DNA of 64,000 nt from Dehalococcoidia bacterium. Lineage in GTDB: Bacteria > Chloroflexota > Dehalococcoidia > Lucifugimonadales > UBA826. Below the pieces are notes generated by a model. That model had not been told where the DNA came from and did no database searches. It saw nothing but the letters and a program-made list of their open reading frames with translations. How positions within the stretch are numbered: position 1 is the stretch's first letter; every line of letters starts with the position of its first letter. Shown in pieces: positions 1 to 64,000 of this stretch. The position numbers were made by a program, and so were the translations under genes. The stretch covers positions 3,110-67,109 of the forward strand of contig JAPYSB010000008.1 in assembly GCA_029936675.1 (NCBI GenBank), read 5' to 3'.

Positions 1-261
1 TGATACTAAGTTAATGCCTGACCAGGTTAATTCAGCTAGATTAGAAGGGTCTGACCCTGTGAATGTTCCGCCAGCGGACCCGGGAGAGTGTTCAAAATCA
101 TGCATAAGCATCTCAAGATTCACATACCCAACATCTGATGAACGGAATAATTCAATTAGGTCTAAGAATTTTTCTTCTTTGTGGACTGACAGTTTTCTGG
201 TTATCATTGCGTCCCCACCTGCAGTTATAGATAGGTTCCCAGATTCAGCATCGTAAAGCAT
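1..261 (-). CDS. CapA/PGA_cap-family metallophosphatase-like protein, N-terminal part (runs off the window)
   Basis: My reverse translation from ATG (complement of 259-261) gives MLYDAESGNLSITAGGDAMITRKL...DVGYVNLEMLM...GTFTGSDPSNLAELTWSGINLVS. This matches the GD-x-M...NLE...L..G.. pattern of CapA N-termini. AGGA lies 9 nt upstream. The frame is open to position 1. The gene is not in the ORF track because it is truncated. Confidence 0.5.
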   Translation of the reverse strand, partial: MLYDAESGNLSITAGGDAMITRKLSVHKEEKFLDLIELFRSSDVGYVNLEMLMHDFEHSPGSAGGTFTGSDPSNLAELTWSGINLVS

Positions 262-294
262 AGTTAATTCCTGTAAATTTAGGTTGGAATCTAT

Positions 295-876
295 TTAGCC
301 AGGGCTATATTCGTTTGACAACATTCCCATAACTATGGAGTCGTATCTTGCCCCTTCGTGAGGCCGACTCTTTCTCAAAGTTCCTTCATGTTTAAATCCA
401 AGATGTTCAAACATTTTAAGAGCCACTTCATTATATTCAGGTATATCTGCCCACACCCTGAATAATCCATAGTGGGTAAACGCTTGGTTTAAAGTTGCTC
501 GTAGGGCTGCGGTTCCAAAACCGTGGTGCCACATTTCCCTGGCTCCAATTAGGATCGATATTTGCCCATCACCGAGTGATTCTTCAATGGCGATGTGAGA
601 TTCTCCTATATGAGAACCATCGGGCGTGTAAACGGAAAATATAGCATGCTCCGAATTTGAAAATGTTTCTGTCCATTGCTGGTCGGAAAAAGTGTCAGCC
701 TGTTCTGGGTGGTATCCCAGATGGGCGGGATTGCCATATGAGTATCTTCCAAACCAATTTTCGGCAACTTCGTCATCTGCCAACCACTGATTTATTCGTG
801 AAACATCTTCCCTGGCGACTTTTCTTAGTTCAACATTGGGTTCAGTCATAAAAACCTCACTATTTTCAAAGGACAT
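295..876 (-). CDS. GNAT-family N-acetyltransferase (RimJ/RimL-like)
   Basis: 193 aa. Acetyl-CoA binding core WHHGFGTAALRATLNQAF...ALKMFEHLGFKHEGTLRKS. The start could be the internal Met at codon 10. Confidence 0.8.
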   Translation of the reverse strand: MSFENSEVFMTEPNVELRKVAREDVSRINQWLADDEVAENWFGRYSYGNPAHLGYHPEQADTFSDQQWTETFSNSEHAIFSVYTPDGSHIGESHIAIEESLGDGQISILIGAREMWHHGFGTAALRATLNQAFTHYGLFRVWADIPEYNEVALKMFEHLGFKHEGTLRKSRPHEGARYDSIVMGMLSNEYSPG

Positions 877-1080
877 GTTGGCAGCGAGCTATAGATGATC
901 GCATTCACGACGAATTATTTAAAATCGAGCGCCATACGTCAATGCACCTATAATTGTTGAATTTCTGTTCATGAACAAAAACTACACATATCTAATTCCA
1001 AAATCATGGAAATCGAGATGGGTTCAAGTTATGATTACTCTTTGATTTCATAGTTTTCACAATTCAACTCTCAGGATGAA

Positions 1081-2154
1081 ATGATGTTAGAAAGGCTTTC
1101 CTCAGTTGAAGAAAAGTATGAGGAATTGAATAAATTATTGGCAGACCCTGAGGTAGTGACTGATTACACTAAAGTTCAGCAGTATGCCAAAGAACAGTCG
1201 GTAATGAGAGAAGTTGTGGAACTTGCTCGAGAGTACAGAGAAGTTATCAAAGAAATATCTGATTTGCGAGATATGCTTAGATCTGAATCGGACCCTGAGA
1301 TATTATCGCTGGCTAAAGATGAACAGTTGACTCTTGAAGGAAAAAAACAAAAGGCTGAAGAAAGACTACGTAAGGCCTTAGTTCCAAAAGATCCTAATGA
1401 CGAAAAAAATGTAATTATTGAAATTAGAGCTGGAACTGGAGGGGAAGAGGCGGGTTTATTTGCCTCAAATCTATATAGGATGTATTCCCGATTGGCTCAG
1501 CGATTGGACTGGAATTTGGAGATAATAAATTCAAATTCTACAGGGATCGGTGGGTTAAAGGAAATCACTTTTCAGGTTAGCGGTGACCAAGCTTACAGCA
1601 AATTAAAGCATGAAAGCGGTGTTCATAGAGTTCAGAGAGTTCCGACCACTGAATCTAGTGGAAGGATACATACATCTGCTGCTACCGTAGCGGTTCTTCC
1701 TGAAGCCGAAGAGATAGATGTTGAGATTAACCAAGAAGATCTTCAGATAGATATATACCACGCGAGTGGTCATGGTGGACAAAATGTTCAAAAGGTCGCT
1801 ACTGCCGTTCGAATTACACATATTCCTAGCGGCCTTGTCACAACATGTCAGGACGAGAGGTCTCAACATAAAAATAAGGAAAAAGCTCTTGCAGTGCTTA
1901 GGTCGAGATTACTTGCAGCTGAGATAGAAAAACAACAAAAAGAGATTACCGATAGTCGAAGGTCTCAAGTAGGCTCTGGAGATCGTTCAGAAAGAGTTCG
2001 GACATACAATTTCCCACAGGGTAGGATTACAGATCATAGGATCGGTTTGACCAGCTACAACCTTGAGCAGGTACTGGATGGGGACTTGATGGAGTTTATC
2101 GAAGCTTTGGTTCAGGAGGACCAGGCGCGCAAATTGGAGAATGCTAGTTTATGA
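1081..2154 (+). CDS. prfA: Peptide chain release factor 1
   Basis: 357 aa. GGQ motif (SGHGGQNVQKV) and RVQRVPTTESSGRIHTS, typical of RF1. Followed by prmC with an ATGA overlap. Confidence 0.97.
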   Translation: MMLERLSSVEEKYEELNKLLADPEVVTDYTKVQQYAKEQSVMREVVELAREYREVIKEISDLRDMLRSESDPEILSLAKDEQLTLEGKKQKAEERLRKALVPKDPNDEKNVIIEIRAGTGGEEAGLFASNLYRMYSRLAQRLDWNLEIINSNSTGIGGLKEITFQVSGDQAYSKLKHESGVHRVQRVPTTESSGRIHTSAATVAVLPEAEEIDVEINQEDLQIDIYHASGHGGQNVQKVATAVRITHIPSGLVTTCQDERSQHKNKEKALAVLRSRLLAAEIEKQQKEITDSRRSQVGSGDRSERVRTYNFPQGRITDHRIGLTSYNLEQVLDGDLMEFIEALVQEDQARKLENASL

Positions 2155-2999
2155 ACGTCAAAGAAACCCTTAATGTCGTAAGTGAAGAGCTTATGAAAAC
2201 AGGTTCACTTGACGCTAAACTAGAGGCAGAAGTCTTACTTAGGCACGTTTTAAAGATTGACAGAGCAGCTATGTTCAGAGATTTAGACGAAGACGTCTCC
2301 ATCGATGATTCAAGGAATATTGGTTCTTTGGTAAAAAGAAGGGTCCAGAGAGAGCCTCTTGCCTACATTACCGGGTTTAAAGAATTCTATGGACTGCCAT
2401 TTGTTGTGTCAGAAGATGTGTTGATTCCAAGGCAGGAAACGGAGCTTTTGGTTGATGCAGTTATCGTTCAAGCCAAATCGTTGGGTAAAAACGAAATTTC
2501 GATAGTGGATGTGGGAACAGGAAGTGGAGCTATAGCGATTTCGCTGGCTTTGAATATTCCTACTTCTAGCATAATAGCTGTAGATATCAGTGAAGCTGCT
2601 TTAGCAATCGCCGATGATAATAGAAGGGCTCATGGTTTGTATTCCAGAGTCCAACTGAGGCGTGGTAACTTACTTGACCCGATTACAGATAAAATCGACA
2701 TACTGGTTAGTAATCCGCCTTACATTAGGAGCGACAAATTGACCTTCCTGCAGGAAGAGGTGTTAAAGGAACCTCTAGTGGCTTTGGACGGAGGGTATGA
2801 CGGGTTGAAATTGATAAAAAGATTACTATTTCAAGCGGTAGATAAAATGTCCAATCCCGGAGCCATATTGTTTGAAATCGATTCTGATCAAGCGTCTGAA
2901 GCTGTCAAATTATCCCAACAGTTTTTCCCCTCTGCCATAACTACAGTTCTGAAAGATTTTAGCAATGACGAACGGGCAATACTTATAGAAATTAGATAA
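2151..2999 (+). CDS. prmC: Release factor glutamine N5-methyltransferase
   Basis: 282 aa. SAM motif VDVGTGSGAI and catalytic NPPY. 4-nt overlap with the prfA stop. Confidence 0.93.
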   Translation: MNVKETLNVVSEELMKTGSLDAKLEAEVLLRHVLKIDRAAMFRDLDEDVSIDDSRNIGSLVKRRVQREPLAYITGFKEFYGLPFVVSEDVLIPRQETELLVDAVIVQAKSLGKNEISIVDVGTGSGAIAISLALNIPTSSIIAVDISEAALAIADDNRRAHGLYSRVQLRRGNLLDPITDKIDILVSNPPYIRSDKLTFLQEEVLKEPLVALDGGYDGLKLIKRLLFQAVDKMSNPGAILFEIDSDQASEAVKLSQQFFPSAITTVLKDFSNDERAILIEIR

Positions 3000-3058
3000 C
3001 CGCCTATTCTTATATGTCAGACAGGTTTGGTGGTGTATGTAATTAATCCTATCAGTTC

Positions 3059-4198
3059 TTACTCCAAACCAAGTTGGTAATGTTTACCCTCAGTTTTTAT
3101 GGAGGGAGCTACAACTATTTCGACTGAGTGCATGTCTTTGATATTGCGCGCTCCTACCATACCCATACAGGCTTTGAGTGCACCGACTAAATTTTGTGTA
3201 CCATTCGATACTGATGAAGGACCATAAAACAATTCTTTGAGAGTTCCTTTGATTCCAACATTAACCCTCGTACCCCTAGGTAAAGCCGGGTGTGGACTGG
3301 CCATTCCCCAATTAAATCCCTGTCCCGGCGCTTCCTTCGATTGAGCGAGAGGGGTTCCTATCATCACGGCATCGGCTCCACTGGCGATTGCTTTACAAAG
3401 TTCACCTCCGGTTCTGATCCCACCGTCGGTTATGATCGGTATGTATTTACCGGTTCTCTGGAAAAAATCGTCTCTTGCTAGAGCGCAATCCATAGTGGCT
3501 GTCACTTGAGGTATTCCAACTCCCGTGACCTCCCTGGTAGTACATGCTGCACCTGGTCCAACTCCAATGAGGATACCGTGTATACCAGTCTCCATTATTT
3601 CCGTGGCAACATCGTATCCTACACAGTTGCCTACTAAAATTGGCACTTTCACCATTTCAAGCAACTCTGGGAATTGAAGACCTTTTATGCTGTTGGAGAA
3701 ATGCCGAGCGGTAGTCACTGTCGATTGAACCACAATCATATCTGCTCCCGCTTCAACTGCTTGTGGAGCATACGTTTTTGTAAATGCTGGGGTTACAGAA
3801 ACGGAACATTTTGAACCTGTTGCCTTGATTTGTTCCACTCTTTTTCCGACTAGCGCCTCTTTTATCGGTGATGAGTAGACTTTTTGCATTACGGCGGTAA
3901 CCATGTCATTTGGGGTGTCGGCGATTTCTGCAAGTACCCCTTCAGGATCTTCATACCGAGTTTGTACCCCTTCCAAGTTCATTACGCTTAGGGCACCCTG
4001 TTCGTGCATTTTGCCTATGAAATATGGGTTGGACACGGCATCCATCGCTGACCCTAGGATTGGTATGTTGATACTCACATCACCTAACTTAAATGAGGTA
4101 TCGGTCATTTCAGGGTTAACTGTTACTGTCCCTGGGGCAATTGCTACTTCATCAAATCCATAAGTCCTTCTTAATTCGCGAAGATTCGGCATTTCCAA
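3059..4198 (-). CDS. IMP dehydrogenase/GMP reductase-family protein lacking the CBS subdomain (GuaB3-like)
   Basis: 379 aa TIM-barrel. Active-site loop GPGAACTTREVTGVGIPQ and GGIRTGGELCKAIASGADAVMIG. Too short to contain the CBS pair. Confidence 0.85.
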   Translation of the reverse strand: MEMPNLRELRRTYGFDEVAIAPGTVTVNPEMTDTSFKLGDVSINIPILGSAMDAVSNPYFIGKMHEQGALSVMNLEGVQTRYEDPEGVLAEIADTPNDMVTAVMQKVYSSPIKEALVGKRVEQIKATGSKCSVSVTPAFTKTYAPQAVEAGADMIVVQSTVTTARHFSNSIKGLQFPELLEMVKVPILVGNCVGYDVATEIMETGIHGILIGVGPGAACTTREVTGVGIPQVTATMDCALARDDFFQRTGKYIPIITDGGIRTGGELCKAIASGADAVMIGTPLAQSKEAPGQGFNWGMASPHPALPRGTRVNVGIKGTLKELFYGPSSVSNGTQNLVGALKACMGMVGARNIKDMHSVEIVVAPSIKTEGKHYQLGLE

Positions 4199-4470
4199 CT
4201 CCTCAAATCGAATTCGTTTAAATTAGAGATATTATAAATTTTTCTTCCGGATGGGATGTTCAAAATTTATCTGAATAATCTTAATGGTTTATCCACTAGG
4301 CGAATGTGATTAGAATGGTACGTAGAGCCGAAAACCCAATCCAACGGGTTGATCGATAGATGCTCCATAATAACAAGATACGTATAGTGGGATGCGACGA
4401 TGATATGGCTGAATTGTGAAAAGTGTCAATACAGTGACGCGGATAGCCATAATTCGAAAGGAGATTTAAA

Positions 4471-5643
4471 TTGTCTCTCAGTACTGTCAGTCTAGAGGAT
4501 CAAGTTAGAGAATGTGCCGTTTCTCTTGGATTTGACCTTGTTGGTATAACCGATTCTGGACCATTCGAAAGCGATGAAAAGGCCGCCATTAAACGTATAA
4601 ATGACGGGCATATGGAAGGGTATCAATGGTATACAAAGGAACGGGTACGAAAGATGAATCGCCCCCAACTTCTTTTAGAAAATGCTAAATCAGTAATATC
4701 CCTAGCGACAAGTTACCTAACAACGGAGCCCGATACAGGCACATTTAAGAATGGGCGAGTAGCTAGATATGCGTGGGGAGATGATTATCATGAAGTCCTT
4801 AAATCTAAACTAAAGGACTTTTGCGTAAAACTGCAAGAAATCTCTGGCAGAGATATAAATACGCGTATCTTTGTGGATGATGGACCAATGAATGATAGGG
4901 CTGCTGCACGAAGGTCCGGGGTAGGGTGGTTTGGTAAAAACACAAATATATTGACTCCAACCCATGGGTCATGGGTTTTTCTATCCCAAGTGATTACCGA
5001 TTTGAATTTAAAACCGGATAACCCGCTAAAAAAAACTTGTGGCAACTGTGTGAAATGTATAGATGACTGCCCCACTGGAGCAATTGTAGCCCCTTATGTG
5101 ATAGATAATGAAAAATGCATCTCTTATCTAACAATCGAGCTTCGAGGTGTTATTCCTAGGAAATTGAGAGCCCTAATGGGGGATTGGATTTTTGGTTGTG
5201 ATATCTGTCAGGACGTGTGTCCTGTTAATAAAAAAGCTTCAAAAAGCAATCTTGGTGCGTTTTATCAAAGGCCTGGCTTTTCAACACCAGATCTGGTTGA
5301 AATATTGAGTATGGATCAGGCTGAATTCAGTAGAAAATATAAAAATAGCCCTATAAAAAGAACCAAATTGGTAGGGTTAAAAAGAAATGCATGTGTTGCT
5401 TTAGGGAATAATGGCGACCCCAATGCAATTAAAGCGCTATCCACCGCTTTAAAAATGACTGAAACTGTAATTCGCATACATGCCGCTTGGGCCTTAGGGG
5501 TGATAGGGGGGAAAATTCCTCTAGCACTGCTAGAGGAGGCACTCCAATCCGAGGAAGACCAGGACACGATAGATGAAATTCAGATGTCTATTGGAGAAAT
5601 TGGCATCCGGATATCTCGCAAGGAATTAAAAAATGCCGGGTAA
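4471..5643 (+). CDS. queG: Epoxyqueuosine reductase
   Basis: 390 aa with a TTG start. Two ferredoxin-type clusters (CGNCVKCIDDCP, CDICQDVCP), a WGDDYH region and a C-terminal HEAT-like repeat (IRIHAAWALG). Confidence 0.92.
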   Translation: MSLSTVSLEDQVRECAVSLGFDLVGITDSGPFESDEKAAIKRINDGHMEGYQWYTKERVRKMNRPQLLLENAKSVISLATSYLTTEPDTGTFKNGRVARYAWGDDYHEVLKSKLKDFCVKLQEISGRDINTRIFVDDGPMNDRAAARRSGVGWFGKNTNILTPTHGSWVFLSQVITDLNLKPDNPLKKTCGNCVKCIDDCPTGAIVAPYVIDNEKCISYLTIELRGVIPRKLRALMGDWIFGCDICQDVCPVNKKASKSNLGAFYQRPGFSTPDLVEILSMDQAEFSRKYKNSPIKRTKLVGLKRNACVALGNNGDPNAIKALSTALKMTETVIRIHAAWALGVIGGKIPLALLEEALQSEEDQDTIDEIQMSIGEIGIRISRKELKNAG

Positions 5644-6394
5644 GATTTACGTCATTAATGTCGGGTCTAATGCTAGCCACAGTTTTTGTAGCCCGATCTT
5701 TAGTGATCAGACTTTTGAATTTATACCGATACCAGAAGATAGGCAGCTGCCTTCCAGTCATGGATTGGAGTATCGAAACTTGAAATCACATTACGATCCT
5801 GAACAGAATTTATCTCGCTACATTCCCAAAAATATGTTTGGTGCTACGGTGCACAGTGATCCTGAGTTCGACACTTACACATACGGGGATAATTGTGAGG
5901 TTAATCCCCGGGCAATGGGAATGAGAAATGTGACAAGAGGAGACTTCCTTTTGTTTTTATCAAGGTTGCAATATTGGGAAGCAGGCGAACCAAGGGATGA
6001 TTTTGGATTCTATTTTATTGGCTTTATACACGTTGAACAGATTCTGCGATCAGTTTGGGCAACCCCACCTGAACTGCAGATGGAGCGCTTTCATGCCAAT
6101 GCACACCTAAGACGTGGAATGGCTAACCGGGAACTTTGGGATGGATTTTGGGTATTCGGTGGTTCATCGTGGTCAAGACGATTTTATAAAGCGGTTCCTG
6201 TAACAAGAGACCTTTGTGAACAGGTTTTTGTTACAGCTAAAGGGTCTCCGTGGGAATGGAAAGAGAAAAGAACCGAATTGCAAACGATTGGGTCCTATAC
6301 AAGGAGTTGCAGATGTGCAATAGATCCTGCTGCCGCAAACGGGAAAGCCAGGGCTAATATTTTATGGGACCGGATAGAGAAATATAGCCGATGA
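5633..6394 (+). CDS. Conserved-looking hypothetical protein, translationally coupled to queG
   Basis: 253 aa. The ATG lies 11 nt inside the end of queG. N-terminus is IYVINVGSNASHSFCSPIFSDQTFEFIPIPE. I recognise no catalytic motif with certainty. Confidence 0.7.
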   Translation: MPGKIYVINVGSNASHSFCSPIFSDQTFEFIPIPEDRQLPSSHGLEYRNLKSHYDPEQNLSRYIPKNMFGATVHSDPEFDTYTYGDNCEVNPRAMGMRNVTRGDFLLFLSRLQYWEAGEPRDDFGFYFIGFIHVEQILRSVWATPPELQMERFHANAHLRRGMANRELWDGFWVFGGSSWSRRFYKAVPVTRDLCEQVFVTAKGSPWEWKEKRTELQTIGSYTRSCRCAIDPAAANGKARANILWDRIEKYSR

Positions 6395-6408
6395 TTGTTT
6401 TGTTTTAA

Positions 6409-6438
6409 TTGACACTATTTGTGACTGGGACATATAAT
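6409..6438 (+). promoter_or_regulatory. Candidate sigma70-type promoter for the metal ABC operon
   Basis: TTGACA (6409-6414), an 18-nt spacer, then TATAAT (6433-6438). TGTGAC is repeated at 6419 and 6481. Confidence 0.45.
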
Positions 6439-6490
6439 CTATACCCTCAATTGATACTAAGTCTCAATATAATAAATGTAGTTGTGACAT

Positions 6491-7309
6491 ATGAAAAATC
6501 AAGGACAGTTTCCCGAATTGGATGTCGAAGATCACTGTTTGAAGTGTGGGATCAATTGCATATGCGCAATAAGAGCTGTTGGAGCATGCGTAGAATTTAA
6601 CGGTAATTTAGTTTTGGATGATGTTACATTTTCCGTAGGTAAGGGGATTTTATCTGCGTTGGTAGGCCCCAATGCTGGTGGGAAAAGTACCTTATTCAAC
6701 GCCATCGCTGGGATCCAAGATATAGTCCATGGTTCGATATTTGTTAATGGCCTTTCCCCCAAAGATTCAAAAGGTTCTATCAGTTATATACCCCAAAGAG
6801 AAAATGTTAATTGGAGATTTTCATTGACGGCTCAAGAAGTGGTTGACTTAGGTCTAGTAAAAAACAAATCTCTTTTAGGGTTTTCAAGAAAAGGAAGCCT
6901 AGAGAAGGTTCGATCTGCTTTAGAACGGGTAGATATGTGGAATTACAAGGACCAGTTAATTAGCGAAATGTCAGGAGGACAGCGGCAAAGAGTTTTTATT
7001 GCGAGAGCTTTATGTCAAGAAGCGAATATATTGCTTTTAGACGAGGCTTTCAGCGGAGTGGATGTGGCATCTCAATTCGGGTTGATTGATATGCTGAGAG
7101 AACTGAAAGATCAAGGGAAAACTATAGTAATTGCGACTCATGATCTTAATACGCTAGCCGATCGATTCGATGAGGTTATATGTCTCAATAGGCACGTATG
7201 TGCACAAGGATCTCCGGACACAGCATTTACTCCGGCGGTTTTGGAAGAATTATATGGACCCCACCCCGGAATGTTTTTGAGCCATTCCTTAGGTCATCAC
7301 GATGATTAA
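6491..7309 (+). CDS. Metal (Zn/Mn-type, ABC-3 system) ABC transporter ATP-binding protein
   Basis: Walker A GPNAGGKST, signature SGGQRQR, Walker B LLLDEA, and a ZnuC/MntB/TroB-like tail (ICLNRHVCAQGSP). The start is uncertain because no clear SD is present. Confidence 0.88.
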   Translation: MKNQGQFPELDVEDHCLKCGINCICAIRAVGACVEFNGNLVLDDVTFSVGKGILSALVGPNAGGKSTLFNAIAGIQDIVHGSIFVNGLSPKDSKGSISYIPQRENVNWRFSLTAQEVVDLGLVKNKSLLGFSRKGSLEKVRSALERVDMWNYKDQLISEMSGGQRQRVFIARALCQEANILLLDEAFSGVDVASQFGLIDMLRELKDQGKTIVIATHDLNTLADRFDEVICLNRHVCAQGSPDTAFTPAVLEELYGPHPGMFLSHSLGHHDD

Positions 7310-8141
7310 CATCATCCTTGAGCCGTTCCAATATGACTTTATGCTGCGAGCTCTATTTGTGTCGAGTATGGTTGGGATTATATGTCCTATTTTAGGAGCC
7401 TATGTAGTCATTAGAGGTATGGGTTTTATGGGTGACGCTATGGCTCACGCAGTGATGCCGGGCATAGTGATTGCCCTAATCTTTGGCCTCTCCCCCTTTT
7501 TGGGTTCTGTGCCGATGGCAATTGTTGTTGCCGTGTCAGTTGGTTATTTAATTCTCAAGAAGGACGTTAGTATGGACACGGCCGTCGGGGTCATGTTCGC
7601 AGGTTTGTTCTCTTTGGGGCTAGTTTTGATGTCTTTGGTTGGTGGCCTTACTGTAAGCATTGAAGACATATTACTCGGACAGATTTTGGGCGTGTCTAAG
7701 GCCGATATGTTGATTTCATTTGTTTTAACTGTTCTGGTGTTAATTACTCTTGTTACCTTTCACAAGCAACTTATTTTTTCTGGATTTGATCCTGTGGGGT
7801 CAGTCGTAGCAGGGTTAAATGCTGGGGCCTTGAATTACATGTTCTTAATTTTGTTAGGCATATCCATTGTTGTTACCTTGCACGTGGTTGGAGTGGTTTT
7901 GGTTGTAGGGTTGTTGATAACTCCTGCTGCTGCGTCTCAAATGGTGATGCGAAGGTTCACGAGAGCTATGCTTTTAGGAATAATCTTTGGGTTGTTTTCT
8001 ACAGTATCTGGCTTATATATATCCTATTATTTCGATCTTCCTTCGGGACCTGTAATGACTTTGATCTCGTTTGTGATCTTTCTGTGCTGCGCCATTTATG
8101 GAAGATTTTTTTCTCAGACACAAACGTCACATTTGATGTAG
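7302..8141 (+). CDS. ABC-3 family metal transporter permease (ZnuB/MntC/TroC-like)
   Basis: 279 aa polytopic membrane protein with a GDAMAHAVMPG motif. 8-nt overlap with the upstream ATPase gene. Confidence 0.88.
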   Translation: MINIILEPFQYDFMLRALFVSSMVGIICPILGAYVVIRGMGFMGDAMAHAVMPGIVIALIFGLSPFLGSVPMAIVVAVSVGYLILKKDVSMDTAVGVMFAGLFSLGLVLMSLVGGLTVSIEDILLGQILGVSKADMLISFVLTVLVLITLVTFHKQLIFSGFDPVGSVVAGLNAGALNYMFLILLGISIVVTLHVVGVVLVVGLLITPAAASQMVMRRFTRAMLLGIIFGLFSTVSGLYISYYFDLPSGPVMTLISFVIFLCCAIYGRFFSQTQTSHLM

Positions 8142-8542
8142 AACTCTATGTTGTGGCCAACAATCGCACCAGGTATGTCTGACTCGATACCTTTTAATAA
8201 TCTTTCAACAGTCGAGGCTTTAAACTCTCCCACCCTGCCACATGATACGCAGACAGTATGATGGTGGTGATCTACCCGAGAGAGTGAATATCTAGGTTTT
8301 CCACCTGGTATAGAAAGACGGCATATAACGTTTGCGTTCAGCAGAATTTTCAGAGTTCGAAATACAGTAGCCCTGGATACATTCGGCAGATCATCTGCCA
8401 TTTGCTCAGTGGTAAACCCTTCAGCAGCAGCATGAATATAATCTACTATTCTTTGTCTTGGGGCCGTAATTCTAAGTCCATGATCCTCCAGTAGGGCCAA
8501 TAGATTCGGCCTAGTCGTGTTTGAATTAGAGTTTGTCATCAC
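8114..8542 (-). CDS. Fur-family metalloregulator (Zur/Fur-like)
   Basis: 142 aa. Winged helix N-terminus, HHHHTVCVSCG and C-terminal CDVC metal sites. Convergent with the permease gene and overlapping it by 28 nt. Confidence 0.88.
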   Translation of the reverse strand: MMTNSNSNTTRPNLLALLEDHGLRITAPRQRIVDYIHAAAEGFTTEQMADDLPNVSRATVFRTLKILLNANVICRLSIPGGKPRYSLSRVDHHHHTVCVSCGRVGEFKASTVERLLKGIESDIPGAIVGHNIEFYIKCDVCV

Positions 8543-8692
8543 AGAATCTTACCCAGACACAGAATACCAGATTTATTAGCCCAGGAAACATTGAAACTTT
8601 GCCAATTGCAACATTGATCTAAATTTTTAGATTCCTACAATGTTAAACTTCCATACTAAATACACAGATATTTATTATTGAAATGATGACAA

Positions 8693-10024
8693 TTGATCTC
8701 TAGAAAAAAAGATAACCCGGCTGACCCAAATCATATTCCAGATACTTCGATGAATCCTGGACAGAAAAGATTTAAGTTCTTCTATGGTTGGTGGATTTGT
8801 ATTGGTGGCGCTTTTGTTATGGCCATGTCATCTGGAATTAATTTTCACGGATTTGGCAACTTCATTATTCCTTTGAGCAAAGAATTTGGTTGGAGTAGAA
8901 CCACCGTGTCGGCCGTGTTCTCTCTGGCTAGACTTGAAGCTGGATTTATCGGGCCTGTAGAAGGATGGGCGGTTGATAGAATGGGCCCAAGAAAATTAAT
9001 GTTAGTCGGGATACCCTTGATGGGGTTGGGGTTCATTTTATTAAGCCAGGTTAGTAGCCTGCTTACATTTATGCTGGTTTATATTCTTGGTATAACATTG
9101 GGGAACAGCCTTGGAATGCACGTGCCTGCTTCAGCGGCCGTTGCTAATTGGTTCAATAGAAAAAGAGGATTGGCATTTGGGGTTATGTGGTCCGGTGTGG
9201 GGTTGGGAGGGTTATTGGTGCCAGCCTTGGGATGGGCCATTGATGCCTATGGGTGGAGGGATGCTTCGATTTACGTAGGTATTTTCGTTATATTTCTTGG
9301 TGTGCCTGTCGCTGCTTTGATGAGGCATAGACCGGAGCAGTACGGATTCTTGCCTGATGGACAAATAATTCCTCAGAAAACCTCCAATGAAAGACTCGTT
9401 AAAAGTGAAGAATTTGAAGGTGACTTCACGGCTCGGGAGGCTCTTCAGACTTCGAGTTTTTGGTTTCTATCTTTATCAATCATGGCGAGATCTCTAGTTA
9501 CTGGAGGGGTCGGGCTTCATTTGGTTCCGTACTTTGTTGGATTGGGAGCTAGCCCCATAGAGGCCGCAGCATATGCGGGTTCGGTTGGTGTCATAAGTAT
9601 TCCAGGACGCTTTGGCCTCAGTTACCTAGGAGATTATTTTAATAGGCGTTATATGATGGCAATTTCGCTACTATTTATGACTTTGTCTATTGTGTTATTA
9701 GCCACAGCTGATTCCCTGTCAGCTTCTATTCCTGGGTTGGTTACCTATGCGATCTCTCAAGGTGGAATCTCTGTTATACCGCAATCCATTATTGCCGATT
9801 ATTTTGGAAGGAAAGCATTTGCAACAATTTCTGGATTTAGAAGCAGTATTCAAATGTTAGGGATAATTGTTGGCCCAGTAGTATCTGGGTTTGTATACGA
9901 TAGAAATGGTAGTTATGAATGGGCCTTTTTGGGATTTGCGGCAGCCTCAGTTGTGTCTATGTTGTTGGTTCTTATGGCACTGCCTCCTTCGCCTCGACAT
10001 CAGGATATATTGGAAACTTCCTAG
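8693..10024 (+). CDS. MFS transporter (oxalate/formate antiporter-like)
   Basis: 443 aa with about 12 predicted TM segments and a central cytoplasmic loop. The start is uncertain: TTG at 8693 or ATG at codon 20. Confidence 0.8.
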   Translation: MISRKKDNPADPNHIPDTSMNPGQKRFKFFYGWWICIGGAFVMAMSSGINFHGFGNFIIPLSKEFGWSRTTVSAVFSLARLEAGFIGPVEGWAVDRMGPRKLMLVGIPLMGLGFILLSQVSSLLTFMLVYILGITLGNSLGMHVPASAAVANWFNRKRGLAFGVMWSGVGLGGLLVPALGWAIDAYGWRDASIYVGIFVIFLGVPVAALMRHRPEQYGFLPDGQIIPQKTSNERLVKSEEFEGDFTAREALQTSSFWFLSLSIMARSLVTGGVGLHLVPYFVGLGASPIEAAAYAGSVGVISIPGRFGLSYLGDYFNRRYMMAISLLFMTLSIVLLATADSLSASIPGLVTYAISQGGISVIPQSIIADYFGRKAFATISGFRSSIQMLGIIVGPVVSGFVYDRNGSYEWAFLGFAAASVVSMLLVLMALPPSPRHQDILETS

Positions 10025-10079
10025 TAATCACATATTTTGTTGTGATTTTATGCTAGAATCCGACCATTAAAAATTTAAA

Positions 10080-10180
10080 CCAATTTGGGGGAGCTTGGAA
10101 CGGCCAGGCTGAGAGGGCAACGCTGATGTTGTCGACCCATCAAATACCTGATCTGGGTAATGCCAGCGGAGGGATCTCAA
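10080..10180 (+). promoter_or_regulatory. TPP (THI-box) riboswitch aptamer
   Basis: GGGGAGC...CUGAGAG...ACCC...ACCUGAUCUGGGUAAUGCCAGCGGAGGGA matches the conserved THI element core. It lies upstream of thiamine salvage genes. An extended -10 (TGCTAGAAT, 10051-10059) sits just upstream. Confidence 0.9.
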
Positions 10181-10200
10181 TAAAAAGCACACAATATCCT

Positions 10201-10229
10201 GGCCGCCACACAGAGGGCGGTTTTTTTTT
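10201..10229 (+). terminator. Intrinsic terminator forming the riboswitch expression platform
   Basis: CCGCC (10203-10207) pairs with GGCGG (10216-10220) and is followed by T9. CCTGGCC (10198-10204) is complementary to aptamer GGCCAGG (10102-10108), which makes a plausible antiterminator. Confidence 0.75.
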
Positions 10230-10255
10230 GCGTTTTTGTTAGAACTCAAATTTAA

Positions 10256-11029
10256 ATGGAAAAAATAGTAGATAACCACATAAACATTGCTGGTCTTAAG
10301 AAAACCATTTATCAGGACGGGAACCCGTTGAAAATTTTGGACGGGGTGGATTTAACAATTCAGAAATCTGAAGTTATCTCTGTGTTAGGCCCGAGTGGTT
10401 GTGGTAAAAGTACTCTTCTTAACATTATCGCCGGTCTTGATGAGCCTGACGAAGGTGATATCAATATAAATGGGTTGGATTTTGGCTCCAGATTGGGGTC
10501 AGTGGGATATATGCAGCAAAAGGATCTTTTACTGCCATGGCGGTCAGTAAAAGATAATGTCATCCTTGGTTTGGAAATCAGAGGTGTATCAAAGAGGCAG
10601 TCTTATGAAATGGTAGAGCCACATTTCCAATCTTTTGGGCTATCTGGCTTTGAATCAAACTACCCGCATACTTTATCAGGGGGTATGAAACAAAGAGCGT
10701 CATTTCTCAGGACTGTAATAACCGAACCAGATATCCTTCTTCTTGATGAACCATTTAGCGCCCTTGATGCATTAAATAGATCTCGCCTGCAGATGTGGTT
10801 GTTGGATTTGCTGGAAGGGATACATCGAACGGTTTTATTGGTCACGCATGATGTTGATGAAGCCATTATGCTTTCAGACAGAATTTATGTGATGACATCC
10901 CGGCCCGGGCGGATTAATTCGGTAGAGGAAGTTCCATATCCAAGACCTAGAAACCGTGAGATCGTCAACGATAGCTCATTTGTCGAATTGAAATCTAAAA
11001 TACTTTCCTTTCTTTGGGATCAGGATTAG
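10256..11029 (+). CDS. thiZ: ABC transporter ATP-binding protein, NitT/TauT family (thiamine-pyrimidine uptake)
   Basis: Walker [10 protein letters not shown], signature SGGMKQR, Walker B LLLDEP. First gene after the TPP riboswitch. Confidence 0.85.
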   Translation: MEKIVDNHINIAGLKKTIYQDGNPLKILDGVDLTIQKSEVISVLGPSGCGKSTLLNIIAGLDEPDEGDININGLDFGSRLGSVGYMQQKDLLLPWRSVKDNVILGLEIRGVSKRQSYEMVEPHFQSFGLSGFESNYPHTLSGGMKQRASFLRTVITEPDILLLDEPFSALDALNRSRLQMWLLDLLEGIHRTVLLVTHDVDEAIMLSDRIYVMTSRPGRINSVEEVPYPRPRNREIVNDSSFVELKSKILSFLWDQD

Positions 11030-11794
11030 ATGATGATAAATTGGTTGGTTAAATGGAGCCCAGCTTTCGGAATAGTATGTTTGATTGTGGGGGCATGGCA
11101 ATTACTTGTGAAAATACAAGAAATACCTAGTTGGCTGTTACCCTCACCATCTTCTGTGGCAACTACTATTTATAGTGATCACAGTATGCTTATGAGGCAT
11201 ACCTTAGTAACTCTAGAAGAAATTATTCTAGGATTTTTTTTAGCCTTAGTTATGGGTGTCATTTTAGCCTCCGCTATTTGCCTTTCTCAGACAATCGAAA
11301 AGGCTTTATATCCGTTCATCATCGCTTCCCAAACAGTACCTATTATTGTTATAGCTCCCATGTTATTGGTTTGGATTGGGTATGGATTGGCACCCAAAAT
11401 AATAGTAGTAGCCTTGATAAGTTTTTTCCCCATTGTGGTTAATACTGTGGATGGCATGAAATCTATCGATCCCGATATTCAAAAGTTAATGCGTACCTTA
11501 GGGGGGAAAAAAGCTCAGGTGTTTTCGAAAATTATGATTCCGTCCTCTCTCCCTTATTTGTTCTCGGGCCTTAGGGTTGCCATAGCGATCAGCGTGATAG
11601 GTGCGGTAATCGGTGAGTGGGTTGGTTCTAGTGAAGGACTCGGGTATCTGATGATTCGATCTAAGCCGCAATTTCAAACTGAGCGAGTATTTGCCGCGAT
11701 CATAATTCTATCTTTTATAGGGATAGGGTTATTTGCTTTAATAACCTATCTCGAGAAGGTCTTTGTACCGTGGTCCAATGAACAGAGAAATTAA
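11030..11794 (+). CDS. thiX: ABC transporter permease, NitT/TauT family (thiamine-pyrimidine uptake)
   Basis: 254 aa membrane protein. Abuts the ATPase stop codon. Confidence 0.82.
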   Translation: MMINWLVKWSPAFGIVCLIVGAWQLLVKIQEIPSWLLPSPSSVATTIYSDHSMLMRHTLVTLEEIILGFFLALVMGVILASAICLSQTIEKALYPFIIASQTVPIIVIAPMLLVWIGYGLAPKIIVVALISFFPIVVNTVDGMKSIDPDIQKLMRTLGGKKAQVFSKIMIPSSLPYLFSGLRVAIAISVIGAVIGEWVGSSEGLGYLMIRSKPQFQTERVFAAIIILSFIGIGLFALITYLEKVFVPWSNEQRN

Positions 11795-11827
11795 ACTTAT
11801 GGAATACAAATGTTTAAAGGATGATGA

Positions 11828-12808
11828 ATGAAAAATAAATTGATGGGATTTATCTTGCTAACAGTGTTAGCTTTTCTAAACTTATCTTGCGACACCTCAA
11901 CAGAGATTGTTCAAGTGAAGCTTGCGTTGGATTGGTACCCAAATGCTAATCATATCGGATTATATATTGCTCAAGAAAAGGGCTATTTTGAAGATGAAAA
12001 TTTAGAAGTTGAAATATATACCCCGTCAGATCCTTCTACAGTTTTACAAACAGTAGCTTCGGGTGCAGATGATTTTGGTATGAATTACCAACCGGATGTT
12101 CTAATAGCGCGTTCAGAAGGGGTTCCGATCATTTCAGTTTTGGGGATGGTGCAACACCCGTTGAATTCTATAATGGTATTGCAGTCTTCTGGAAACAAAA
12201 CGCCGAAAGATCTGAAAGGGAAAAAGGTAGGATATCCAGGCATTCCTTGGAATGAAGATGCCTTGAATACTATGCTTGAGTCTGATGGTCTGAATGGGCT
12301 GGAAGATATAGAACTAGTGAATGTAGGATGGGAATTGGGATCAGCTATGATATCTGAAAGGGTAGATGCGATTATCGGAGCTTATTTTACTCATGAGAGC
12401 ATACTTCTTAAAAATGAAGGATATCCTGTTAATGTGATGCGAATGGAAGAATGGGGCGTTCCAGACTATTACGAATTAGTGATGGTGACGAGTGAAGATT
12501 ATTTATCAGAAAATGCCAATGTTGTGGAAAGATTCACCCGAGCCGTCGGCAAGGGGTACACCGATGCCATTTCAGATCCGCAAACAGGTGTTGATATCTT
12601 GAAGAAATACTTTCCTGAAATAGATGAAGATACCGATAGGCCAGGGGCAAATTTGCTCCAGGATTTGTGGAAGGGAAAAAATGGCAGATTTGGGACTCAA
12701 GAAGAGGTTAGATGGGTATCTTTTTCTAACTGGATGAAAGCGAGGAATATTATAGATGCAAATCTAGATCCAAAAGCTGCTTTCACAGATAAATTTTCTA
12801 CCGAATAA
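11828..12808 (+). CDS. thiY: NMT1/THI5-like substrate-binding lipoprotein (HMP/formylaminopyrimidine binding)
   Basis: Signal peptide ending LNLSC. LDWYPNANHIGLYIAQEKGYF is typical of ThiY/THI5-like proteins. Confidence 0.82.
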   Translation: MKNKLMGFILLTVLAFLNLSCDTSTEIVQVKLALDWYPNANHIGLYIAQEKGYFEDENLEVEIYTPSDPSTVLQTVASGADDFGMNYQPDVLIARSEGVPIISVLGMVQHPLNSIMVLQSSGNKTPKDLKGKKVGYPGIPWNEDALNTMLESDGLNGLEDIELVNVGWELGSAMISERVDAIIGAYFTHESILLKNEGYPVNVMRMEEWGVPDYYELVMVTSEDYLSENANVVERFTRAVGKGYTDAISDPQTGVDILKKYFPEIDEDTDRPGANLLQDLWKGKNGRFGTQEEVRWVSFSNWMKARNIIDANLDPKAAFTDKFSTE

Positions 12809-12828
12809 AGTAAAAAAGGTTCCGGGAA

Positions 12829-13488
12829 GTGACGTTAACTTCTGATTTGAAAGCAAAATATTGTGGTCTGTGGGAATTGATGACTTATCATCGGTTTGTT
12901 TCACAATTGGGCGATAATTCCTTGCCGCCCGACGTATTCAAAACATATTTCCTTCAGGATTATGTTTTTGTAAATGATTTAGTCGTTTTAGCAGCTCAAG
13001 CAGTTGCAAAAGCTCCAAATTTGAATGCTGCCTCAATTTTCAATGATTTTCTGACCGGTGTGTTGGATCCAGAAAATGACCTATTTATGAGATTTTTTAA
13101 TCAACTAGGAGCATCTGAAAAAGATTATTTTTCTGTTAAGGCTTCTCCTACTACTCAAGCTTTTGGGGATTTTTTAGTCAGGACGTCTTTGGAAGGTACT
13201 TTTGATGAAATTGCTCTGGTGTTATATGTCACCGAAGGTACTTATTTGGATTGGGGAGCCCGGTTGATGGAAGAAAAAGTAAATCCGGCCAATTCTGTTT
13301 ACAGAGAATGGATTGATCTTCATGGACCTGAAGTACTGGGGGACTTGGTGTTTTGGTTAGAAAATTATATAAATAACGATTCAAAAATATCAGCTGAAAG
13401 GGCCGATTACCTATTTCACACAGCTCTTAGGTACGAATTTTTGTTTTGGGAATCTGCATACAATGATGAACTTTGGTTTGATGTTTAA
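12829..13488 (+). CDS. tenA: Aminopyrimidine aminohydrolase (thiaminase II)
   Basis: 219 aa with a GTG start. TenA-type helices (FLQDYVFVND, RYEFLFWESAY). Confidence 0.88.
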   Translation: MTLTSDLKAKYCGLWELMTYHRFVSQLGDNSLPPDVFKTYFLQDYVFVNDLVVLAAQAVAKAPNLNAASIFNDFLTGVLDPENDLFMRFFNQLGASEKDYFSVKASPTTQAFGDFLVRTSLEGTFDEIALVLYVTEGTYLDWGARLMEEKVNPANSVYREWIDLHGPEVLGDLVFWLENYINNDSKISAERADYLFHTALRYEFLFWESAYNDELWFDV

Positions 13489-13514
13489 ATGAAGATGAAT
13501 TTAGGGGATCAACT

Positions 13515-14345
13515 ATGAAGGCACGAACGAAACCCACACCAAAATGTTTGACGATAGCTGGATCAGATTCTGGTGGAGGTGCCGGTATTCAAGCGGACCT
13601 TAAAACTTTTGCCGCGAATGGAGTTTATGGAACCTCAGCAGTAACAGCCATAACCGCTCAAAATACTACTGGGGTACAAGATATATTGGAACTGCCAGTC
13701 ACTTTAATTGAAAACCAAATTGATTCTGTGTTGACAGATATCGGAACCGATGCTGTTAAAACTGGTATGTTGTTTAGCTCTGAAATAATCAGAGCTGTGG
13801 TCAGGAAGTTATCCCAATACCAAATCGAGAATATAGTCGTTGATCCCGTTATGGTGGCAAAAGGTGGTGATAAGTTATTGCATGATGAAGCTATAGAAGC
13901 TTTAAAAACAGAACTCATTCCGATTGCTTCAGTCGTTACCCCAAATGGGCCTGAAGCTACTGCCATTACAGGTATAAATGTTGTTGATGCAAATAGTGCG
14001 AAAGCTGCCGCTGTTAGGCTAGTAGAAATGGGTTGTAAATCAGCCGTGGTGAAAGGCGGCCATATGGATGAAGGCCCAGCTACTGACATATTTTATGATG
14101 GCACATCGTTTTATCTCTTCACCACCAAGAGGGTCAACACACTCAACACTCATGGGACTGGTTGTACTTTCGCATCCGCAATCGCTGCTGGTGTCGCTAA
14201 AGGGATGTCAACAAGAAATTCTGTCAGCCAAGCAAAAGCGTTCGTTACCGGTTCAATTCGACATGACTTAAAGATTGGTACTGGCCACGGACCTCTTAAT
14301 CATTTCCACGAATATTGGAAATCCGATGAGTTAGAAATTGATTGA
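13515..14345 (+). CDS. thiD: Hydroxymethylpyrimidine/phosphomethylpyrimidine kinase
   Basis: LTIAGSDSGGGAGIQADLKT, DPVMVAKGG and GTGCTFASAIAA motifs. Confidence 0.95.
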   Translation: MKARTKPTPKCLTIAGSDSGGGAGIQADLKTFAANGVYGTSAVTAITAQNTTGVQDILELPVTLIENQIDSVLTDIGTDAVKTGMLFSSEIIRAVVRKLSQYQIENIVVDPVMVAKGGDKLLHDEAIEALKTELIPIASVVTPNGPEATAITGINVVDANSAKAAAVRLVEMGCKSAVVKGGHMDEGPATDIFYDGTSFYLFTTKRVNTLNTHGTGCTFASAIAAGVAKGMSTRNSVSQAKAFVTGSIRHDLKIGTGHGPLNHFHEYWKSDELEID

Positions 14346-14407
14346 ATGTACACTACGAGATGTTATGATGCAGCGGTTTTTTGATTATTTTGAAGTTGGA
14401 GATGTAA

Positions 14408-15688
14408 ATGGAGTCTGCTGAAATAAGCCCGGAGCTCAGAAAAGGGAGAAATCAATTAGCTGTTACAGTTATATTGGGCCATGCCGTGAAACATGTCTTC
14501 AATTCTTCCTTACCTCTTCTTCTCACGATGCTAAAGAGTGATATGAACCTCACGGCGACCCAGTACGGGGTAATTGCTGGCATTGGTAGAGGCACCAGCG
14601 GTGCTACGACAATGGTCGCTGGTTATTTGGGTGAGAGATTCGCAAACCGAGCTGGGCTGATGTTGTTTGTTTCCCTAAGTATGATGGGGATATCGTATTT
14701 CCTACTAGGAATAGCTCCTAGTTACTGGTGGGTCCTTGCTGCCATGATGCTTGTGGGAATCGGCCCGTCACTCTACCATCCCCCGGCGATAGCCTCATTA
14801 TCAAGGAAGTTTCCTGACAGACGGGGGTTTGCAATATCACTTCATGGAACTGGAGGTTCAGTAGGTGAAATGTTGGGCCCTATAGTTGTGGGCCTACTAA
14901 CAACAGAAGCCTTTAAAGTTGGGTCCATAATTTCCATTACATATTTGGTTGCCTTTGAATGGGACGAAGTACTTAGAATCAGTGTTGCCCCAGCCTTAGT
15001 GTTTGCTGTTTTGGTATATCTCATGATGAGAAATATTCCAACTGCCGATAGCGAAACGGGTTCTGTAAGGGAATATTTTGGTGATCTGGGCATTTTGCTA
15101 AAAGACAAGATTATGCTCGGGCTTATATTTGTTACAGCCTTTAGAGCAATGGGTCAGGCATCGATAATGTATTTTTTGCCTTTATATTTGTTTTCTTCCT
15201 TTGCGGAAGGCGGCTTGGGTAAAGACCAATTGACGGTGGGGTTTTATATGGCGGGTGCCCAAGTAACAGGGATAGCGGCGCAACCAATTATGGGGTGGTT
15301 GTCGGATAGGTATGGTAGAAAAATTGTTCTTGTTCCGGCGATGACTTTGTTGGGGGTTCTTTACATAAGTTTAAGTTTTGCAAACGATGGCCTTCAGTTA
15401 ATATTTAACGTGCTAGCACTGGGTGCTTTTGTTTACTCTCTTCATACTATATTTATTGCAGCCGCTATGGACGTCGCTAAAGGTAAAGCTCAGTCTACTG
15501 TGGTGTCATTAATATATGGGGCTAGCTTTTTTGGAACTGTATCGCCAATCATTGCCGGTTTCCTTGTGGATAGCTACGGTATAAAAAGCGCTTTTATATA
15601 CAGCGGAATCGTGGCTTTAGTTTCGACACTGATACTTGGAACATTGAAATTGCCGAAAACTATCAATCAGCAGGGATTACACTCATAG
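14408..15688 (+). CDS. MFS transporter, substrate unknown
   Basis: 426 aa with about 12 TM segments. GGAG lies 8 nt before the ATG. It starts 62 nt after thiD on the same strand. Confidence 0.8.
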   Translation: MESAEISPELRKGRNQLAVTVILGHAVKHVFNSSLPLLLTMLKSDMNLTATQYGVIAGIGRGTSGATTMVAGYLGERFANRAGLMLFVSLSMMGISYFLLGIAPSYWWVLAAMMLVGIGPSLYHPPAIASLSRKFPDRRGFAISLHGTGGSVGEMLGPIVVGLLTTEAFKVGSIISITYLVAFEWDEVLRISVAPALVFAVLVYLMMRNIPTADSETGSVREYFGDLGILLKDKIMLGLIFVTAFRAMGQASIMYFLPLYLFSSFAEGGLGKDQLTVGFYMAGAQVTGIAAQPIMGWLSDRYGRKIVLVPAMTLLGVLYISLSFANDGLQLIFNVLALGAFVYSLHTIFIAAAMDVAKGKAQSTVVSLIYGASFFGTVSPIIAGFLVDSYGIKSAFIYSGIVALVSTLILGTLKLPKTINQQGLHS

Positions 15689-15705
15689 TCGCTCTGCTCT
15701 GACTG

Positions 15706-16899
15706 TCAAACTTGAATTATATAGGGTGTGGTTTGCCTTTCAGTTGTGACTGCTGGGCCAGTTTCGTAATAGAACAAATCGATTTCAGATCTAACCCCAA
15801 ATTCTCCTGGTATGTATATTCCGGGTTCAACCGTAAACCCAATTCCTGGAGATATAATGCGAGTGTCATTTGTTTCCCATCCATCTAAATTGACCGCGTT
15901 TCCATGGACCTCTTTACCTAGGCTATGACCCAACCTGTGACTGAAATATTTCCCATATCCAGTATTCTGAATATAATTACGAGCTTCAGCATCAACCTCC
16001 CAACCTTGCAATTGCCTACCATCACGGTGAGCTTTTTCTAATAAGCACACTGCTGCGTTCCGTCCACCCACCACCGCATCAAATACTTCTAAATGCTTCG
16101 CAGGCACCGTATCGCCAATAAAAGCCGTCCAAGTTATATCTGCACATACGGAGGGCTCATGCCCTATTCTTCCCCAAAGGTCTATTAATATCCAGTCACC
16201 TGTCTTGATTGCGACCCTGTTGCTCTCAGTGGGTTCAAAATGAGGATCTGCCGCGTGGTCATTTATCGCCACCACAGGCCCATCAGGGGTTTTGAGGTCT
16301 CGTTCTAAAAATTTCCCTCGTATAAATTCTGCTACCTCAAATTCTGTCAAATTAGAACCTATATTTTCTCCAATATGTGTAAAAGCCTCTTTTACAGTCG
16401 TAGTTAGAATCTCTGATGCCTCGAGGTGTGACTTTAACTCCTTATCAGACCATCTTTGTGTAGCGTATTGGATTAAATCAGCGGAAGTGACAACTTCAAC
16501 CCCTAGGCTTCTAACAAGCTCTAAAGTGCCCCCATCGACCTTTGTGACCCGAGGCAAACCTCCCATTGGTGAGTATTCCATAGCCACCTTTCCCTGCACT
16601 GGCATATGAGATTTTAGGATATCAATCATTTGCTCTCTGCTTACCCACAAATCAGTTTTTAACCCCAAATGCTCGAATCGATTTTGGTCTACGAAACTTA
16701 CTATAAGTTTTGGGTCAGAACTTACTGGGATCCAAAGCCAGCACGGTCTGGTCACATTCGGTATATAGCCGATTGTGTCCCAGAAAATTGGATTCATTCC
16801 CCTGTAGTCGTAAAGCAGCCAGCCATCGATTTTGTTTTCCTGCATGTATTCCTGGGCTTGGGCAAGAACATCTGAAATCGGGGTATCGTTTTGAGGCAT
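15706..16899 (-). CDS. M24-family Xaa-Pro aminopeptidase/dipeptidase
   Basis: 397 aa. Pita-bread metal ligands (DITWT, HRLGHSLG, EPGIY). Directly abuts the hisS stop. Confidence 0.85.
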   Translation of the reverse strand: MPQNDTPISDVLAQAQEYMQENKIDGWLLYDYRGMNPIFWDTIGYIPNVTRPCWLWIPVSSDPKLIVSFVDQNRFEHLGLKTDLWVSREQMIDILKSHMPVQGKVAMEYSPMGGLPRVTKVDGGTLELVRSLGVEVVTSADLIQYATQRWSDKELKSHLEASEILTTTVKEAFTHIGENIGSNLTEFEVAEFIRGKFLERDLKTPDGPVVAINDHAADPHFEPTESNRVAIKTGDWILIDLWGRIGHEPSVCADITWTAFIGDTVPAKHLEVFDAVVGGRNAAVCLLEKAHRDGRQLQGWEVDAEARNYIQNTGYGKYFSHRLGHSLGKEVHGNAVNLDGWETNDTRIISPGIGFTVEPGIYIPGEFGVRSEIDLFYYETGPAVTTERQTTPYIIQV

Positions 16900-18174
16900 T
16901 TAATTCACTCTATGGCTATTGTCGTAGTCTTTAACAAAATTTAGAATTCCATCTGCTGTCATTTCAGATTGATCTCCACTAGTCAGATCTCTCACAGTGT
17001 ATGTCCCACTGGAGAGTTCATCGTCTCCTATAATTATTGTGTGTGATGCATTCATATTAGATGCGTAGCGCATTTGGCTTTTTAATCCTCTTGAAGGGCC
17101 CACAAAAGCCTCTGCTCCTAACTGTCGTATTTCGGAGGATAAACGAATCGATTCCTTCTTCGCGGGTTCTCCCATATGGGCAAGCATAATGTTTAGTTTG
17201 GAGTCAGCCACAATATTGATTCCAAGTCTTTTGATGTTCTCAATTACTCTTTCTATACCCATCCCAAACCCTATTCCGGGTGTCGCTGGGCCACCCAATT
17301 GTTCCAGTAGACCGTCATACCGGCCTCCCCCTGCTATCACATTGGTTCTTCTGTCAGTCGGAGGAGTTATTTCATATACGGTTCTCGAATAGTAATCGAG
17401 TCCTCTAACAAGGGTATTATCAACGTTGAATCTGATTCCGACTGCGGTTAAATATTCTTGGAGTTGTAACCAGTGAGTGTTGCACGGGATGCATAGATAT
17501 TCAGTACCTTTTGGAGCAGATTCAATAATTGGTTGGCACGATTCAATTTTGCAGTCTAATAAGCGAAGAGGGTTGGTATCCAGTCTTCTGTGGCAATCAG
17601 GGCAGAGTGAAGATGAATGATTTTGATAGTGAGTTTTTAAAGCATCGACGTATTTAGGTCTGCAATCCATATCACCAATGCTGTTAATGCTGAGGGATAT
17701 ATCATCGATACCTACGGCTTTCAAAAACCTCCAAGAAACTTCGATGACCTCTGCATCTATATAGGGGTCTGATTCTCCAAAGGCCTCTATGCCAAATTGG
17801 TGAAAGGCTCTGAACCGACCAGCCTGAGGTCTTTCGTATCTGAAATTTGGGCAAAGATAGAAAAGTCTCACCGGTTGGGGCATGTTATGCATACCGTGCT
17901 GAAGGTAGGCTCGACAAATAGAAGCTGTACCCTCCGGTCTAAGGGTTAGTGAATCCCCCCCTCTATCTTTAAAGGTGTAGGTTTCTTTTTCCACTATGTC
18001 TGTCGAATCACCAATTCCTCTAACGAACAGATTAGTATCTTCAAACACTGGTGTATCAATTCTTCTATATCCGAAGCTTTCAGCGACCTGTGAAGCGGTG
18101 CTTTCTACGTAGCGCCAATATCCTTGATCATCTGGTAAAACATCAGTAGTGCCTCGTGGGGCTTGGAATTCCAT
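16900..18174 (-). CDS. hisS: Histidine--tRNA ligase
   Basis: MEFQAPRGTTDVLPDD N-terminus, class II motifs (FRYERPQAGRFRAFHQ, GGGRYDGL) and a C-terminal anticodon-binding domain. Confidence 0.96.
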   Translation of the reverse strand: MEFQAPRGTTDVLPDDQGYWRYVESTASQVAESFGYRRIDTPVFEDTNLFVRGIGDSTDIVEKETYTFKDRGGDSLTLRPEGTASICRAYLQHGMHNMPQPVRLFYLCPNFRYERPQAGRFRAFHQFGIEAFGESDPYIDAEVIEVSWRFLKAVGIDDISLSINSIGDMDCRPKYVDALKTHYQNHSSSLCPDCHRRLDTNPLRLLDCKIESCQPIIESAPKGTEYLCIPCNTHWLQLQEYLTAVGIRFNVDNTLVRGLDYYSRTVYEITPPTDRRTNVIAGGGRYDGLLEQLGGPATPGIGFGMGIERVIENIKRLGINIVADSKLNIMLAHMGEPAKKESIRLSSEIRQLGAEAFVGPSRGLKSQMRYASNMNASHTIIIGDDELSSGTYTVRDLTSGDQSEMTADGILNFVKDYDNSHRVN

Positions 18175-18373
18175 TTCATCTCCCTCTATTTTGGAACCTA
18201 ATCATTTTATATTAAAAATTAAGATCAGAGTGGCTTCGTCATAATGTTCAAATTGCGATATAATTTGCAAACTTTCAAAATATATCCTAGTAGAAACAAA
18301 CGAGGAATGAGAGGAGCAAGCCAAGTGATGGTTTGGTTTGTTTGGTGACCAAGAGTTTGGAGAGTTTTGCTCC

Positions 18374-20596
18374 ATGGTTAATGTTGGGAATGTAATTGTT
18401 GACGATGCCTTATATGAAAAAATGGGGCATTACCTTGCCTCCGACAAGGTAGAACTGGTTGCTAAAGCCTATGCTTTTGCCGAAAAAGCACACGCTGGTC
18501 AGAGCCGGCTTTCCGGAGAGGAATTTTTTGAACACCCAAAACAGACGGCCCTTTTTTTGGCTGATCTCCGTTTGGATGCAAACGCGCTATCTGCTGCTCT
18601 TCTTCACGATGTTTTGGAAGACTGTGATGTTACTTTTGCCGAACTTTCAATGGAATTTGGGAGTGACGTGGCAGGGTTGGTGGATGGGGTTACAAAGCTT
18701 ACCAAAGCGGAGGTAATGGGAGATTCCCAGTTTTTGCCGGGGTCCCAGAGTGCATTCGAGGAGACTTCATTAGAAGACATTGCTCAAGCAGAGACGTTGC
18801 GAAAAATGCTTATGGCAATGGCCGAGGATGTTAGGGTGGTTTTAATCAAACTAGCCGATAGGCTACATAACATGAGAACTGTCGGGTCACTGCCTCAAAT
18901 TCGCCGAGAAGCGATGGCCAAAGAGACTTTGGAAATATATGCCCCGCTGGCTCACAGGTTGGGCATTTGGGAAATAAAATGGATGCTTGAGGATTTATCT
19001 TTCCAACAAATAGATCCTGATGCATATAAACAAATTTCCCTTCGATTGAATTCTAAACGTGGCAAGCGGGAAGAGTATATTGCCAAAGTTGTGGAAATAG
19101 TAAAATCTGAACTTGATAAAGCTGGTATATCAGCGGATATATATGGGAGACCCAAACACATATATAGCATTCATAAGAAGGCAGAAAGGTATCATGAATC
19201 CAACAGAGAGGTCAGTGAAATATATGACCTTTTTGCTGTGCGTATCCTAGTAAATGAAGTTAAAGATTGTTATGGAACTCTTGGAGTGATGCATACTAAA
19301 TGGAGACCTTTGCCTGGACAATTTGATGACTACATAGCCAATCCTAAAGACAATCTCTACCAGTCACTCCACACTGCCGTTTTGTGTGAAGAATCCTCCC
19401 CAGTGGAGATTCAAATCCGAACTCATGATATGCATCAGGTAGCCGAATATGGCGTGGCAGCCCACTGGCTCTACAAGGAAACTGGGGAACTTGATGTTCA
19501 GTTTGAAGAAAAAATGACTTGGTTGCGACAACTTTTGGAATGGCAACGAGATGTGAGTGGAGCAGTAGAATTCGTAGAATCTTTCAAAACAGATATTTTT
19601 CAAAATCAGGTTTTTGTTTATACACCCAACGGCGAGGTCATAGAACTTCCGACTGGTTCCACCCCACTTGATTTTGCCTACAGAATTCATACGGATATTG
19701 GGCATGGGTGTGTTGGAGCTAAGGTGAATGGTAAGTTGGTGGCTTTGAATTATCAGCTACAAAACGGTGACACTATTCAGATAATGACCAGTAAGGTCAC
19801 TAGAGGGCCAAGTCTTGATTGGATTAACCCTAGTCTGGGATATGCCAAAACTTCTTCAGCACGAGCCAAGATGCGCCAGTGGTTTAACCGACAAGAGCGC
19901 CAAACAAATATAGAACGTGGGAAAGAAGTATTCCAGAAGCAATTAGCAAGATTAGATTTAAATGTCACCCCGGAAATAGTGGTGGAAATGTTTAGGTATA
20001 AAACTGTTGATGATATGTTCGCCGATTTGGGCGGAGGTTCATTATCAACAACCAAATTGATATCTAGGATATCGTTGAAATCTGAACTTCCTGGTGATCT
20101 GATTCGCTCGACACCACCTAAAACAGGACCGGCTTCAGGAGTTCAGGTCCTTGGGGTAGGAGATCTTCTAACCAATATTGCCAGATGCTGTAATCCAATA
20201 ATTGGGGATGAAATTACAGGTTTTATTACGAGGGGACGAGGTGTCACTGTACACAGGAAATCGTGTCCAAATATAATCTCTGAAGATGAGTTGGAACGGA
20301 TAGTACCGGTAGATTGGGGAGAATCTAGGACGTTGTATCCGGTAAGAATTCAATTGGATTGTTGGGACCGTGTTGGATTGTTAGGAGATGTTACATCAGT
20401 GGTCTCTACCGAACGAATTAATATTGCCAATATTAATTCTGAAGAGTACGATGATAGGTGCGTCATTTCGCTGACGGTATACACAAATGGGATTGATCAG
20501 CTTGGACATTTGTACACGAAATTAGAGGCTGTTAATGGAGTTGATGTGGTTACCCGGCTGAGGAATATTGATTCCCGAAATGATATTGAAAATTAG
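18374..20596 (+). CDS. rel: Bifunctional (p)ppGpp synthetase/hydrolase
   Basis: HD domain (AALLHDVLED), synthetase (YQSLHT), TGS and C-terminal ACT domains. I prefer ATG 18374 (GGAG upstream) to the track's TTG at 18338. Confidence 0.93.
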   Translation: MVNVGNVIVDDALYEKMGHYLASDKVELVAKAYAFAEKAHAGQSRLSGEEFFEHPKQTALFLADLRLDANALSAALLHDVLEDCDVTFAELSMEFGSDVAGLVDGVTKLTKAEVMGDSQFLPGSQSAFEETSLEDIAQAETLRKMLMAMAEDVRVVLIKLADRLHNMRTVGSLPQIRREAMAKETLEIYAPLAHRLGIWEIKWMLEDLSFQQIDPDAYKQISLRLNSKRGKREEYIAKVVEIVKSELDKAGISADIYGRPKHIYSIHKKAERYHESNREVSEIYDLFAVRILVNEVKDCYGTLGVMHTKWRPLPGQFDDYIANPKDNLYQSLHTAVLCEESSPVEIQIRTHDMHQVAEYGVAAHWLYKETGELDVQFEEKMTWLRQLLEWQRDVSGAVEFVESFKTDIFQNQVFVYTPNGEVIELPTGSTPLDFAYRIHTDIGHGCVGAKVNGKLVALNYQLQNGDTIQIMTSKVTRGPSLDWINPSLGYAKTSSARAKMRQWFNRQERQTNIERGKEVFQKQLARLDLNVTPEIVVEMFRYKTVDDMFADLGGGSLSTTKLISRISLKSELPGDLIRSTPPKTGPASGVQVLGVGDLLTNIARCCNPIIGDEITGFITRGRGVTVHRKSCPNIISEDELERIVPVDWGESRTLYPVRIQLDCWDRVGLLGDVTSVVSTERINIANINSEEYDDRCVISLTVYTNGIDQLGHLYTKLEAVNGVDVVTRLRNIDSRNDIEN

Positions 20597-20629
20597 TTTT
20601 TAGAAAATGCAATAGGAGACTCGAGTAAA

Positions 20630-20893
20630 GTGCCAAGCGCAAAAGCTTTTAGGGTTAGTGAAAGAAAGAAAAGTATCAACCAACCCTTAAGATCACGGGC
20701 CAGAAATTTGGTTACGAGGACGCGGAGGATGATTGCTGACGGGGACATAGAAGGTGCTGAAGTAGCCGCAAAAGGGGCGGTAGTGGCTTTGGATAAAGCC
20801 GCTGGGAAGGGAGCGATGCACAAAAATACGGTGTCCAGAAAGAAATCAAGACTTATCAAGCATCTTAACGATGCTAAGAACAACCAGGAGTAA
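20630..20893 (+). CDS. rpsT: 30S ribosomal protein S20
   Basis: 87 aa with a GTG start. [20 protein letters not shown]...[12 protein letters not shown]. Confidence 0.93.
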
Positions 20894-20898
20894 CTGTC

Positions 20899-21168
20899 AT
20901 GCTTAGAATTAGGCTTAGAAGGACAGGCTCTAAGAACCAACCAAGCTATCGAATAGTTGTGGCAGATTCTCGTAAGCCGAGAGATGGGCGCTTTGTTGAA
21001 AACCTAGGGCACTATAACCCCCGCTTTGATCCTCCGGAAATGGTTGTGGATACTGAAAAGGCACAAAAATGGATTAGTCAGGGAGCTCAGCCCTCCGATG
21101 CTGTAAAGAGAATAATAGAAAAAGTTTCGAGTCGAAATGAAGACTCTACAGACGAGGAAGAAGCGTAA
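20899..21168 (+). CDS. rpsP: 30S ribosomal protein S16
   Basis: [35 protein letters not shown]. Confidence 0.97.
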
Positions 21169-21212
21169 ATCCTCTCAAATGAAATTCAATTGCCTCTCCA
21201 TTCTCAGTTAAT

Positions 21213-21443
21213 ATGAAAGAACTTATAGAGTATATAGCTAAATCTATTGTGTCTTATCCAGATGACGTTGTAGTTTCTTCCAGTGAGAAAGATGACGGAG
21301 ATGTCACCTATTTATTGCAGGTTCATCCTGACGACAAGGGTCGAGTGATTGGACGACAAGGCAGAGTTGCTCAATCAATAAGAAGTTTGTTAAGGGTAGC
21401 GGCTGTCAAGAATGGATTGCATGTCAGCCTGGAGATCGAATAA
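21213..21443 (+). CDS. KH-domain RNA-binding protein (YlqC/UPF0109 family)
   Basis: 76 aa with GRVIGRQGRVAQSIRSLL. Sits in the canonical position between rpsP and rimM. Confidence 0.9.
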   Translation: MKELIEYIAKSIVSYPDDVVVSSSEKDDGDVTYLLQVHPDDKGRVIGRQGRVAQSIRSLLRVAAVKNGLHVSLEIE

Positions 21444-21449
21444 AACTCT

Positions 21450-21470
21450 CACGTTCCACGTTCCACGTTT
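21450..21470. repeat. Heptamer tandem repeat, CACGTTC x3 (last copy CACGTTT)
   Basis: Read directly in the KH-rimM spacer. Confidence 0.9.
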
Positions 21471-21533
21471 CCTAGCGATCAGTAGAATCGGGTCGTAGCA
21501 ACTCGGGAAAATATTATTCATGGTTGGTTCAAT

Positions 21534-22043
21534 ATGGATGACGATTTAGTCACAGTGGGAATAATACGGGGTGTCCGAGGTCTCCGAGGTCAATTACGAG
21601 TCGAATCTCTATCTGATTTTCCACAGAGATTTTTAAAAGGACAATCCCTGCAACTGAATGGCCTGCTTAGGGTGATAGTTAATGTTTCTAATGACAAAAA
21701 AGGATTAATTGTAGAGCTAGGTGGTATTGATAGTCGGGAGGCTGCTGAGAAATACCGGGGATGCGAACTGAAGATTGACTCTCAAGAATCTGGGAACTTG
21801 AATTCAGAAAACAGCTATTTCCACCATGAAATCATTGGTATGGTAGTTTTGGACGAAAACAACACGGAATTGGGAGCTGTGAAAGAGATTATAGAAACAG
21901 GAGCTAATGACGTATACGTTGTGAGCAATTCAATAGATAAAGATATTTTGATACCAGCGATCAGTTCAGTTGTGGGTGAGGTATGTGTGGGGAGTAAAAC
22001 TATGAAAATTACTCTTCCAAAAGGCCTAAATACGAGGAACTGA
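21534..22043 (+). CDS. rimM: 16S rRNA processing protein RimM
   Basis: 169 aa. GIIRGVRGLRGQLRVESLSD N-terminus and a PRC-barrel C-terminus. Confidence 0.92.
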   Translation: MDDDLVTVGIIRGVRGLRGQLRVESLSDFPQRFLKGQSLQLNGLLRVIVNVSNDKKGLIVELGGIDSREAAEKYRGCELKIDSQESGNLNSENSYFHHEIIGMVVLDENNTELGAVKEIIETGANDVYVVSNSIDKDILIPAISSVVGEVCVGSKTMKITLPKGLNTRN

Positions 22044-22134
22044 ATTTGCACCGACCTGATTCAAGTCATTTGATATTGGTTTGCTAATGCACATCAGCCT
22101 CTAATTTGTTCGTGTATTTTAGACTTTTTAATCG

Positions 22135-22163
22135 TTGACACACATTTTATCCATAGCTATAAT
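22135..22163 (+). promoter_or_regulatory. Consensus sigma70-type promoter upstream of rpsL
   Basis: TTGACA (22135-22140), a 17-nt spacer, then TATAAT (22158-22163). Located about 70 nt upstream of the rpsL ATG. Confidence 0.6.
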
Positions 22164-22232
22164 TATTCCTTGTCGCCCCAAAAGCGGTGGCTTATTTCGG
22201 CAAAAAAAAGAGACAAAAAAACAGGAAATTTT

Positions 22233-22649
22233 ATGCCTACGGTTAACCAACTGATAAGGAAGAAGAGGCGCAAGAAGGCACGGAAAAATACGGCACCTGC
22301 GTTAGATCTTACTTGGAACACTCTGAAGAACAAGGGTAGCCGAGGAGCACGTTCTCCACATAAACGTGGAGTATGTGTCCAAGTTAGAACCCAGACACCT
22401 AAGAAGCCTAATTCAGCTTTAAGGAAGGTAGCTCGGGTGAGACTGACCAATGGGATGGAGGTCACGGCCTATATTCCAGGTGAGGGACATAATTTGCAGG
22501 AACACTCAGTCGTTTTGATAAGAGGGGGTAAGGTCCGGGATTTGCCAGGAGTACGGTATCACGTCGTGCGAGGGGTTTTAGATACAGCTGGAGTGCAGGA
22601 CCGAAAGAGAAGTCGTAGTAAATACGGAACTCGAATAGAAGAAAATTAA
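22233..22649 (+). CDS. rpsL: 30S ribosomal protein S12
   Basis: [10 protein letters not shown]...[19 protein letters not shown]...[10 protein letters not shown]. The start is trimmed to ATG 22233. Carries a roughly 14-aa insert between PAL and KRGVC, like Bacillus-type S12. Confidence 0.97.
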
Positions 22650-22701
22650 ATTACTAGATAGTTGCTTAGCGTAAATTAAGGTATCAATTCAGAGAAGTTA
22701 T

Positions 22702-23172
22702 ATGGCGAGAAGAAGAAGAGCAGAAATAAGAAAGATTTTGCCGGATCCTAAATATAATAGCGTCGATCTGGCCAAATTCATAAATAATGTCATGTCCAAT
22801 GGGAAAAAAACAGTTGCCCAAAAAATTGTTTACTCTGCCATAGATAGCGCAGAGCGAGAGGCAGGCAGATCCGGGTTCGAGGTTTTCGAGCAAGCGATTC
22901 GAAACGCCACTCCTATGATTGAAGTACGTTCTAGAAGAGTAGGGGGAGCTAATTACCAGGTGCCCGCCGAGGTTAGGCCAGCACGGCGTATGGCTTTAGC
23001 TATGAGGTGGCTTGTTACGGGTGCTAGGCAAAGGTCAGGTAGGGGAATGTCAGAGAAGTTGTCAGCCGAATTGTTGGATGCTTCTAGGGGGCAGGGAGCA
23101 GCTGTGAGGCGGAAAGAAGAGGTTTTCAGGATGGCAGAGGCCAACAGGGCCTTTGCTCATTATCGCTGGTGA
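22702..23172 (+). CDS. rpsG: 30S ribosomal protein S7
   Basis: [20 protein letters not shown]...[10 protein letters not shown]. Confidence 0.98.
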
Positions 23173-23220
23173 CCGATTTAGTAATCTCTATTGAATAATG
23201 CCTATTGAAGGATATGGACA

Positions 23221-25275
23221 GTGGCACAAAATTCCCTAAAACAAACTAGAAACATTGGTTTTATTGCCCACATTGACGCGGGTAAAACAACTGTGTCGGA
23301 GAGAGTTTTATATTTTACTGGGCGCATCCATAAATTGGGTACCGTTGATGATGGGAACACAGCTACCGATTGGATGGACCAAGAAAGAGAAAGGGGAATA
23401 ACCATAGTTTCTGCCGCTACAGCGACGCAGTGGAAAGATTGGGATTTAAATATCATTGATACTCCCGGGCACGTGGATTTTACTGCTGAGGTGGAGAGGA
23501 GCCTTAGGGTTTTGGACGGTGGCATTGTTGTGTTTGATTCTGTAGCCGGGGTTCAACCACAGTCCGAGACTGTGTGGAGACAAGCTGATAAATATCAGGT
23601 GCCTCGTATATGTTTTATAAACAAAATGGATAAGGTGGGTGCGGATTACTACCACGCGATAAGCACCATAGTGCAGAGGCTAAAGGCAAACCCTGTTCCA
23701 ATACAGATACCTATGGGGAGTGAGGATCAATTCTATGGGGTCATTGATCTCGTGGAAGGTAGATCCTTTACATTCGATGATGAGGGGACCATGACCGAAG
23801 GTGGAGTCCCCGATGAGTTTGCGGAAGAATTTGAGGTTAGACGATCAGAAATGATCGAAAAGATAGCGGAGCAAGATGATAATCTTCTGGAAAAATTCCT
23901 TCTTGAAGAGGATATCTCGGAGGAAGAACTTAAGGCGGCTATACGGGCCGTAACCATTGCCAATAAGGTCGTTCCTGTTCTTTGTGGAACTGCCTTAAAA
24001 AACAAATGTGTTCAACCTTTGCTAGACGCAATAGGAGATTATTTACCTTCACCTTTAGATGTCCCTCCAGTTGAAGGTGTTAAGCCAGGCACTGATGATG
24101 TGATCGCGAGAGACGCCAACAACGACGAACCGTTCGCGGCACTTGCCTTCAAAACTGTGACGGACCCGTTTATCGGTAGACTTGTTTATTTCCGTGTTTA
24201 CTCTGGTTCAGCTAAGTCAGGGACGAGTGTTTTGAATACTGTAACAGGAGACAGGGAAAGGCTTGGCAGAATAGTTAAAATGCATGCAGACCAAAGGGAA
24301 GACGTCGAGGAAGTTTTTGCAGGGGAAATTGCTGCAGCAATTGGTCTAAAGGATACGACCACTGGCGAAACCATCAGCTCGATACAAGACCCGATTCTAC
24401 TAGAAAAGATCGAATTTCCAGATCCAGTTGTATCTGTTGCAATCGAACCCAAGGCTAGAGTAGATCAAGATAAGCTGTCTGATGCATTGATCAAATTGTC
24501 TGATGAAGATCCTACTTTCACAATTATTTATGATGACGAAACCGGTCAGACCGTTATGTCAGGAATGGGTGAATTGCACCTGGAAATTCTGACCGATCGC
24601 ATGAAGAGAGAATTTAAAGTTGAAGCCAACGTTGGAAAACCAAGAGTTGCATTCAGAGAGACTATTAGGAAAACAACAACTGCCGAAGGCAAATTCGTAA
24701 GGCAATCTGGAGGTCATGGCCAGTACGGCCACGTCATAATAGAGATGGAGCCACTGGAAAGAGGTGAAGGGGTACAGTTTGAAAACCGTATCAGAGGGGG
24801 ATCTATTCCGACTGAATTTATATCTTCAGTGGAGGACGGTGTCCGAGGCGCGTTGAAAAATGGGCCTAAGTCAGGGTTTCCAGTAATTGATCTTCTGGTC
24901 AGGCTTATTGATGGTACTTACCATGATGTTGATTCCTCCAAAGTTTCATTTGAAATTGCTGGTTCAATGGCCACAAGGACAGCTATTGACAGATGCGGTC
25001 CTGTCGTTCTGGAACCTGTGATGAAACTGGAAGTTGTTACCCCTGAGGATTACCTCGGAGAAGTAATCGGAGATCTAGGTAGGAGAAGGGCTGGGGTGGA
25101 GAGTATAGATGCTCAAGGGGACACTCAAATAGTTAAAGCATCTCTTCCGTTGGCTGAGAGCTTTGGATACGCAAATGATTTACGCTCTATCACTCAAGGA
25201 AGGGCGGGATATTCTATGGAATTCGAAAAATATTTGGAAGCTCCTGAGTCAGTCGTGGAAGCTCAGGCCACTTAG
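23221..25275 (+). CDS. fusA: Elongation factor G
   Basis: 684 aa with a GTG start. G1 AHIDAGKTT, DTPGHVDF and NKMD motifs, with domains II-V colinear. Confidence 0.97.
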   Translation: MAQNSLKQTRNIGFIAHIDAGKTTVSERVLYFTGRIHKLGTVDDGNTATDWMDQERERGITIVSAATATQWKDWDLNIIDTPGHVDFTAEVERSLRVLDGGIVVFDSVAGVQPQSETVWRQADKYQVPRICFINKMDKVGADYYHAISTIVQRLKANPVPIQIPMGSEDQFYGVIDLVEGRSFTFDDEGTMTEGGVPDEFAEEFEVRRSEMIEKIAEQDDNLLEKFLLEEDISEEELKAAIRAVTIANKVVPVLCGTALKNKCVQPLLDAIGDYLPSPLDVPPVEGVKPGTDDVIARDANNDEPFAALAFKTVTDPFIGRLVYFRVYSGSAKSGTSVLNTVTGDRERLGRIVKMHADQREDVEEVFAGEIAAAIGLKDTTTGETISSIQDPILLEKIEFPDPVVSVAIEPKARVDQDKLSDALIKLSDEDPTFTIIYDDETGQTVMSGMGELHLEILTDRMKREFKVEANVGKPRVAFRETIRKTTTAEGKFVRQSGGHGQYGHVIIEMEPLERGEGVQFENRIRGGSIPTEFISSVEDGVRGALKNGPKSGFPVIDLLVRLIDGTYHDVDSSKVSFEIAGSMATRTAIDRCGPVVLEPVMKLEVVTPEDYLGEVIGDLGRRRAGVESIDAQGDTQIVKASLPLAESFGYANDLRSITQGRAGYSMEFEKYLEAPESVVEAQAT

Positions 25276-25287
25276 GACATTTAAGAA

Positions 25288-25602
25288 ATGGTACAAAACG
25301 CTCAAAAAATTAGAGTTATATTAAAGGCATTTGATCACAGAATTTTGGATCAGTCCGCCGGTCAGATAGTTGAAACTGCTGAAAGGACTGGAGCTAGGGT
25401 TGCTGGTCCGGTGCCACTACCCACTGCTATCAAACGGTTTTGTGTGTTAAGGGCGCCCCATATTGATAAGGATTCTCGAGAGCATTTCGAGATGAGGACT
25501 CATAACCGACTTATCGATATACATAACCCCACATCTAAAACGATAGATTCATTGACTAATCTGGACATGCCTGCTGGTGTGGACATATCAATCAAATTGT
25601 AG
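25288..25602 (+). CDS. rpsJ: 30S ribosomal protein S10
   Basis: [16 protein letters not shown]...GPVPLPT...RTHNRLIDI. Confidence 0.98.
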
Positions 25603-25612
25603 GTACAGAAAG

Positions 25613-26245
25613 ATGTCAATTGTAGGGATAATAGGAAAAATAATCGGGGGGACCCAGTATTTTTATGAAGACGGTACTGCTCACGCAGTTACCGCTATTG
25701 AAGCTGGTCCTTGCACTATCACACAGATCAAATCTTTGAAGAAAGATGGATACCAAAGCGTTCAATTGGGATTTGAAAGGATTAAGAAGTCAAATAAACC
25801 AAAAAAAGGCCACTTGGCAGTGGCTGGCATCGATCTGTTCCGATATCTCAGAGAGACAAAGTCTGAAAACTATGAAGATTTAGAACTGGGGTCCCAAATT
25901 GACGTGGGAATGTTTGAGGTCGATGAAAAAGTTAATGTCACAGGGGTTTCGAAAGGGAAAGGGTTTCAAGGAGGGGTTAAAAGATATAACTTTCGGGGAG
26001 GACCCAAAACTCACGGTCAATCTGACAGGCATCGTGCACCAGGATCAATTGGAGCTGGGACCACCCCTGGACGTGTCATCAAAGGAATGAGAATGGCAGG
26101 TCGTATGGGTGGAGACAAGGTGACTGTGAAGAATTTGGATGTCGTAATGGTGGATGCTGAGAGGAATCTGTTGTTGGTGAAAGGTGCTGTGCCAGGGCAT
26201 CGTAATTCTGTGTTACTTATATCTAAATCCAATACCAAGAGTTAA
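25613..26245 (+). CDS. rplC: 50S ribosomal protein L3
   Basis: MSIVGIIGKIIGGTQ...FQGGVKRYNFRGGPKTHGQSDRHRAPGSIG. The start is trimmed to ATG 25613. Confidence 0.97.
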   Translation: MSIVGIIGKIIGGTQYFYEDGTAHAVTAIEAGPCTITQIKSLKKDGYQSVQLGFERIKKSNKPKKGHLAVAGIDLFRYLRETKSENYEDLELGSQIDVGMFEVDEKVNVTGVSKGKGFQGGVKRYNFRGGPKTHGQSDRHRAPGSIGAGTTPGRVIKGMRMAGRMGGDKVTVKNLDVVMVDAERNLLLVKGAVPGHRNSVLLISKSNTKS

Positions 26246-26250
26246 AAGTA

Positions 26251-27198
26251 GTGAAACTTCAAATAAAAAATATTCAGGGAGAGAACACTGGCGATTTGGA
26301 AGTTCGTGACGATGTTTTTGGGGTGCCTGTTAAATCAGCCTTGGTTCATCAAGTAATGGTTGGCCAGCTGGCCAACAAGAGGCAAGGCACGGCCAAAACC
26401 AAAACCAGATCAGAAGTGTCAGGCGGCGGAGCTAAACCTCGACCACAAAAGGGCACAGGAAGCTCCAGACAGGGTTCTACTAGTTCTCCTGTGTGGGTTG
26501 GTGGCGGAAGAGCCTTCGGCCCTTCCCCGCGAAGCTACAGGAAGCGGACTCCCAAAAAGATGAGACGTTTGGCATTGCTGTCAGTCCTGTCTGATAAGGC
26601 CCGCCACTCAGATTTACTTCTTCTTGATTCTCTAGAATTGAAGGAAGGAAAGACAAAAGAGATTGTGTCGATACTTTCTGATCTGAACATCTCGAATTCA
26701 GCTTTGATAGTGACTGATGGACCAAATAAAAAACTGGTTCAATCAGCTGGAAATGTTGATGGAGTAAGAACTTTACCAGTGCAAGTACTCAACACATTAG
26801 AGTTACTTAATAAAAAACAATTAATAATCACGGTTGACGCAGTAAAAAGGATTGAAGAGTTATGGGGAGGAGTCTATAGGGGGGAAATTTCTTCAAACAA
26901 TCCTTCAAGCGAAGAAATTGGTGTGGAGAAAGAAGAAGCTCATGCTGAACCCCAAATCGTGGAAGATCCAGTGGAAGAGATCGTTGCTGAAGAAGTCAAC
27001 ATAACTTCTGTAGAAGAGCTCAACCTTTCGACCAGAACTAGAAACATATTGTTGCAAGCAGGCGTTACTGAAATCAAGGATTTGATCGGTCTATCCAAAG
27101 TAGAACTTATGGCGATACAAAGTTTTGGAGAGAAGTCATTTCTGGAAGTTCAGCAACAGCTGCAAAATATAAAGTTACTGCCCTCAGACTGGGAATAA
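26251..27198 (+). CDS. rplD: 50S ribosomal protein L4 with a C-terminal acidic linker and an RNA polymerase alpha-CTD-like helix-hairpin-helix domain
   Basis: 315 aa with a GTG start. Residues 1-206 are canonical uL4 (KGTGSSRQGSTSSPVWVGGGRAFGP). Residues 250-315 align colinearly with the rpoA C-terminal domain in this window. Confidence 0.93.
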   Translation: MKLQIKNIQGENTGDLEVRDDVFGVPVKSALVHQVMVGQLANKRQGTAKTKTRSEVSGGGAKPRPQKGTGSSRQGSTSSPVWVGGGRAFGPSPRSYRKRTPKKMRRLALLSVLSDKARHSDLLLLDSLELKEGKTKEIVSILSDLNISNSALIVTDGPNKKLVQSAGNVDGVRTLPVQVLNTLELLNKKQLIITVDAVKRIEELWGGVYRGEISSNNPSSEEIGVEKEEAHAEPQIVEDPVEEIVAEEVNITSVEELNLSTRTRNILLQAGVTEIKDLIGLSKVELMAIQSFGEKSFLEVQQQLQNIKLLPSDWE

Positions 27199-27211
27199 AA
27201 GGTAAGCAGAG

Positions 27212-27505
27212 ATGAGTAAGCATCATAAATACGCAATTCTAAAACGCCCATTGATTACAGAAAAATCTACGTTGATGCAAGAAGATGGTCGCTATGTTTT
27301 TGAAGTCGCCAAAACCGCTACCAAACTGGAAGTTAAAGAGGCAGTCCAGGAAGTTTTCGGGGTCACGGTGATTAAAGTCAACACCATGAACGTGAAAGGG
27401 AAAATGAAGCGCTTTGGCCCTAAGTTTTCCCAGAGGCCCTCTTGGAAGAAGGCTGTTGTTTCGGTGGCTCCCGGGGATTCAATAACTTTGTTTGAGGGAG
27501 TTTGA
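27212..27505 (+). CDS. rplW: 50S ribosomal protein L23
   Basis: [11 protein letters not shown]...[17 protein letters not shown]. Confidence 0.97.
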
Positions 27506-28338
27506 TGCCGTTAAAAACTAGAAAACCAATCACCCCAGGCCAAAGAGGATTAGTACTTCAGAGTACGGACGATATAACTGAAAGAAAGCCGCGAAAGAAC
27601 TTAGTCAGGCCTTTGAAAAAAACAGGTGGAAGAAATTCTACTGGACGTGTAACAGTGAGGCATCGTGGTGGAGGTCATAAGAGACGATATAGGGTAATAG
27701 ATTTTAAAAGAGATAATTATGGTGTGCCGGGAACCGTCGAGACCATTGAATATGACCCTAATCGCTCTTGCCGAATAGCGCTTATTAAGTTTGAGAACGG
27801 TGATTGGCGATATATTCTGGCTCCAAATGAAATACATGTGGGAGACCGAGTTAGATCTGGTGAGGACGCTGATATTCGTCCAGGCCATGCATTGCCATTG
27901 GAAAAAATACCGTCAGGAACTTTGGTACACAATGTTGAATTGACCAAAGGGAAAGGGGGACAGATTGTGAGAAGTGCGGGTAGCTATGCACAGGTATTGG
28001 CTAGTGAGGGAAAGTACACTTTATTGCGCTTACCCTCCGGAGAAATGAGAAATGTTTTAAGTACGTGCATGGCGACGGTGGGTCAGCTGAGCGCCCTAGA
28101 TAAGAAAAATGTGAAACTTGGTAAAGCTGGTAGGAATAGAAACTTGGGTAGAAGGCCATCGGTGCGCGGGGTTGCAATGGCTCCAAACGCTCATCCACAC
28201 GGGGGAGGTGAAGGTAGGTCTCCGATAGGTATGCCTGGACCAAAAACCCCATGGGGTAAACCTGCTCTTGGATACCGAACCAGGAAAAAGAACAAACCCT
28301 CTAGTAAATTCATAGTAAGAAGAAGATATGACAGGTAA
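27505..28338 (+). CDS. rplB: 50S ribosomal protein L2
   Basis: [15 protein letters not shown]...GGGHKRRYR...[13 protein letters not shown]. The ATG overlaps the rplW TGA by 1 nt. Confidence 0.97.
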
Positions 28339-28359
28339 ATCATTAAGAGGTGTATCTAA

Positions 28360-28644
28360 ATGTCGCGTTCAATAAAGAAAGGGCCGTACGTGCACCCAAA
28401 GTTGGCCAAAAAAATCGACCAAGCAGTTAAATCAAATAGTAGAGAAGTGATAAAAACTTGGTCTAGAGCATCCATGATCATGCCTGATATGTTGGGATTG
28501 ACCATTGCAGTTCACGATGGCAGAAGACATGTGCCGGTATTTGTCACTGAAAATATGGTTGGCCATAAATTAGGAGAGTTTTCACCAACTCGAACTTTTA
28601 GAGGTCATTCAACTAAATCGGAAAGAATGTCTAGGATCGGATAG
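28360..28644 (+). CDS. rpsS: 30S ribosomal protein S19
   Basis: [11 protein letters not shown]...[24 protein letters not shown]. Confidence 0.98.
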
Positions 28645-28672
28645 AAGGATCAACGTTTACTGAGGAACAGTA

Positions 28673-29011
28673 GTGAGTATAAGAGCAAAATCGAGTAATA
28701 CAGGGATATCGGTAAAAAAACTGAAGCCTATAGCTAATTTAGTTAGGGGTATGAAGGTCGATGAGGCCTTGATAGCCTTGCAATTTATGCAGTCGCCAGC
28801 GGCAGCTAGGGTTGCAAAAACTGTAAAATCAGCGGCTTCAAATGCAGAAAATGAACTGATGGCTCGGAGCGAGGATTTAAAAATAATCGAAATATTTGCT
28901 AATGAGGGCCCTCGACTCAAAAGATTTAGAGCTCGAGCGAAGGGAAGAGTTGGACGTATTAATAGAAGAAGTAGCCATATAACAGTTGTAGTTGAAGAGG
29001 AGGAACTGTAG
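28673..29011 (+). CDS. rplV: 50S ribosomal protein L22
   Basis: 112 aa with a GTG start. [20 protein letters not shown]...AA. Confidence 0.96.
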
Positions 29012-29012
29012 T

Positions 29013-29849
29013 TTGGGACAGAAAATTCACCCTAATGGTTTTAGAGTAGGCATTACTAGAGATTGGCATGCTACTTGGTTTGCTGGGCAAAAAGAGTACG
29101 CTAGCCTTGTGAAAGAGGATATTAATATCCGGCAAGCAATAGATGTGATGTATGAAGATGCTGGAATATCAAAGGTTGATATCGAAAGGGATTCTAATGA
29201 GGTGGCAGTCACCATCCATACCGCAAGACCCGGTATTGTGATTGGTAGAGGAGGGGTGAGGGTAGACGAGCTTAGGAAACATTTGGAAACCCTTACAGGA
29301 AACCGTAGAGCCAAACTTAATGTAGTAGAGGTTAGGCAAGCAGAATTAGATGCCTATCTCGTAGCTCGCAACGTCGCCGACCAACTTGAAAGGAGAATAG
29401 CCTTTAGAAGAGCTATTCGACAGGCAGTAATGCGAACAATGCAGGCTGGGGCTGAGGGAATAAAAATCACATGTTCAGGAAGACTTGCTGGTGCGGATAT
29501 AGCCAGAGCAGAGAAAGCGATGGAAGGGAGGGTTCCTTTGCACACCCTTAGGGCAGACATAGATTATGGTTTAGCAGAGGCTAAAACAGAGTTCGGTGTC
29601 ATTGGGGTAAAAGTATGGATTTGCAGAGGAGAAATATTGAACCCCACGATAATTGGGGAAAATTCATCTAGTTCAGAACAAACTGCTGCTTCAAACGAAA
29701 TAGAAGAAATAGATGTGGCACCAATCCAGGTGATGGTTACGGCTCAAGATGATAATCCCGTTTCTACAGGATCTCCGTTGGATCAAACAGAATCGGTGAA
29801 CGAAGACAACAAGAAAGATGAAGGGGCAAATACAGATGCTTCAACCTAA
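29013..29849 (+). CDS. rpsC: 30S ribosomal protein S3 with a roughly 68-aa acidic C-terminal tail
   Basis: TTG start giving (M)[13 protein letters not shown], with KH and S3-C domains. The core ends near VWICRGEIL (about aa 209), and a low-complexity tail runs to aa 278. Confidence 0.95.
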
Positions 29850-30261
29850 AAGGGTGAAATATAGAAACCACCACAGGGGTAGGAGAAAAGGATTATCTGT
29901 TGCTGGCAGTTCCCTAAATTTCGGGGATTTTGGACTTAAGGCCACGGAAAACGCTTGGGTAACTTCCCGACAAATCGAGGCTGCCAGAAGAGCCATGACT
30001 AGGTATGCCAGGAGAGGCGGAAGAATGTGGGTAAGAGTGTTCCCTGATAAAAGTGTAACGGCTAGGGCTGCAGAAACTAGGATGGGAAAAGGTAAGGGAG
30101 CTCCAGATCATTGGGTTGCAGTTGTTAAACCAGGCAAAATAATGTTTGAGATGGCTGGCATACCGGAGGAAATTGCTAAACATGCACTTACTTTGGCCGC
30201 ATCAAAAATGCCTATGGGAACCCGAATTGTTTCTAGGACTAATGTAAGGTCTAAAGAATAG
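29836..30261 (+). CDS. rplP: 50S ribosomal protein L16
   Basis: [19 protein letters not shown]...RMGKGKG. The start is trimmed to ATG 29836, which overlaps the rpsC end by 14 nt. Confidence 0.97.
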
Positions 30262-30311
30262 AATAATTAACAAACCAAAGAAAAACTTCAAACCACAACA
30301 GTGAGCTAATT

Positions 30312-30518
30312 ATGGCGGAGATTGACGACATTAGAAACATGAATGATCAAGATTTAGAAGAGAATCTTGACTCTATCCAAAAAGCCCTTATGAATTTGAG
30401 ATTTAGAACTGCAACAATGCAAATTACCGATACCACCGAAGTAAAAAGAACTCAGAGGAAGATAGCAAGGATAATGACAGTTATAAGAGAAAGAGAGATA
30501 TCAGAGAGTTCCTTATGA
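30312..30518 (+). CDS. rpmC: 50S ribosomal protein L29
   Basis: 68 aa with the LRFR...Q...T..VKR..R.IAR pattern. Confidence 0.95.
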
Positions 30519-30838
30519 GTAACGACCGTAGAAAGATAAGAGTGGGACGAGTAGTCAGTCAGAAAATGGATAAAACCGTCGTCGTTTCGGTTGAATGGAG
30601 CCAGCCCCACCGGATATATAAAAAAAACGTCAAGCGCTGGAATAAATTTGTGGTTCACGATGAGGGAAACTCTTGCAATCTTGGAGATACGGTTCGGATT
30701 GTAGAAACTAGGCCTTTGTCTAAAACCAAAAGGTGGAAAGTGACTGAAATAATACAAGAAGGTGATGTGGCAGAGGTTCAACCGGGAGAGATAACTGTTC
30801 CTGGAATGAATGAAGATGACGGGAAAGATAGCGAGTAA
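30515..30838 (+). CDS. rpsQ: 30S ribosomal protein S17
   Basis: [14 protein letters not shown]...HDE.N.C..GD.V.I.E.RPLSKTK.W. ATGA overlap with rpmC. Confidence 0.96.
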
Positions 30839-30855
30839 ACGTTGAGGCGACAACA

Positions 30856-31224
30856 ATGATACAAATATATACGAGATTAAAGGTTGCAGACAACTCTGGC
30901 GCAAGAGTTATAAGTTGTATAGGAGTGCCAGGTGGGTCTGGAAGAAAATATGCTTGGCTGGGTGATGTAATAGTTGCCTCAGTAAAAGATGCTGCACCTG
31001 CAGCTGGGGTGAAAAAGGGCGAGGTAGTTAAGGCTGTAGTTGTGAGAACCGCAAAATCCCACCGAAGAAAAGACGGGTCACACATTAAATTTGATGAGAA
31101 CGCAGCCGTGATCATCGATGAAAACAAAATGCCTCGAGGAACTCGTATCTTCGGGCCTGTAGCTCGAGAATTAAGGGATAAAGATTTCATGAGGATTGTG
31201 TCTCTTGCCCCGGAGGTCATATAA
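30856..31224 (+). CDS. rplN: 50S ribosomal protein L14
   Basis: [17 protein letters not shown]...IRFDENAAV-type sequence, 122 aa. Confidence 0.98.
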
Positions 31225-31227
31225 GAA

Positions 31228-31536
31228 ATGAAGATAAGGAAAAACGACAATGTGTTGGTGATTAAGGGAAAGGATAAAGGTAGGCAAGGACCGGTCCAAA
31301 GTGTGTTTCCAGGTAGAGGAAAAGTTTTAGTTGAGGGCATCAATATAGTTAAACAACACAGAAAAGCTCAAGGCATGAGTGGGGCTGAAATTGTGGAGAA
31401 AGAACTCCCGGTAGCGGTTGCTAATGTGATGCTTGTTTGTACTCACTGCCAAAAGCCGGCAAAAGTATCAAACAGAATAATGGGAGACGGTTCGAAGGGG
31501 AGAATCTGCAAAAATTGCGAAGAGGTTATTGAATAA
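31228..31536 (+). CDS. rplX: 50S ribosomal protein L24 (CxxC...CxxC form)
   Basis: [24 protein letters not shown] motif. The C-terminus has CTHC...CKNC. Confidence 0.96.
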
Positions 31537-32123
31537 TGCCAGATGATAATACCAATCAATCTGCCCCCCCGAGTGGTAGTGTGCCTCGCCTTCTACAAAA
31601 GGTAAGAGATGAAATAGGTCCGGAGATGATGAAGGAATTTGGCTACAGTAGCGTGATGCAGGTACCTCGTTTGGACAAGGTGGTTATCAACATTGGGTTA
31701 GGAGAAGCCTTACAAAATGCTAAAGCCATTGAAAGTGTGACGGCTGATCTGAGCCGTATTACAGGCCAAAGGCCTGTGACCACTAAGGCTAAGAAATCGA
31801 TAGCAGGATTCAAGATAAGAGAAGGAATGCCCATAGGTGCCATGGTGACTATAAGAGGCCGAAGAATGTACGAATTTACTGATAGGCTTTTGAATGCGTC
31901 ATTGCCAAGAATAAGGGACTTCCAAGGCCTTTCAAGGAATTCTTTCGACGGTAGGGGAAACTATTCAATTGGAATAAGGGAACACACCATATTTCCGGAA
32001 ATTGATTACAACTCCATTGACAGGATACGTGGTATGCAAATTGTGATAGTTACATCTGCTGTAAATGATCAAGAAGGCATGAGGTTTCTAGAATTGGCTG
32101 GGATGCCTTTTATAAGAAACTAA
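31536..32123 (+). CDS. rplE: 50S ribosomal protein L5
   Basis: [16 protein letters not shown]...RDFQGL...[18 protein letters not shown]. Confidence 0.97.
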
Positions 32124-32168
32124 GCAGTTGAATAAAATTAGGATTAATAATTTTCTAAGGATATAAAA

Positions 32169-32474
32169 GTGGCAAAGAAATCATCTGTTGCAAGAAATGA
32201 GAAGAGACGAAGACTGGCGGAAAAATATGCTGAGAAAAGACAACAACTTCAGGGCGTTATAAAGGACACCAATTCATCTTTGGAGGCGCGCGCGGAGGCT
32301 AGGATAGAGATGTCAAAATTGCCTAGGAATGCTAATCCAGTAAGAATAAGAAATCGGTGCCTGCTAACTGGCAGGCCTCATGGTTATATCAGATATTTTG
32401 GATTGTCTCGTATAGCCTTTCGTGAGATGGCACATGCGGGTGAACTACCTGGTGTAAAAAAGGCAAGTTGGTAG
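32169..32474 (+). CDS. rpsN: 30S ribosomal protein S14, long Cys-less form
   Basis: 101 aa with a GTG start. [35 protein letters not shown]. No CxxC pairs. Confidence 0.96.
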
Positions 32475-32484
32475 GTAAAAGAAT

Positions 32485-32886
32485 ATGTCAGTAACAGATC
32501 CGATAGCAGATATGCTCACAAGAATTCGAAATGCAGTGATGGTTGGCCATGAATCAGTCGATGTGCCAGTCTCTGGCTTAAAGGTAGAGATAGCTCAAAT
32601 ATTGGAAAAGGAAGGGTTTGTGGAAGGGTATGAGATACAGAATGAGGGTCAAATTGATTCAACTATACAATTGAACCTCCATTATTGGCAAAAAGGAGAA
32701 CCTGCAATAACTGGATTAAAGCGAATCAGCAAACCAGGTCTTCGCATATACTCCAAAAATAGCGAATTACCGATTGTATATGGCAATAGGGGAATTGCTG
32801 TGATCTCAACAAATAAAGGTGTTATGACCGGGATAGAGGCAAAACGGAGTGGGGTAGGTGGTGAGGTTTTATTCTACGTTTGGTAG
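32485..32886 (+). CDS. rpsH: 30S ribosomal protein S8
   Basis: MSVTDPIADMLTRIRNA...GGEVLFYVW. Confidence 0.98.
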   Translation: MSVTDPIADMLTRIRNAVMVGHESVDVPVSGLKVEIAQILEKEGFVEGYEIQNEGQIDSTIQLNLHYWQKGEPAITGLKRISKPGLRIYSKNSELPIVYGNRGIAVISTNKGVMTGIEAKRSGVGGEVLFYVW

Positions 32887-32897
32887 GGAGAATTTTT

Positions 32898-33440
32898 ATG
32901 TCGAGAATTGGAAATCAATTAATACAAATACCATCGGGCGTTGATGTAACTATCGATGGGACAGAGGTCACAGTAAAAGGTCCCAAGGGTAGTTTAAGTC
33001 AAAATTTCCACCAGGATATGATGGTTAGCCGAGATGGGGACATACTCAAAGTCACTAGACCTAGTGACGAAAGCGAACATAAAGCTTTTCATGGACTGAC
33101 CAGAAGCCTGCTATCCAATATGGTAGAGGGAGTTAGTGAGGGATTTACTAAAGAATTAGAATTAGTAGGTGTCGGGTACAGGGTGCAACAAAAAGGAAAA
33201 GGAATAACTTTGAATGTCATGTTCAGCCATTCAGTGGAAATACAACCTGATTCGGGCGTTGAATTAGAAGTGGACGGAAATACGCATATAAAAGTGTCAG
33301 GTATTGATAAACAGGTTGTTGGCCAATTGGCCTCCCATATTCGCAAGGTAAGACCACCAAACGTATATACGGGTAAGGGCATCAGGTATGCTGGCGAGGT
33401 GGTGAAGCTGAAACCTGGGAAGAGTGCAAGGAGAACCTAA
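32898..33440 (+). CDS. rplF: 50S ribosomal protein L6
   Basis: MSRIGNQLIQIPSGVDV...VRPPNVYTGKGIRYAGE. The start is trimmed to ATG 32898. Confidence 0.97.
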   Translation: MSRIGNQLIQIPSGVDVTIDGTEVTVKGPKGSLSQNFHQDMMVSRDGDILKVTRPSDESEHKAFHGLTRSLLSNMVEGVSEGFTKELELVGVGYRVQQKGKGITLNVMFSHSVEIQPDSGVELEVDGNTHIKVSGIDKQVVGQLASHIRKVRPPNVYTGKGIRYAGEVVKLKPGKSARRT

Positions 33441-33443
33441 ATT

Positions 33444-33815
33444 ATGTCAGCTTTAAATGGAAAGATGAGAAGGGTGGTTCGTCACAAAAGGCTGAGGTCT
33501 AAGATTTCAGGCACCGCCGAGAGACCGCGGTTAGCAGTCTATAGAAGTATTTCACACATATATGCCCAATTGATTGATGATGTGGAAGGAAGCACTATTG
33601 CAGCTGCCTCTTCTCTAGAGAATGAATTGAAAGATAAAGATAAAGATAAAGACTCGGGAAAGATATCAATATCAAAAGTGGTTGGAGAGTCAATAGGTAG
33701 GAGAGCATCCGAAAAAGGAATAAGTGAAATAGTATTTGACCGAGGCGGATATAAATACCACGGAAGAATCAAGGCAGTTGCCGAAGGGGCTAGGGAAGCG
33801 GGGTTAAAATTTTAG
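33444..33815 (+). CDS. rplR: 50S ribosomal protein L18
   Basis: [20 protein letters not shown]...[25 protein letters not shown]. Contains a KDKDKD insert. Confidence 0.97.
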
Positions 33816-33856
33816 CAGGTATATTAATAATATGCCCAGATTTAGGTGTTAAATAG

Positions 33857-34417
33857 ATGCAGGAAAAACAGGACCGAAGAAGAAACAAAGATCGAGAAGA
33901 AGAGTCTCCAATAACGGAACGCACTGTTCGCATCAATAGAGTCTCGAAGGTGGTGAAAGGTGGGCGACATCTCAGTTTCAGTGCCCTTGTAGTGGTTGGC
34001 GATGGAGAAGGACGAGTTGGGATAGGCATGGGGAAAGCTTCTGCTGTGCCAGACGCCATCACCAAAGGTTCTGCATATGCACAAAAAAATATGGTGAATA
34101 TTCCATTGAAGGGAGATACCATCGCTCATGACGTTTCAGCTAAATTTGGCGGGAGTATGGTAATGCTGAAGCCAGCCCCTCCTGGCACAGGGGTGATAGC
34201 CGGAGAATCAGTCAGGGCAGTTGTTGAATTGGTGGGGGTGAAGGATATTGTTACTAAAGTGAGGCGAAGCACCAATCCGACTAATGTTGTTAAAGCAACC
34301 CTCAAAGGGCTCCAAATGCTAAGGGATCCCGAAGTTGAGATTTCTCGGAGGCGGGAATACGCACAGCGGACCGCACTTGCAAAGAATGAAGCGCTTTCAC
34401 AGGATCCATCAGATTAA
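33857..34417 (+). CDS. rpsE: 30S ribosomal protein S5
   Basis: INRVSKVVKGGR.LSFSALVVVGDGEGRVG.G.GKA..V..A. Confidence 0.97.
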   Translation: MQEKQDRRRNKDREEESPITERTVRINRVSKVVKGGRHLSFSALVVVGDGEGRVGIGMGKASAVPDAITKGSAYAQKNMVNIPLKGDTIAHDVSAKFGGSMVMLKPAPPGTGVIAGESVRAVVELVGVKDIVTKVRRSTNPTNVVKATLKGLQMLRDPEVEISRRREYAQRTALAKNEALSQDPSD

Positions 34418-34428
34418 GGTATCGCAAA

Positions 34429-34611
34429 ATGGCAAAGATTTCGGTTACATGGAAAAAAAGCACCATAGGTTATTCTCAAAAACAAAGAAGAATAATAGAG
34501 AGTTTGGGACTTAGAAAACTAAACCATACAGTGGTGCATGAAGCATCCCCTTCTATTATAGGGATGCTAAAGAAGGTAGGGCACTTGGTCGAGGTTAGAG
34601 AAGGGGAATAA
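34429..34611 (+). CDS. rpmD: 50S ribosomal protein L30
   Basis: 60 aa. KISVTWKKSTIGYSQKQRRIIESLGLRKLN. Confidence 0.95.
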   Translation: MAKISVTWKKSTIGYSQKQRRIIESLGLRKLNHTVVHEASPSIIGMLKKVGHLVEVREGE

Positions 34612-34639
34612 TAGGGATTGATAATTTAGGTATTTAGAT

Positions 34640-35095
34640 ATGACTATGCAACATCACACAATAAAACCCTCAGGATCTAAATCTGGGAAGCGAAAACGGA
34701 TTGGCCGAGGGGACGGTAGTGGAAATGGGAGTTTTTCCGGTAAAGGGATGAAAGGCCAAAAATCCAGAAGCGGCGGGGGCGTTAGACCAGGGTTTGAGGG
34801 TGGTCAACTACCTTTGATCAAAAGAATGCCGTCTTTGAGAGGGTTCACAAATATTTTTAAAACAAAATATTATCTAGTAAACATAGATAGTATTTGTCGT
34901 ATGTACCCGAACGGGGGCGAAGTATCCCCGCAAGGACTAGTTCAAAGTGGAGTTGTTAAAGATGAGAAATTACCTTTAAAAATTTTAGGTAGGGGTGAAA
35001 TAACGGTAAATTTGAAGATCTCTGCTCATAAATTCACGAAATCTGCTAAGAATAAAATTGAGACGGCCGGCGGGACAATACAGGTAATAGACTAG
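34640..35095 (+). CDS. rplO: 50S ribosomal protein L15
   Basis: KRIGRGDGSGNG..SGKGMKGQKSRSGGGVRPGFEGGQLPL. Confidence 0.96.
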   Translation: MTMQHHTIKPSGSKSGKRKRIGRGDGSGNGSFSGKGMKGQKSRSGGGVRPGFEGGQLPLIKRMPSLRGFTNIFKTKYYLVNIDSICRMYPNGGEVSPQGLVQSGVVKDEKLPLKILGRGEITVNLKISAHKFTKSAKNKIETAGGTIQVID

Positions 35096-36433
35096 ATGGT
35101 TCGACAAGCTCAATCGTCTCGATCTGATCAATTATCGCGACCTCAATTAATCCAGTCTATGCTGGATGCGATGAAGGTTCCAGATTTACGATACAAAATC
35201 CTTTTCACCTTTGCAATGCTTCTTATTTTTAGGTTTGTTGCTCACGTTCCAGTACCTGGCGTTGATACTCAAGCCTTATCCCAAGCATTTCGTGATCAAG
35301 CACTTCTAGGATTCTTGGATTTATTCAGTGGTGGTGCGTTATCGAATTTAAGCGTGGCGGCTCTAGGTGTTTACCCATATATCACCGCTTCGATCGTTAT
35401 GCAGATACTCACCCCAGTTATGCCTGGACTCAAAGAGTTATCTCAGGAAGGGGAGTTTGGGCGCCAAAAAATCAACCAATACACCCATTTTTTAACAGTT
35501 CCGATTGCTTTTATGCAAGGGTGGGGGCAGTTAACCCTTCTCAGATCGTCTGGAGTGCTTCCCGGAGTCGATTTTGGTCTAAATTTGCATACCTTTGCCA
35601 TGATGTTGTCACTTGTTGCAGGTACCATGTTTTTGGTGTGGCTGGGCGAGCTAATAACTGAGAGAGGTCTTGGTAACGGGGTCTCCCTAATCATATTCGG
35701 TGGCATCGTTGCAAGCCTGCCACAAATGCTGGGAAGAGGATTTCTAGAAAATGACTATGTATCTACACTAATTACGCTTGGAGTAATTGCGTTTGCATTG
35801 ATCTATATAATCGTCTTTTTTAATGAGGCACAGCGTAGGGTGCCAGTGCAGTATGGCAGAAGTGTCTTCCGTGGAGGACGAATGCAGCGCCAGAGCGGGT
35901 CTTCTTTTTTGCCTATCAGAGTGAACACGGCAGGTATGATCCCGTTGATTTTTGCTTTTTCAATAATAATCTTGCCAGGGACGATTGCTAGCTACTTTAA
36001 CGATCCACTGAGCGATGGGTTTTTGAATTCGATCGCTTCTTTTTTTGCAAGTACTTTGGATCCATCAAATCTTCCCTACTGGATAGCTGTTTTTATATTG
36101 GTAGTAATGTTTACTTTTTTCTATACCCTGGTAATTTTCCAACAGCAGAATCTTGCTGAAACTTTACAAAGAAACGGGGGATTTATACCTGGGATACGCC
36201 CGGGATTGCCAACTCAAGAGTATTTAAATAGGGTGATAATTAGAATCACTTGGGGAGGAGCTCTTTTTCTCGGTGGCATCGCAATAGTCCCATACTTTGT
36301 CTCTGAGCTAACTGGAATTCAAGCCTTAACCTTAAGTAGTACTAGTTTGCTAATTATGGTTGGAGTGGCCTTGGATACTATGCGGCAGTTGGAATCTCAG
36401 CTATTGATGCGTAACTATGAAGGATTTTTATAG
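35096..36433 (+). CDS. secY: Preprotein translocase subunit SecY
   Basis: 445 aa with 10 TM segments. LRYKILFTF..L.IFR....PVPGV and GVYPYITASIVMQIL. Confidence 0.97.
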   Translation: MVRQAQSSRSDQLSRPQLIQSMLDAMKVPDLRYKILFTFAMLLIFRFVAHVPVPGVDTQALSQAFRDQALLGFLDLFSGGALSNLSVAALGVYPYITASIVMQILTPVMPGLKELSQEGEFGRQKINQYTHFLTVPIAFMQGWGQLTLLRSSGVLPGVDFGLNLHTFAMMLSLVAGTMFLVWLGELITERGLGNGVSLIIFGGIVASLPQMLGRGFLENDYVSTLITLGVIAFALIYIIVFFNEAQRRVPVQYGRSVFRGGRMQRQSGSSFLPIRVNTAGMIPLIFAFSIIILPGTIASYFNDPLSDGFLNSIASFFASTLDPSNLPYWIAVFILVVMFTFFYTLVIFQQQNLAETLQRNGGFIPGIRPGLPTQEYLNRVIIRITWGGALFLGGIAIVPYFVSELTGIQALTLSSTSLLIMVGVALDTMRQLESQLLMRNYEGFL

Positions 36434-36466
36434 GGTTCACATGTATCAATGCAAAGGCGAGTGGGT

Positions 36467-37105
36467 ATGAAAATAATCCTTATGGGCCCACCAGGTTCGG
36501 GTAAAGGCACGCAGGCTTCCTTTCTAGCTTCCCTTGTGCAGGTTAATAGTGTGTCGTCTGGAGATCTGTTTAGGGAGAACCTAGCTAATGATACTGAGTT
36601 AGGAAAATTGGCCAAGACCTATATGGATCAAGGTAAATATGTACCCGACGACGTGACAATAAATATGGTGAGTTCCTGGATAGAAGATCCTGAAAATAAT
36701 GGAGGATTCATTTTAGATGGATTTCCTCGGACACTGTCGCAAGCACGAGCATTAGATGATCTCCTAAGTGAGTTAGGTGGGATTGATAAAGTAATATTGT
36801 TCAAGGTGCCGGAATTGGAGTTGGTAAAAAGGTTGTCTGGAAGACTGCTGTGTAGAAAATGCCAAACTCCATATCACAAAGAATTCTCCCCTCCCATAAG
36901 TGACGGTGTATGCGATAAATGTGGTGGTGATTTGTTTCAACGAGATGATGATTCAGAGGTTGTTGCGATGGAGCGGCTAAAGGTATATAGACAAGAAACT
37001 GACCCAGTTGTTGAAAGGTATAGAGGAATTGGCAATATACTCGAAATAGATGGGTCTCTCCCAATACGCGTGGTTGAAAAATCTCTAAGGAAGGCTTTGG
37101 GATGA
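36467..37105 (+). CDS. adk: Adenylate kinase (Cys4 zinc-lid type)
   Basis: MKIILMGPPGSGKGTQ P-loop. Lid is CRKC...CDKC. The start is trimmed to ATG 36467. Confidence 0.96.
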   Translation: MKIILMGPPGSGKGTQASFLASLVQVNSVSSGDLFRENLANDTELGKLAKTYMDQGKYVPDDVTINMVSSWIEDPENNGGFILDGFPRTLSQARALDDLLSELGGIDKVILFKVPELELVKRLSGRLLCRKCQTPYHKEFSPPISDGVCDKCGGDLFQRDDDSEVVAMERLKVYRQETDPVVERYRGIGNILEIDGSLPIRVVEKSLRKALG

Positions 37106-37173
37106 TTACTCTGGCGTGTTCATTGTATAATAGTGTTTCAGCTTTTTCGCTGACGGTTAGAGTAATTTAGTTT

Positions 37174-37959
37174 ATGACGGCCGAAAACGCTAACACCAAA
37201 GGGATAACCGTCAAGGCTCCTCGAGAGATTAGTTTAATGAGAGAGGCAGGGCGCATTATAGCCGAAGCCAAATCAGCGGTGAAAGATGCTTTGGCCCCCG
37301 GGGTAACTAGCGCAGAGATGGACGCTTTAGCGGAGGAGATAATAAAAAAAAGGGGAGCTATTCCTTCATTTAAAGGATATCAACCATCCCCTCATATGCC
37401 GCCCTTTCCAGCTACGATCTGTTTCTCCTTTAACGAAGAAATTGTGCATGGCATTCCGAGTGATCGTAAGATGCAAGATGGCGATATAGTCAGTGTAGAT
37501 TTTGGAGCGATAGTAGAAGGATATCATGGGGATAGCGCATTCACGGCAGGGGTAGGGCTAGTAACAAAAGCAGCTCAGAAACTGATCGACGTGACCGCGG
37601 AATCTTTATTTGCCGGTATAGCAAAGGCTATACCTGGGAACCGGCTGACTGACATATCTAATGCGATACAGGTTTATGCAGAAGCTGAAGGGTTTTCAGT
37701 TGTCAGGGAATACGTGGGACATGGGATAGGTAGAGCCCTTCATGAAGAACCGCAAATCCCGAACTATGGAAGTCCCGGTAGAGGCCCTTTATTGCAAGAA
37801 GGTATGGTATTAGCGATTGAACCGATGCTTAATATAGGCACATGGAAAACCAAAATAATGCCGGATGGCTGGACTGTGGTAACTGAGGATGGGGAATTAT
37901 CGGCCCATTCAGAACATACTGTGGCAATAACTCCTGAAGGTTCTGAGGTTTTGACATAA
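37174..37959 (+). CDS. map: Type I methionine aminopeptidase
   Basis: Metal ligands in DIVSVDFG...GYHGDSA...HGIG...EPM. 261 aa. Confidence 0.96.
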
Positions 37960-37990
37960 AAAGGGCAGGAAGACTAACGATAGGAGCTTT

Positions 37991-38215
37991 ATGACTAAAA
38001 AGGAGAAAGAGTCAATAGAAGTAGAAGGTACTGTGCTAGAAGCACTGCCTAATGCGTCTTTTAAAGTTGAACTCGCCAATGGGCATGAAGTACTAGCCTA
38101 TATATCAGGGAAGTTGAGGGTTAATTATATTCGGGTTTTGCCTGGTGATAGAGTGCTGGTGGACCTATCTCCATACGACCTAACAAGGGGTAGGATTACA
38201 TATAGATTTAGATAG
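37991..38215 (+). CDS. infA: Translation initiation factor IF-1
   Basis: [44 protein letters not shown]. Confidence 0.98.
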
Positions 38216-38265
38216 TTTATTAATGAATCTGAGAAAAACGATAGTAGTACGAAATGGAGTAAGTT

Positions 38266-38379
38266 ATGAAGGTTAGCGCTTCCGTGAAAGTTAGGTGCGC
38301 TAAGTGCCGGGTTATTCGTCGTAAAGGTCGGGTAAGGATTATCTGCGAAAATCCCAAGCATAAGCAAAGACAAGGATAA
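38266..38379 (+). CDS. rpmJ: 50S ribosomal protein L36 (Cys3-His zinc form)
   Basis: My own translation gives [37 protein letters not shown] (37 aa). It is absent from the ORF track because it is under 60 aa. It sits in the canonical slot between infA and rpsM. Confidence 0.95.
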
Positions 38380-38388
38380 GGGTGACTG

Positions 38389-38766
38389 ATGGCTATAATA
38401 GCAGGAGTGAACATACCAGACGCGAAACGGGTCGAGACCGCATTAACCAGTATCTACGGGATTGGCCCAGCGGTGGCATTGGATGTAGTTAACCAGGCAG
38501 GGATCATTGACAATCCTCGAGTAAAAGATTTGTCAGATGAAGATTTGAATCGAGTCAGAGAAATCATAGATAAAGGACGTTTGGTGGAAGGGGATCTGAG
38601 GAGGGAGGTCAACCAAAATATACGAAGGTTGATCGACATTGGGTGCTATCGAGGAACACGCCATAGGCGAGGGCTACCAGTAAGGGGTCAAAGGACCAAA
38701 ACTAATGCTAGGGCTAAAAGAGGCCGAAAAATGGCTGTTTCGAGGAAACATTCTACAACTAGGTAA
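38389..38766 (+). CDS. rpsM: 30S ribosomal protein S13
   Basis: [22 protein letters not shown]...[21 protein letters not shown]. Confidence 0.98.
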
Positions 38767-38808
38767 ACGAAATTTCTTAACAGCATTGGTAACCTAAGGA
38801 GTTAAATA

Positions 38809-39195
38809 ATGGCTAGACGGCCGAGGACAAGAAGAAAGGATAGAGGACCTGTACCTTTGGGTAGAGCGTACATTCAGTCCACCTTCAATAATACGATAGT
38901 GACTTTAACTGACCCTACTGGTAACCCGGTTGCCTGGGGAAGTGCAGGAACGGCAGGATTTCGAGGCTCTCGTAAATCAACAGCTTTTGCTGCCCAGAGG
39001 GCTGGAGAAGATGCCGCAAAGAAGGCAATGGATGAAGGGGTAAGGCAGGTAGATATCTTTGTAAGGGGACCAGGAGCTGGAAGGGAGGCCGCGATTAGAG
39101 CCATACAGGGGGCCGGGATAGTTGTTAGTAGCATAAAAGATGTTACTCCCATCCCTCATAACGGATGTCGTCCTCCGAAGAGAAGAAGGGTTTAG
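38809..39195 (+). CDS. rpsK: 30S ribosomal protein S11
   Basis: [18 protein letters not shown]...W.SAG..GF.GSRKST.FAAQ. AAGGAG lies upstream. Confidence 0.98.
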
Positions 39196-39252
39196 AAAAT
39201 ATTTTCTACTTACCAAACATGAAACTAACAGAAAAAAACAGAGTGTAAACAT

Positions 39253-39852
39253 ATGGCGAGATACACAGGACCGATTCAGAAAAAACTCAGATCATTGGGA
39301 CTAGATAATTTTGGAGCCTATAAAGTTAGGAAAGAAAACAAATCTAACCAAGGGTTTACACGCCGGAGACGTGTCTCTGCATACGGACTGCAGTTGAAAG
39401 AAAAACAAAAGGCTAGATTCTTATATGGAATCATGGAAAAACAGTTCAAGAATTATTATGAAAAGGCCCTAGATATGGACGGAATAACTGGCGATAATCT
39501 CATGGTTTTACTTGAGAAACGCCTAGACAATGCTTTGTATAGGACCGGCATGTTCTTTTCAAGAAAGCAGTCAAGGCAAGCCGTCAACCACGGCCATTTC
39601 ATGGTAAACGGAGCTAAAGTAGATATTCCTTCTTATCAGATAGGGCAAGGAGACGAAATTTCGTGGGGGCCGAAGGGCCAGAAAACGGAATTGTTCGAGA
39701 TAGCAAAAAGTAATTGTAAAGCTATCCAGAGCCCTCATTGGATCAATCTGGATCAAGATAAAATGACTGCTTCAATAGTCACTGAACCCGGTGCGGAGGA
39801 TGGTGAAATAGTCATTGATACAGTTCAGATTGTGGAATATTACTCAAAGTAA
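39253..39852 (+). CDS. rpsD: 30S ribosomal protein S4
   Basis: MARYTGP..K..R..G...SAYGLQL.EKQK.RF.YG, with an S4 RNA-binding domain (HGHFMVNGAKVDIPSYQ). Confidence 0.97.
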   Translation: MARYTGPIQKKLRSLGLDNFGAYKVRKENKSNQGFTRRRRVSAYGLQLKEKQKARFLYGIMEKQFKNYYEKALDMDGITGDNLMVLLEKRLDNALYRTGMFFSRKQSRQAVNHGHFMVNGAKVDIPSYQIGQGDEISWGPKGQKTELFEIAKSNCKAIQSPHWINLDQDKMTASIVTEPGAEDGEIVIDTVQIVEYYSK

Positions 39853-39870
39853 ATACAGGAGGTTATTTAA

Positions 39871-40920
39871 ATGGTAACGGATTATACTGCTATGTCGATC
39901 TTGGATGCTCCTGAAGAGGAAGAGGAGGACATTGTTGCCAATCCACGTATATCGGTGGCGGAAGCATCAGAAACGTATGGGAAATTTGTAATTGGCCCTT
40001 TAGACCCTGGCTACGGTGTAACTTTAGGGAATCCATTAAGAAGAGTTCTATACAATTCCTTATCTGGCGCCGCTATTACTTGGGTAAAAATCGAAGGAAC
40101 TCTGCATGAGTATTCAAATATTGACAACATCAAAGAAGAGGTTTCAGAGATATTGCTCAATGTAAAGAACTTGAGGATACGGACCGAATCGGAATCTGTG
40201 GGACAGCTTAGACTGGTGACCAAAGGAGAAGGAAAAATTACTGCCGCGGATATTACGCCTTCTTCAGAAATCACTGTAGTAAATACCGAGCAGCATATTG
40301 CCACCTTAGACTCCCCCGACGCGGAACTTAATATGGTTTTGAATGTTGATTATGGAAAAGGCTATAAGGTAGCCGATAGCAGCGAAGGGCATCCCATAGG
40401 GGTAATTCCTATAGACGCTGTATTTACGCCGGTTAGAAAGGTTAATTACACCATAAACCAAACTAGAGTAGGACAGAGGACAGACTTTGAAGAACTTCAT
40501 TTTGAAGTATGGACAGATGGGTCAAAATATCCTGTGGAGGCAGTTATAGAGGCTGCAAATATATTGGTGAATCAGTTTTTTCTTTTCACCAAGGCGGAAG
40601 ACGCCCAGGAAGGCTCTGATGGAGTATCAATGGATATACCGGCAGAGCATTACAACATGACAGTTGAAGAGTTAGAACTTTCATCTAGAACTTTGAACTG
40701 CCTTAAGCGGGCCGCCCTTAATAAGGTTGGCGAAGTTATGGAAAAGTCAAAGAGTGAATTGTTGGAGATAAGGAATTTCGGAGAAAAATCCTACAAGGAA
40801 CTTTATGACAGGTTTAGAGAACTGGAAATACTCCCAGATCATCTAGATCCAGAATTGAAGGCCAACCAAGAAGAACAAACCGCAGAAAACAATCCTGAAA
40901 TCGAAGTTGATGAAGGATAG
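39871..40920 (+). CDS. rpoA: DNA-directed RNA polymerase subunit alpha
   Basis: 349 aa with AGGAGG upstream. NTD has YGKFVIGPLDPGYGVTLGNPLRRVL and the CTD has EELELSSRTLNCLKRA...IRNFGEKSYKEL. An acidic stretch of roughly 24 aa precedes the conserved core. Confidence 0.97.
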   Translation: MVTDYTAMSILDAPEEEEEDIVANPRISVAEASETYGKFVIGPLDPGYGVTLGNPLRRVLYNSLSGAAITWVKIEGTLHEYSNIDNIKEEVSEILLNVKNLRIRTESESVGQLRLVTKGEGKITAADITPSSEITVVNTEQHIATLDSPDAELNMVLNVDYGKGYKVADSSEGHPIGVIPIDAVFTPVRKVNYTINQTRVGQRTDFEELHFEVWTDGSKYPVEAVIEAANILVNQFFLFTKAEDAQEGSDGVSMDIPAEHYNMTVEELELSSRTLNCLKRAALNKVGEVMEKSKSELLEIRNFGEKSYKELYDRFRELEILPDHLDPELKANQEEQTAENNPEIEVDEG

Positions 40921-40938
40921 GAATAGGAGATATTCAAC

Positions 40939-41292
40939 GTGAGACATCAACTTTCAGGCAGGAAATTAGGTAGACCCACTGGACATAGGCTTCTTATGCT
41001 TAGGACTATGGCGACTGACCTGTTACGAAACGAGAGGATGAAAACTACAGATTCCAAGGCTAAGGAAGTCAGAAAGATGGCTGAGAAAATTATAACCTTG
41101 GGTAAGAAAGGTAGCCTACACCATAGGAGACAAGCGGCAGGCTTGCTCACAGACGAAGCTGTTGTGAAAAAGGTATTTGATGAGCTTGGGGATCGCTATC
41201 AAGATCGGAATGGTGGTTATACCAGAATAACTAAGCTGGGCCCGAGGAAAGGGGACGCCTCTGAAATGGCTATTTTAGAGCTGGTTGAATAG
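40939..41292 (+). CDS. rplQ: 50S ribosomal protein L17
   Basis: GTG start. [20 protein letters not shown]....L...E...TT..KAKE.R. Confidence 0.97.
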
Positions 41293-41316
41293 GTACGAGA
41301 ATTTCCAAATATAAAC

Positions 41317-42069
41317 ATGAGGTTGGCGCTTATAATTGAGTATCAAGGAACCAAATACCATGGATTTCAATATCAAACCAACGCAAACAGTGTACAGGAG
41401 GAATTAGAAAACTCAATAGAAAGGCTCACTGGTAGAAAAACAAGAATTACCGCGGCTGGTAGAACAGATGCGGGAGTTCATGCCAGAAACCAAGTAGCAA
41501 CATTCGACACAAACTCCGATTTCGAAACAAACCGGATAGCCAAAGGAATGAATCATTATCTTCCAGAGGACATTGTTGTTAAAAAGGTGGTTCGAGTAGG
41601 AAAGAATTTCAATCCTAGGAGAGACGCGAAATCAAGGGTTTACAGATATTCGATTCTTAATTCGAATTTTCATTCACCTTTGAAGAGATTATATACACAT
41701 TGTGTCATTGGCAATCTTGATAGAGACCTCATGTGTGAGGGTGCTAAATTGTTCCTCGGAGAACATGACTTTAGTAAATTTGCCGGTAAGGTGGAAAATA
41801 ACAAAACTACTGTCAGGATGATTTATCGATCCGAATGGACTTATGAGCACGAAACGCTCACCTATGAAGTTGAAGGAAATGCTTTTCTTCCTCACCAGGT
41901 AAGGCGTATGGTAGGAAGTCTGGTGGATTTGGGTAGAGGGAACTTAAAATTGCAGGATGTACAAGATCTGATTAGTGGTGAAGGTTCTGCTAGGAGCAAT
42001 GCAATGCCTGCAAAAGGTTTGTGCCTTGAAAAAATAATTTATGAAAACTATTGTGATTTAATCCTGTGA
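41317..42069 (+). CDS. truA: tRNA pseudouridine(38-40) synthase
   Basis: [14 protein letters not shown]...[11 protein letters not shown] (catalytic Asp), 250 aa. Confidence 0.95.
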
Positions 42070-42085
42070 ATTAAGGGATATAGCT

Positions 42086-42520
42086 ATGGCGATAAAACAA
42101 AAAATGGAACAACCGAATATCAGTGAATTGAAACCAGATTGGCATGTGATTGATGCGGAAGGTAAAACACTAGGTAGAATAAGCTCAGAAATTGCGATCC
42201 TTCTGCAGGGCAAACATAAACCTGGATATGTCCCGTATTTGAATACAGGGGATTATGTGGTTGTAGTAAATGCGAAAAAAATTCATGTTACAGGAAAGAA
42301 AATAGAACAAAAGAAATACTACCGACATAGTGGATATCATGGTGGTTTAACGGAAAGAACTTTACGGCAAATGTTGGATAAACACCCTGACCGTGTTATT
42401 AGACAATCTGTGAAAGGGATGCTGCCCAAAAACATACCAGGAAGGAGAATGTTGGGTAGATTGAAAGTTTATTCGGGAAGCGAACACCCTCATCAGGCAC
42501 AAATAAACTCTGCTGAGTAA
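42086..42520 (+). CDS. rplM: 50S ribosomal protein L13
   Basis: [37 protein letters not shown]. Confidence 0.97.
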
Positions 42521-42557
42521 CGAAGGGTTAATTGACTCATTCGGAAAGGAGAAAACA

Positions 42558-42956
42558 TTGGTTGAACAACAATACACATATGCAGTTGGTAGAAGGAAAA
42601 CTTCAGTGGCGCAGGTTAGGCTATATCAGGATGCTGGCCCAGTTATAGTGGAAGATAAATTAATAGAAGACGCTTTTCCTTTTAGTACATGGCAGCAAAT
42701 AATAAATGAACCTTTCACTGTAACAAACACCCAAGGGAAATTTAGGGTCGTCGCCAAGGTAAAAGGTGGTGGAGTTAGTGGACGGGCCGGAGCCATAAGG
42801 CATGGCATATCAAGGGCTCTTGCTGAAATTGACAACGGCAGATACAGAGATGAACTGAAAAAGGCAGGGTTACTTACTAGAGATTCACGTGTGAAAGAGC
42901 GTAAAAAACCCGGCCTTAAGGGAGCACGAAAGGCCAAACAGTACACCAAACGGTAA
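42558..42956 (+). CDS. rpsI: 30S ribosomal protein S9
   Basis: TTG start. GRRKTSVAQVRL...GGG.SG.AGA.RHGI.RAL...LTRD.R.KERKK.G...ARK..Q..KR. Confidence 0.97.
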   Translation: MVEQQYTYAVGRRKTSVAQVRLYQDAGPVIVEDKLIEDAFPFSTWQQIINEPFTVTNTQGKFRVVAKVKGGGVSGRAGAIRHGISRALAEIDNGRYRDELKKAGLLTRDSRVKERKKPGLKGARKAKQYTKR

Positions 42957-43059
42957 CTTAAACTGTAACTTGAGTTTCCTGGTGCTATAGAGATAGGTGC
43001 GGAGATTGGCAAATTCGAGAGCCATAACGTCAGCTGTTTTTAATACCTCTAGATTATCC

Positions 43060-43725
43060 ATGGCAATGGAAAACTATCTTTTGTCTATTCTTCGCCTTGA
43101 GGAACAACAGACCAGAGTTTCCGTTGCCCAATTGTCTGAGCATTTTAAAACTTTGCCGCTAGGTGAAGGATTAGGCACATCGCTTCCTTCTGTCAGTGCA
43201 ATGATCAGACGGATGTCCAGAGAAAAATTGGTTGGTATCTCCACAGACAAAGAAATTGTGTTAACCAAAAATGGTCGTCAATATGCGGAAGTTATTTTGC
43301 GAAGACACCGGCTAGCTGAAAGACTTTTGGTAGATGTCTTGAAAATCGATCTTGAGTTTGCTCACATCGAGGCACATAGGCTGGAACATACGATGTCTCC
43401 ATACCTAGAACAGAAGGTTGTAGACTTACTAGATAACCCTCAGACTTGTCCCTTTGGACATCCGATACCGGGAAGTGGTTATACTATTCCAGCTAACGCC
43501 ATAACGTTAGATAAATGTAGGCCTGGCAACAAATATGTTTTGGATAGGGTTCCTGAGGATAATCAAGACTTGTTAACCTATTTTGTTGAAAAAGGATTTA
43601 TACCAGGCACTTCCATTAGAATAACCGACTCATCTTTGCCAAGGGGGATCGTAACCCTAAAATGCAATCAAAATGAACTTGTTTTTAGTACTGTAGTGGC
43701 TCAACTTATATGGGTTAGACCCTGA
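43060..43725 (+). CDS. DtxR/MntR-family metal-dependent transcriptional regulator with a C-terminal FeoA/SH3-like domain
   Basis: MENYLLSILRLEE..., then RRHRLAERLL and AH..AHRLEH metal-site helices, and a C-terminal SH3-like segment. The start is trimmed to ATG 43060. Confidence 0.85.
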   Translation: MAMENYLLSILRLEEQQTRVSVAQLSEHFKTLPLGEGLGTSLPSVSAMIRRMSREKLVGISTDKEIVLTKNGRQYAEVILRRHRLAERLLVDVLKIDLEFAHIEAHRLEHTMSPYLEQKVVDLLDNPQTCPFGHPIPGSGYTIPANAITLDKCRPGNKYVLDRVPEDNQDLLTYFVEKGFIPGTSIRITDSSLPRGIVTLKCNQNELVFSTVVAQLIWVRP

Positions 43726-43738
43726 GAAGTAAAAAGTT

Positions 43739-45295
43739 TTGAAAATCGTCTCATCTCACCAAATGCAGGATCTTGAAGCTAGGAGCGAAACACTCGGAAT
43801 ATCCACCAATGAATTGATGAATAACGCTGGGTTCTCAATAGCAAGCCACATAGCGAAAAGTATGGGGCCGTTGAAAGGGTTGAAAGTGGTTTCGCTCGTG
43901 GGGACAGGAAACAACGGATCTGATTGTTTAATAGCTAGTGGCCACTTAGCGAAGTGGGGAGCTTCAGTTACTGCTGTGATTCTCAAACCACGTTTGGAAC
44001 CTGACTTAAGGCGTCAGGAAACTTTGGAGATGGGAATTTCAGTGATAGATATAAATGAAGGAAAAGAAAATTGTTCTTTTTCCTCAGTTCATTCGCTTTT
44101 AAGGAATGCCCACGTAATAGTCGATGGCATTTTAGGTATTGGTACAAGGTTACCCATTCGTGATCCCTTTAAAACGGTTCTTTCTGGTATTAGGGCCTTA
44201 AATGGAAAAAAAGCGAAGGTTTTTTCTATAGATGTCCCATCTGGTGTCGATTCTGACACCTCTGCGGTGGATTCCTCGGCTTTTAAACCAGATGTGACGC
44301 TTGCTCTTGGTCATTTAAAACCTTGTCATGTTAATCAGCCCTCTGCAGATTTTTGTGGGGAAATAATTATTTGTGATATTGGTTTGCCAAATCATTTAAG
44401 CGTTGAGATAGATACCGCATTGCTGTGCGATGAATATGTAAGACTAATTTTGCCAGGTCGATCGATTTCATCCCATAAAGGTAGCTATGGAAAAGCGATG
44501 GTAGTAGGTGGGTCAGATAACTACATTGGTGCCCCGGTTCTTGCAGCCTCCTCAGCTATGAAAACAGGACTCGGGCTAGTGACTATCGCAACCTTCAAAC
44601 ATTTAGTAAATCCTATGGCTAATATGTTCCCTGAAGCTACCTTTTTGAGTCTCAAAGAGGACAGAATGGATATAAGGTCCGGCCAACATATGGCAAGGCA
44701 AATTTTTGAAGCAGTTGAAGACTATAAAGTTTTATTAATTGGATGTGGATTTGGAACCTCGCGAACAGCATACACAATTTTTCAAAATCTAGTTCTGTCT
44801 AATATTAAACTTCCGCAACTTGTTTTAGATGCTGACGGTTTGAATATGCTTTCTAAGATTTCGAACTGGTGGGATAAGATACCTTTTAACACTATATTAA
44901 CCCCACACCCTAAGGAAATGTCACGTTTAACTAGGCTGCCAGTGTCAGAAATACAGTCGGACCGTCTAAATGTTGCAAAAACATTTTCAAAGCAATGGGG
45001 AGTTATTGTGGTTCTAAAAGGTGCCAATACTGTGATATGTGATCCAAATGGTTCTTCAAAAATAAGTCCTTTTGCAAATCCCATTTTATCTTCTGCTGGC
45101 ACCGGCGACGTATTGGCAGGTTTGATTGCAGGCTTCGTTGGACAGGGCAGTAGCCCTTTGGAAGCTTCTTCTTTGGGAGTTTACACGCATGGTAAAACTG
45201 CTGAATCAGTTTCACTTCAGATGGGATCTTCAGGGTTACTTGCAACTGAATTGGCGAATAATGTGCCATTTACGATCAAATATTTGAGGGATTAG
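43739..45295 (+). CDS. nnr: Bifunctional NAD(P)H-hydrate repair enzyme (epimerase/ADP-dependent dehydratase)
   Basis: 518 aa with a TTG start. YjeF-N domain (GTGNNGSD), and a C-terminal carbohydrate-kinase domain (HKGSYGK..VVGGS, GTGDVLAG). Confidence 0.92.
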   Translation: MKIVSSHQMQDLEARSETLGISTNELMNNAGFSIASHIAKSMGPLKGLKVVSLVGTGNNGSDCLIASGHLAKWGASVTAVILKPRLEPDLRRQETLEMGISVIDINEGKENCSFSSVHSLLRNAHVIVDGILGIGTRLPIRDPFKTVLSGIRALNGKKAKVFSIDVPSGVDSDTSAVDSSAFKPDVTLALGHLKPCHVNQPSADFCGEIIICDIGLPNHLSVEIDTALLCDEYVRLILPGRSISSHKGSYGKAMVVGGSDNYIGAPVLAASSAMKTGLGLVTIATFKHLVNPMANMFPEATFLSLKEDRMDIRSGQHMARQIFEAVEDYKVLLIGCGFGTSRTAYTIFQNLVLSNIKLPQLVLDADGLNMLSKISNWWDKIPFNTILTPHPKEMSRLTRLPVSEIQSDRLNVAKTFSKQWGVIVVLKGANTVICDPNGSSKISPFANPILSSAGTGDVLAGLIAGFVGQGSSPLEASSLGVYTHGKTAESVSLQMGSSGLLATELANNVPFTIKYLRD

Positions 45296-45302
45296 AAATA
45301 CT

Positions 45303-46019
45303 TTGGTTCAGCTTAAAGGTAATGATAGATCGGCTTTTGTGGCATCAATGTTTGGAAGAATTTCACGCCGATATGATCTGCTAAATACCCTCATGACTGT
45401 TGGATTGCATTACATGTGGAGAAAAAAAGCGGCGGAATTAGCTACAGCTCATGTTTCGGGGGATATTTTAGATGTCGCTTCTGGTACTGGTGATTTTGCC
45501 TTTGACTTACTTAAATACTCCAATGTCAACATTGTTGTTGGACTGGATTTCTCTCCCGAAATGTTAGATGTTGCTATAAGAAAAAGTGTTAGATTGGGGT
45601 TAGATAGTAGATTTATTCCTGTGATAGGCGATGCACATATTCTGCCGTTTCCGAATGAAAGGTTTGCTAGTGCTACGGTTGGATTTGGAGTACGAAATTT
45701 TTCTGATCTGCCGAAGGCGTTGGCCGATATCGTAAGAGTAACTAGGCGGGGTGGCAAAGTTACTGTGTTGGAAATTGTTAGGCCTCAAGGTAGATTGGCA
45801 TCTGTTTTATTTTTGCGTTATTTCAGGTGGGTGACCCCTAAATTGGGAAGAATTTTCGCTGGGGATTACGAAGCTTATAAATATCTTCCAGAATCTGTTC
45901 AGAATTTTATGTCAGCTGCCCAGCTTTCTGAAATTTTAGAAGGCGCAGGATTGCGAAACTTAGTTGTTGATACTAAAGGGATGGGGTCAATCGCTATAAT
46001 TTCAGGGGAACGACCTTAA
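45303..46019 (+). CDS. ubiE: Demethylmenaquinone/ubiquinone C-methyltransferase
   Basis: FGRISRRYDLLN...LDVASGTGD...PF.NE.FA..T.GFG.RN. 238 aa with a TTG start. Confidence 0.88.
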   Translation: MVQLKGNDRSAFVASMFGRISRRYDLLNTLMTVGLHYMWRKKAAELATAHVSGDILDVASGTGDFAFDLLKYSNVNIVVGLDFSPEMLDVAIRKSVRLGLDSRFIPVIGDAHILPFPNERFASATVGFGVRNFSDLPKALADIVRVTRRGGKVTVLEIVRPQGRLASVLFLRYFRWVTPKLGRIFAGDYEAYKYLPESVQNFMSAAQLSEILEGAGLRNLVVDTKGMGSIAIISGERP

Positions 46020-46020
46020 T

Positions 46021-47118
46021 TCAAGGTCTTACATCCAAGATTATTTCTGTCACCAAGGGAGATTTTTCAGAAATATAAGTCACTGTTACTATATCACCTA
46101 CATCATAACCCCAAAGAAGAGGCAAGAATTCTGACATTGTTGGAGTTGGGGTTCCGTTAATTGCGGTAATGACATCCCCTACCTTTAGTTTTCCGTTATC
46201 TGCGGGACCATTCGGTGATATTTGGGTGACGAATATACCTTCTGCAACACCTAAATCATACCTCTTTGAAATTGTACTAGTCGTATTCATGCCACGGAGT
46301 CCTATTAATGGACGGGTCACCTTTCCTTCTTTTATGAGACTATTGATCACCGGCTGTGCAACCGAAGAAGATACTGAAAACCCTATTCCTTGAGCACCAC
46401 TATAGACGGCCGTGTTTATACCAATGACTTCTCCCTCGTCGCTGACCAAAGGGCCACCACTGTTACCTTGATTGATAGCAGCGTCAGTTTGGATCATGTC
46501 GTATAAATCTCCTCTTTCAGTCTGAACTGTTCTTCCGACACCGCTTATGATGCCGAATGTCACGCTTGGCCCACCCCTCAAACCTAATGCGTTCCCAATC
46601 GTAAATACCCAATCTCCGGGCCTAAGTGCACGAGATTCCCCAAATTTAATTGTAGAAAGATTGTCCGCCTCTATTTTTATGACGGCGAGATCAGTTAAAA
46701 CATCAAGGCCTACTATTTCAGCTGAATAGTTTCTGCCATCTGATAGAGATACTTCTATATCAGATGTATTTTGTATCACATGGTAATTGGTAACAATATA
46801 CCCATCATTACTGATGATTATGCCGGTACCAGATCCTTCATCAGTAAAATCAAAGAAGCGGCCCCTTGAAACTATGTCTACGGATATGGATACAACAGAT
46901 TGTTGGACATTTTCAACTAAATCAGCTAAGGGGAACAAATTTTGTGTAACGGGGGGGCTTTTATCTGAATGAATATTTTCAAGTGTAATTTTTTGAGTAA
47001 AGTCATTTGAATCAATGACAAGAGAGCGATCCTCATCATTAGAACAAGCATAAGTTGCCAAAACGGCAATTACCAAGAAAAAAGAACGAATATGTTTAAG
47101 GTTTAATTGAACGAACAA
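46021..47118 (-). CDS. htrA: HtrA/DegP-family serine protease with one PDZ domain
   Basis: N-terminal signal/anchor, triad context TNYHV...D...GNSGGPL, and a C-terminal PDZ domain (GDVITAINGTP). Confidence 0.92.
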   Translation of the reverse strand: MFVQLNLKHIRSFFLVIAVLATYACSNDEDRSLVIDSNDFTQKITLENIHSDKSPPVTQNLFPLADLVENVQQSVVSISVDIVSRGRFFDFTDEGSGTGIIISNDGYIVTNYHVIQNTSDIEVSLSDGRNYSAEIVGLDVLTDLAVIKIEADNLSTIKFGESRALRPGDWVFTIGNALGLRGGPSVTFGIISGVGRTVQTERGDLYDMIQTDAAINQGNSGGPLVSDEGEVIGINTAVYSGAQGIGFSVSSSVAQPVINSLIKEGKVTRPLIGLRGMNTTSTISKRYDLGVAEGIFVTQISPNGPADNGKLKVGDVITAINGTPTPTMSEFLPLLWGYDVGDIVTVTYISEKSPLVTEIILDVRP

Positions 47119-48010
47119 TCAAATTACCCCTTCTTTTTAAAGCAAGGAACATTCTATCCAATTTGCTTTTTTCATCTTCTTTAACGCCATATTTATGAAA
47201 CATCGATGTAAGTTGCGCTCCAAAAAGTAAAATGATGGCGGAGATATAAAGCCATGCCTGTAAGGCTAAAAGTGCTCCCACTGATCCATAAACTGCATTG
47301 TAAAGGGAGAATGTACTCACCACCCATATGAAACACCACTGCCCGGCAATAAACCCTAAAGTGGCAATAAGGGCCCCGGGTATCACATACTGCATTCTTA
47401 CTTTTATATTTGGCATCCATGCATAAAGTATCAGTATAGATATGAACGCCAATATTGGTGAAATTAATTGGGATATTAATCCAAGGACAAAATCTATTTG
47501 GAAATCTCCGTCTGGGTCAAAATATTCGAAAAGATCTGTTACAACGGAGATGACGGGCGCAGTCAAAAGGATTATCAACACCAGTATACCTGCACCAAAA
47601 ACTAAGCCGATATCTATCAACCTTTCCCTCAGGAAAGGTCTGGGACGTGTTACTCCCCAGGCTGTATTGATTCCTCTTCTAATAGCCCCAAAAGCAGCAG
47701 ACGAAGCCCATATCAATCCAAGAAAACTGGCGATCCCGGTGATAGTACGACCTTTCACGATACCTTCCATGGTTGAACCGATTAATTCACTTGAAACAGG
47801 CAGAACTTCCGCCATTTGGATAGCTAACTCGGTCCTGTCACTGTCTGGGCCAATGATGAATGCCATTACAGACACCACAGCCAAACCCAGTGGAAACAAT
47901 GAAAACAAAGCGTAAAAAGAAATAGCCGCCGCCATAAAAACACAATTTTTAGATAGAAAATCGGTAACGGCTTCATAAAGGAAATTTATGATGCTATTCA
48001 GAGACATCAA
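47096..48010 (-). CDS. YihY/BrkB-family inner membrane protein
   Basis: 304 aa with 6 TM segments. AAAISFYALFSLFP and YGS.GA...L.WLY....I.L.GA motifs. Confidence 0.85.
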   Translation of the reverse strand: MMSLNSIINFLYEAVTDFLSKNCVFMAAAISFYALFSLFPLGLAVVSVMAFIIGPDSDRTELAIQMAEVLPVSSELIGSTMEGIVKGRTITGIASFLGLIWASSAAFGAIRRGINTAWGVTRPRPFLRERLIDIGLVFGAGILVLIILLTAPVISVVTDLFEYFDPDGDFQIDFVLGLISQLISPILAFISILILYAWMPNIKVRMQYVIPGALIATLGFIAGQWCFIWVVSTFSLYNAVYGSVGALLALQAWLYISAIILLFGAQLTSMFHKYGVKEDEKSKLDRMFLALKRRGNLIVRSIKP

Positions 48011-48018
48011 TATAATTT

Positions 48019-48900
48019 TTAATTGTTTTGGCCGGAGAAAAATTCTCTCAATGCCTTTACCGTTCCTTCACGATTTTCACTATGAAGGCCGTGCCCGGCA
48101 CCAGCTATTTCTTTAACAATGCCTTTATTAGAAGGTATCTTAGAGGCCATTTCATTGGCTTGCTTAAGATCTAGCACAGCAGAGGTTTCACCTCTGATAA
48201 TCATTGTGTTGCAGGATATTCTGGGTATACAGTCCCACAGGAATTCTCCTTCTTTAAGGGCCGTTCTACCTAAAAGCCACTTCATCTCTGGATCGGTCTT
48301 CGGTATGAGTATCCCATCCCAATTTGTGCGATAGGTGTATTTAACAATTTGCCATAATTGGTTGTCGTTTAAAGTTGGCTCGGACTCCTTATGCCAATCA
48401 AATGCTTGTTCAGGTGTGAAAAATCCTCTTGGTTTTTCTTTTGTACCCTTTGTCATTCTTTGATTAGCTGTGGCTTTACCAGCAGGCGAAGGGTCCGGCA
48501 TTGGCCCATAATCCCCCAATGCTAGGTGCGAAACAAAATCCCCGTAATATGCTCCCAAAGCTATGCCTATTCGGGATCCTTGAGAATGGCCGTAATAATC
48601 AAATGGGTATAGACCGGTGACTTTGGCAAATGCGGCTACATCGGAAGCGAAATTTTGAACCGAGTAACCCCCTCTGCTCCAATCGCTATCGCCACAACCC
48701 CGAGCATCTATGGCTACAACGTGCCATTTGTCTGAAAATTCAGGGGATATTTCATCAAAAAGATGTGAATGACCACCAATACCATGCATCAATATGAGAG
48801 GTTTCTTTGTTTTGTCACCACCCCAGTCAAGGTAATGAATGTTGAGATCATTTGCAACGACCCATTTGTCTTCAGGATAAAAATGGCTCATGGATAACAC
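48019..48900 (-). CDS. Alpha/beta-fold hydrolase
   Basis: HGIGGH oxyanion region, GHSQGS nucleophile elbow and C-terminal AGHGLH. Confidence 0.82.
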   Translation of the reverse strand: MLSMSHFYPEDKWVVANDLNIHYLDWGGDKTKKPLILMHGIGGHSHLFDEISPEFSDKWHVVAIDARGCGDSDWSRGGYSVQNFASDVAAFAKVTGLYPFDYYGHSQGSRIGIALGAYYGDFVSHLALGDYGPMPDPSPAGKATANQRMTKGTKEKPRGFFTPEQAFDWHKESEPTLNDNQLWQIVKYTYRTNWDGILIPKTDPEMKWLLGRTALKEGEFLWDCIPRISCNTMIIRGETSAVLDLKQANEMASKIPSNKGIVKEIAGAGHGLHSENREGTVKALREFFSGQNN

Positions 48901-49042
48901 CCCTTATTTAAACTTGTCCAACGTTCGTTGAAAGTGATGAATCTATTCTACCAATAATGGGAACTTAACCTTACTTTTTATATGTACTGCTCTTGTAGAA
49001 TTAAAGAACTGAATAAACATCGGGTTTCTATAGGCACTAAAT

Positions 49043-50071
49043 TTGAAGACTGCTGATTTTGACTACAAACTTCCACAAGAATTAATTGCGCAATCTCCAT
49101 CAGAACCAAGAGATCACTCACGCCTTATGATACTAGATCGAAAAAACGGCCGAATTGAGCACCGTAAATTCTATAATATTTCTGAATATTTAAATCCTGG
49201 GGATGTGTTGGTATTTAATGATAGTAGGGTCATACCAGCAAGGATGTATGGATTAACAGTGGATAGAAGAAGCCGAGTCGAACTACTGTTGCTTTCTCAG
49301 ATCAGTGCTAATGTTTGGAAGACCTTGGTTAAACCGGGACGAAGAATGAGAAAGGGGGCAAAATTTCTAATAAACGGAACTGATGGTAAACAATTAATTG
49401 GGAGAGTTCGAGAGCAACACCTTGATGGTAGTCGAGAAGTTGAGTTCGAATCTGAGTTAAACTTCGGGTACTTTGGGTCGCTGCCTCTTCCTCCATACAT
49501 ACATGAAACAACAGCACCTGCTGACCGGTACCAGACTGTATACGCTCAAAAAGAAGGAAGTATCGCAGCTCCGACTGCTGGTCTCCATTTCACAAAAAAA
49601 TTACTTAAACGGATATCTGCAAAAGGAGTGTCGCTAGAATTTGTAACCCTTCATGTCGGTTGGGATTCCTTCCGCCCGCTGAAGACCAATGATCCTTCAG
49701 AGCATAAAATGCATTCAGAATACTGGGAACTTACCCGAGACGTGTGCGACAGAATAAATCTGGCAAAAAGTGAAGGAAGAAGAGTTATATCTGTAGGGAC
49801 CACGGCGGTACGGCTTCTAGAAAATGCTGCCAGAATCAATTTATCTCCCACTTTAAGTCCAGGTTCTGGATGGGCTGACATTTATATTAAACCAGGATAT
49901 CAATTCCGTGTTGTGGATAGTTTAATCACAAATTTCCACTTGCCTAAATCTACTTTGCTAATGTTAACCAGCGCCCTTGCCGGTAGGGATAATGTTTTAA
50001 AGGCTTATAAAGAAGCGATCCAGAACCGATATAGGTTTTATAGCTTTGGTGATGCGATGTTCATAGTTTAA
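49043..50071 (+). CDS. queA: S-adenosylmethionine:tRNA ribosyltransferase-isomerase
   Basis: TTG start. FDYKLPQELIAQSP...PPYI...YQTVYA...GS.AAPTAGLHFT...YRFYSFGDAM. Confidence 0.95.
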   Translation: MKTADFDYKLPQELIAQSPSEPRDHSRLMILDRKNGRIEHRKFYNISEYLNPGDVLVFNDSRVIPARMYGLTVDRRSRVELLLLSQISANVWKTLVKPGRRMRKGAKFLINGTDGKQLIGRVREQHLDGSREVEFESELNFGYFGSLPLPPYIHETTAPADRYQTVYAQKEGSIAAPTAGLHFTKKLLKRISAKGVSLEFVTLHVGWDSFRPLKTNDPSEHKMHSEYWELTRDVCDRINLAKSEGRRVISVGTTAVRLLENAARINLSPTLSPGSGWADIYIKPGYQFRVVDSLITNFHLPKSTLLMLTSALAGRDNVLKAYKEAIQNRYRFYSFGDAMFIV

Positions 50072-50136
50072 ACTCCAAAAGGGAAGTGTATAATCCGCGT
50101 TACTATGCTGTTATTGAATCGTGTGAGGTTTTCCTA

Positions 50137-51267
50137 ATGTATTCTCCAGGTAAAGACATATTAGAATCTCTAGGGCTCAGTCCCATTATATCTGCTACTG
50201 GTACAGTGACTGCTTATGGCGGTAGTAGGCTTAGACCGGAAGTAATGGATGCCATGAATCGGGCATCTAACACTATGGTGAATATGGATGAACTCAATCT
50301 AGCTGTTGGTAAGCAAATAGCAGCAGCCACCGGTGCAGAGGCCGGAATGGTCACCAGTGGCGCAGCTGGAGGTCTTATTCTGCAGGCAGCAGCGGTAGTT
50401 GCTGGTAATGATCCGATTAGAATGAAAAAACTACCAGACACAAACGGGATGAAAAATGAAATTATCATACATAGAAGCCATAGATTTCCTTATGACCAAT
50501 GTTACCTGTCCGTGGGGGCCAAATTTGTAGAAATTGGCGATGGCCGCAGGTGCCAACCATGGGAGTTGGAAGGTGCATTCACCGAAAACACAGCTGCTGT
50601 TGCATATTTGTTTTCACCGTTCATAACCAGAAGAGCCTTGCCTTTTGAATATGTATGTGAAGTAGCTCATTCCAAAGGAATACCTGTTATTGTAGACGCC
50701 GCTTCGTACTTACCTCCTAGAGCTAACATTACCCGCTTCATAAAAGAAGGGGCTGATATGGTTATTTATAGCGGTGGCAAAGGAATAAAAGGTCCACAAG
50801 GTACCGGTGTGCTTTGTGGCAGGTCAGATCTCATTGAGGCCGCATATGCCAACGCGAGCCCCCATCAATTTATAGGTAGAGGTTTGAAGGTTGCAAAAGA
50901 GGAAATTATCGGTATATCAAAAGCATTAGAAATATTTTTGTCTGAAGATGAGGAAGAAGAAAACAAAAGATACCAGCAAATGTGTGATCAAATCGTGGAT
51001 GCCTTAATAGAAATTCCGGGCGTCGGGTTGCAGACCAAATGCGATCCATATGATTATCTAATACCTACGGCTTTAATTACATTTGACCTCGATAGAAATG
51101 GGTTGTCACGAGATCAGGTTTGGGAACAGATGGTAGCAGGAGACCCACCTATATATCTCAGTAATTTGGGCACACCAGATGAATTGGCTGTTGATCCCTT
51201 CAATATTGCCGACTCAGAACTGGAAATGGTTATTGGTAGACTACGGGAATTACTGGTTCAAAATTAG
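50137..51267 (+). CDS. SelA-like (DgaE-like) PLP-dependent enzyme
   Basis: YSGGKGIKGPQGTGVLCGR resembles the SelA/DgaE PLP-lysine region. Length is about 376 aa, which lacks the long SelA N-terminal domain. The start may instead be GTG 50086. Confidence 0.7.
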   Translation: MYSPGKDILESLGLSPIISATGTVTAYGGSRLRPEVMDAMNRASNTMVNMDELNLAVGKQIAAATGAEAGMVTSGAAGGLILQAAAVVAGNDPIRMKKLPDTNGMKNEIIIHRSHRFPYDQCYLSVGAKFVEIGDGRRCQPWELEGAFTENTAAVAYLFSPFITRRALPFEYVCEVAHSKGIPVIVDAASYLPPRANITRFIKEGADMVIYSGGKGIKGPQGTGVLCGRSDLIEAAYANASPHQFIGRGLKVAKEEIIGISKALEIFLSEDEEEENKRYQQMCDQIVDALIEIPGVGLQTKCDPYDYLIPTALITFDLDRNGLSRDQVWEQMVAGDPPIYLSNLGTPDELAVDPFNIADSELEMVIGRLRELLVQN

Positions 51268-51303
51268 TTTCATCTTGGGATGACGGAGGTAGATTAGAAA
51301 AAC

Positions 51304-52413
51304 ATGTTAGATCGATTCAAAGTTCCAAAAGAAGATATCATCAAAGTAGACCATGAATCCCTACAGGAAACTGTAACTCAAATTTTTGAAAAGATGGGAG
51401 TAGTGCCAGAAGATGCGAAGGAGGGCGCTAGTGTGCTTGTGTCAACAGATCTTCGAGGAGTGGAAACGCACGGAGTATCTAACATGCTTCGGAGTTATGT
51501 AGAGAGATACAATGCAGGAGATTTGAATCCTCGTCCAGATTGGAAAATTGAACGAGAGACCCAAGGTACTGCAACCATCGATGCGGATAGTGGTTTGGCG
51601 GTTATATTGGGCCCTAAAGCAATGAGGATTGCCATTGAGAAAGCCACAACTGTTGGGATAGGCGTTGTGACAATGCACAACGCTGGGCATTCCGGTGCAA
51701 TTGGTCATCACGCAATGCTGGCTGCTAAAGAAGATATGATAGGGATGACTGCCACAGCTGGGGGGATGAGTGTACTTCCGACGTTTGGTGCAGAGCCTAG
51801 ATTGGGTACTAATCCAATAGCGATAGCAGCGCCTGCAAGGAATAATCCACCATTTCTTTTTGATGCTGCTACCTCTGCTATAGCAGGTAATAAACTAGGG
51901 CTTGCGGCTCGTGTCGGGGCCAACCTACTTCCTAATTGGATTTCACAAATTGATGGGTCTCCCATAGGGGACGAAGTTCCAATGCCGGACCGTGGGGATT
52001 TTTATCAGCTGCCTTTGGGAGGGACAAGAGAACAGGGTTCGCACAAAGGTTATGGGTTTGGTTTGATGTCGGAAATATTAGCTACGGGGTTAAGTGGGGC
52101 TATAAGTGCTATGGTCATGGGATCGGGTAAAACTAGCAGGACCGGGGGAACAAGTTGCCACTATTTCTGTGCATACAATATAGAGGCATTTACCGATGTT
52201 GAGTTGTTCAAAGATAACATGGATAACATGCTTCAGGTTTTGAAGGATACGCCACCTGCTCCCGGGCAGGATAGGGTTATGTATCCTGGGCTTTCTGAAT
52301 ATGAAGAAGAAGAAGATAGAAAAGCAAATGGTATCCCTTTGCACTCTGAAGTTGTGGAGTGGTTTACAGACATAACCAGTGAACTATCGGTACCTATGGT
52401 TAAAATATTGTAA
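51304..52413 (+). CDS. Ldh2-family (malate/L-lactate/sulfolactate-type) NAD(P)-dependent dehydrogenase
   Basis: 369 aa. RGVETHGVSN..., HSGA.G..A, GTNPIA.AAP and GSHKGYG motifs typical of the Ldh_2 family. Confidence 0.82.
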   Translation: MLDRFKVPKEDIIKVDHESLQETVTQIFEKMGVVPEDAKEGASVLVSTDLRGVETHGVSNMLRSYVERYNAGDLNPRPDWKIERETQGTATIDADSGLAVILGPKAMRIAIEKATTVGIGVVTMHNAGHSGAIGHHAMLAAKEDMIGMTATAGGMSVLPTFGAEPRLGTNPIAIAAPARNNPPFLFDAATSAIAGNKLGLAARVGANLLPNWISQIDGSPIGDEVPMPDRGDFYQLPLGGTREQGSHKGYGFGLMSEILATGLSGAISAMVMGSGKTSRTGGTSCHYFCAYNIEAFTDVELFKDNMDNMLQVLKDTPPAPGQDRVMYPGLSEYEEEEDRKANGIPLHSEVVEWFTDITSELSVPMVKIL

Positions 52414-52570
52414 ACAATTTAATTTCTTTGTGATTTCTTTATCTATCGACTTGAAATCGCCAGGTCAGTTTAATCGCCTCGTTGGCCTAGAAATCAATAA
52501 TGAATACAGAAAGTATCAGAATATGAAGAACCAGATGCAACCGTAGTTCCACTTATAAGGGTCTTCTTAT

Positions 52571-52622
52571 GAGCATCGCGCCAGGCTAGTCCAGCTTTTT
52601 CTGGTGAATTCTGGGTATGCTC
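52571..52622 (+). other. Nested hairpin A in the ORF-free spacer
   Basis: GAGCAT (52571-76) pairs with ATGCTC (52617-22), CCAG (52581-84) with CTGG (52611-14), and CCAG (52591-94) with CTGG (52601-04). Confidence 0.4.
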
Positions 52623-52753
52623 CGTGTGTTTCTGGCTTTTTCAAGCCCAGATGCTCTGCAGAAGAAGGCTATCGGGATTGAGTGTTTCGTCAACATAATA
52701 CTAATATCAATTATGTTAGCTAACGTTCTATTTATGTCGGACCGGCCAATGAC

Positions 52754-52800
52754 GAGCATCTCACACCCAAGCTTGTAGCTGGGGACTTACATATATGCTC
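52754..52800 (+). other. Nested hairpin B with the same closing helix as A
   Basis: GAGCAT (52754-59) pairs with ATGCTC (52795-800), and inner CCCA (52766-69) pairs with TGGG (52780-83). Confidence 0.4.
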
Positions 52801-52852
52801 ATTTAATGGTAATAATTGATATCGGGGTTCACACATTCCAAGGAGATTTTAA

Positions 52853-53542
52853 GTGGGCAGTGAAAAAATCCTTATTATTGAGGATGAAGAAAATATCTTG
52901 GAGGCCGTTAAATACACCTTAACTCAAGAAAATTTCGATGTATTTACTGCTATCGATGGAGAAGAAGGATTAACAAAAGCCTTAGAAATTCGGCCTGATT
53001 TGGTTTTGCTGGATGTTATGTTGCCCAAAATGGATGGATTTGAAGTGTGTAGAATTCTTCGGAAAAATCTAGATATGCCAGTTTTTATGATTTCGGCCAA
53101 GTCTGAGGAGATCGATCGAGTGGTGGGACTGGAGATAGGGGCAGATGATTATATAACCAAACCTTTTAGTATGAGAGAGTTGGTAGCGCGGGTTAGAAAT
53201 GTCCTTAGACGAGCTTCTTCACAGACCAAAGTAAATGATTTGGAAGTAATAAAATGCGGGGAACTGGAAATTCATCTAACAAGCCATAAGGCTACGGTTA
53301 GAGGTGAAGAGATTTCTATGAAACCTAAGGAATTTGATCTGCTTTATTTTTTGGCTTCGAACACGGGCAGGGCTTTTACAAGGGATCAGATCTTGAAAAG
53401 ACTATGGGGTCATGAATACATTGGAGATGTGAGAACGGTGGATGTTCATGTTCGCTGGATTCGAGAAAAGATTGAGACAAATCCTAGTCGACCCGAAAAA
53501 TTGATAACTATCCGAGGAGTAGGTTACCGATTCGACGGATGA
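52853..53542 (+). CDS. OmpR/PhoB-family response regulator
   Basis: GTG start with AAGGAG upstream. Receiver domain (DLVLLDVMLPKMDG, KPF) plus winged-helix domain (RTVDVHVRWIREKIE...GVGYRF). Lies upstream of the PhoR-like kinase and pst operon. Confidence 0.92.
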   Translation: MGSEKILIIEDEENILEAVKYTLTQENFDVFTAIDGEEGLTKALEIRPDLVLLDVMLPKMDGFEVCRILRKNLDMPVFMISAKSEEIDRVVGLEIGADDYITKPFSMRELVARVRNVLRRASSQTKVNDLEVIKCGELEIHLTSHKATVRGEEISMKPKEFDLLYFLASNTGRAFTRDQILKRLWGHEYIGDVRTVDVHVRWIREKIETNPSRPEKLITIRGVGYRFDG

Positions 53543-54939
53543 TTGATGGGTGGGACAATTGGGTTAATATGTTGCTGAAAATATCCAACCTATATTTTTT
53601 GAGAAACATTGTGATTCTAGTGCTGGTTATTTTGATATTGATTGCAATTCTGTTTTTCATTGCCCAATATTTTCCTGACTCAGCCAATTTGGTTGTTCTT
53701 ATATTTGGCATACTCCTTATATTTGTAATCTCATCGGTGGTCCTGAATGTTATGTTAATTTCTCAATCTAAATCTTCCGTGAAGGAAGTTCGGTCCAGTA
53801 TTTCGGGTATTCTTGGTAGCTATCCCGAATATCCCGTGTCAACTTCGGAATCAAATTCTATTGATGAATTAACTGGCGTGCTGGATGAATTTTCATTGGT
53901 TATGTCGGAAAAAATCAACTCTTTGTCATCAGAGAAAAACACTCTTTCCGCTCTATTGGATACTATGGGTGATGGAGTAATTGTTACTGATGAAGATAGT
54001 GTAATAACTTTATTTAATAGGACCGCCCAAGCTATTTTTAGTTTGGAGTATTCGAATTGCGTCGGATTGAGGGTGGCAGAAGTAATCAGAGATTTCCAGA
54101 TAATTCAACTTCATTCCAATTGTTCTATTCACCGCGAGGTTAGGCAGGCAGAGATAGAGATCCCTGAAATAAGGCGATATCTTAGCGTTACAGCAACTCC
54201 ACTAGGGGATCAATCTGATGAGGGCGTTTTAATGAACATACATGACCTTACCAATATCAGGCTACTGGAAAACACAAGAAAGGAATTTGTTAGTAACGTA
54301 TCACATGAATTAAGGAGCCCTTTGGCATCAGTTAAAGCCTTGGTGGGGACTTTACGAGGAGGTGCTTTACAGGATTCAAAAGTCGCTTCAGATTTTGTGG
54401 AAAGAATTGATAGAGACGTTGATCGAATGACCTTGCTCGTGGCTGACTTACTAGAATTATCCCGTTTGGAAAGCGGACGTGAGGAATGGGTAAAGGAGAT
54501 CTTACAAATTCAGGATGTGATTCGGGAATCAATTTCAATAGTTATAAATCAAAACGGACAAGATTTACCGATTCAATCAATAGCGGATCCTGAATTAAAG
54601 GTGATTGGGAATGAAGAAAAAATCACGCAAATTTTGGTTAATTTACTAGAAAATGCCGTTAAATTTACCCCTTCTAATCGGGATGTGACCATAAATGCGA
54701 GAAAAAAAGGAGAATTTCTTGAAATATCGGTGCGAGATACCGGGATAGGTATCGCACCAGAGCATTTACCCCATCTTTTTGAGCGTTTCTACAAGGTTGA
54801 TAGGTCTCGGAGGGCGGAAGGAACCGGGTTAGGATTAGCGATAGTGAAACATATAGTCCAAGCCCATGGAGGAGAAGCGTATGCGGATAGCATTGAAGGT
54901 GAAGGAAGCACCTTTTACTTCACCTTACCTGTTCCTTAA
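53539..54939 (+). CDS. PhoR-like sensor histidine kinase
   Basis: Two N-terminal TM segments, a PAS domain, HisKA H-box SHELRSPL, and HATPase N/G boxes (NLLENAVKF, DTGIGI, GTGLGLAIV). ATGA overlap with the regulator gene. Confidence 0.9.
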   Translation: MIDGWDNWVNMLLKISNLYFLRNIVILVLVILILIAILFFIAQYFPDSANLVVLIFGILLIFVISSVVLNVMLISQSKSSVKEVRSSISGILGSYPEYPVSTSESNSIDELTGVLDEFSLVMSEKINSLSSEKNTLSALLDTMGDGVIVTDEDSVITLFNRTAQAIFSLEYSNCVGLRVAEVIRDFQIIQLHSNCSIHREVRQAEIEIPEIRRYLSVTATPLGDQSDEGVLMNIHDLTNIRLLENTRKEFVSNVSHELRSPLASVKALVGTLRGGALQDSKVASDFVERIDRDVDRMTLLVADLLELSRLESGREEWVKEILQIQDVIRESISIVINQNGQDLPIQSIADPELKVIGNEEKITQILVNLLENAVKFTPSNRDVTINARKKGEFLEISVRDTGIGIAPEHLPHLFERFYKVDRSRRAEGTGLGLAIVKHIVQAHGGEAYADSIEGEGSTFYFTLPVP

Positions 54940-55001
54940 CTCATTGTTTCCATGAAGACAGGTTGCAGTAAATTCCTTTTTCTAGGCATTACTTAAATTT
55001 T

Positions 55002-55019
55002 TGTTAATCTAGTGTTAAT
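55002..55019 (+). promoter_or_regulatory. Candidate Pho-box-like direct repeat upstream of pstS
   Basis: TGTTAAT at 55002-55008 and again at 55013-55019, so the repeats are 11 bp apart (one helical turn). Confidence 0.35.
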
Positions 55020-55153
55020 AATTTTTAGTTTCGTTTCCATTAACATTCTCTCTGGAAACATATTTTCAACCAAATTCAGCCACCAACAGTAAGGTTAGCA
55101 GATCTATTGATTTGCACTGAACATTGACGGTAATTTGGAGGATTCAAGCAATA

Positions 55154-56113
55154 ATGACCGCATTGGTGAGAAACACGGAAAGCGTATCAATAGTATTTAT
55201 TGTGCTAGGCATATTTATTTGTGGGTTTGTAGGTTGCGGGAATGATACTTCCAATCGTTCCGACTCACAAAAAGAATTAACTGGAACAATAGAAATAGAT
55301 GGTTCCTCTACCGTTTATCCTATATCGGAGGCGGTTGCAGAAGAGTTCAATAAACTTCATCCCAGGGTGAGAGTTAATGTGGGGGTCTCGGGAACAGGAG
55401 GTGGATTTAAGAGATTCACAGTTGGAGAGACAGATATTTCTGATGCCTCTCGACCAATTAAAGATCCCAAAGAAACTAGTGTTGCTGATGAAAATGGAAT
55501 TGGCTATGTCAAAATGCGTCTTGGTACAGATGGGCTTTCCGTTACAGTTAGCCCATCCAATGATTTTGTAGAGTGTTTAACTATTCAAGAATTGAATGCA
55601 ATTTGGAAACCAGATTCCAAAATTTATAATTGGAAAGACGTGAGACTTGGATTTCCAAATCTGAAAATCAGGCTTTATGGTCCAGATACTGATTCAGGAA
55701 CCTTCGATTACTTCACGGAGGAAATTAACGGGGAAGCACAAGTTTCTAGACCAGATTATACTGCCAGTGCAGATGACAATGTCCTCGTCCAAGGGATATC
55801 GGGGGACAAGGGTTCTCTAGGATATTTCGGATTTGCTTATTATGCTGAGAATACTGATAAACTCAAACTGTTAAGTGTTGACAGTGGATCCGGTTGTGTT
55901 AAGCCAAGCCTTCAGACAATACCTTCGGGTGAATACAGCCCTTTATCTCGCCCCTTGTTTATTTATGTCAACACCGATAGTTATAAACGCCCAGAAGTAA
56001 AAATATTCGTGGATTATTACATGGAAGTTGGTCCAGGCTTAACTAACGAAGTAGGATATGTTGCATCTAGCGAATCGACATATGCTGATAACAAGTCTAG
56101 GTTGTCTGAGTAA
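55154..56113 (+). CDS. pstS: Phosphate ABC transporter substrate-binding lipoprotein
   Basis: Signal peptide with a FVGC lipobox-like site. [20 protein letters not shown] and SGTGGGFK motifs. The start is trimmed to ATG 55154. Confidence 0.93.
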
Positions 56114-56232
56114 GTTATAAATTTTCAGAAAGGTTTGTATGTGAAAAATTATGTCTTAGGTTACATAGACACATGGCTGACTAACCAAGCGAAATCATAA
56201 CAATTGTTTGATTATAGGGGCTTGTAACCAAG

Positions 56233-57141
56233 ATGGCACAAATTTTGGATTCCAGAAGAAAATTTTGGATAAGAGTTGAAGGATCCATAGTGAAATGGTT
56301 GTTCATGGCCTGTGCATCTGTATCTATCTTGACAACCATTGGTATTCTAGTAACTTTGTTATACCAGGGATATGGGTTTTTTAATGAGGTAAGCCCGTGG
56401 GAATTTCTTACAGGTACGAGGTGGACACCGATACTCAAACCAAGATCATATGGGGTATTGCCGCTTGTATCAGGTACCCTTCTAGTAACCGTCATTGCGG
56501 CTATGGTTGCACTTCCCGTTGGTCTTATGACAGCTATATTCCTCTCGGAATATGCTGCGGATAATGTTAGACGAATCATAAAGCCGATACTAGAGATACT
56601 CGCTGGTATCCCGACAGTTGTTTACGGGTATTTCGCCCTGACATTTGTTACACCACTTCTACAAAATATCTTTAATGATTTATTGGTATTTAATGCACTA
56701 AGTGCTGGCATTGTGATGGGGGTGATGATTATACCTATGGTTTCTTCGCTTAGTGAAGATGCAATGATATCTGTACCTAGGAATTTAAGGGAGGCCGCTT
56801 ATGCTTTGGGAGCAACGAGATATGAAGTGAGCCTTCGAGTTGTTGTTCCTGCGGCTCTGTCAGGAATAATAGCCGCCTTTATCATTGCTATTTCCCGGGC
56901 GATTGGTGAAACAATGCTAGTAACTATTGCGGCCGGTGCTACTCCGAGAATGGCGTTAAATCCGCTTGAGGGTGTACAGACAATGACCGCTTATATAGTC
57001 CAGCTTAGTTTAGGGGAAGCACCGGTAGGGTCGTTGGAGTACAACACCATATTTGCAGTGGGGCTGGTTTTGTTCTGTATGACACTTTTGATGAATTTAT
57101 TGGGTTTTTGGATCGTACGAAGATTCCGAGAGGCTTATTAA
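56233..57141 (+). CDS. pstC: Phosphate ABC transporter permease PstC
   Basis: 302 aa with 6 TM segments and EAA-loop [13 protein letters not shown]. Confidence 0.94.
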
Positions 57142-57142
57142 T

Positions 57143-58048
57143 ATGAACGAATATAAGCCTGTGGCAAATAGTATCAACCCCAACCGTAAGCGAAGAAAAA
57201 TAATAGGAGCTTCTGTTTATTGTATTTTCCTCATTTCCACCCTTGTTGGCATCGTCGGGTTAGGTGTTTTGATTTTTGATGTTTTAGACAAGGGGATACC
57301 TTGGTTGAACTGGCAATTTCTGACAGATTACCCGTCGAGGAAGCCTGAGGAAGCTGGCCTATATTCGGCCCTCATTGGCACAATATGGTTGATGTTTATG
57401 ACCGCTTTACTGACGGTACCTATTGGGGTCGGTGCAGCTATATATCTGGAAGAATATGCTCCAAGAAATCTTCTCACTAAGGCTATTGAAATAAATGTTT
57501 CGAACCTGGCAGGAGTACCCTCTATAGTTTATGGACTCTTGGGTATGGCACTTTTTGTTTACTATTTGGGTAGCTCAGAACAATTTTTAGGTAGAACTTT
57601 GCTGGCTGGAGCACTGACCCTAGCTCTTTTGGTACTGCCTATAGTTATTATGGCTTCTAGAGAAGCTATCAGGGCGGTTCCGGACTCGTATCGCCAAGGA
57701 GCCTATGCCATGGGGGCAGATAAATGGCAGGTTATCAAAGGCGTTGTCCTTCCGTCCGCTCTGCCTGGAATTTTGACTGGTACCATTCTGGCCATGTCCC
57801 GAGCAATAGGGGAGGCGGCGCCAGTAATAGCCATTAGTGCCCTAGTTTATATGACATTTATACCGGCTCATCCAATGGAAAGATTCACAGTGTTGCCAAT
57901 TCAGATTTATAACTGGGTTGCTAGACCCCAGGAAGAATTTAGGGGTTTGGCTGCTGCGGGCATTATAGTTCTATTGGCCATTTTACTGACGATGAACGCA
58001 ATTGCTGTGGTTTTGAGAAATAAATACCAAACACGGTCGGAGGAATAA
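57143..58048 (+). CDS. pstA: Phosphate ABC transporter permease PstA
   Basis: 301 aa with EAA-loop [13 protein letters not shown]. Confidence 0.94.
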
Positions 58049-58049
58049 A

Positions 58050-58820
58050 TTGGGGAATAGCACTGTTTTTAATATCAGGGGTCTAAATGTTTATTACGGA
58101 GACTTCTTGGCAGTTAAAGACGTAGATATGGATATTAAAAAAGAAAGCGTCACTGCTTTGATAGGGCCTTCAGGTTGCGGGAAAAGCACCTATTTAAGAT
58201 GCTTAAATAGAATGAATGATTTGATTATCGGGGCATCTGTAAAAGGCCAAGTGTCCTTTGAAAACAGGAACATATATGACTCAAATGTGGATGCAACGGA
58301 GGTAAGATCTCGGATTGGTATGGTCTTTCAAAAACCTAACCCTTTTCCTAAGTCAATTTATCGAAATATTGCCTTTGGCCTTAAAGTCAATGGGTTCACC
58401 GGCGATATGGATGAAGCGGTAGAAAAATCATTAAAACAAGCAGCATTATGGGATGAAGTGAAGGATAGACTCAATGATAGTGCTTTTACTCTCTCTGGTG
58501 GTCAACAACAAAGATTATGCATTGCCCGGGCGCTTGCCATTCAACCGGAAGTAATACTAATGGATGAACCTGCTTCTGCCTTAGACCCAATCGCCACTTT
58601 GGCTATAGAAGATTTAGTGAGAGAATTAAAGGCCAATTACACAATCGTCATCGTTACCCATAATATGCAACAAGCGGCAAGAGTGTCAGATGAAACGGCC
58701 TTTTTCATGGTGGATGAAGATCGATCTGGCTATCTTGTGGAACATGACGATACGCAGAAAATATTCACTAATCCAACTAATCAGAGAACTGAAGAATATA
58801 TAACGGGTAGATTTAGCTAG
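58050..58820 (+). CDS. pstB: Phosphate ABC transporter ATP-binding protein
   Basis: TTG start. [24 protein letters not shown] and ILMDEP motifs. Confidence 0.96.
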
Positions 58821-58831
58821 AGGGGTGACAA

Positions 58832-59479
58832 ATGCCAAGAGAAGATTTCGAAAACAACCTTAAAATTATCCAGGACGAGTTGATTCAGTTGTCTAGCATG
58901 GTGGAGAAGTCAGTTTTTAAATCAATTGATGCGTTACGAAATCGGGATATTAAGGCTTCTCAGCAAGTCATAGACGATGATGACGCTATTGATGAAAAAC
59001 AACAGGAGATTGAAAATACTTGCATAGATTTGATTGCTTTGGAAGCTCCTATGGCAGGTGATCTGAGGGTGATTATATCGGTAATGATGATGGCGACTGA
59101 ACTAGAAAGGATAGGTGATTATGCCGAAGGCATAGGAAAAATCAGTTTGGCAATGGGAGATCTACCTCCATTGAAACCACTTATAGACATACCTCGGATG
59201 GCTGATCTCGCTACCGATATGCTTAGAAGAAGCACAGAAGCATTTGTTAATAGGGACACTGTGGCAGCAACATCCGTTCGAAAGGATGATGACATTGTAG
59301 ATGATCTTTATGATCAAGTTTACAGGGAACTTTTAACATTTATGATGGCTGATCCAAGTACTATCCAAAGAGCTACTTATCTGCTTTGGGTGGCTCACGA
59401 TATTGAAAGGGTTGCCGATAGAACAACGAATATGTCAGAGCGAGTTATATGGTTGGTGACGGGTCAGAATCCTGATTAG
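58832..59479 (+). CDS. phoU: Phosphate signalling complex protein PhoU
   Basis: 215 aa. Duplicated PhoU repeats with E..GD and E..AD motifs (ELERIGDYA, DIERVADRT). Confidence 0.94.
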   Translation: MPREDFENNLKIIQDELIQLSSMVEKSVFKSIDALRNRDIKASQQVIDDDDAIDEKQQEIENTCIDLIALEAPMAGDLRVIISVMMMATELERIGDYAEGIGKISLAMGDLPPLKPLIDIPRMADLATDMLRRSTEAFVNRDTVAATSVRKDDDIVDDLYDQVYRELLTFMMADPSTIQRATYLLWVAHDIERVADRTTNMSERVIWLVTGQNPD

Positions 59480-60125
59480 ACGAAATGTCTTGCCAAACAA
59501 TTTGCTTCCTCAGTACTTTCCCTAACTTACATCCGACACTGTAGGCTACATCCTTCATGGTTGGGTATTCAATGACTTCTTCTTTAATTGAAGTAACTAA
59601 ACAGTCATGAATTCCGCAAGGGATGATGTGACTGAAATAGGATAAATCTGTGTGAACATTTAAAGCTAACCCGTGGGAAGTGGTTTTTTTACTTACTCTT
59701 ACACCAATAGCTGCTATTTTCTTGTTTTCTACCCAAATGCCTGTCGGCATATCCTTTTCGTTTCCGATTATTCCGTATTCATCGAGACAGTCAATGATGG
59801 AAATTTTGAGCGCTCTAACATATTCTGAAGGTGAATATGCGATGCGATCTAGTTTCACTATCGGGTATACCACCAACTGTCCGGGCCCATGATATGTTAC
59901 TTCTCCTCCTCGATCAGTATTTCTGATTTCAATTCCTAATTTTTTAACTATTTGTCCTTCAATTAATATATCCTCATGTTTTCCCATCCTTCCCAGAGTA
60001 TAAACATGTGGATGCTCGAAAATTAGGGTTTCATCTTCTCCTCCAGCTGACACTTTCTCATGAGTTTTCTGCTGTATAATTTGCCCTGTGTCATAGCTAA
60101 CCAAACCATGGTATGTAGTTAACAT
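59445..60125 (-). CDS. lipB: Lipoyl(octanoyl) transferase
   Basis: HPHVYTLGR, DRGGEVTYHGPGQLV, KIAAIGV and PCG motifs. Last gene of the 2-oxoacid dehydrogenase cluster. Confidence 0.92.
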   Translation of the reverse strand: MLTTYHGLVSYDTGQIIQQKTHEKVSAGGEDETLIFEHPHVYTLGRMGKHEDILIEGQIVKKLGIEIRNTDRGGEVTYHGPGQLVVYPIVKLDRIAYSPSEYVRALKISIIDCLDEYGIIGNEKDMPTGIWVENKKIAAIGVRVSKKTTSHGLALNVHTDLSYFSHIIPCGIHDCLVTSIKEEVIEYPTMKDVAYSVGCKLGKVLRKQIVWQDISSNQDSDPSPTI

Positions 60126-60137
60126 TCTGGCCCCGGT

Positions 60138-61427
60138 TTAGTAAATTAGTGTTTCCGAACCTATATTCTCGAGTAATTTTTTTACTGACATACTGAAGGC
60201 ACTTGCCTCGGCCCCGTCCATTATTCTGTGATCAAAAGATAAGCAGATATTCATCATAGATCTTATGGCTATGGCATCTTCTTTAATGACCGGACGCTTA
60301 ATAATTGCCTCCGTGGTCATTATGGCTGCTTGAGGATGATTTACTAATGGTCTGGAGGACACTGATCCCAACGCCCCAGTATTATTTAAAGTAAATGTAC
60401 CACCTTGGACTTCAGGCAGGCTTAACTTTCCATTTTTGGCCTTGGATATTAGAGTTTCCATAATTTCAGCTAATCCAGCTATGCTGAAAAAATCGGCATT
60501 GTGTATTACTGGCACTATCAACCCGTCAGGAGCTGCAACAGCTATTCCAATATTTATGTTTTTCTTCAGTATGATCCCTTCTTCTGACCATGTTGAATTT
60601 AACAGGGGGTTTTTCTTCAGTGATTCGGCTACCGCTTTTATTACAAACGGTAAGTAAGTGATGTTTATTCCTTCTTTGTTCATGAAGGATTCTTTTATGT
60701 CTTGTCTCTTAGATACCATCCCAGTCACATCTACAGCCACTTCGCTCCAAGCCTGCGGGATTAAAGCTGCACTTTTTGACATGTTGGCCGCTATCATTTT
60801 TCTGACTGGGGTGAGAGCAATTTTCTCTTGATCTTTTCTCGATTGGGTATCTTGATCCGATGGCCCTGTAGAATCTTCCCTTCCCCCTATGGTTGAATTG
60901 GCTTCAATGAATGAAATGACGTCCTTTCGGGTTATTCTTCCGTTAATTCCAGTACCCACTATCTGTGCTAGGTCTATCTGATTTTCCTCTGCCAGCCTTA
61001 AAACGGCTGGAGAGTATCGGCTTTTTGGGGGCGGGCTTTTGTCATGATTTGATAAGGATTCATCTCGGCTAATGGGACCACCAGATCCAGTGGGCCCGAC
61101 CGGAGCAGTATTTTTTAAAAGGACACCCGTTGTGCCAATTTCCTGATCTGTTACGTCTGGTTCAAGTTTATCGTGATTAGTATTTTCTTGATTTTCGTTT
61201 GTTTCAATGTCGGCAATGAGGCCACCCATTTGGACAGTTTCGCCTTCATTAGCGATTATTTCCCGAAGAACTCCACGTACTGGGGAGGGAAGTTCCATAT
61301 TGACCTTATCGGTGATGACTTCGACTAAGGGGTCATATTTTTCTATCTTATCCCCTACATTTTTTAGCCATCTGCCTATGACCCCTTCTGTAACAGATTC
61401 ACCTACCTGTGGAAGTTCGATCTTCAT
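60138..61427 (-). CDS. 2-oxoacid dehydrogenase complex E2 (dihydrolipoamide acyltransferase)
   Basis: N-terminal lipoyl domain (EVITDKVNMELPSP), a peripheral subunit-binding domain (SPAVLRLAEENQIDL), and a catalytic domain ending DHRIMDGA. Confidence 0.93.
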   Translation of the reverse strand: MKIELPQVGESVTEGVIGRWLKNVGDKIEKYDPLVEVITDKVNMELPSPVRGVLREIIANEGETVQMGGLIADIETNENQENTNHDKLEPDVTDQEIGTTGVLLKNTAPVGPTGSGGPISRDESLSNHDKSPPPKSRYSPAVLRLAEENQIDLAQIVGTGINGRITRKDVISFIEANSTIGGREDSTGPSDQDTQSRKDQEKIALTPVRKMIAANMSKSAALIPQAWSEVAVDVTGMVSKRQDIKESFMNKEGINITYLPFVIKAVAESLKKNPLLNSTWSEEGIILKKNINIGIAVAAPDGLIVPVIHNADFFSIAGLAEIMETLISKAKNGKLSLPEVQGGTFTLNNTGALGSVSSRPLVNHPQAAIMTTEAIIKRPVIKEDAIAIRSMMNICLSFDHRIMDGAEASAFSMSVKKLLENIGSETLIY

Positions 61428-61432
61428 GGTAC

Positions 61433-62416
61433 CTAATACTCTGCTAATTCTTTGATTGCTGTTGATATTTTTTCTGCGTCTATCATAAACATATTTTCGA
61501 GTGGTGGACTGAAGGGCATTGCCGGGACTTCAGGTCCACCTAATCTGATCACCGGAGCATCTAAGTACTCAAAGGCGTGTTGCGAAATTAGAGCCGATAC
61601 CTCAGATCCAATTCCAAGCGCTTGATTGTCCTCATAAACTATCAGAGTTTTCCCAGTTTTTTTAACTGTGTTAATGATACTTTCCATATCCAGAGGCCGA
61701 ACAGTTCTTAGATCTAGAACTTCTACACTAATGTTTTCTAAACTGGCCATTTGAGCTGCTTCTAAACAATGGTGTACCATCAATCCATAAGTGATTATGC
61801 TTATGTCTTCACCGAGTTTCTTTACATCGGCTTTTCCCAATGGAATTGTATATTCTTGGTCCGGTACTTCACCTTTTACGAGTCGGTATGTCCTTTTGTG
61901 CTCGAGGAATATTACAGGGTCGTCGTCTCTTATCGAGGATTTTAACAGGCCTTTTGCATCATACGGAGTCGAAGGGGTTACCACTTTTAACCCGGGAGTA
62001 TGCGCAAAGATAGCTTCAACGCTTTGCGAGTGATATAGGGCTCCTCTTACGCCCCCACCTTGCGGAGCTCGTAGTACCATCGGTGCGTTTAGTTTTCCTT
62101 CTGTACCATATCGTACCTTTGCGGCCTCGCCAACAATTTGATTTATAGTTGGCCAGATAAAATCGGCGAATTCTATTTCGGCGATAGGCCGGAGCCCACT
62201 CATAGCTGCTCCTAAAGCGATTCCAGCTATTGAAGATTCAGCAAGAGGTGTGTCTATTATTCTTTCCTCACCGAATTCAGATAAGAAACCTTCGGTGGCA
62301 AGAAATACACCCCCTCTGGCACCAATGTCTTCCCCCATGATGAACACTCGGTCATCGTTTCGCATCTCTTCGCGCATGGCTTCCCTAATAGCTTCTAATA
62401 CAGTTATTACAGCCAT
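61433..62416 (-). CDS. 2-oxoacid dehydrogenase E1 component beta subunit
   Basis: 327 aa. GEDIG..GGVF..T.G....FG..R..DTPL.E..I.G transketolase-like pyrimidine-binding fold. Confidence 0.93.
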   Translation of the reverse strand: MAVITVLEAIREAMREEMRNDDRVFIMGEDIGARGGVFLATEGFLSEFGEERIIDTPLAESSIAGIALGAAMSGLRPIAEIEFADFIWPTINQIVGEAAKVRYGTEGKLNAPMVLRAPQGGGVRGALYHSQSVEAIFAHTPGLKVVTPSTPYDAKGLLKSSIRDDDPVIFLEHKRTYRLVKGEVPDQEYTIPLGKADVKKLGEDISIITYGLMVHHCLEAAQMASLENISVEVLDLRTVRPLDMESIINTVKKTGKTLIVYEDNQALGIGSEVSALISQHAFEYLDAPVIRLGGPEVPAMPFSPPLENMFMIDAEKISTAIKELAEY

Positions 62417-62425
62417 TTTCTTTGC

Positions 62426-63424
62426 CTACTCCGCATACACATGTTTGAAAAAATCGGTAGTTCCTGGATACGGGGCATTCTCTGCTTCTTCAGTTGCTTT
62501 ATTTACGATTTCTTTCGCACTTTCATGAATATAGTTATCTTCTTTTAGGTCCAGTATCTTTCGTTCCAAAAGCTGCTCTCTAAGTAGCCTTAAGGGATCT
62601 CTTTTTTTTGCTTCTTCAATCTCTTGAGAAGATCGGTATATGGAGTCGTCGTCATCACTGGTGTGAGGAAGATATCGTTCGACATTCGCTTCTATTAAAG
62701 TAGGCCCTAAGCCGGCCCTAGCTCTTGTCACGGCTTCGACAGTGGTTTCGTATACTGCTACGATATCGCACCCATCAATTTCTATTCCAGGCATTCCATA
62801 CCCTTCAGCCCTTGCAGCGACATTAGCCACAGCCATTTGCTTAGATAAAGGGACAGATATGGCATATCCATTGTTTTCGCAAAAAAATATAATGGGAAGC
62901 TTGTGTATGGCAGCAAAGTTCATGGCTTCGTGGCAATCGCCGGCGCTGGAAGCCCCGTCCCCAAAATACGCCACTATGACCCTGTCTTCCTTCTTCATCT
63001 TTGCAGTTAATGCTGCTCCAACGGCTTGTGGTATGTGTGTTGCTATGACATTTGAGAGATTAATCACGCCATATTCAGGATGGGCACCATGAGTTGGGAA
63101 CTGCCTTGCTCCGCTTAATGGCTCTCCTTCCTTCGCAACAAAACCTTTAATTATTTCGGCTGGGGTCAACCCAAGTGTGAGCAGCACGGCGAGATCCCGA
63201 TAGTAAATGTAACATTGGTCATACCCTTTCCGGAGGGCTGCCACTGACCCTATTTGGCCTGCCTCATGTCCTTGTGAAGAGGCCATGATGGCTGCCTTCC
63301 CTTGGCGATTTAGCATCCAAATCCGCTCATCAAGAGTTCTACAAAGAACCATGTCTTTGTACATTTTCAGAAGCAACTCGTCCTGAATTTTCAAGTTTGT
63401 TTCCATTGGTTTGGTCTCATCCAA
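62426..63424 (-). CDS. 2-oxoacid dehydrogenase E1 component alpha subunit (TPP-dependent)
   Basis: 332 aa. TPP motif GDGASSAGDCHEAMNFA...NNGYAIS. Confidence 0.93.
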   Translation of the reverse strand: MDETKPMETNLKIQDELLLKMYKDMVLCRTLDERIWMLNRQGKAAIMASSQGHEAGQIGSVAALRKGYDQCYIYYRDLAVLLTLGLTPAEIIKGFVAKEGEPLSGARQFPTHGAHPEYGVINLSNVIATHIPQAVGAALTAKMKKEDRVIVAYFGDGASSAGDCHEAMNFAAIHKLPIIFFCENNGYAISVPLSKQMAVANVAARAEGYGMPGIEIDGCDIVAVYETTVEAVTRARAGLGPTLIEANVERYLPHTSDDDDSIYRSSQEIEEAKKRDPLRLLREQLLERKILDLKEDNYIHESAKEIVNKATEEAENAPYPGTTDFFKHVYAE

Positions 63425-63535
63425 TTTTTTGCCTATAACCTTGATACGAGAATGCCCAGATTACTGATGGCATTATATTGAGGATATCGGAGGGAGGTCA
63501 AAATTATGTAAAAGAAGTTAGACGAATGGTAAAGC

Positions 63536-64000
63536 CTAGTTAGAGGACCTAAATCTATATCCGACGTTCCAGATAGTTTCAATGTAAGGGCTTTCTGAAT
63601 TATTCTCTATTTTGCTTCTTAGTCTTCTTATATGCACATCCACTGTTCTGGTTCCACCAAAATAATCATAGCCCCATATTTGGTTCAAGAGCGTTGCCCG
63701 GTCATATACTCTGCCAGGGTTTGATGCCAAAAGTAATAGCAACTCATATTCCTTAAACCTCAGATTAACCCTGCTATTATTTATCAGAACCTCATAATTG
63801 GAGGGGTTGATTGTAAGTTCTCCTCTATTTATAAACTCTTCTTCCGATGGTGTAATGGTTGCCTTTTTTACAGAAAATACTGACCTCATAATTAATTCTT
63901 CCTCAAGAAATGGGGTAACAATAAAATCTGTGATTATCATATCGGTATCAAGTGACATTAGGTCATTAGGGGAAATTATAGCCAGTGTTGGAAGGTTTTT
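63536..64000 (-). CDS. OmpR-family response regulator, C-terminal part (the gene continues past the window end)
   Basis: Winged-helix domain (RTVDVHIRRLRSKIE...NVGYRF). My translation upstream of the track's Met stays open to position 64000 (KNLPTLAIISPNDL...TDFIVTPF), which looks like the end of a receiver domain. Confidence 0.85.
   Translation of the reverse strand, partial: KNLPTLAIISPNDLMSLDTDMIITDFIVTPFLEEELIMRSVFSVKKATITPSEEEFINRGELTINPSNYEVLINNSRVNLRFKEYELLLLLASNPGRVYDRATLLNQIWGYDYFGGTRTVDVHIRRLRSKIENNSESPYIETIWNVGYRFRSSN

What the first reader, a model, noticed from the sequence alone, without database searches (positions are those of the whole stretch)
5633..6394. Uncharacterised 253-aa ORF overlapping the end of queG
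The ORF starts at ATG 5633, which is 11 nt before the queG stop (5641-5643). That arrangement is typical of translational coupling and co-function.

The product has no motif I can assign. Its N-terminus is IYVINVGSNASHSFCSPIFSDQTFEFIPIPE, followed by HSDPEF, GDFLLFLSRL, FYFIGFIHVEQI and NAHLRRG. There is no signal peptide and no TM segment.

From memory only, and unverified, the N-terminal pattern resembles families labelled as nucleotide-modification-associated domains. The GD-x-hydrophobic beta pattern is reminiscent of PUA/EVE-like nucleic-acid-binding barrels.

Inference: its position behind the enzyme that makes queuosine-34, with queA also in the window, suggests a possible accessory or further-modifying factor for Q-tRNA.
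Basis: partly seen in the sequence, partly recalled or inferred. Interest (0 to 1): 0.55.

Follow-up and report, generated by a model that had tools for sequence, protein, structure and literature searches.

The report
Nmad3-family gene coupled to queG
The ORF is a real, conserved gene of the uncharacterised "Nmad3" family, probably built on a modified-base-reader (PUA/EVE-like) fold, and in one group of marine SAR202 bacteria it is kept in a tight two-gene unit with the queuosine enzyme QueG; that makes it a reasonable but unproven lead for tRNA-modification biology.

Summary
A 253-aa ORF (5633-6394, +) starts 11 nt before the queG stop. It is under purifying selection (dN/dS 0.10-0.14).

It is a clear member of Pfam Nmad3 (PF18754): 70.6 bits against a cutoff of 27, and 99.9% by hhalign to canonical members. 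No member of this family has a known function.

Two independent AlphaFold models (pLDDT 95 and 93.5) have only PUA-superfamily proteins (EVE, YTH, McrB-N, ASCH) as their top matches. Every match is below the significance threshold.

In about 100 related loci, queG sits immediately upstream in 24 of 25 scorable loci of the query's own clade. Spacers run from -44 to +14 nt and the outer flanks vary. A second lineage also has queG next door, in co-directional and divergent forms. About 30 informative loci of the same subfamily lack queG, and six have Nmad2 next door instead.

Canonical Nmad3 forms Nmad2-Nmad3 cassettes in defence islands of Burkholderiales. One haloarchaeal plasmid copy lies beside a QueC-family gene. 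queA is 43 kb away and is not relevant to this locus.

Verdict: this is a new member of a known but uncharacterised family. A role in queuosine or 7-deazaguanine metabolism is plausible (about 0.4) but not shown.

The parts
5633..6394 (+). 253-aa Nmad3-family gene (the finding)
   Evidence: ORF. Pfam PF18754 at 70.6 bits, cutoff 27. hhalign to canonical Nmad3: 99.9%, E=7e-37. dN/dS 0.10-0.14. AF2 pLDDT 95.1.
4471..5643 (+). queG, epoxyqueuosine reductase, the upstream operon partner
   Evidence: TIGR00276 at 341 bits, cutoff 200. QueG_DUF1730, Fer4_16 and HEAT_2. Immediately upstream in 24 of 25 clade-A loci.
5633..5643 (+). 11-nt overlap between the ORF's start and the end of queG
   Evidence: Read directly from the sequence. 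The same -11 overlap is found in L001-L003 and L028. Other clade members range from -44 to +14 nt.
5620..5625 (+). Shine-Dalgarno-like AAGGAA inside the queG 3' end, 7 nt before the ATG
   Evidence: Read directly from the sequence. Conserved as AAGGAA or GAGGAA in L001-L004. Its function is inferred.
5852..5869 (+). H74-S-D76-P77-E78-F79 motif (family-wide H-x-D-P-E-F)
   Evidence: H74, D76, P77 and F79 are invariant and E78 is at least 90% conserved in 51 subfamily members. The same motif is invariant in canonical Nmad3.
5939..5968 (+). G103-D104-FLLFLSRL, a G-D turn followed by a beta strand, as typically seen in EVE/ASCH-type barrels
   Evidence: G103 and D104 are invariant. The strand spans residues 105-116 in the model. 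Canonical members share the G-D motif. The EVE/ASCH comparison is from my own knowledge.
6098..6118 (+). N156-A157-H158-L-R-R161-G (family-wide N-A-H-x-R-R)
   Evidence: N156 is invariant; A157, H158 and R161 are at least 90% conserved. N156, A157, H158 and R161 are invariant in canonical Nmad3.
6281..6313 (+). Q217-T-I-G-S-Y-T-R-S-C-R227, a C-terminal motif specific to the subfamily
   Evidence: Q217, G220, S221, Y222, R224 and R227 are invariant in the subfamily. The region lies beyond the part that aligns to Pfam (profile positions 2-173) or to canonical members (query residues 1-201).
6409..6438 (+). Perfect sigma-70 consensus (TTGACA-18-TATAAT) just after the ORF's stop; the likely start of the next transcription unit (ABC transporter)
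   Evidence: 12 of 12 matches in the consensus scan. This is a consensus match only, and it marks the 3' boundary of the queG-Nmad3 unit.
3059..4198 (-). IMPDH/GMP-reductase-family gene, divergent from queG and syntenic in much of the clade
   Evidence: PF00478 at 161 bits. It occupies position -2 in 11 of 18 clade-A loci.

Best explanation
Shown: the ORF encodes a soluble protein of the Nmad3 family (PF18754).

Probable: its core is a PUA-superfamily barrel of the EVE/YTH/ASCH type. Domains of this type hold a flipped-out or exposed modified base in a pocket.

Shown by conservation, with expression itself inferred: in this SAR202 lineage the gene is expressed as the second cistron of a two-gene queG operon. 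Its start codon and an SD-like site lie inside the end of queG, so translation is probably coupled to that of QueG.

Inferred: it recognises or processes a 7-deazaguanine nucleoside. The likeliest targets are epoxyqueuosine or queuosine at tRNA position 34, or the free Q, preQ or queuine nucleoside, nucleotide or base. Under this reading it acts as a lineage-specific accessory to QueG, not as a required subunit. The many invariant polar residues favour a catalytic or tight ligand-binding site over a passive nucleic-acid binder: N9, N13, E29, E35, H74, D76, Y84, R93, D104, N156, Q217, S221, Y222, R224 and R227.
For: Family: Pfam Nmad3 at 70.6 bits, cutoff 27. hhalign to canonical Nmad3 gives 99.9%, E=7e-37.

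Real gene: dN/dS is 0.10-0.14.

Fold: two independent high-confidence models. Their top Foldseek hits are exclusively PUA-superfamily proteins.
- Window model: ASCH, YqfB and McrB-N, and viral ASCH/DUF3850.
- Canonical model: EVE proteins PH1033, MJECL36 and THYN1 with 5mC DNA, plus YTHDF2, McrB-N and VcaM4I, with probability up to 0.95 and TMt up to 0.50.

Operon:
- queG is at position -1 in 24 of 25 clade-A loci, with spacers of -44 to +14 nt.
- Position -2 is conserved in 11 of 18 and position +1 in 9 of 23.
- A perfect promoter consensus follows the ORF's stop, and there is no terminator between queG and the ORF.

Recurrence outside the main clade:
- L115: queG co-directional with a 3-nt spacer, in entirely different flanks.
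- L067: co-directional, behind DUF2203.
- L025 and L073: queG divergent, about 116 nt from the Nmad3 match by tblastn.

Joint loss: one deletion truncates both genes in L022.

Second 7-deazaguanine link: a canonical Nmad3 on a Halorientalis plasmid lies beside a QueC-family gene (84.6 bits) and a PfkB / nucleoside 2-deoxyribosyltransferase fusion.

Background from established knowledge: the PUA domain was named partly after archaeosine tRNA-guanine transglycosylase, so PUA-type modules working with 7-deazaguanine tRNA enzymes have precedent. PUA-like domains as modified-base readers, and YqfB as an ASCH hydrolase, are reviewed in PMC12707154.
Against: - About 30 informative loci of the same subfamily have no queG within the fetched flank (up to 6 kb). 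Six have Nmad2 next door instead.
- In Burkholderiales the family forms Nmad2-Nmad3 cassettes in defence islands with no que genes.
- Haloarchaeal chromosomal copies are solo.
- QueG works without any such partner in most bacteria (general knowledge), so any role must be accessory.
- No other que or tgt gene is near any Nmad3 locus except the one plasmid. queA is 43 kb away.
- Much of the linkage could be a single ancestral arrangement inherited vertically. The IMPDH-like neighbour is also partly syntenic.
- Every fold hit is above E=1e-3.
- The tree is neighbour-joining without bootstrap. The metagenome sample kept the 80 best matches, which favours the query's own clade.
Confidence: 0.4

Rival explanations
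1. Operon passenger. The protein has the generic, still unknown Nmad3 function on some nucleotide or nucleic-acid modification unrelated to queuosine. It sits behind queG only because one ancestral SAR202 arrangement has been inherited and compacted.
For: - Most queG-linked loci form one clade in the tree.
- The IMPDH-like gene is co-syntenic in 11 of 18.
- About 30 informative subfamily loci lack queG.
- Other lineages keep a different stable neighbourhood of membrane protein, Kelch-like protein, epimerase and ROK kinase.
- No riboswitch or shared regulatory RNA is present.
Against: - The queG-Nmad3 junction is far more conserved than either outer flank (24/25 against 11/18 and 9/23).
- Adjacency recurs in other flanks and in divergent orientation.
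- A QueC-family gene neighbours a canonical Nmad3 in an archaeal plasmid.
Confidence: 0.35
2. Domesticated defence module. Nmad3 is basically a sensor or enzyme for modified foreign DNA or nucleotides, in the manner of the reader domains of Type IV restriction enzymes. The SAR202 copy keeps that role, or a derived role in surveying DNA or the nucleotide pool, independently of QueG.
For: - Nmad2-Nmad3 overlapping cassettes lie among OLD/UvrD, Vsr, Type ISP R-M, SIR2, WYL and integrase genes.
- The Cupriavidus pHG1 copy lies among toxin-antitoxin, restriction endonuclease and helicase genes.
- The Nitrospirota copy is in a region with a transposase, Fic and toxin-antitoxin genes.
- Nmad2 is a component of an experimentally validated anti-phage system (PMC13092281 supplement).
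- The structural neighbours include McrB-N and VcaM4I.
- P0223 carries a C-terminal stretch that I read as a PD-(D/E)xK-like motif. There is no Pfam support for this.
Against: - The window copy gives no PADLOC hit.
- It has no Nmad2 or nuclease partner anywhere in the 64 kb.
- Its composition matches its surroundings and the neighbourhood is housekeeping.
- It is stably syntenic across a deep clade, which is not the patchy distribution typical of defence genes.
- The subfamily is absent from viral contigs and phage records.
Confidence: 0.15
3. Not a functional gene: a chance ORF, or an overlapping-frame artefact at the end of queG.
For: None beyond the fact that the ORF listing is purely mechanical.
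Against: - dN/dS is 0.10-0.14.
- There are 28 invariant columns across 51 homologues.
- The Pfam hit is well above threshold.
- The AF2 model has pLDDT 95.
- There are more than 1000 clusters of relatives.
Confidence: 0.01

Closest known systems
Pfam PF18754 Nmad3 ('Nucleotide modification associated domain 3'; NCBI name 'Nmad3 family putative nucleotide modification protein')
   Same: Scores above the gathering threshold. Profile-profile match of 99.9% over residues 1-201. Shares the N-V-G-x-N, P-I-P-E, H-x-D-P-E-F, Y-G-D, G-D and N-A-H-x-R-R motifs. Similar secondary-structure order in the two models.
   Different: The C-terminal 50 or so residues, carrying an invariant Q-x-I-G-S-Y-T-R-x-x-R motif, do not align to the Pfam profile or to canonical members. 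The partner here is queG, not Nmad2. The setting is a housekeeping chromosomal region of SAR202, not a defence island or plasmid. No member of the family has been characterised experimentally.
EVE and YTH modified-base reader domains of the PUA superfamily (PH1033, MJECL36, human THYN1, YTHDF2, the McrB N-terminal domain, VcaM4I)
   Same: These are the best structural neighbours of the canonical Nmad3 model: probability 0.80-0.95, TMt 0.43-0.50. McrB-N is also a top hit for the window model. Both share a G-D turn followed by a long beta hairpin.
   Different: Every E-value is above 1e-3, with sequence identity of 6-14%. Nmad3 is about 100 residues larger, with extra N- and C-terminal elements. 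No Pfam PUA-clan family is hit by sequence. An aromatic cage has not been verified.
ASCH-domain enzymes (E. coli YqfB N4-acetylcytidine amidohydrolase; Zymomonas ZmASCH)
   Same: These are the top structural neighbours of the window model in the PDB and in viral proteins. They show that PUA-like barrels can be small hydrolases acting on modified nucleosides or RNA (PMC12707154).
   Different: TM-scores are 0.3-0.44 when normalised to the small target and only 0.2 when normalised to the query. No shared catalytic motif has been shown.
PUA domains of archaeosine tRNA-guanine transglycosylase and ArcS (from established knowledge; not tested here)
   Same: A PUA-type module that works with a 7-deazaguanine tRNA-modification enzyme.
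   Different: In those enzymes the PUA domain is fused to the enzyme and binds the tRNA acceptor end. Here the protein is separate, and neither its target nor any contact with QueG is known.
Nmad2-containing anti-phage system 'NTTI' (DefensePredictor, PMC13092281)
   Same: Nmad2 is the recurrent neighbour or fusion partner of Nmad3 in other lineages.
   Different: Nmad3 is not part of that validated system. Nmad2 is absent from the window and is unrelated to Nmad3 in sequence.

Membership tests
Pfam Nmad3 (PF18754) | Scores above the curated gathering threshold of the family HMM | tested here: met
   70.6 bits against a cutoff of 27, E=2.1e-19. Every listed homologue carries a precomputed PF18754 hit.
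Pfam Nmad3 (PF18754) | Profile-level homology to canonical members from Halobacteria and Burkholderiales | tested here: met
   hhalign A1 against A3: probability 99.9%, E=7.3e-37, 186 columns.
Pfam Nmad3 (PF18754) | Shared conserved motifs (P-I-P-E, H-x-D-P-E-F, Y-G-D, G-D, N-A-H-x-R-R) | tested here: met
   Invariant or nearly invariant in the subfamily and in canonical members.
Pfam Nmad3 (PF18754) | Full-length match to the family profile (247 positions) | tested here: not met
   Only profile positions 2-173 align, and hhalign stops at query residue 201. The C-terminal region is specific to the subfamily. This marks a divergent subfamily and does not exclude membership.
Nmad2-Nmad3 two-gene cassette (recurrent in defence islands) | An adjacent or fused Nmad2 (PF18753) partner | tested here: not met
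   No Nmad2-like sequence anywhere in the 64-kb window. Nmad2 is adjacent in L016, L017, L078, L085, L097, L111, L112 and L114, and fused in P0244.
PUA superfamily (EVE/YTH/ASCH-like barrels) | Pseudo-barrel fold similar to solved members | tested here: inconclusive
PUA superfamily (EVE/YTH/ASCH-like barrels) | Sequence-profile similarity to a PUA-clan Pfam family or to a solved structure | tested here: not met
   No Pfam family other than Nmad3 at E<=1. No PDB sequence match by phmmer or by profile.
PUA superfamily (EVE/YTH/ASCH-like barrels) | A pocket that holds a modified base | not testable with these tools
Queuosine pathway accessory (functional partner of QueG) | Adjacency to queG conserved across lineages | tested here: inconclusive
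   36 co-directional, 2 divergent, about 31 informative loci without queG, and 6 with Nmad2. 24 of 25 within clade A. Recurrences in L067, L025, L073 and L115.
Queuosine pathway accessory (functional partner of QueG) | Co-location with other que or tgt genes | tested here: not met
   No QueC or QueA homologue lies near any fetched locus except the Halorientalis plasmid. Tgt was not probed. queA is 43 kb away in the window.
Queuosine pathway accessory (functional partner of QueG) | An effect on Q or oQ in tRNA, or binding of 7-deazaguanine ligands | not testable with these tools
   Needs LC-MS of tRNA nucleosides and binding assays.
Known anti-phage defence systems (PADLOC) | Match to a defence-system protein model | tested here: not met
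   No PADLOC hit at E<=1. Only a marginal PHROG match of unknown function, E=9e-4.

The most novel reading that the evidence does not exclude
Nmad3 is a family of PUA-like proteins specific for 7-deazaguanine. In SAR202 the queG-coupled copy would read, further modify or salvage queuosine or epoxyqueuosine, which would be a new step in bacterial Q metabolism. In defence islands the Nmad2-Nmad3 cassettes would use the same pocket to detect or destroy phage DNA or nucleotides modified with 7-deazaguanine.
Probability: 0.15. Interest if true: 0.75.

Novelty: new member of a known kind. Interest (0 to 1): 0.42.

Why it matters
Nmad3 is a widespread family with no experimental function. It has more than 1000 clusters at 50% identity and occurs in Chloroflexota, Halobacteria, Burkholderiales, Nitrospirota and other groups. 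A stable, translationally coupled pairing with QueG gives a concrete and cheap hypothesis to test: tRNA nucleoside LC-MS, and binding of Q, oQ and preQ ligands. If the hypothesis holds, it would add a new player to queuosine biology in abundant deep-ocean bacteria. It would also suggest what the defence-island Nmad2-Nmad3 cassettes recognise. If it fails, the locus is an ordinary conserved hypothetical gene riding in an operon.

Tried and rejected
Searches that found nothing:
- NCBIfam, PADLOC and PDB sequence searches gave nothing for the ORF.
- PHROGs gave only a marginal family of unknown function.
- No relative was found in phage records or viral contigs.
- Rfam found no riboswitch or other RNA family in 3900-6800; the two hits are far below gathering scores.
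- tBLASTn for QueC and QueA homologues and for the Halorientalis neighbours found nothing else in any fetched locus.
- Literature searches for Nmad3 found no relevant paper.

Ideas tested and dropped:
- Nmad3 and Nmad2 as paralogues: rejected, hhalign probability 0.2%.
- The extra domains of the long relatives (P0194 and P0213 N-terminal domain, P0223 termini, Halorientalis C-terminal extension) have no Pfam match even at E<=1. My PD-(D/E)xK reading of the P0223 C-terminus is therefore unsupported.
- queA as supporting context: rejected, because it is 43 kb away.
- Recent horizontal transfer: no compositional signal.

Resources that were unavailable:
- The paper I believe, from memory, introduced the Nmad names (Iyer et al. 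2013, NAR) and the 2024 7-deazaguanine review were not held.
Full report
OBSERVATION

The ORF is exactly as described. It runs 5633-6394 on the + strand, starts with ATG and encodes 253 aa, and all the quoted peptides are present. queG runs 4471-5643 and its TAA stop is at 5641-5643, so the ORF's start codon lies 11 nt inside queG in another frame. queG is genuine: TIGR00276 scores 341 bits against a cutoff of 200, with QueG_DUF1730, the double 4Fe-4S domain and HEAT repeats.

An AAGGAA sits 7 nt before the ATG and is kept in the four closest orthologous loci. Most homologues begin at the same M-x-G-[RK]-I-[FY] position.

The gene is under purifying selection, with dN/dS of 0.10-0.14 against seven orthologues at 88-97% protein identity. 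Its composition (GC 0.41-0.43) matches its neighbours.

It lies at 49043-50071, 43 kb away, next to a class-V aminotransferase/SelA-like gene. It says nothing about this locus.

WHAT THE PROTEIN IS

Pfam places it in Nmad3, 'Nucleotide modification associated domain 3' (PF18754). The score is 70.6 bits against a cutoff of 27, covering residues 5-168 and profile positions 2-173 of 247.

NCBIfam, PADLOC and PDB sequence searches return nothing.

A profile of 51 subfamily members matches a profile of 30 canonical Nmad3 proteins from Halobacteria and Burkholderiales at 99.9% probability (E=7e-37) over residues 1-201.

The two groups share a set of motifs:
- N-V-G-x-N near the N-terminus
- P-I-P-E
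- H-x-D-P-E-F
- Y-G-D
- G-D followed by a strand
- N-A-H-x-R-R

The last 50 or so residues carry an invariant Q-x-I-G-S-Y-T-R-x-x-R motif and do not align to canonical members. This is a distinct subfamily.

The subfamily is found mainly in SAR202 and other Dehalococcoidia, with a few members in Nitrospirota and Nitrospinota. The closest genome is a SAR202 group II MAG at 97% identity (L001). An exhaustive profile search finds 1053 clusters at 50% identity. I found no paper that characterises Nmad3.

FOLD

The AlphaFold2 model of the window protein is very confident (pLDDT 95.1, pTM 0.92) and mostly beta.

Foldseek finds nothing below E=1e-3. Even so, the top PDB hits all belong to one superfamily: ZmASCH, the m5C-reading N-terminal domain of McrB, EF3133, YqfB (ac4C amidohydrolase), EOLA1 and TRIP4. 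The top viral hits are ASCH and DUF3850 proteins.

An independent model of a canonical Nmad3 (Halorussus, pLDDT 93.5) gives a clearer picture. Its top 15 PDB hits are:
- EVE domains: PH1033, MJECL36, Rpa0253, human THYN1 on 5mC DNA, and the VcaM4I restriction enzyme
- YTH domains: YTHDF2 and Mmi1
- the McrB N-terminal domain
- AF2351

Probabilities reach 0.95 and target-normalised TM-scores reach 0.50.

The 28 invariant columns include many polar residues: N9, N13, E29, E35, H74, D76, Y84, R93, D104, N156, Q217, S221, Y222, R224 and R227. That looks more like an active site or a tight ligand pocket than a generic binding surface. This last point is inference.

IS THE queG LINKAGE REAL?

I gathered 23 genome loci, 80 metagenome loci and several annotated contigs.

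Among 103 full-length proteins:
- 36 have queG immediately upstream and co-directional
- 2 have queG adjacent and divergent
- 6 have Nmad2 next door
- 31 have neither, despite adequate flanks
- 28 are uninformative

No locus has both partners.

In a neighbour-joining tree, nearly all queG-linked loci form one clade, which contains the window. Within that clade:
- queG is the immediate upstream gene in 24 of 25 scorable loci
- the spacer between the queG stop and the ORF start runs from -44 to +14 nt
- the gene beyond queG (IMPDH-like) is the same in 11 of 18
- the downstream gene is the same in only 9 of 23, with at least six alternatives

The queG-Nmad3 pair is therefore the conserved unit.

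In the window, a perfect TTGACA-18-TATAAT consensus follows the ORF's stop at 6409-6438. It lies ahead of an ABC transporter (ABC_tran and ABC-3), which is followed by a Fur-family regulator on the opposite strand. That fits a separate downstream transcription unit. No terminator-like site lies between queG and the ORF.

Adjacency also occurs outside the core clade:
- L115: 46% identity, 3-nt spacer, completely different flanks
- L067: 42% identity, co-directional, behind DUF2203 and a FecCD/periplasmic-binding-protein transporter
- L025 and L073: 45% and 43% identity, with queG divergent and about 116 nt from the Nmad3 match by tblastn

In L022 a single deletion has removed the 3' part of queG and the 5' part of the ORF together.

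Several points argue against a functional link:
- Large clades of the same subfamily lack queG within the fetched flank (up to 6 kb). They keep other stable neighbourhoods.
- Clade A's exception, L046, has an RraA-like gene upstream.
- The metagenome sample kept the 80 best matches, which favours the query's clade.
- The tree has no support values.

THE WIDER FAMILY

The closest non-queG clade has Nmad2 (PF18753) directly downstream (L016, L017, L078, L085 and L114). One protein fuses Nmad3 to Nmad2 (P0244).

In Noviherbaspirillum and Rhodoferax, overlapping Nmad2-Nmad3 pairs lie inside clear defence islands. The neighbours include an OLD-family nuclease with a UvrD helicase, Vsr, a Type ISP enzyme, SIR2, WYL proteins and an integrase.

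On Cupriavidus megaplasmid pHG1 the gene lies among toxin-antitoxin, restriction endonuclease and helicase genes.

Nmad2, but not Nmad3, is one gene of an experimentally validated E. coli anti-phage system. That system also contains thymidylate synthase, a dNMP kinase and a 5-hmdU DNA kinase (PMC13092281 and its supplements).

Nmad2 and Nmad3 are unrelated in sequence.

Haloarchaeal chromosomal copies are solo.

One further link to 7-deazaguanine chemistry exists. On Halorientalis plasmid pHOS300, a canonical Nmad3 (123 bits, full-length profile) carries a 200-aa C-terminal extension. It lies beside a QueC-family gene (84.6 bits) and a PfkB-kinase / nucleoside 2-deoxyribosyltransferase fusion. 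That extension resembles an unannotated domain that is N-terminally fused in P0194 and P0213 and encoded just upstream of Nmad3 in L101.

No member of the subfamily was found in viral contigs or phage genomes.

MECHANISM AND RIVALS

Shown:
- The gene is real.
- It belongs to Nmad3.
- It forms a conserved, tightly packed pair with queG in this clade.

Probable:
- The core is a PUA-like barrel.
- Expression is bicistronic and translationally coupled.

Inferred (about 0.4):
- The protein recognises or processes a 7-deazaguanine nucleoside. The candidates are oQ or Q at tRNA position 34, or free Q, preQ or queuine species.
- It acts as a lineage-specific accessory to QueG.

Rivals:
- Main rival (0.35): it is an operon passenger with a generic, unknown Nmad3 function.
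- Second rival (0.15): it keeps a defence-type role in sensing modified foreign nucleic acids.
- The chance-ORF explanation is excluded.

The Q link cannot be required for QueG activity in general, because most bacteria have QueG without Nmad3 (general knowledge).

COMPARISON, NOVELTY AND SCORE

The protein is a member of a known, named and functionally uncharacterised family. It forms a divergent subfamily with its own C-terminal motif and a genomic partner (queG) that, as far as I could find, has not been reported for this family.

I file it as a new member of a known kind.

Interest is moderate (0.42). It is a clean and testable lead for people who work on queuosine and on Nmad-type defence cassettes. 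The linkage is specific to certain lineages, and no function is demonstrated.

Noticed in passing
L022:5450-6480 (MAG CB27_Tmax.29): A single deletion joins the first 150 or so codons of queG, out of frame, to the last 100 or so codons of the Nmad3 gene. Both genes were therefore inactivated together in that MAG, unless this is an assembly artefact.
   Followed up: partly
window 6409-6438 (+): A perfect sigma-70 consensus (TTGACA, 18 nt, TATAAT; 12/12) sits between the ORF's stop and the ABC-transporter ATPase gene at 6491. An 11/12 match on the minus strand at 4429-4400 faces the IMPDH-like gene.
   Followed up: partly
window 6491-8542: An ABC_tran ATPase and an ABC-3 permease are followed by a convergent Fur-family regulator whose 3' end overlaps the permease gene. 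This looks like a Zn/Mn-type uptake unit with its regulator. No solute-binding protein gene was seen next to it.
   Followed up: partly
window 3059-4198 (-): An IMPDH/GMP-reductase-family gene of 379 aa, apparently without a CBS insert, lies divergent from queG. It is syntenic with the queG-Nmad3 pair in 11 of 18 clade loci. A purine-nucleotide enzyme next to a 7-deazaguanine enzyme may or may not be meaningful.
   Followed up: no
L111:6319-7660 and L112:6303-7642; also L016, L017, L078, L085, L097, L114: Nmad2 and Nmad3 form a recurrent adjacent two-gene cassette. In Burkholderiales the order is Nmad2 then Nmad3, and the cassette lies inside defence islands (OLD/UvrD, Vsr, Type ISP, SIR2, WYL, integrase). 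This may be an undescribed candidate defence module.
   Followed up: partly
L108:3250-13466 (Halorientalis sp. IM1011 plasmid pHOS300): A cluster contains a canonical Nmad3 with a 200-aa extension, a short QueC-family protein, a PfkB-kinase / nucleoside 2-deoxyribosyltransferase fusion, an AAA ATPase and several proteins with no Pfam hit. It looks like a system for a 7-deazapurine nucleoside or nucleotide.
   Followed up: partly
P0194 and P0213 residues 1-195; L108:8721-9287; L101:5446-5973: An unannotated domain of about 190 aa is a second recurrent partner of Nmad3. It is fused N-terminally, fused C-terminally, or encoded just upstream. It has no Pfam match at E<=1.
   Followed up: partly
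L053 (between queG and the Nmad3 gene, a gap of about 760 nt): This is one clade-A locus where an extra ORF is inserted between queG and the Nmad3 gene. It is the only scorable exception to the tight spacing.
   Followed up: no
L067:616-4632: Here the queG-Nmad3 pair lies behind DUF2203 and next to a FecCD permease with a periplasmic binding protein. That transporter type includes vitamin B12 importers, which is notable because QueG depends on cobalamin.
   Followed up: no
window 49043-51267: queA (342 aa, TTG start) is followed 15 nt later by a class-V aminotransferase/SelA-like gene, not by tgt.
   Followed up: no

What the first reader, a model, noticed from the sequence alone, without database searches (positions are those of the whole stretch)
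26869..27198. Ribosomal protein uL4 fused to an RNA-polymerase alpha-CTD-like domain
The rplD ORF is one uninterrupted 315-codon frame, whereas bacterial uL4 is usually about 200-210 aa.
- Residues 1-206 are ordinary uL4.
- Residues 207-249 are an acidic linker (EEIGVEKEEAHAEPQIVEDPVEEIVAEE).
- Residues 250-315 (VEELNLSTRTRNILLQAGVTEIKDLIGLSKVELMAIQSFGEKSFLEVQQQLQNIKLLPS) align without gaps to the alpha-CTD of the rpoA gene about 13 kb downstream (VEELELSSRTLNCLKRAALNKVGEVMEKSKSELLEIRNFGEKSYKELYDRFRELEILPD, from nt 40657).

My hand count gives 24 of 59 identical positions. These include the EEL-LS-RT-N-L and FGEKS helix-hairpin-helix signature and the Arg that corresponds to the DNA-contacting Arg of E. 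coli alpha-CTD.

Established background: alpha-CTD contacts UP-element DNA, activators and NusA. In E. coli, free L4 is a NusA-dependent transcription attenuator of the S10 operon.

Inference: a tethered alpha-CTD-like module on L4 could serve autoregulation or a ribosome-RNAP/NusA contact. I do not know of a description of this architecture.
Basis: partly seen in the sequence, partly recalled or inferred. Interest (0 to 1): 0.7.

Follow-up and report, generated by a model that had tools for sequence, protein, structure and literature searches.

The report
Ribosomal protein uL4 carrying RNA-polymerase αCTD
In a group of abundant, uncultured ocean bacteria (SAR202), the essential ribosomal protein uL4 really does carry, on a long floppy linker, an extra copy of the DNA-binding end domain of RNA polymerase's alpha subunit, which may physically connect ribosomes (or free uL4) to DNA or the transcription machinery, though its function is untested.

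Summary
The ORF at 26251..27198 encodes a 315-aa protein with three parts: a complete bacterial uL4, a ~45-aa acidic disordered linker, and a bona fide RNA-polymerase alpha C-terminal domain (αCTD).

The tail is an αCTD by sequence and fold. Pfam gives 50.8 bits against a 23.8 cutoff, every PDB sequence hit and all top-50 fold hits are αCTDs, and rmsd is 0.7-1.0 Å.

It is not an artefact. It recurs at the canonical rplD slot in over 130 independent 90%-identity clusters and nine SAR202 species genomes, in at least four subclades. dN/dS on the tail is 0.08-0.35.

The equivalents of the E. coli DNA/NusA-contact residues (R265, N268, G296, K298, S299) are invariant. The rest of the tail evolves far faster than the same genomes' genuine RpoA CTD (54-68% versus 93-97% identity between clades). 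The tail derives from a SAR202-type rpoA.

Sister lineages have only an acidic arm, so the uL4 C-terminus acts as a docking arm here. E. coli-style S10-leader autoregulation is not supported: there is no leader. The most likely role is a tethered binder of DNA or a transcription factor, which is inferred, not shown.

I found no published description.

The parts
26251..27198 (+). rplD gene encoding the uL4-linker-αCTD fusion protein (315 aa plus stop)
   Evidence: Single ORF. Pfam finds both domains. NCBIfam TIGR03953 rplD_bact scores 224.8 bits against a 130.1 cutoff. The same architecture appears in 119 of the best 120 homologue clusters.
26251..26868 (+). uL4 core (aa 1-206), including the tunnel-loop region
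   Evidence: PF00573 covers aa 17-203, profile positions 2-189 of 190. dN/dS is 0.03-0.08. Identity between clades is 88-89%.
26869..26991 (+). Acidic, disordered linker (aa 207-247)
   Evidence: 13 D/E against 2 K/R. Net charge is -8 to -14 in most clades. AF2 pLDDT is below 40. dN/dS is 0.25-0.9 with in-frame indels. Identity between clades is 30-34%.
26992..27186 (+). αCTD-like four-helix domain (aa 248-312)
   Evidence: PF03118 scores 50.8 bits. All 41 PDB sequence hits are RpoA. The AF2 tail model has pLDDT 84 and pTM 0.70. The Foldseek top 50 are all αCTD, with rmsd 0.7-1.0 Å. R262, N265, G293, K295 and S296 are invariant.
27175..27195 (+). C-terminal motif LLPSDW[E/D] (aa 309-315)
   Evidence: L310, P311, D313 and W314 are invariant in 24 window-clade and 312-aa-clade sequences. 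The motif is absent from the P0126 clade, which ends in an acidic tail like RpoA.
39871..40920 (+). Genuine rpoA (349 aa). Its CTD (nt 40654-40833) is the only other αCTD in the window and the likely evolutionary source type.
   Evidence: ORF. An HMM scan of the six-frame translation finds exactly two αCTD copies. Tail versus own RpoA CTD is 37-43% identical.
22135..22191 (+). Context: perfect σ70-type promoter (TTGACA-17-TATAAT) plus a 5'UTR GC-rich hairpin, heading the rpsL-rpsG-fusA-rpsJ-rplC-rplD... cluster
   Evidence: 12/12 consensus match and hairpin at 22172-22191. Sequence. The same layout occurs in the distant fusion-clade locus L024. Function is inferred only.

Best explanation
Shown:
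- In a subset of SAR202 (Chloroflexota, Dehalococcoidia) lineages, the single operon-encoded uL4 gene has gained a C-terminal module made of a ~40-50-aa disordered linker and a folded copy of the RNA-polymerase αCTD.
- The module derives from a SAR202-type rpoA 3' end.
- It is kept by purifying selection.
- It retains the two helix-hairpin-helix loops that in E. coli αCTD contact the DNA minor groove and NusA.
- The rest of its surface evolves freely.

Inferred:
- The uL4 C-terminus lies on the solvent face of the 50S subunit. The domain would therefore swing tens of Å from the ribosome surface and would also be present on free uL4 before assembly.
- It most likely acts as a tethered docking module for A/T-rich duplex DNA, or for an αCTD partner in the transcription apparatus such as NusA.
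- That would hold ribosomes, or newly made uL4, close to transcribing DNA. The benefit could be transcription-translation proximity or co-transcriptional 50S assembly.

Confidence is about 0.97 for the architecture and its selection, and about 0.4 for this mechanism.
For: Architecture and reality:
- establish the ORF and both domains.
- 119 of the best 120 clusters carry both domains.
- Nine GTDB species genomes carry the fusion.
- A second clade of 18 clusters carries it too, plus the P0290 variant.
- The gene sits at the rplD slot of the operon in L024.
- L035, L036, L038 and L047 carry it.

Selection:
- dN/dS for the tail is 0.08-0.35.

Fold:
- pLDDT is 84 and all top-50 PDB matches are αCTD, including DNA-bound and TTC-B complexes.

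Binding surface:
- The R265, N268, G296, K298 and S299 equivalents are invariant in every clade.
- They are enriched among conserved columns (P = 0.002-0.008).
- Net charge and pI match E. coli and B. subtilis αCTD.

Specialisation:
- The tail is 54-68% identical between clades, against 93-97% for RpoA CTD in the same genomes.
- The 261-determinant Glu is replaced by N or G.

Flexible tether:
- Linker pLDDT is below 40 and whole-protein pTM is 0.25.

Docking-arm precedent:
- The acidic, disordered, surface-exposed C-extension of chloroplast uL4c binds Alb3 and cpSRP54 (PMC8733628).

Origin:
- P0126-clade tails are 57-68% identical to SAR202 RpoA CTDs.
- All tails share SK..LL.I..FGEKSY with SAR202-type RpoA only.
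Against: - No binding partner is demonstrated, and all functional steps are inferred.
- The conserved residues are family-wide αCTD signatures and partly structural (G296 sits in the hairpin). Their invariance does not prove DNA binding.
- The strongly acidic linker could repel or auto-inhibit nucleic-acid binding.
- One lineage (P0290) uses a basic linker, so linker charge is not a fixed requirement.
- Close relatives manage without the domain, so it is not essential to SAR202 ribosomes.
- uL4 is on the 50S solvent side, whereas known RNAP-ribosome contacts are on the 30S (my own knowledge).
Confidence: 0.4

Rival explanations
1. Generic protein-docking arm unrelated to transcription. The uL4 C-terminal arm recruits some non-transcription partner to the ribosome, such as a membrane-targeting, chaperone, RNA-helicase or RNase component. 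The αCTD is simply a folded interaction cap that replaced a short helical motif.
For: - αCTD-less SAR202 relatives have acidic arms ending in a recurrent amphipathic motif (IRSAVEEIISNE, LRAAVKEVIHE, LFNALVEEIDIEE).
- The acidic tail of chloroplast uL4c docks Alb3 and cpSRP54 (PMC8733628).
- E. coli uL4 binds SrmB and RNase E (PMC10931766).
- The tail surface outside the HhH loops evolves fast.
Against: The part of the domain that stays invariant is exactly the nucleic-acid/NusA-binding face. No candidate partner has been identified.
Confidence: 0.2
2. Ribosome-structural or assembly role. The helix-hairpin-helix domain binds rRNA (mature or nascent) or a neighbouring r-protein. It would stabilise the SAR202 50S or help early, co-transcriptional binding of uL4 to 23S domain I.
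For: - uL4 is an early 23S-binding protein (my own knowledge).
- HhH modules bind nucleic-acid backbones.
- Other r-proteins in the cluster also have lineage-specific extensions, for example uS3 at 285 aa.
- Eukaryotic uL4 has a long C-terminal extension running over the subunit surface (my own knowledge).
Against: - A long, poorly conserved, acidic linker (30-34% identity, with indels) is not what a fixed structural element would have.
- An acidic arm should be repelled by rRNA.
- Sister lineages lack the domain.
Confidence: 0.15
3. Autoregulation by free uL4. Excess unassembled uL4-αCTD represses its own operon, either as an αCTD decoy occupying the UP-like A/T tract of the strong rpsL promoter or by acting with NusA at the 5'UTR hairpin. 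This is a refinement of the first reader's idea.
For: - A perfect σ70 promoter with an A/T-rich upstream tract and a conserved 5'UTR hairpin followed by a U-rich run sits at the head of the cluster.
- The same layout occurs in both the window and L024.
- E. coli L4 autoregulates with NusA (PMC10931766).
Against: - There is no S10 leader: the fusA-rpsJ gap is 12 nt.
- Rfam finds no leader.
- The E. coli mechanism arose late in γ-proteobacteria (PMC10931766).
- A/T-rich upstream DNA is unremarkable in a 42% GC genome.
- I did not examine the equivalent promoter in αCTD-less relatives, so the promoter and hairpin cannot be tied to the αCTD.
Confidence: 0.12
4. Nearly neutral passenger. A duplicated rpoA 3' end landed on an already tolerated disordered uL4 tail and persists with little function.
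For: - The tail evolves much faster than the RpoA CTD.
- Relatives lack it.
- The uL4 C-terminus tolerates many different extensions in Chloroflexota, including acidic, PAK-repeat and Pro-rich ones.
Against: - dN/dS is 0.08-0.35 over saturated synonymous divergence.
- No stop or frameshift appears in over 130 clusters.
- The fold and binding loops are retained in four subclades down to ~43% tail identity.
Confidence: 0.08
5. Artefact: an assembly chimera, or a sequencing frameshift joining rplD to a separate gene.
For: None found. One singleton 202-aa chimera, P0122, exists on a 1-kb contig.
Against: The same in-frame architecture appears in hundreds of independent assemblies from ENA, JGI, NCBI, TARA and Logan, including a 508-kb contig. 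It is always immediately followed by rplW.
Confidence: 0.01

Closest known systems
C-terminal domain of bacterial RNA polymerase α subunit (αCTD, Pfam PF03118; e.g. PDB 1LB2, 3GFK, 7VPD)
   Same: - Same fold, with rmsd 0.7-1.0 Å.
- Same sequence family.
- Same DNA/NusA-contact residues.
- Also attached through a flexible linker.
- Evolutionarily derived from a SAR202-type rpoA.
   Different: - Attached to uL4 rather than the α N-terminal domain, so it is not part of RNAP.
- The linker is about 2-3 times longer and acidic.
- The σ/activator-contact positions (261 and 271 equivalents) are changed.
- It evolves much faster than the genuine αCTD in the same genomes.
Streptophyte chloroplast uL4c acidic C-terminal extension (PMC8733628; plastid RPL4 co-purifying with a transcription complex, Trifa et al. 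1998, cited in PMC7186457)
   Same: - A disordered, negatively charged, surface-exposed extension at the same uL4 C-terminus.
- It is used to dock partner proteins.
- A link between plastid L4 and transcription has been proposed.
   Different: - The chloroplast extension has no folded domain, and its charge alone is conserved.
- It arose independently.
- Its partners (Alb3, cpSRP54) are membrane-targeting factors.
NCBIfam NF051449 '50S ribosomal protein L4, sunset domain variant'
   Same: A curated bacterial uL4 variant with an extra C-terminal domain, showing that this terminus accepts domain fusions.
   Different: It carries a different appended domain. The window protein matches only the L4 core of that model (positions 2-189 of 285, 186 bits against a 385 cutoff).
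E. coli uL4 extra-ribosomal regulation (S10-leader attenuation with NusA; RNase E binding)
   Same: [quoted passage not shown]
   Different: It needs a structured S10 leader RNA, which is absent here. It is confined to some γ-proteobacteria, and no extra domain is involved.
Multi-αCTD repeat proteins from metagenomes (P0123, P0127, P0137 etc.)
   Same: They reuse the αCTD module outside RpoA.
   Different: They carry tandem arrays of 2-11 copies, some with σ70 region 4 and HARE-HTH. They are not ribosomal, and their function and taxonomy are unknown.

Membership tests
Bacterial ribosomal protein uL4 (PF00573 / TIGR03953 rplD_bact) | Full-length profile match above the curated cutoff | tested here: met
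   PF00573 scores 225.5 bits against 25.8, covering positions 2-189 of 190. TIGR03953 scores 224.8 bits against 130.1.
Bacterial ribosomal protein uL4 (PF00573 / TIGR03953 rplD_bact) | Canonical position between rplC and rplW in the S10 cluster | tested here: met
   The window order is rpsJ-rplC-rplD-rplW-rplB. The order is the same in L024.
Bacterial ribosomal protein uL4 (PF00573 / TIGR03953 rplD_bact) | Only uL4 gene of the genome, and incorporated into 50S subunits | not testable with these tools
   Only 64 kb of the genome is available, and there are no proteomic or structural data.
RNA polymerase α C-terminal domain (PF03118) | Profile match above the gathering score | tested here: met
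   50.8 bits for the whole protein and 53.7 bits for the tail alone, against 23.8. All 41 PDB sequence hits are RpoA.
RNA polymerase α C-terminal domain (PF03118) | Compact four-helix, double helix-hairpin-helix fold | tested here: met
   The AF2 tail model has pLDDT 84, pTM 0.70 and four helices. The Foldseek top 50 are all αCTD, with TMt up to 0.93 and rmsd 0.7-1.0 Å.
RNA polymerase α C-terminal domain (PF03118) | DNA-contact residues equivalent to E. coli R265, N268, G296, K298, S299 | tested here: met
   R262, N265, G293, K295 and S296 are invariant across clades, with one N-to-K exception. E. coli numbering is from my own knowledge of the sequence.
RNA polymerase α subunit (RpoA) | αCTD linked to the α N-terminal dimerisation/assembly domain | tested here: not met
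   The N-terminal partner is uL4. A separate complete rpoA is present at 39871..40920. The tail is therefore an αCTD paralogue, not an RNAP subunit.
RNA polymerase α C-terminal domain (PF03118) | Binds UP-element DNA, activators or NusA | not testable with these tools
   This needs biochemistry or complex modelling.
E. coli-type uL4 autoregulation of the S10 operon | Structured S10 leader RNA upstream of rpsJ | tested here: not met
   The fusA stop at 25275 and the rpsJ ATG at 25288 are 12 nt apart. Rfam gathering hits in the whole window: 0.
NCBIfam NF051449 uL4 sunset-domain variant | Whole-protein score of at least 385 bits, including the C-terminal sunset domain | tested here: not met
   186.5 bits, with only model positions 2-189 of 285 matched.
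Chloroplast-type uL4 acidic C-terminal docking extension | Disordered, net-negative extension after the uL4 core | tested here: met
   Linker charge is -8 to -14 in most clades and pLDDT is below 40. This is functional resemblance only, since the origin is independent.
Chloroplast-type uL4 acidic C-terminal docking extension | Binds basic C-terminal motifs of the Alb3 or SRP54 type | not tested
   I did not examine the YidC or Ffh homologues of SAR202.

The most novel reading that the evidence does not exclude
The uL4-borne αCTD is a built-in ribosome-to-transcription tether. By binding DNA or NusA/RNAP it would physically couple 50S subunits (or nascent uL4) to transcribing genes. That would be a route to transcription-translation coupling, or to co-transcriptional ribosome assembly, distinct from the NusG-uS10 and NusA-30S bridges known in E. 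coli. It was invented by duplicating RNAP's own docking domain.
Probability: 0.25. Interest if true: 0.85.

Novelty: new variant of a known kind. Interest (0 to 1): 0.6.

Why it matters
- **A Rosetta-stone fusion:** a core ribosomal protein carrying RNA polymerase's own DNA- and factor-docking domain points to a direct physical link between translation and transcription machinery. It occurs in SAR202, a lineage recovered here from many independent marine metagenomes.
- **A testable hypothesis:** a ~70-residue domain with predictable loss-of-function mutations (R262, K295) can be tested for binding to DNA, NusA or RNAP. This bears on how bacteria outside the model organisms couple transcription, translation and ribosome assembly.
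- **A wider pattern:** the uL4 C-terminus emerges as a recurrent evolutionary docking arm (chloroplasts, eukaryotes, the NCBI "sunset" variant, several Chloroflexota variants). The αCTD also emerges as a reusable module.
- **If the function is mundane:** the finding is still a clean, datable case of domain capture with subsequent relaxation of constraint.

Tried and rejected
- **Frameshift or assembly artefact:** rejected by recurrence across independent assemblies.
- **E. coli-type S10 leader or any known r-protein leader:** none found.
- **αCTD remnants in, or downstream of, the acid-only uL4 genes of sister lineages:** none. HMM E is above 0.2, and the rplW start overlaps the stop codon.
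- **One gain or several:**
  - The deep nodes of the uL4-core NJ tree and of the 60-aa αCTD tree are unresolved, and the bootstrap labels on the rerooted core tree are unreliable.
  - This is left open.
- **rpoA of the P0126 clade:**
  - I needed it to date the capture.
  - All close contigs are too short (L025-L028).
- **Tail-only search of the 5.8-billion-protein database:** crippled by the word index, with 8 candidates, all L4 or RpoA fragments.
- **Foldseek with the full-length model:**
  - Returned only uL4 chains at high rmsd, because the core was badly modelled from a shallow alignment.
  - Redone with the tail alone.
- **P0122 chimera:**
  - No viral copy was found.
  - It is a singleton on a 1,045-bp contig, so probably a chimeric assembly.
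- **Source names for the multi-αCTD proteins:** none on record.
- **Literature:**
  - Eight full-text searches found no description of an L4-αCTD fusion.
  - The library lacks most subscription journals, so absence is not proof.
- **NCBIfam:** no model exists for this long form.

Full report
**1. The observation**

- The window holds one uninterrupted ORF at 26251..27198 (+ strand, GTG start, 315 codons). It lies between rplC (25577..26245) and rplW (27212..27505).
- Pfam finds Ribosomal_L4 over aa 17-203 (E 5.5e-67, essentially the full profile).
- Pfam also finds RNA_pol_A_CTD over aa 248-305 (E 1.4e-13, 50.8 bits against a gathering score of 23.8).
None of 100,000 shuffles reaches that. BLASTP gives 29/69 identities, E 8e-15.
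- Two quoted coordinates are slightly off: the tail segment is aa 254-312, and the rpoA segment starts at nt 40663.
- Residues 207-249 hold 13 D/E and 2 K/R.
- An HMM scan of the six-frame translation finds exactly two αCTD copies in the 64 kb, this tail and rpoA.

**2. Not an artefact**

- 119 of the best 120 clusters (90% identity clusters) related to the protein carry both Pfam domains, at 311-315 aa. They come from ENA, JGI, NCBI, TARA and Logan assemblies, on contigs up to 508 kb. The single exception is a truncated protein on a 1-kb contig.
- Nine GTDB species-representative genomes have the same in-frame architecture. All are labelled SAR202, Dehalococcoidia or Chloroflexota, and one is named SAR202-II.
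- A second, more divergent clade has 18 clusters of 311-325 aa (P0126 and relatives, ~54% identical overall). A further variant, P0290, also exists.
- In a 16-kb contig of the P0126 clade, the fusion gene sits at the rplD slot of the same rpsL-rpsG-fusA-rpsJ-rplC-rplD-rplW cluster.
- Four more metagenome loci carry the fusion (L035, L036, L038, L047).

**3. Selection**

dN/dS values are; between-clade identities in the same genome pairs are.

| Region | dN/dS | Identity between clades |
|---|---|---|
| uL4 core | 0.03-0.08 | 88-89% |
| Linker | 0.25-0.9, with in-frame indels | 30-34% |
| αCTD tail | 0.08-0.35 | 54-68% |
| RpoA NTD | not measured | ~90% |
| RpoA CTD | not measured | 93-97% |

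The tail is therefore selected, but under far fewer constraints than a working RNAP αCTD.

**4. What the tail is**

- All 41 PDB sequence hits are RNAP α subunits.
- The tail modelled alone gives pLDDT 84 (core above 93), pTM 0.70 and four helices.
- All 50 best Foldseek matches in the PDB are αCTDs. The best are 7vpd_S (TMt 0.93, rmsd 0.7 Å) and the E. coli αCTD-CAP-DNA complex 1lb2_E (rmsd 1.0 Å). αCTDs resolved on A/T-rich DNA and in E. coli transcription-translation complexes also appear.
- In the whole-protein model the linker has pLDDT below 40 and pTM is 0.25. No fixed orientation relative to uL4 is predicted.
- I aligned the tail to E. coli αCTD, using the E. coli sequence and functional numbering from my own knowledge. 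The equivalents of R265, N268, G296, K298 and S299 are R262, N265, G293, K295 and S296.
  - They are invariant in every fusion clade and in SAR202 RpoA, with one N-to-K exception.
  - They are over-represented among conserved columns (4 of 5 among 13 invariant columns of 57, P = 0.008; 5 of 5 among 18 columns at 90% or more, P = 0.002).
- The equivalent of the σ-contacting E261 is N or G in the window and 312-aa clades. The K271 equivalent is hydrophobic.
- Domain charge (-1, pI 5.2) matches E. coli and B. subtilis αCTD.

**5. Origin and distribution**

- An exhaustive HMMER search of 1.84 billion representatives with aa 151-315 found only a handful of L4-αCTD representatives (P0121, P0124, P0126 and fragments). 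The fusion is therefore phylogenetically narrow.
- P0126-clade tails are 57-68% identical to SAR202 RpoA CTDs. Window-type tails are 37-47% identical.
- All tails share the signature SK.[ED]LL.I..FGEKSY with SAR202-type RpoA. Outgroup RpoAs have NLG[KR]KS or NFG[EQ]KSL.
- In the P0126 clade the similarity extends into the α linker (N-I-P-E-P against D-I-P-A-E) and includes an acidic C-terminal end like RpoA.
- The module therefore derives from a SAR202-lineage rpoA 3' end.
- I could not resolve whether this happened once, with later losses, or several times.
  - The deep nodes of the uL4-core tree and the 60-aa domain tree are unsupported.
  - No contig of the P0126 clade reaches its rpoA.
- Sister SAR202 lineages have extensions without any αCTD remnant.
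  - L009-L012 and P0133 carry ~70-aa acidic extensions.
  - L031, L032, L040, L044 and L068 carry 27-47-aa extensions.
  - Most of them end in a short amphipathic motif.
- Other Chloroflexota have Pro-rich or KPKAT-repeat extensions (L014, P0269).
- Genomes outside the class have plain ~205-aa uL4.
- P0290 joins uL4 and αCTD through a basic AKPK-repeat linker.
- In this lineage the uL4 C-terminus is thus a variable arm, onto which an αCTD was added.

**6. Mechanism**

- Shown: a complete uL4, a disordered tether, and a folded, selected αCTD with its HhH binding loops intact.
- Established background:
  - The uL4 C-terminus is surface-exposed. In chloroplasts it is a disordered acidic arm that docks Alb3 and cpSRP54 (PMC8733628).
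  - From my own knowledge, the R265 face of αCTD binds the UP-element minor groove and NusA.
- Inference: the tail is a tethered docking module for A/T-rich DNA or an αCTD partner such as NusA. It would bring ribosomes, or unassembled uL4, close to transcription.
  - rpsJ starts 12 nt after fusA.
  - Rfam finds nothing in the window.
  - That mechanism arose late within γ-proteobacteria (PMC10931766).
- A perfect σ70 promoter with an A/T-rich upstream tract and a 5'UTR hairpin heads the cluster, both here and in L024. This keeps a decoy or autoregulation variant alive but weak.
- The remaining rivals are a generic docking arm, an rRNA or assembly role, and a near-neutral passenger. They are listed with their tests.

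**7. Comparison with what is known, and novelty**

- NCBIfam names the protein plain L4. It has no model for this form, but it does curate a different "sunset domain variant" of L4, which this protein fails (186 bits against 385).
- The precomputed Pfam annotations already show both domains on these proteins.
- Eight full-text searches found no description of the fusion. The library is incomplete, so this is not proof.
- I rate it a new variant of known kinds: lineage-specific r-protein extensions and αCTD reuse.
- It is interesting because the appended domain belongs to RNA polymerase, and the hypothesis is directly testable.

Noticed in passing
window 22135..22240 (+); L024 ~4616..4700: A perfect σ70 consensus promoter (TTGACA-17-TATAAT) has an A/T-rich tract upstream. 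It is followed by a GC-rich hairpin at the very start of the 5'UTR (22172..22191), then a U-rich and an A-rich run, directly before rpsL. The true rpsL start is ATG 22233, so the TTG 22170 ORF start is an over-extension. The same layout is conserved in a distant SAR202 clade. It could be an mRNA-stabilising 5' hairpin or an attenuator.
   Followed up: partly
P0123, P0125, P0127-P0132, P0137 and most of the 150 hits: Metagenomic proteins of 200-1800 aa carry 2-11 tandem αCTD (PF03118) repeats. Some also have σ70 region 4 and a HARE-HTH domain (P0127, P0137). They have no source names and their taxonomy is unknown. NCBIfam also gives weak αCTD-like matches inside BREX PglW and a β' model.
   Followed up: partly
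L009-L012, L040, L044, L068, P0133 (uL4 C-termini): αCTD-less SAR202 uL4 proteins have 38-70-aa acidic extensions. They end in a recurrent short amphipathic motif (e.g. IRSAVEEIISNE, LRAAVKEVIHE, LFNALVEEIDIEE), which may be a short docking helix.
   Followed up: partly
P0290 (307 aa) and P0269 (269 aa): P0290 links uL4 to the αCTD through a basic AKPKAAAKPKATAKPKP linker instead of an acidic one. P0269 has a KPKAT-repeat (histone-H1-like) extension and no αCTD. L014 has a 90-aa Pro/Glu-rich extension ending in RRRRTTKKK.
   Followed up: partly
window 28992..29849 (+) and 39871..40920 (+): uS3 is 285 aa, with a ~60-aa acidic, low-complexity C-terminal extension. RpoA has an acidic N-terminal extension (~25 aa, EEEEED) and a 28-aa acidic C-terminal tail (charge -9). 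Acidic tails on core expression proteins appear to be a lineage trait.
   Followed up: no
P0122 (202 aa, 1,045-bp ENA contig): An unrelated 108-aa N-terminal part is joined to the uL4 linker and αCTD, which is 85% identical to the window tail. It is a singleton with no viral match, so it is probably a chimeric assembly rather than a second architecture.
   Followed up: yes
window 1..64000: Rfam's gathering-threshold scan finds no RNA family at all in 64 kb. That means no tRNA, no riboswitch and no r-protein leader, despite a ~20-kb ribosomal protein cluster.
   Followed up: partly
window 18338..22043 and 42997..47118: The flanking genes are as follows. Upstream: RelA/SpoT (752 aa) and RimM before the rpsL promoter, with HisRS, an M24 peptidase and an MFS transporter further upstream. 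Downstream of rpsI: a DtxR-type iron repressor with a FeoA domain, NAD(P)HX repair (YjeF), UbiE methyltransferase and an HtrA protease. The RelA-S20-S16-KH-RimM-rpsL synteny is shared with L024.
   Followed up: partly
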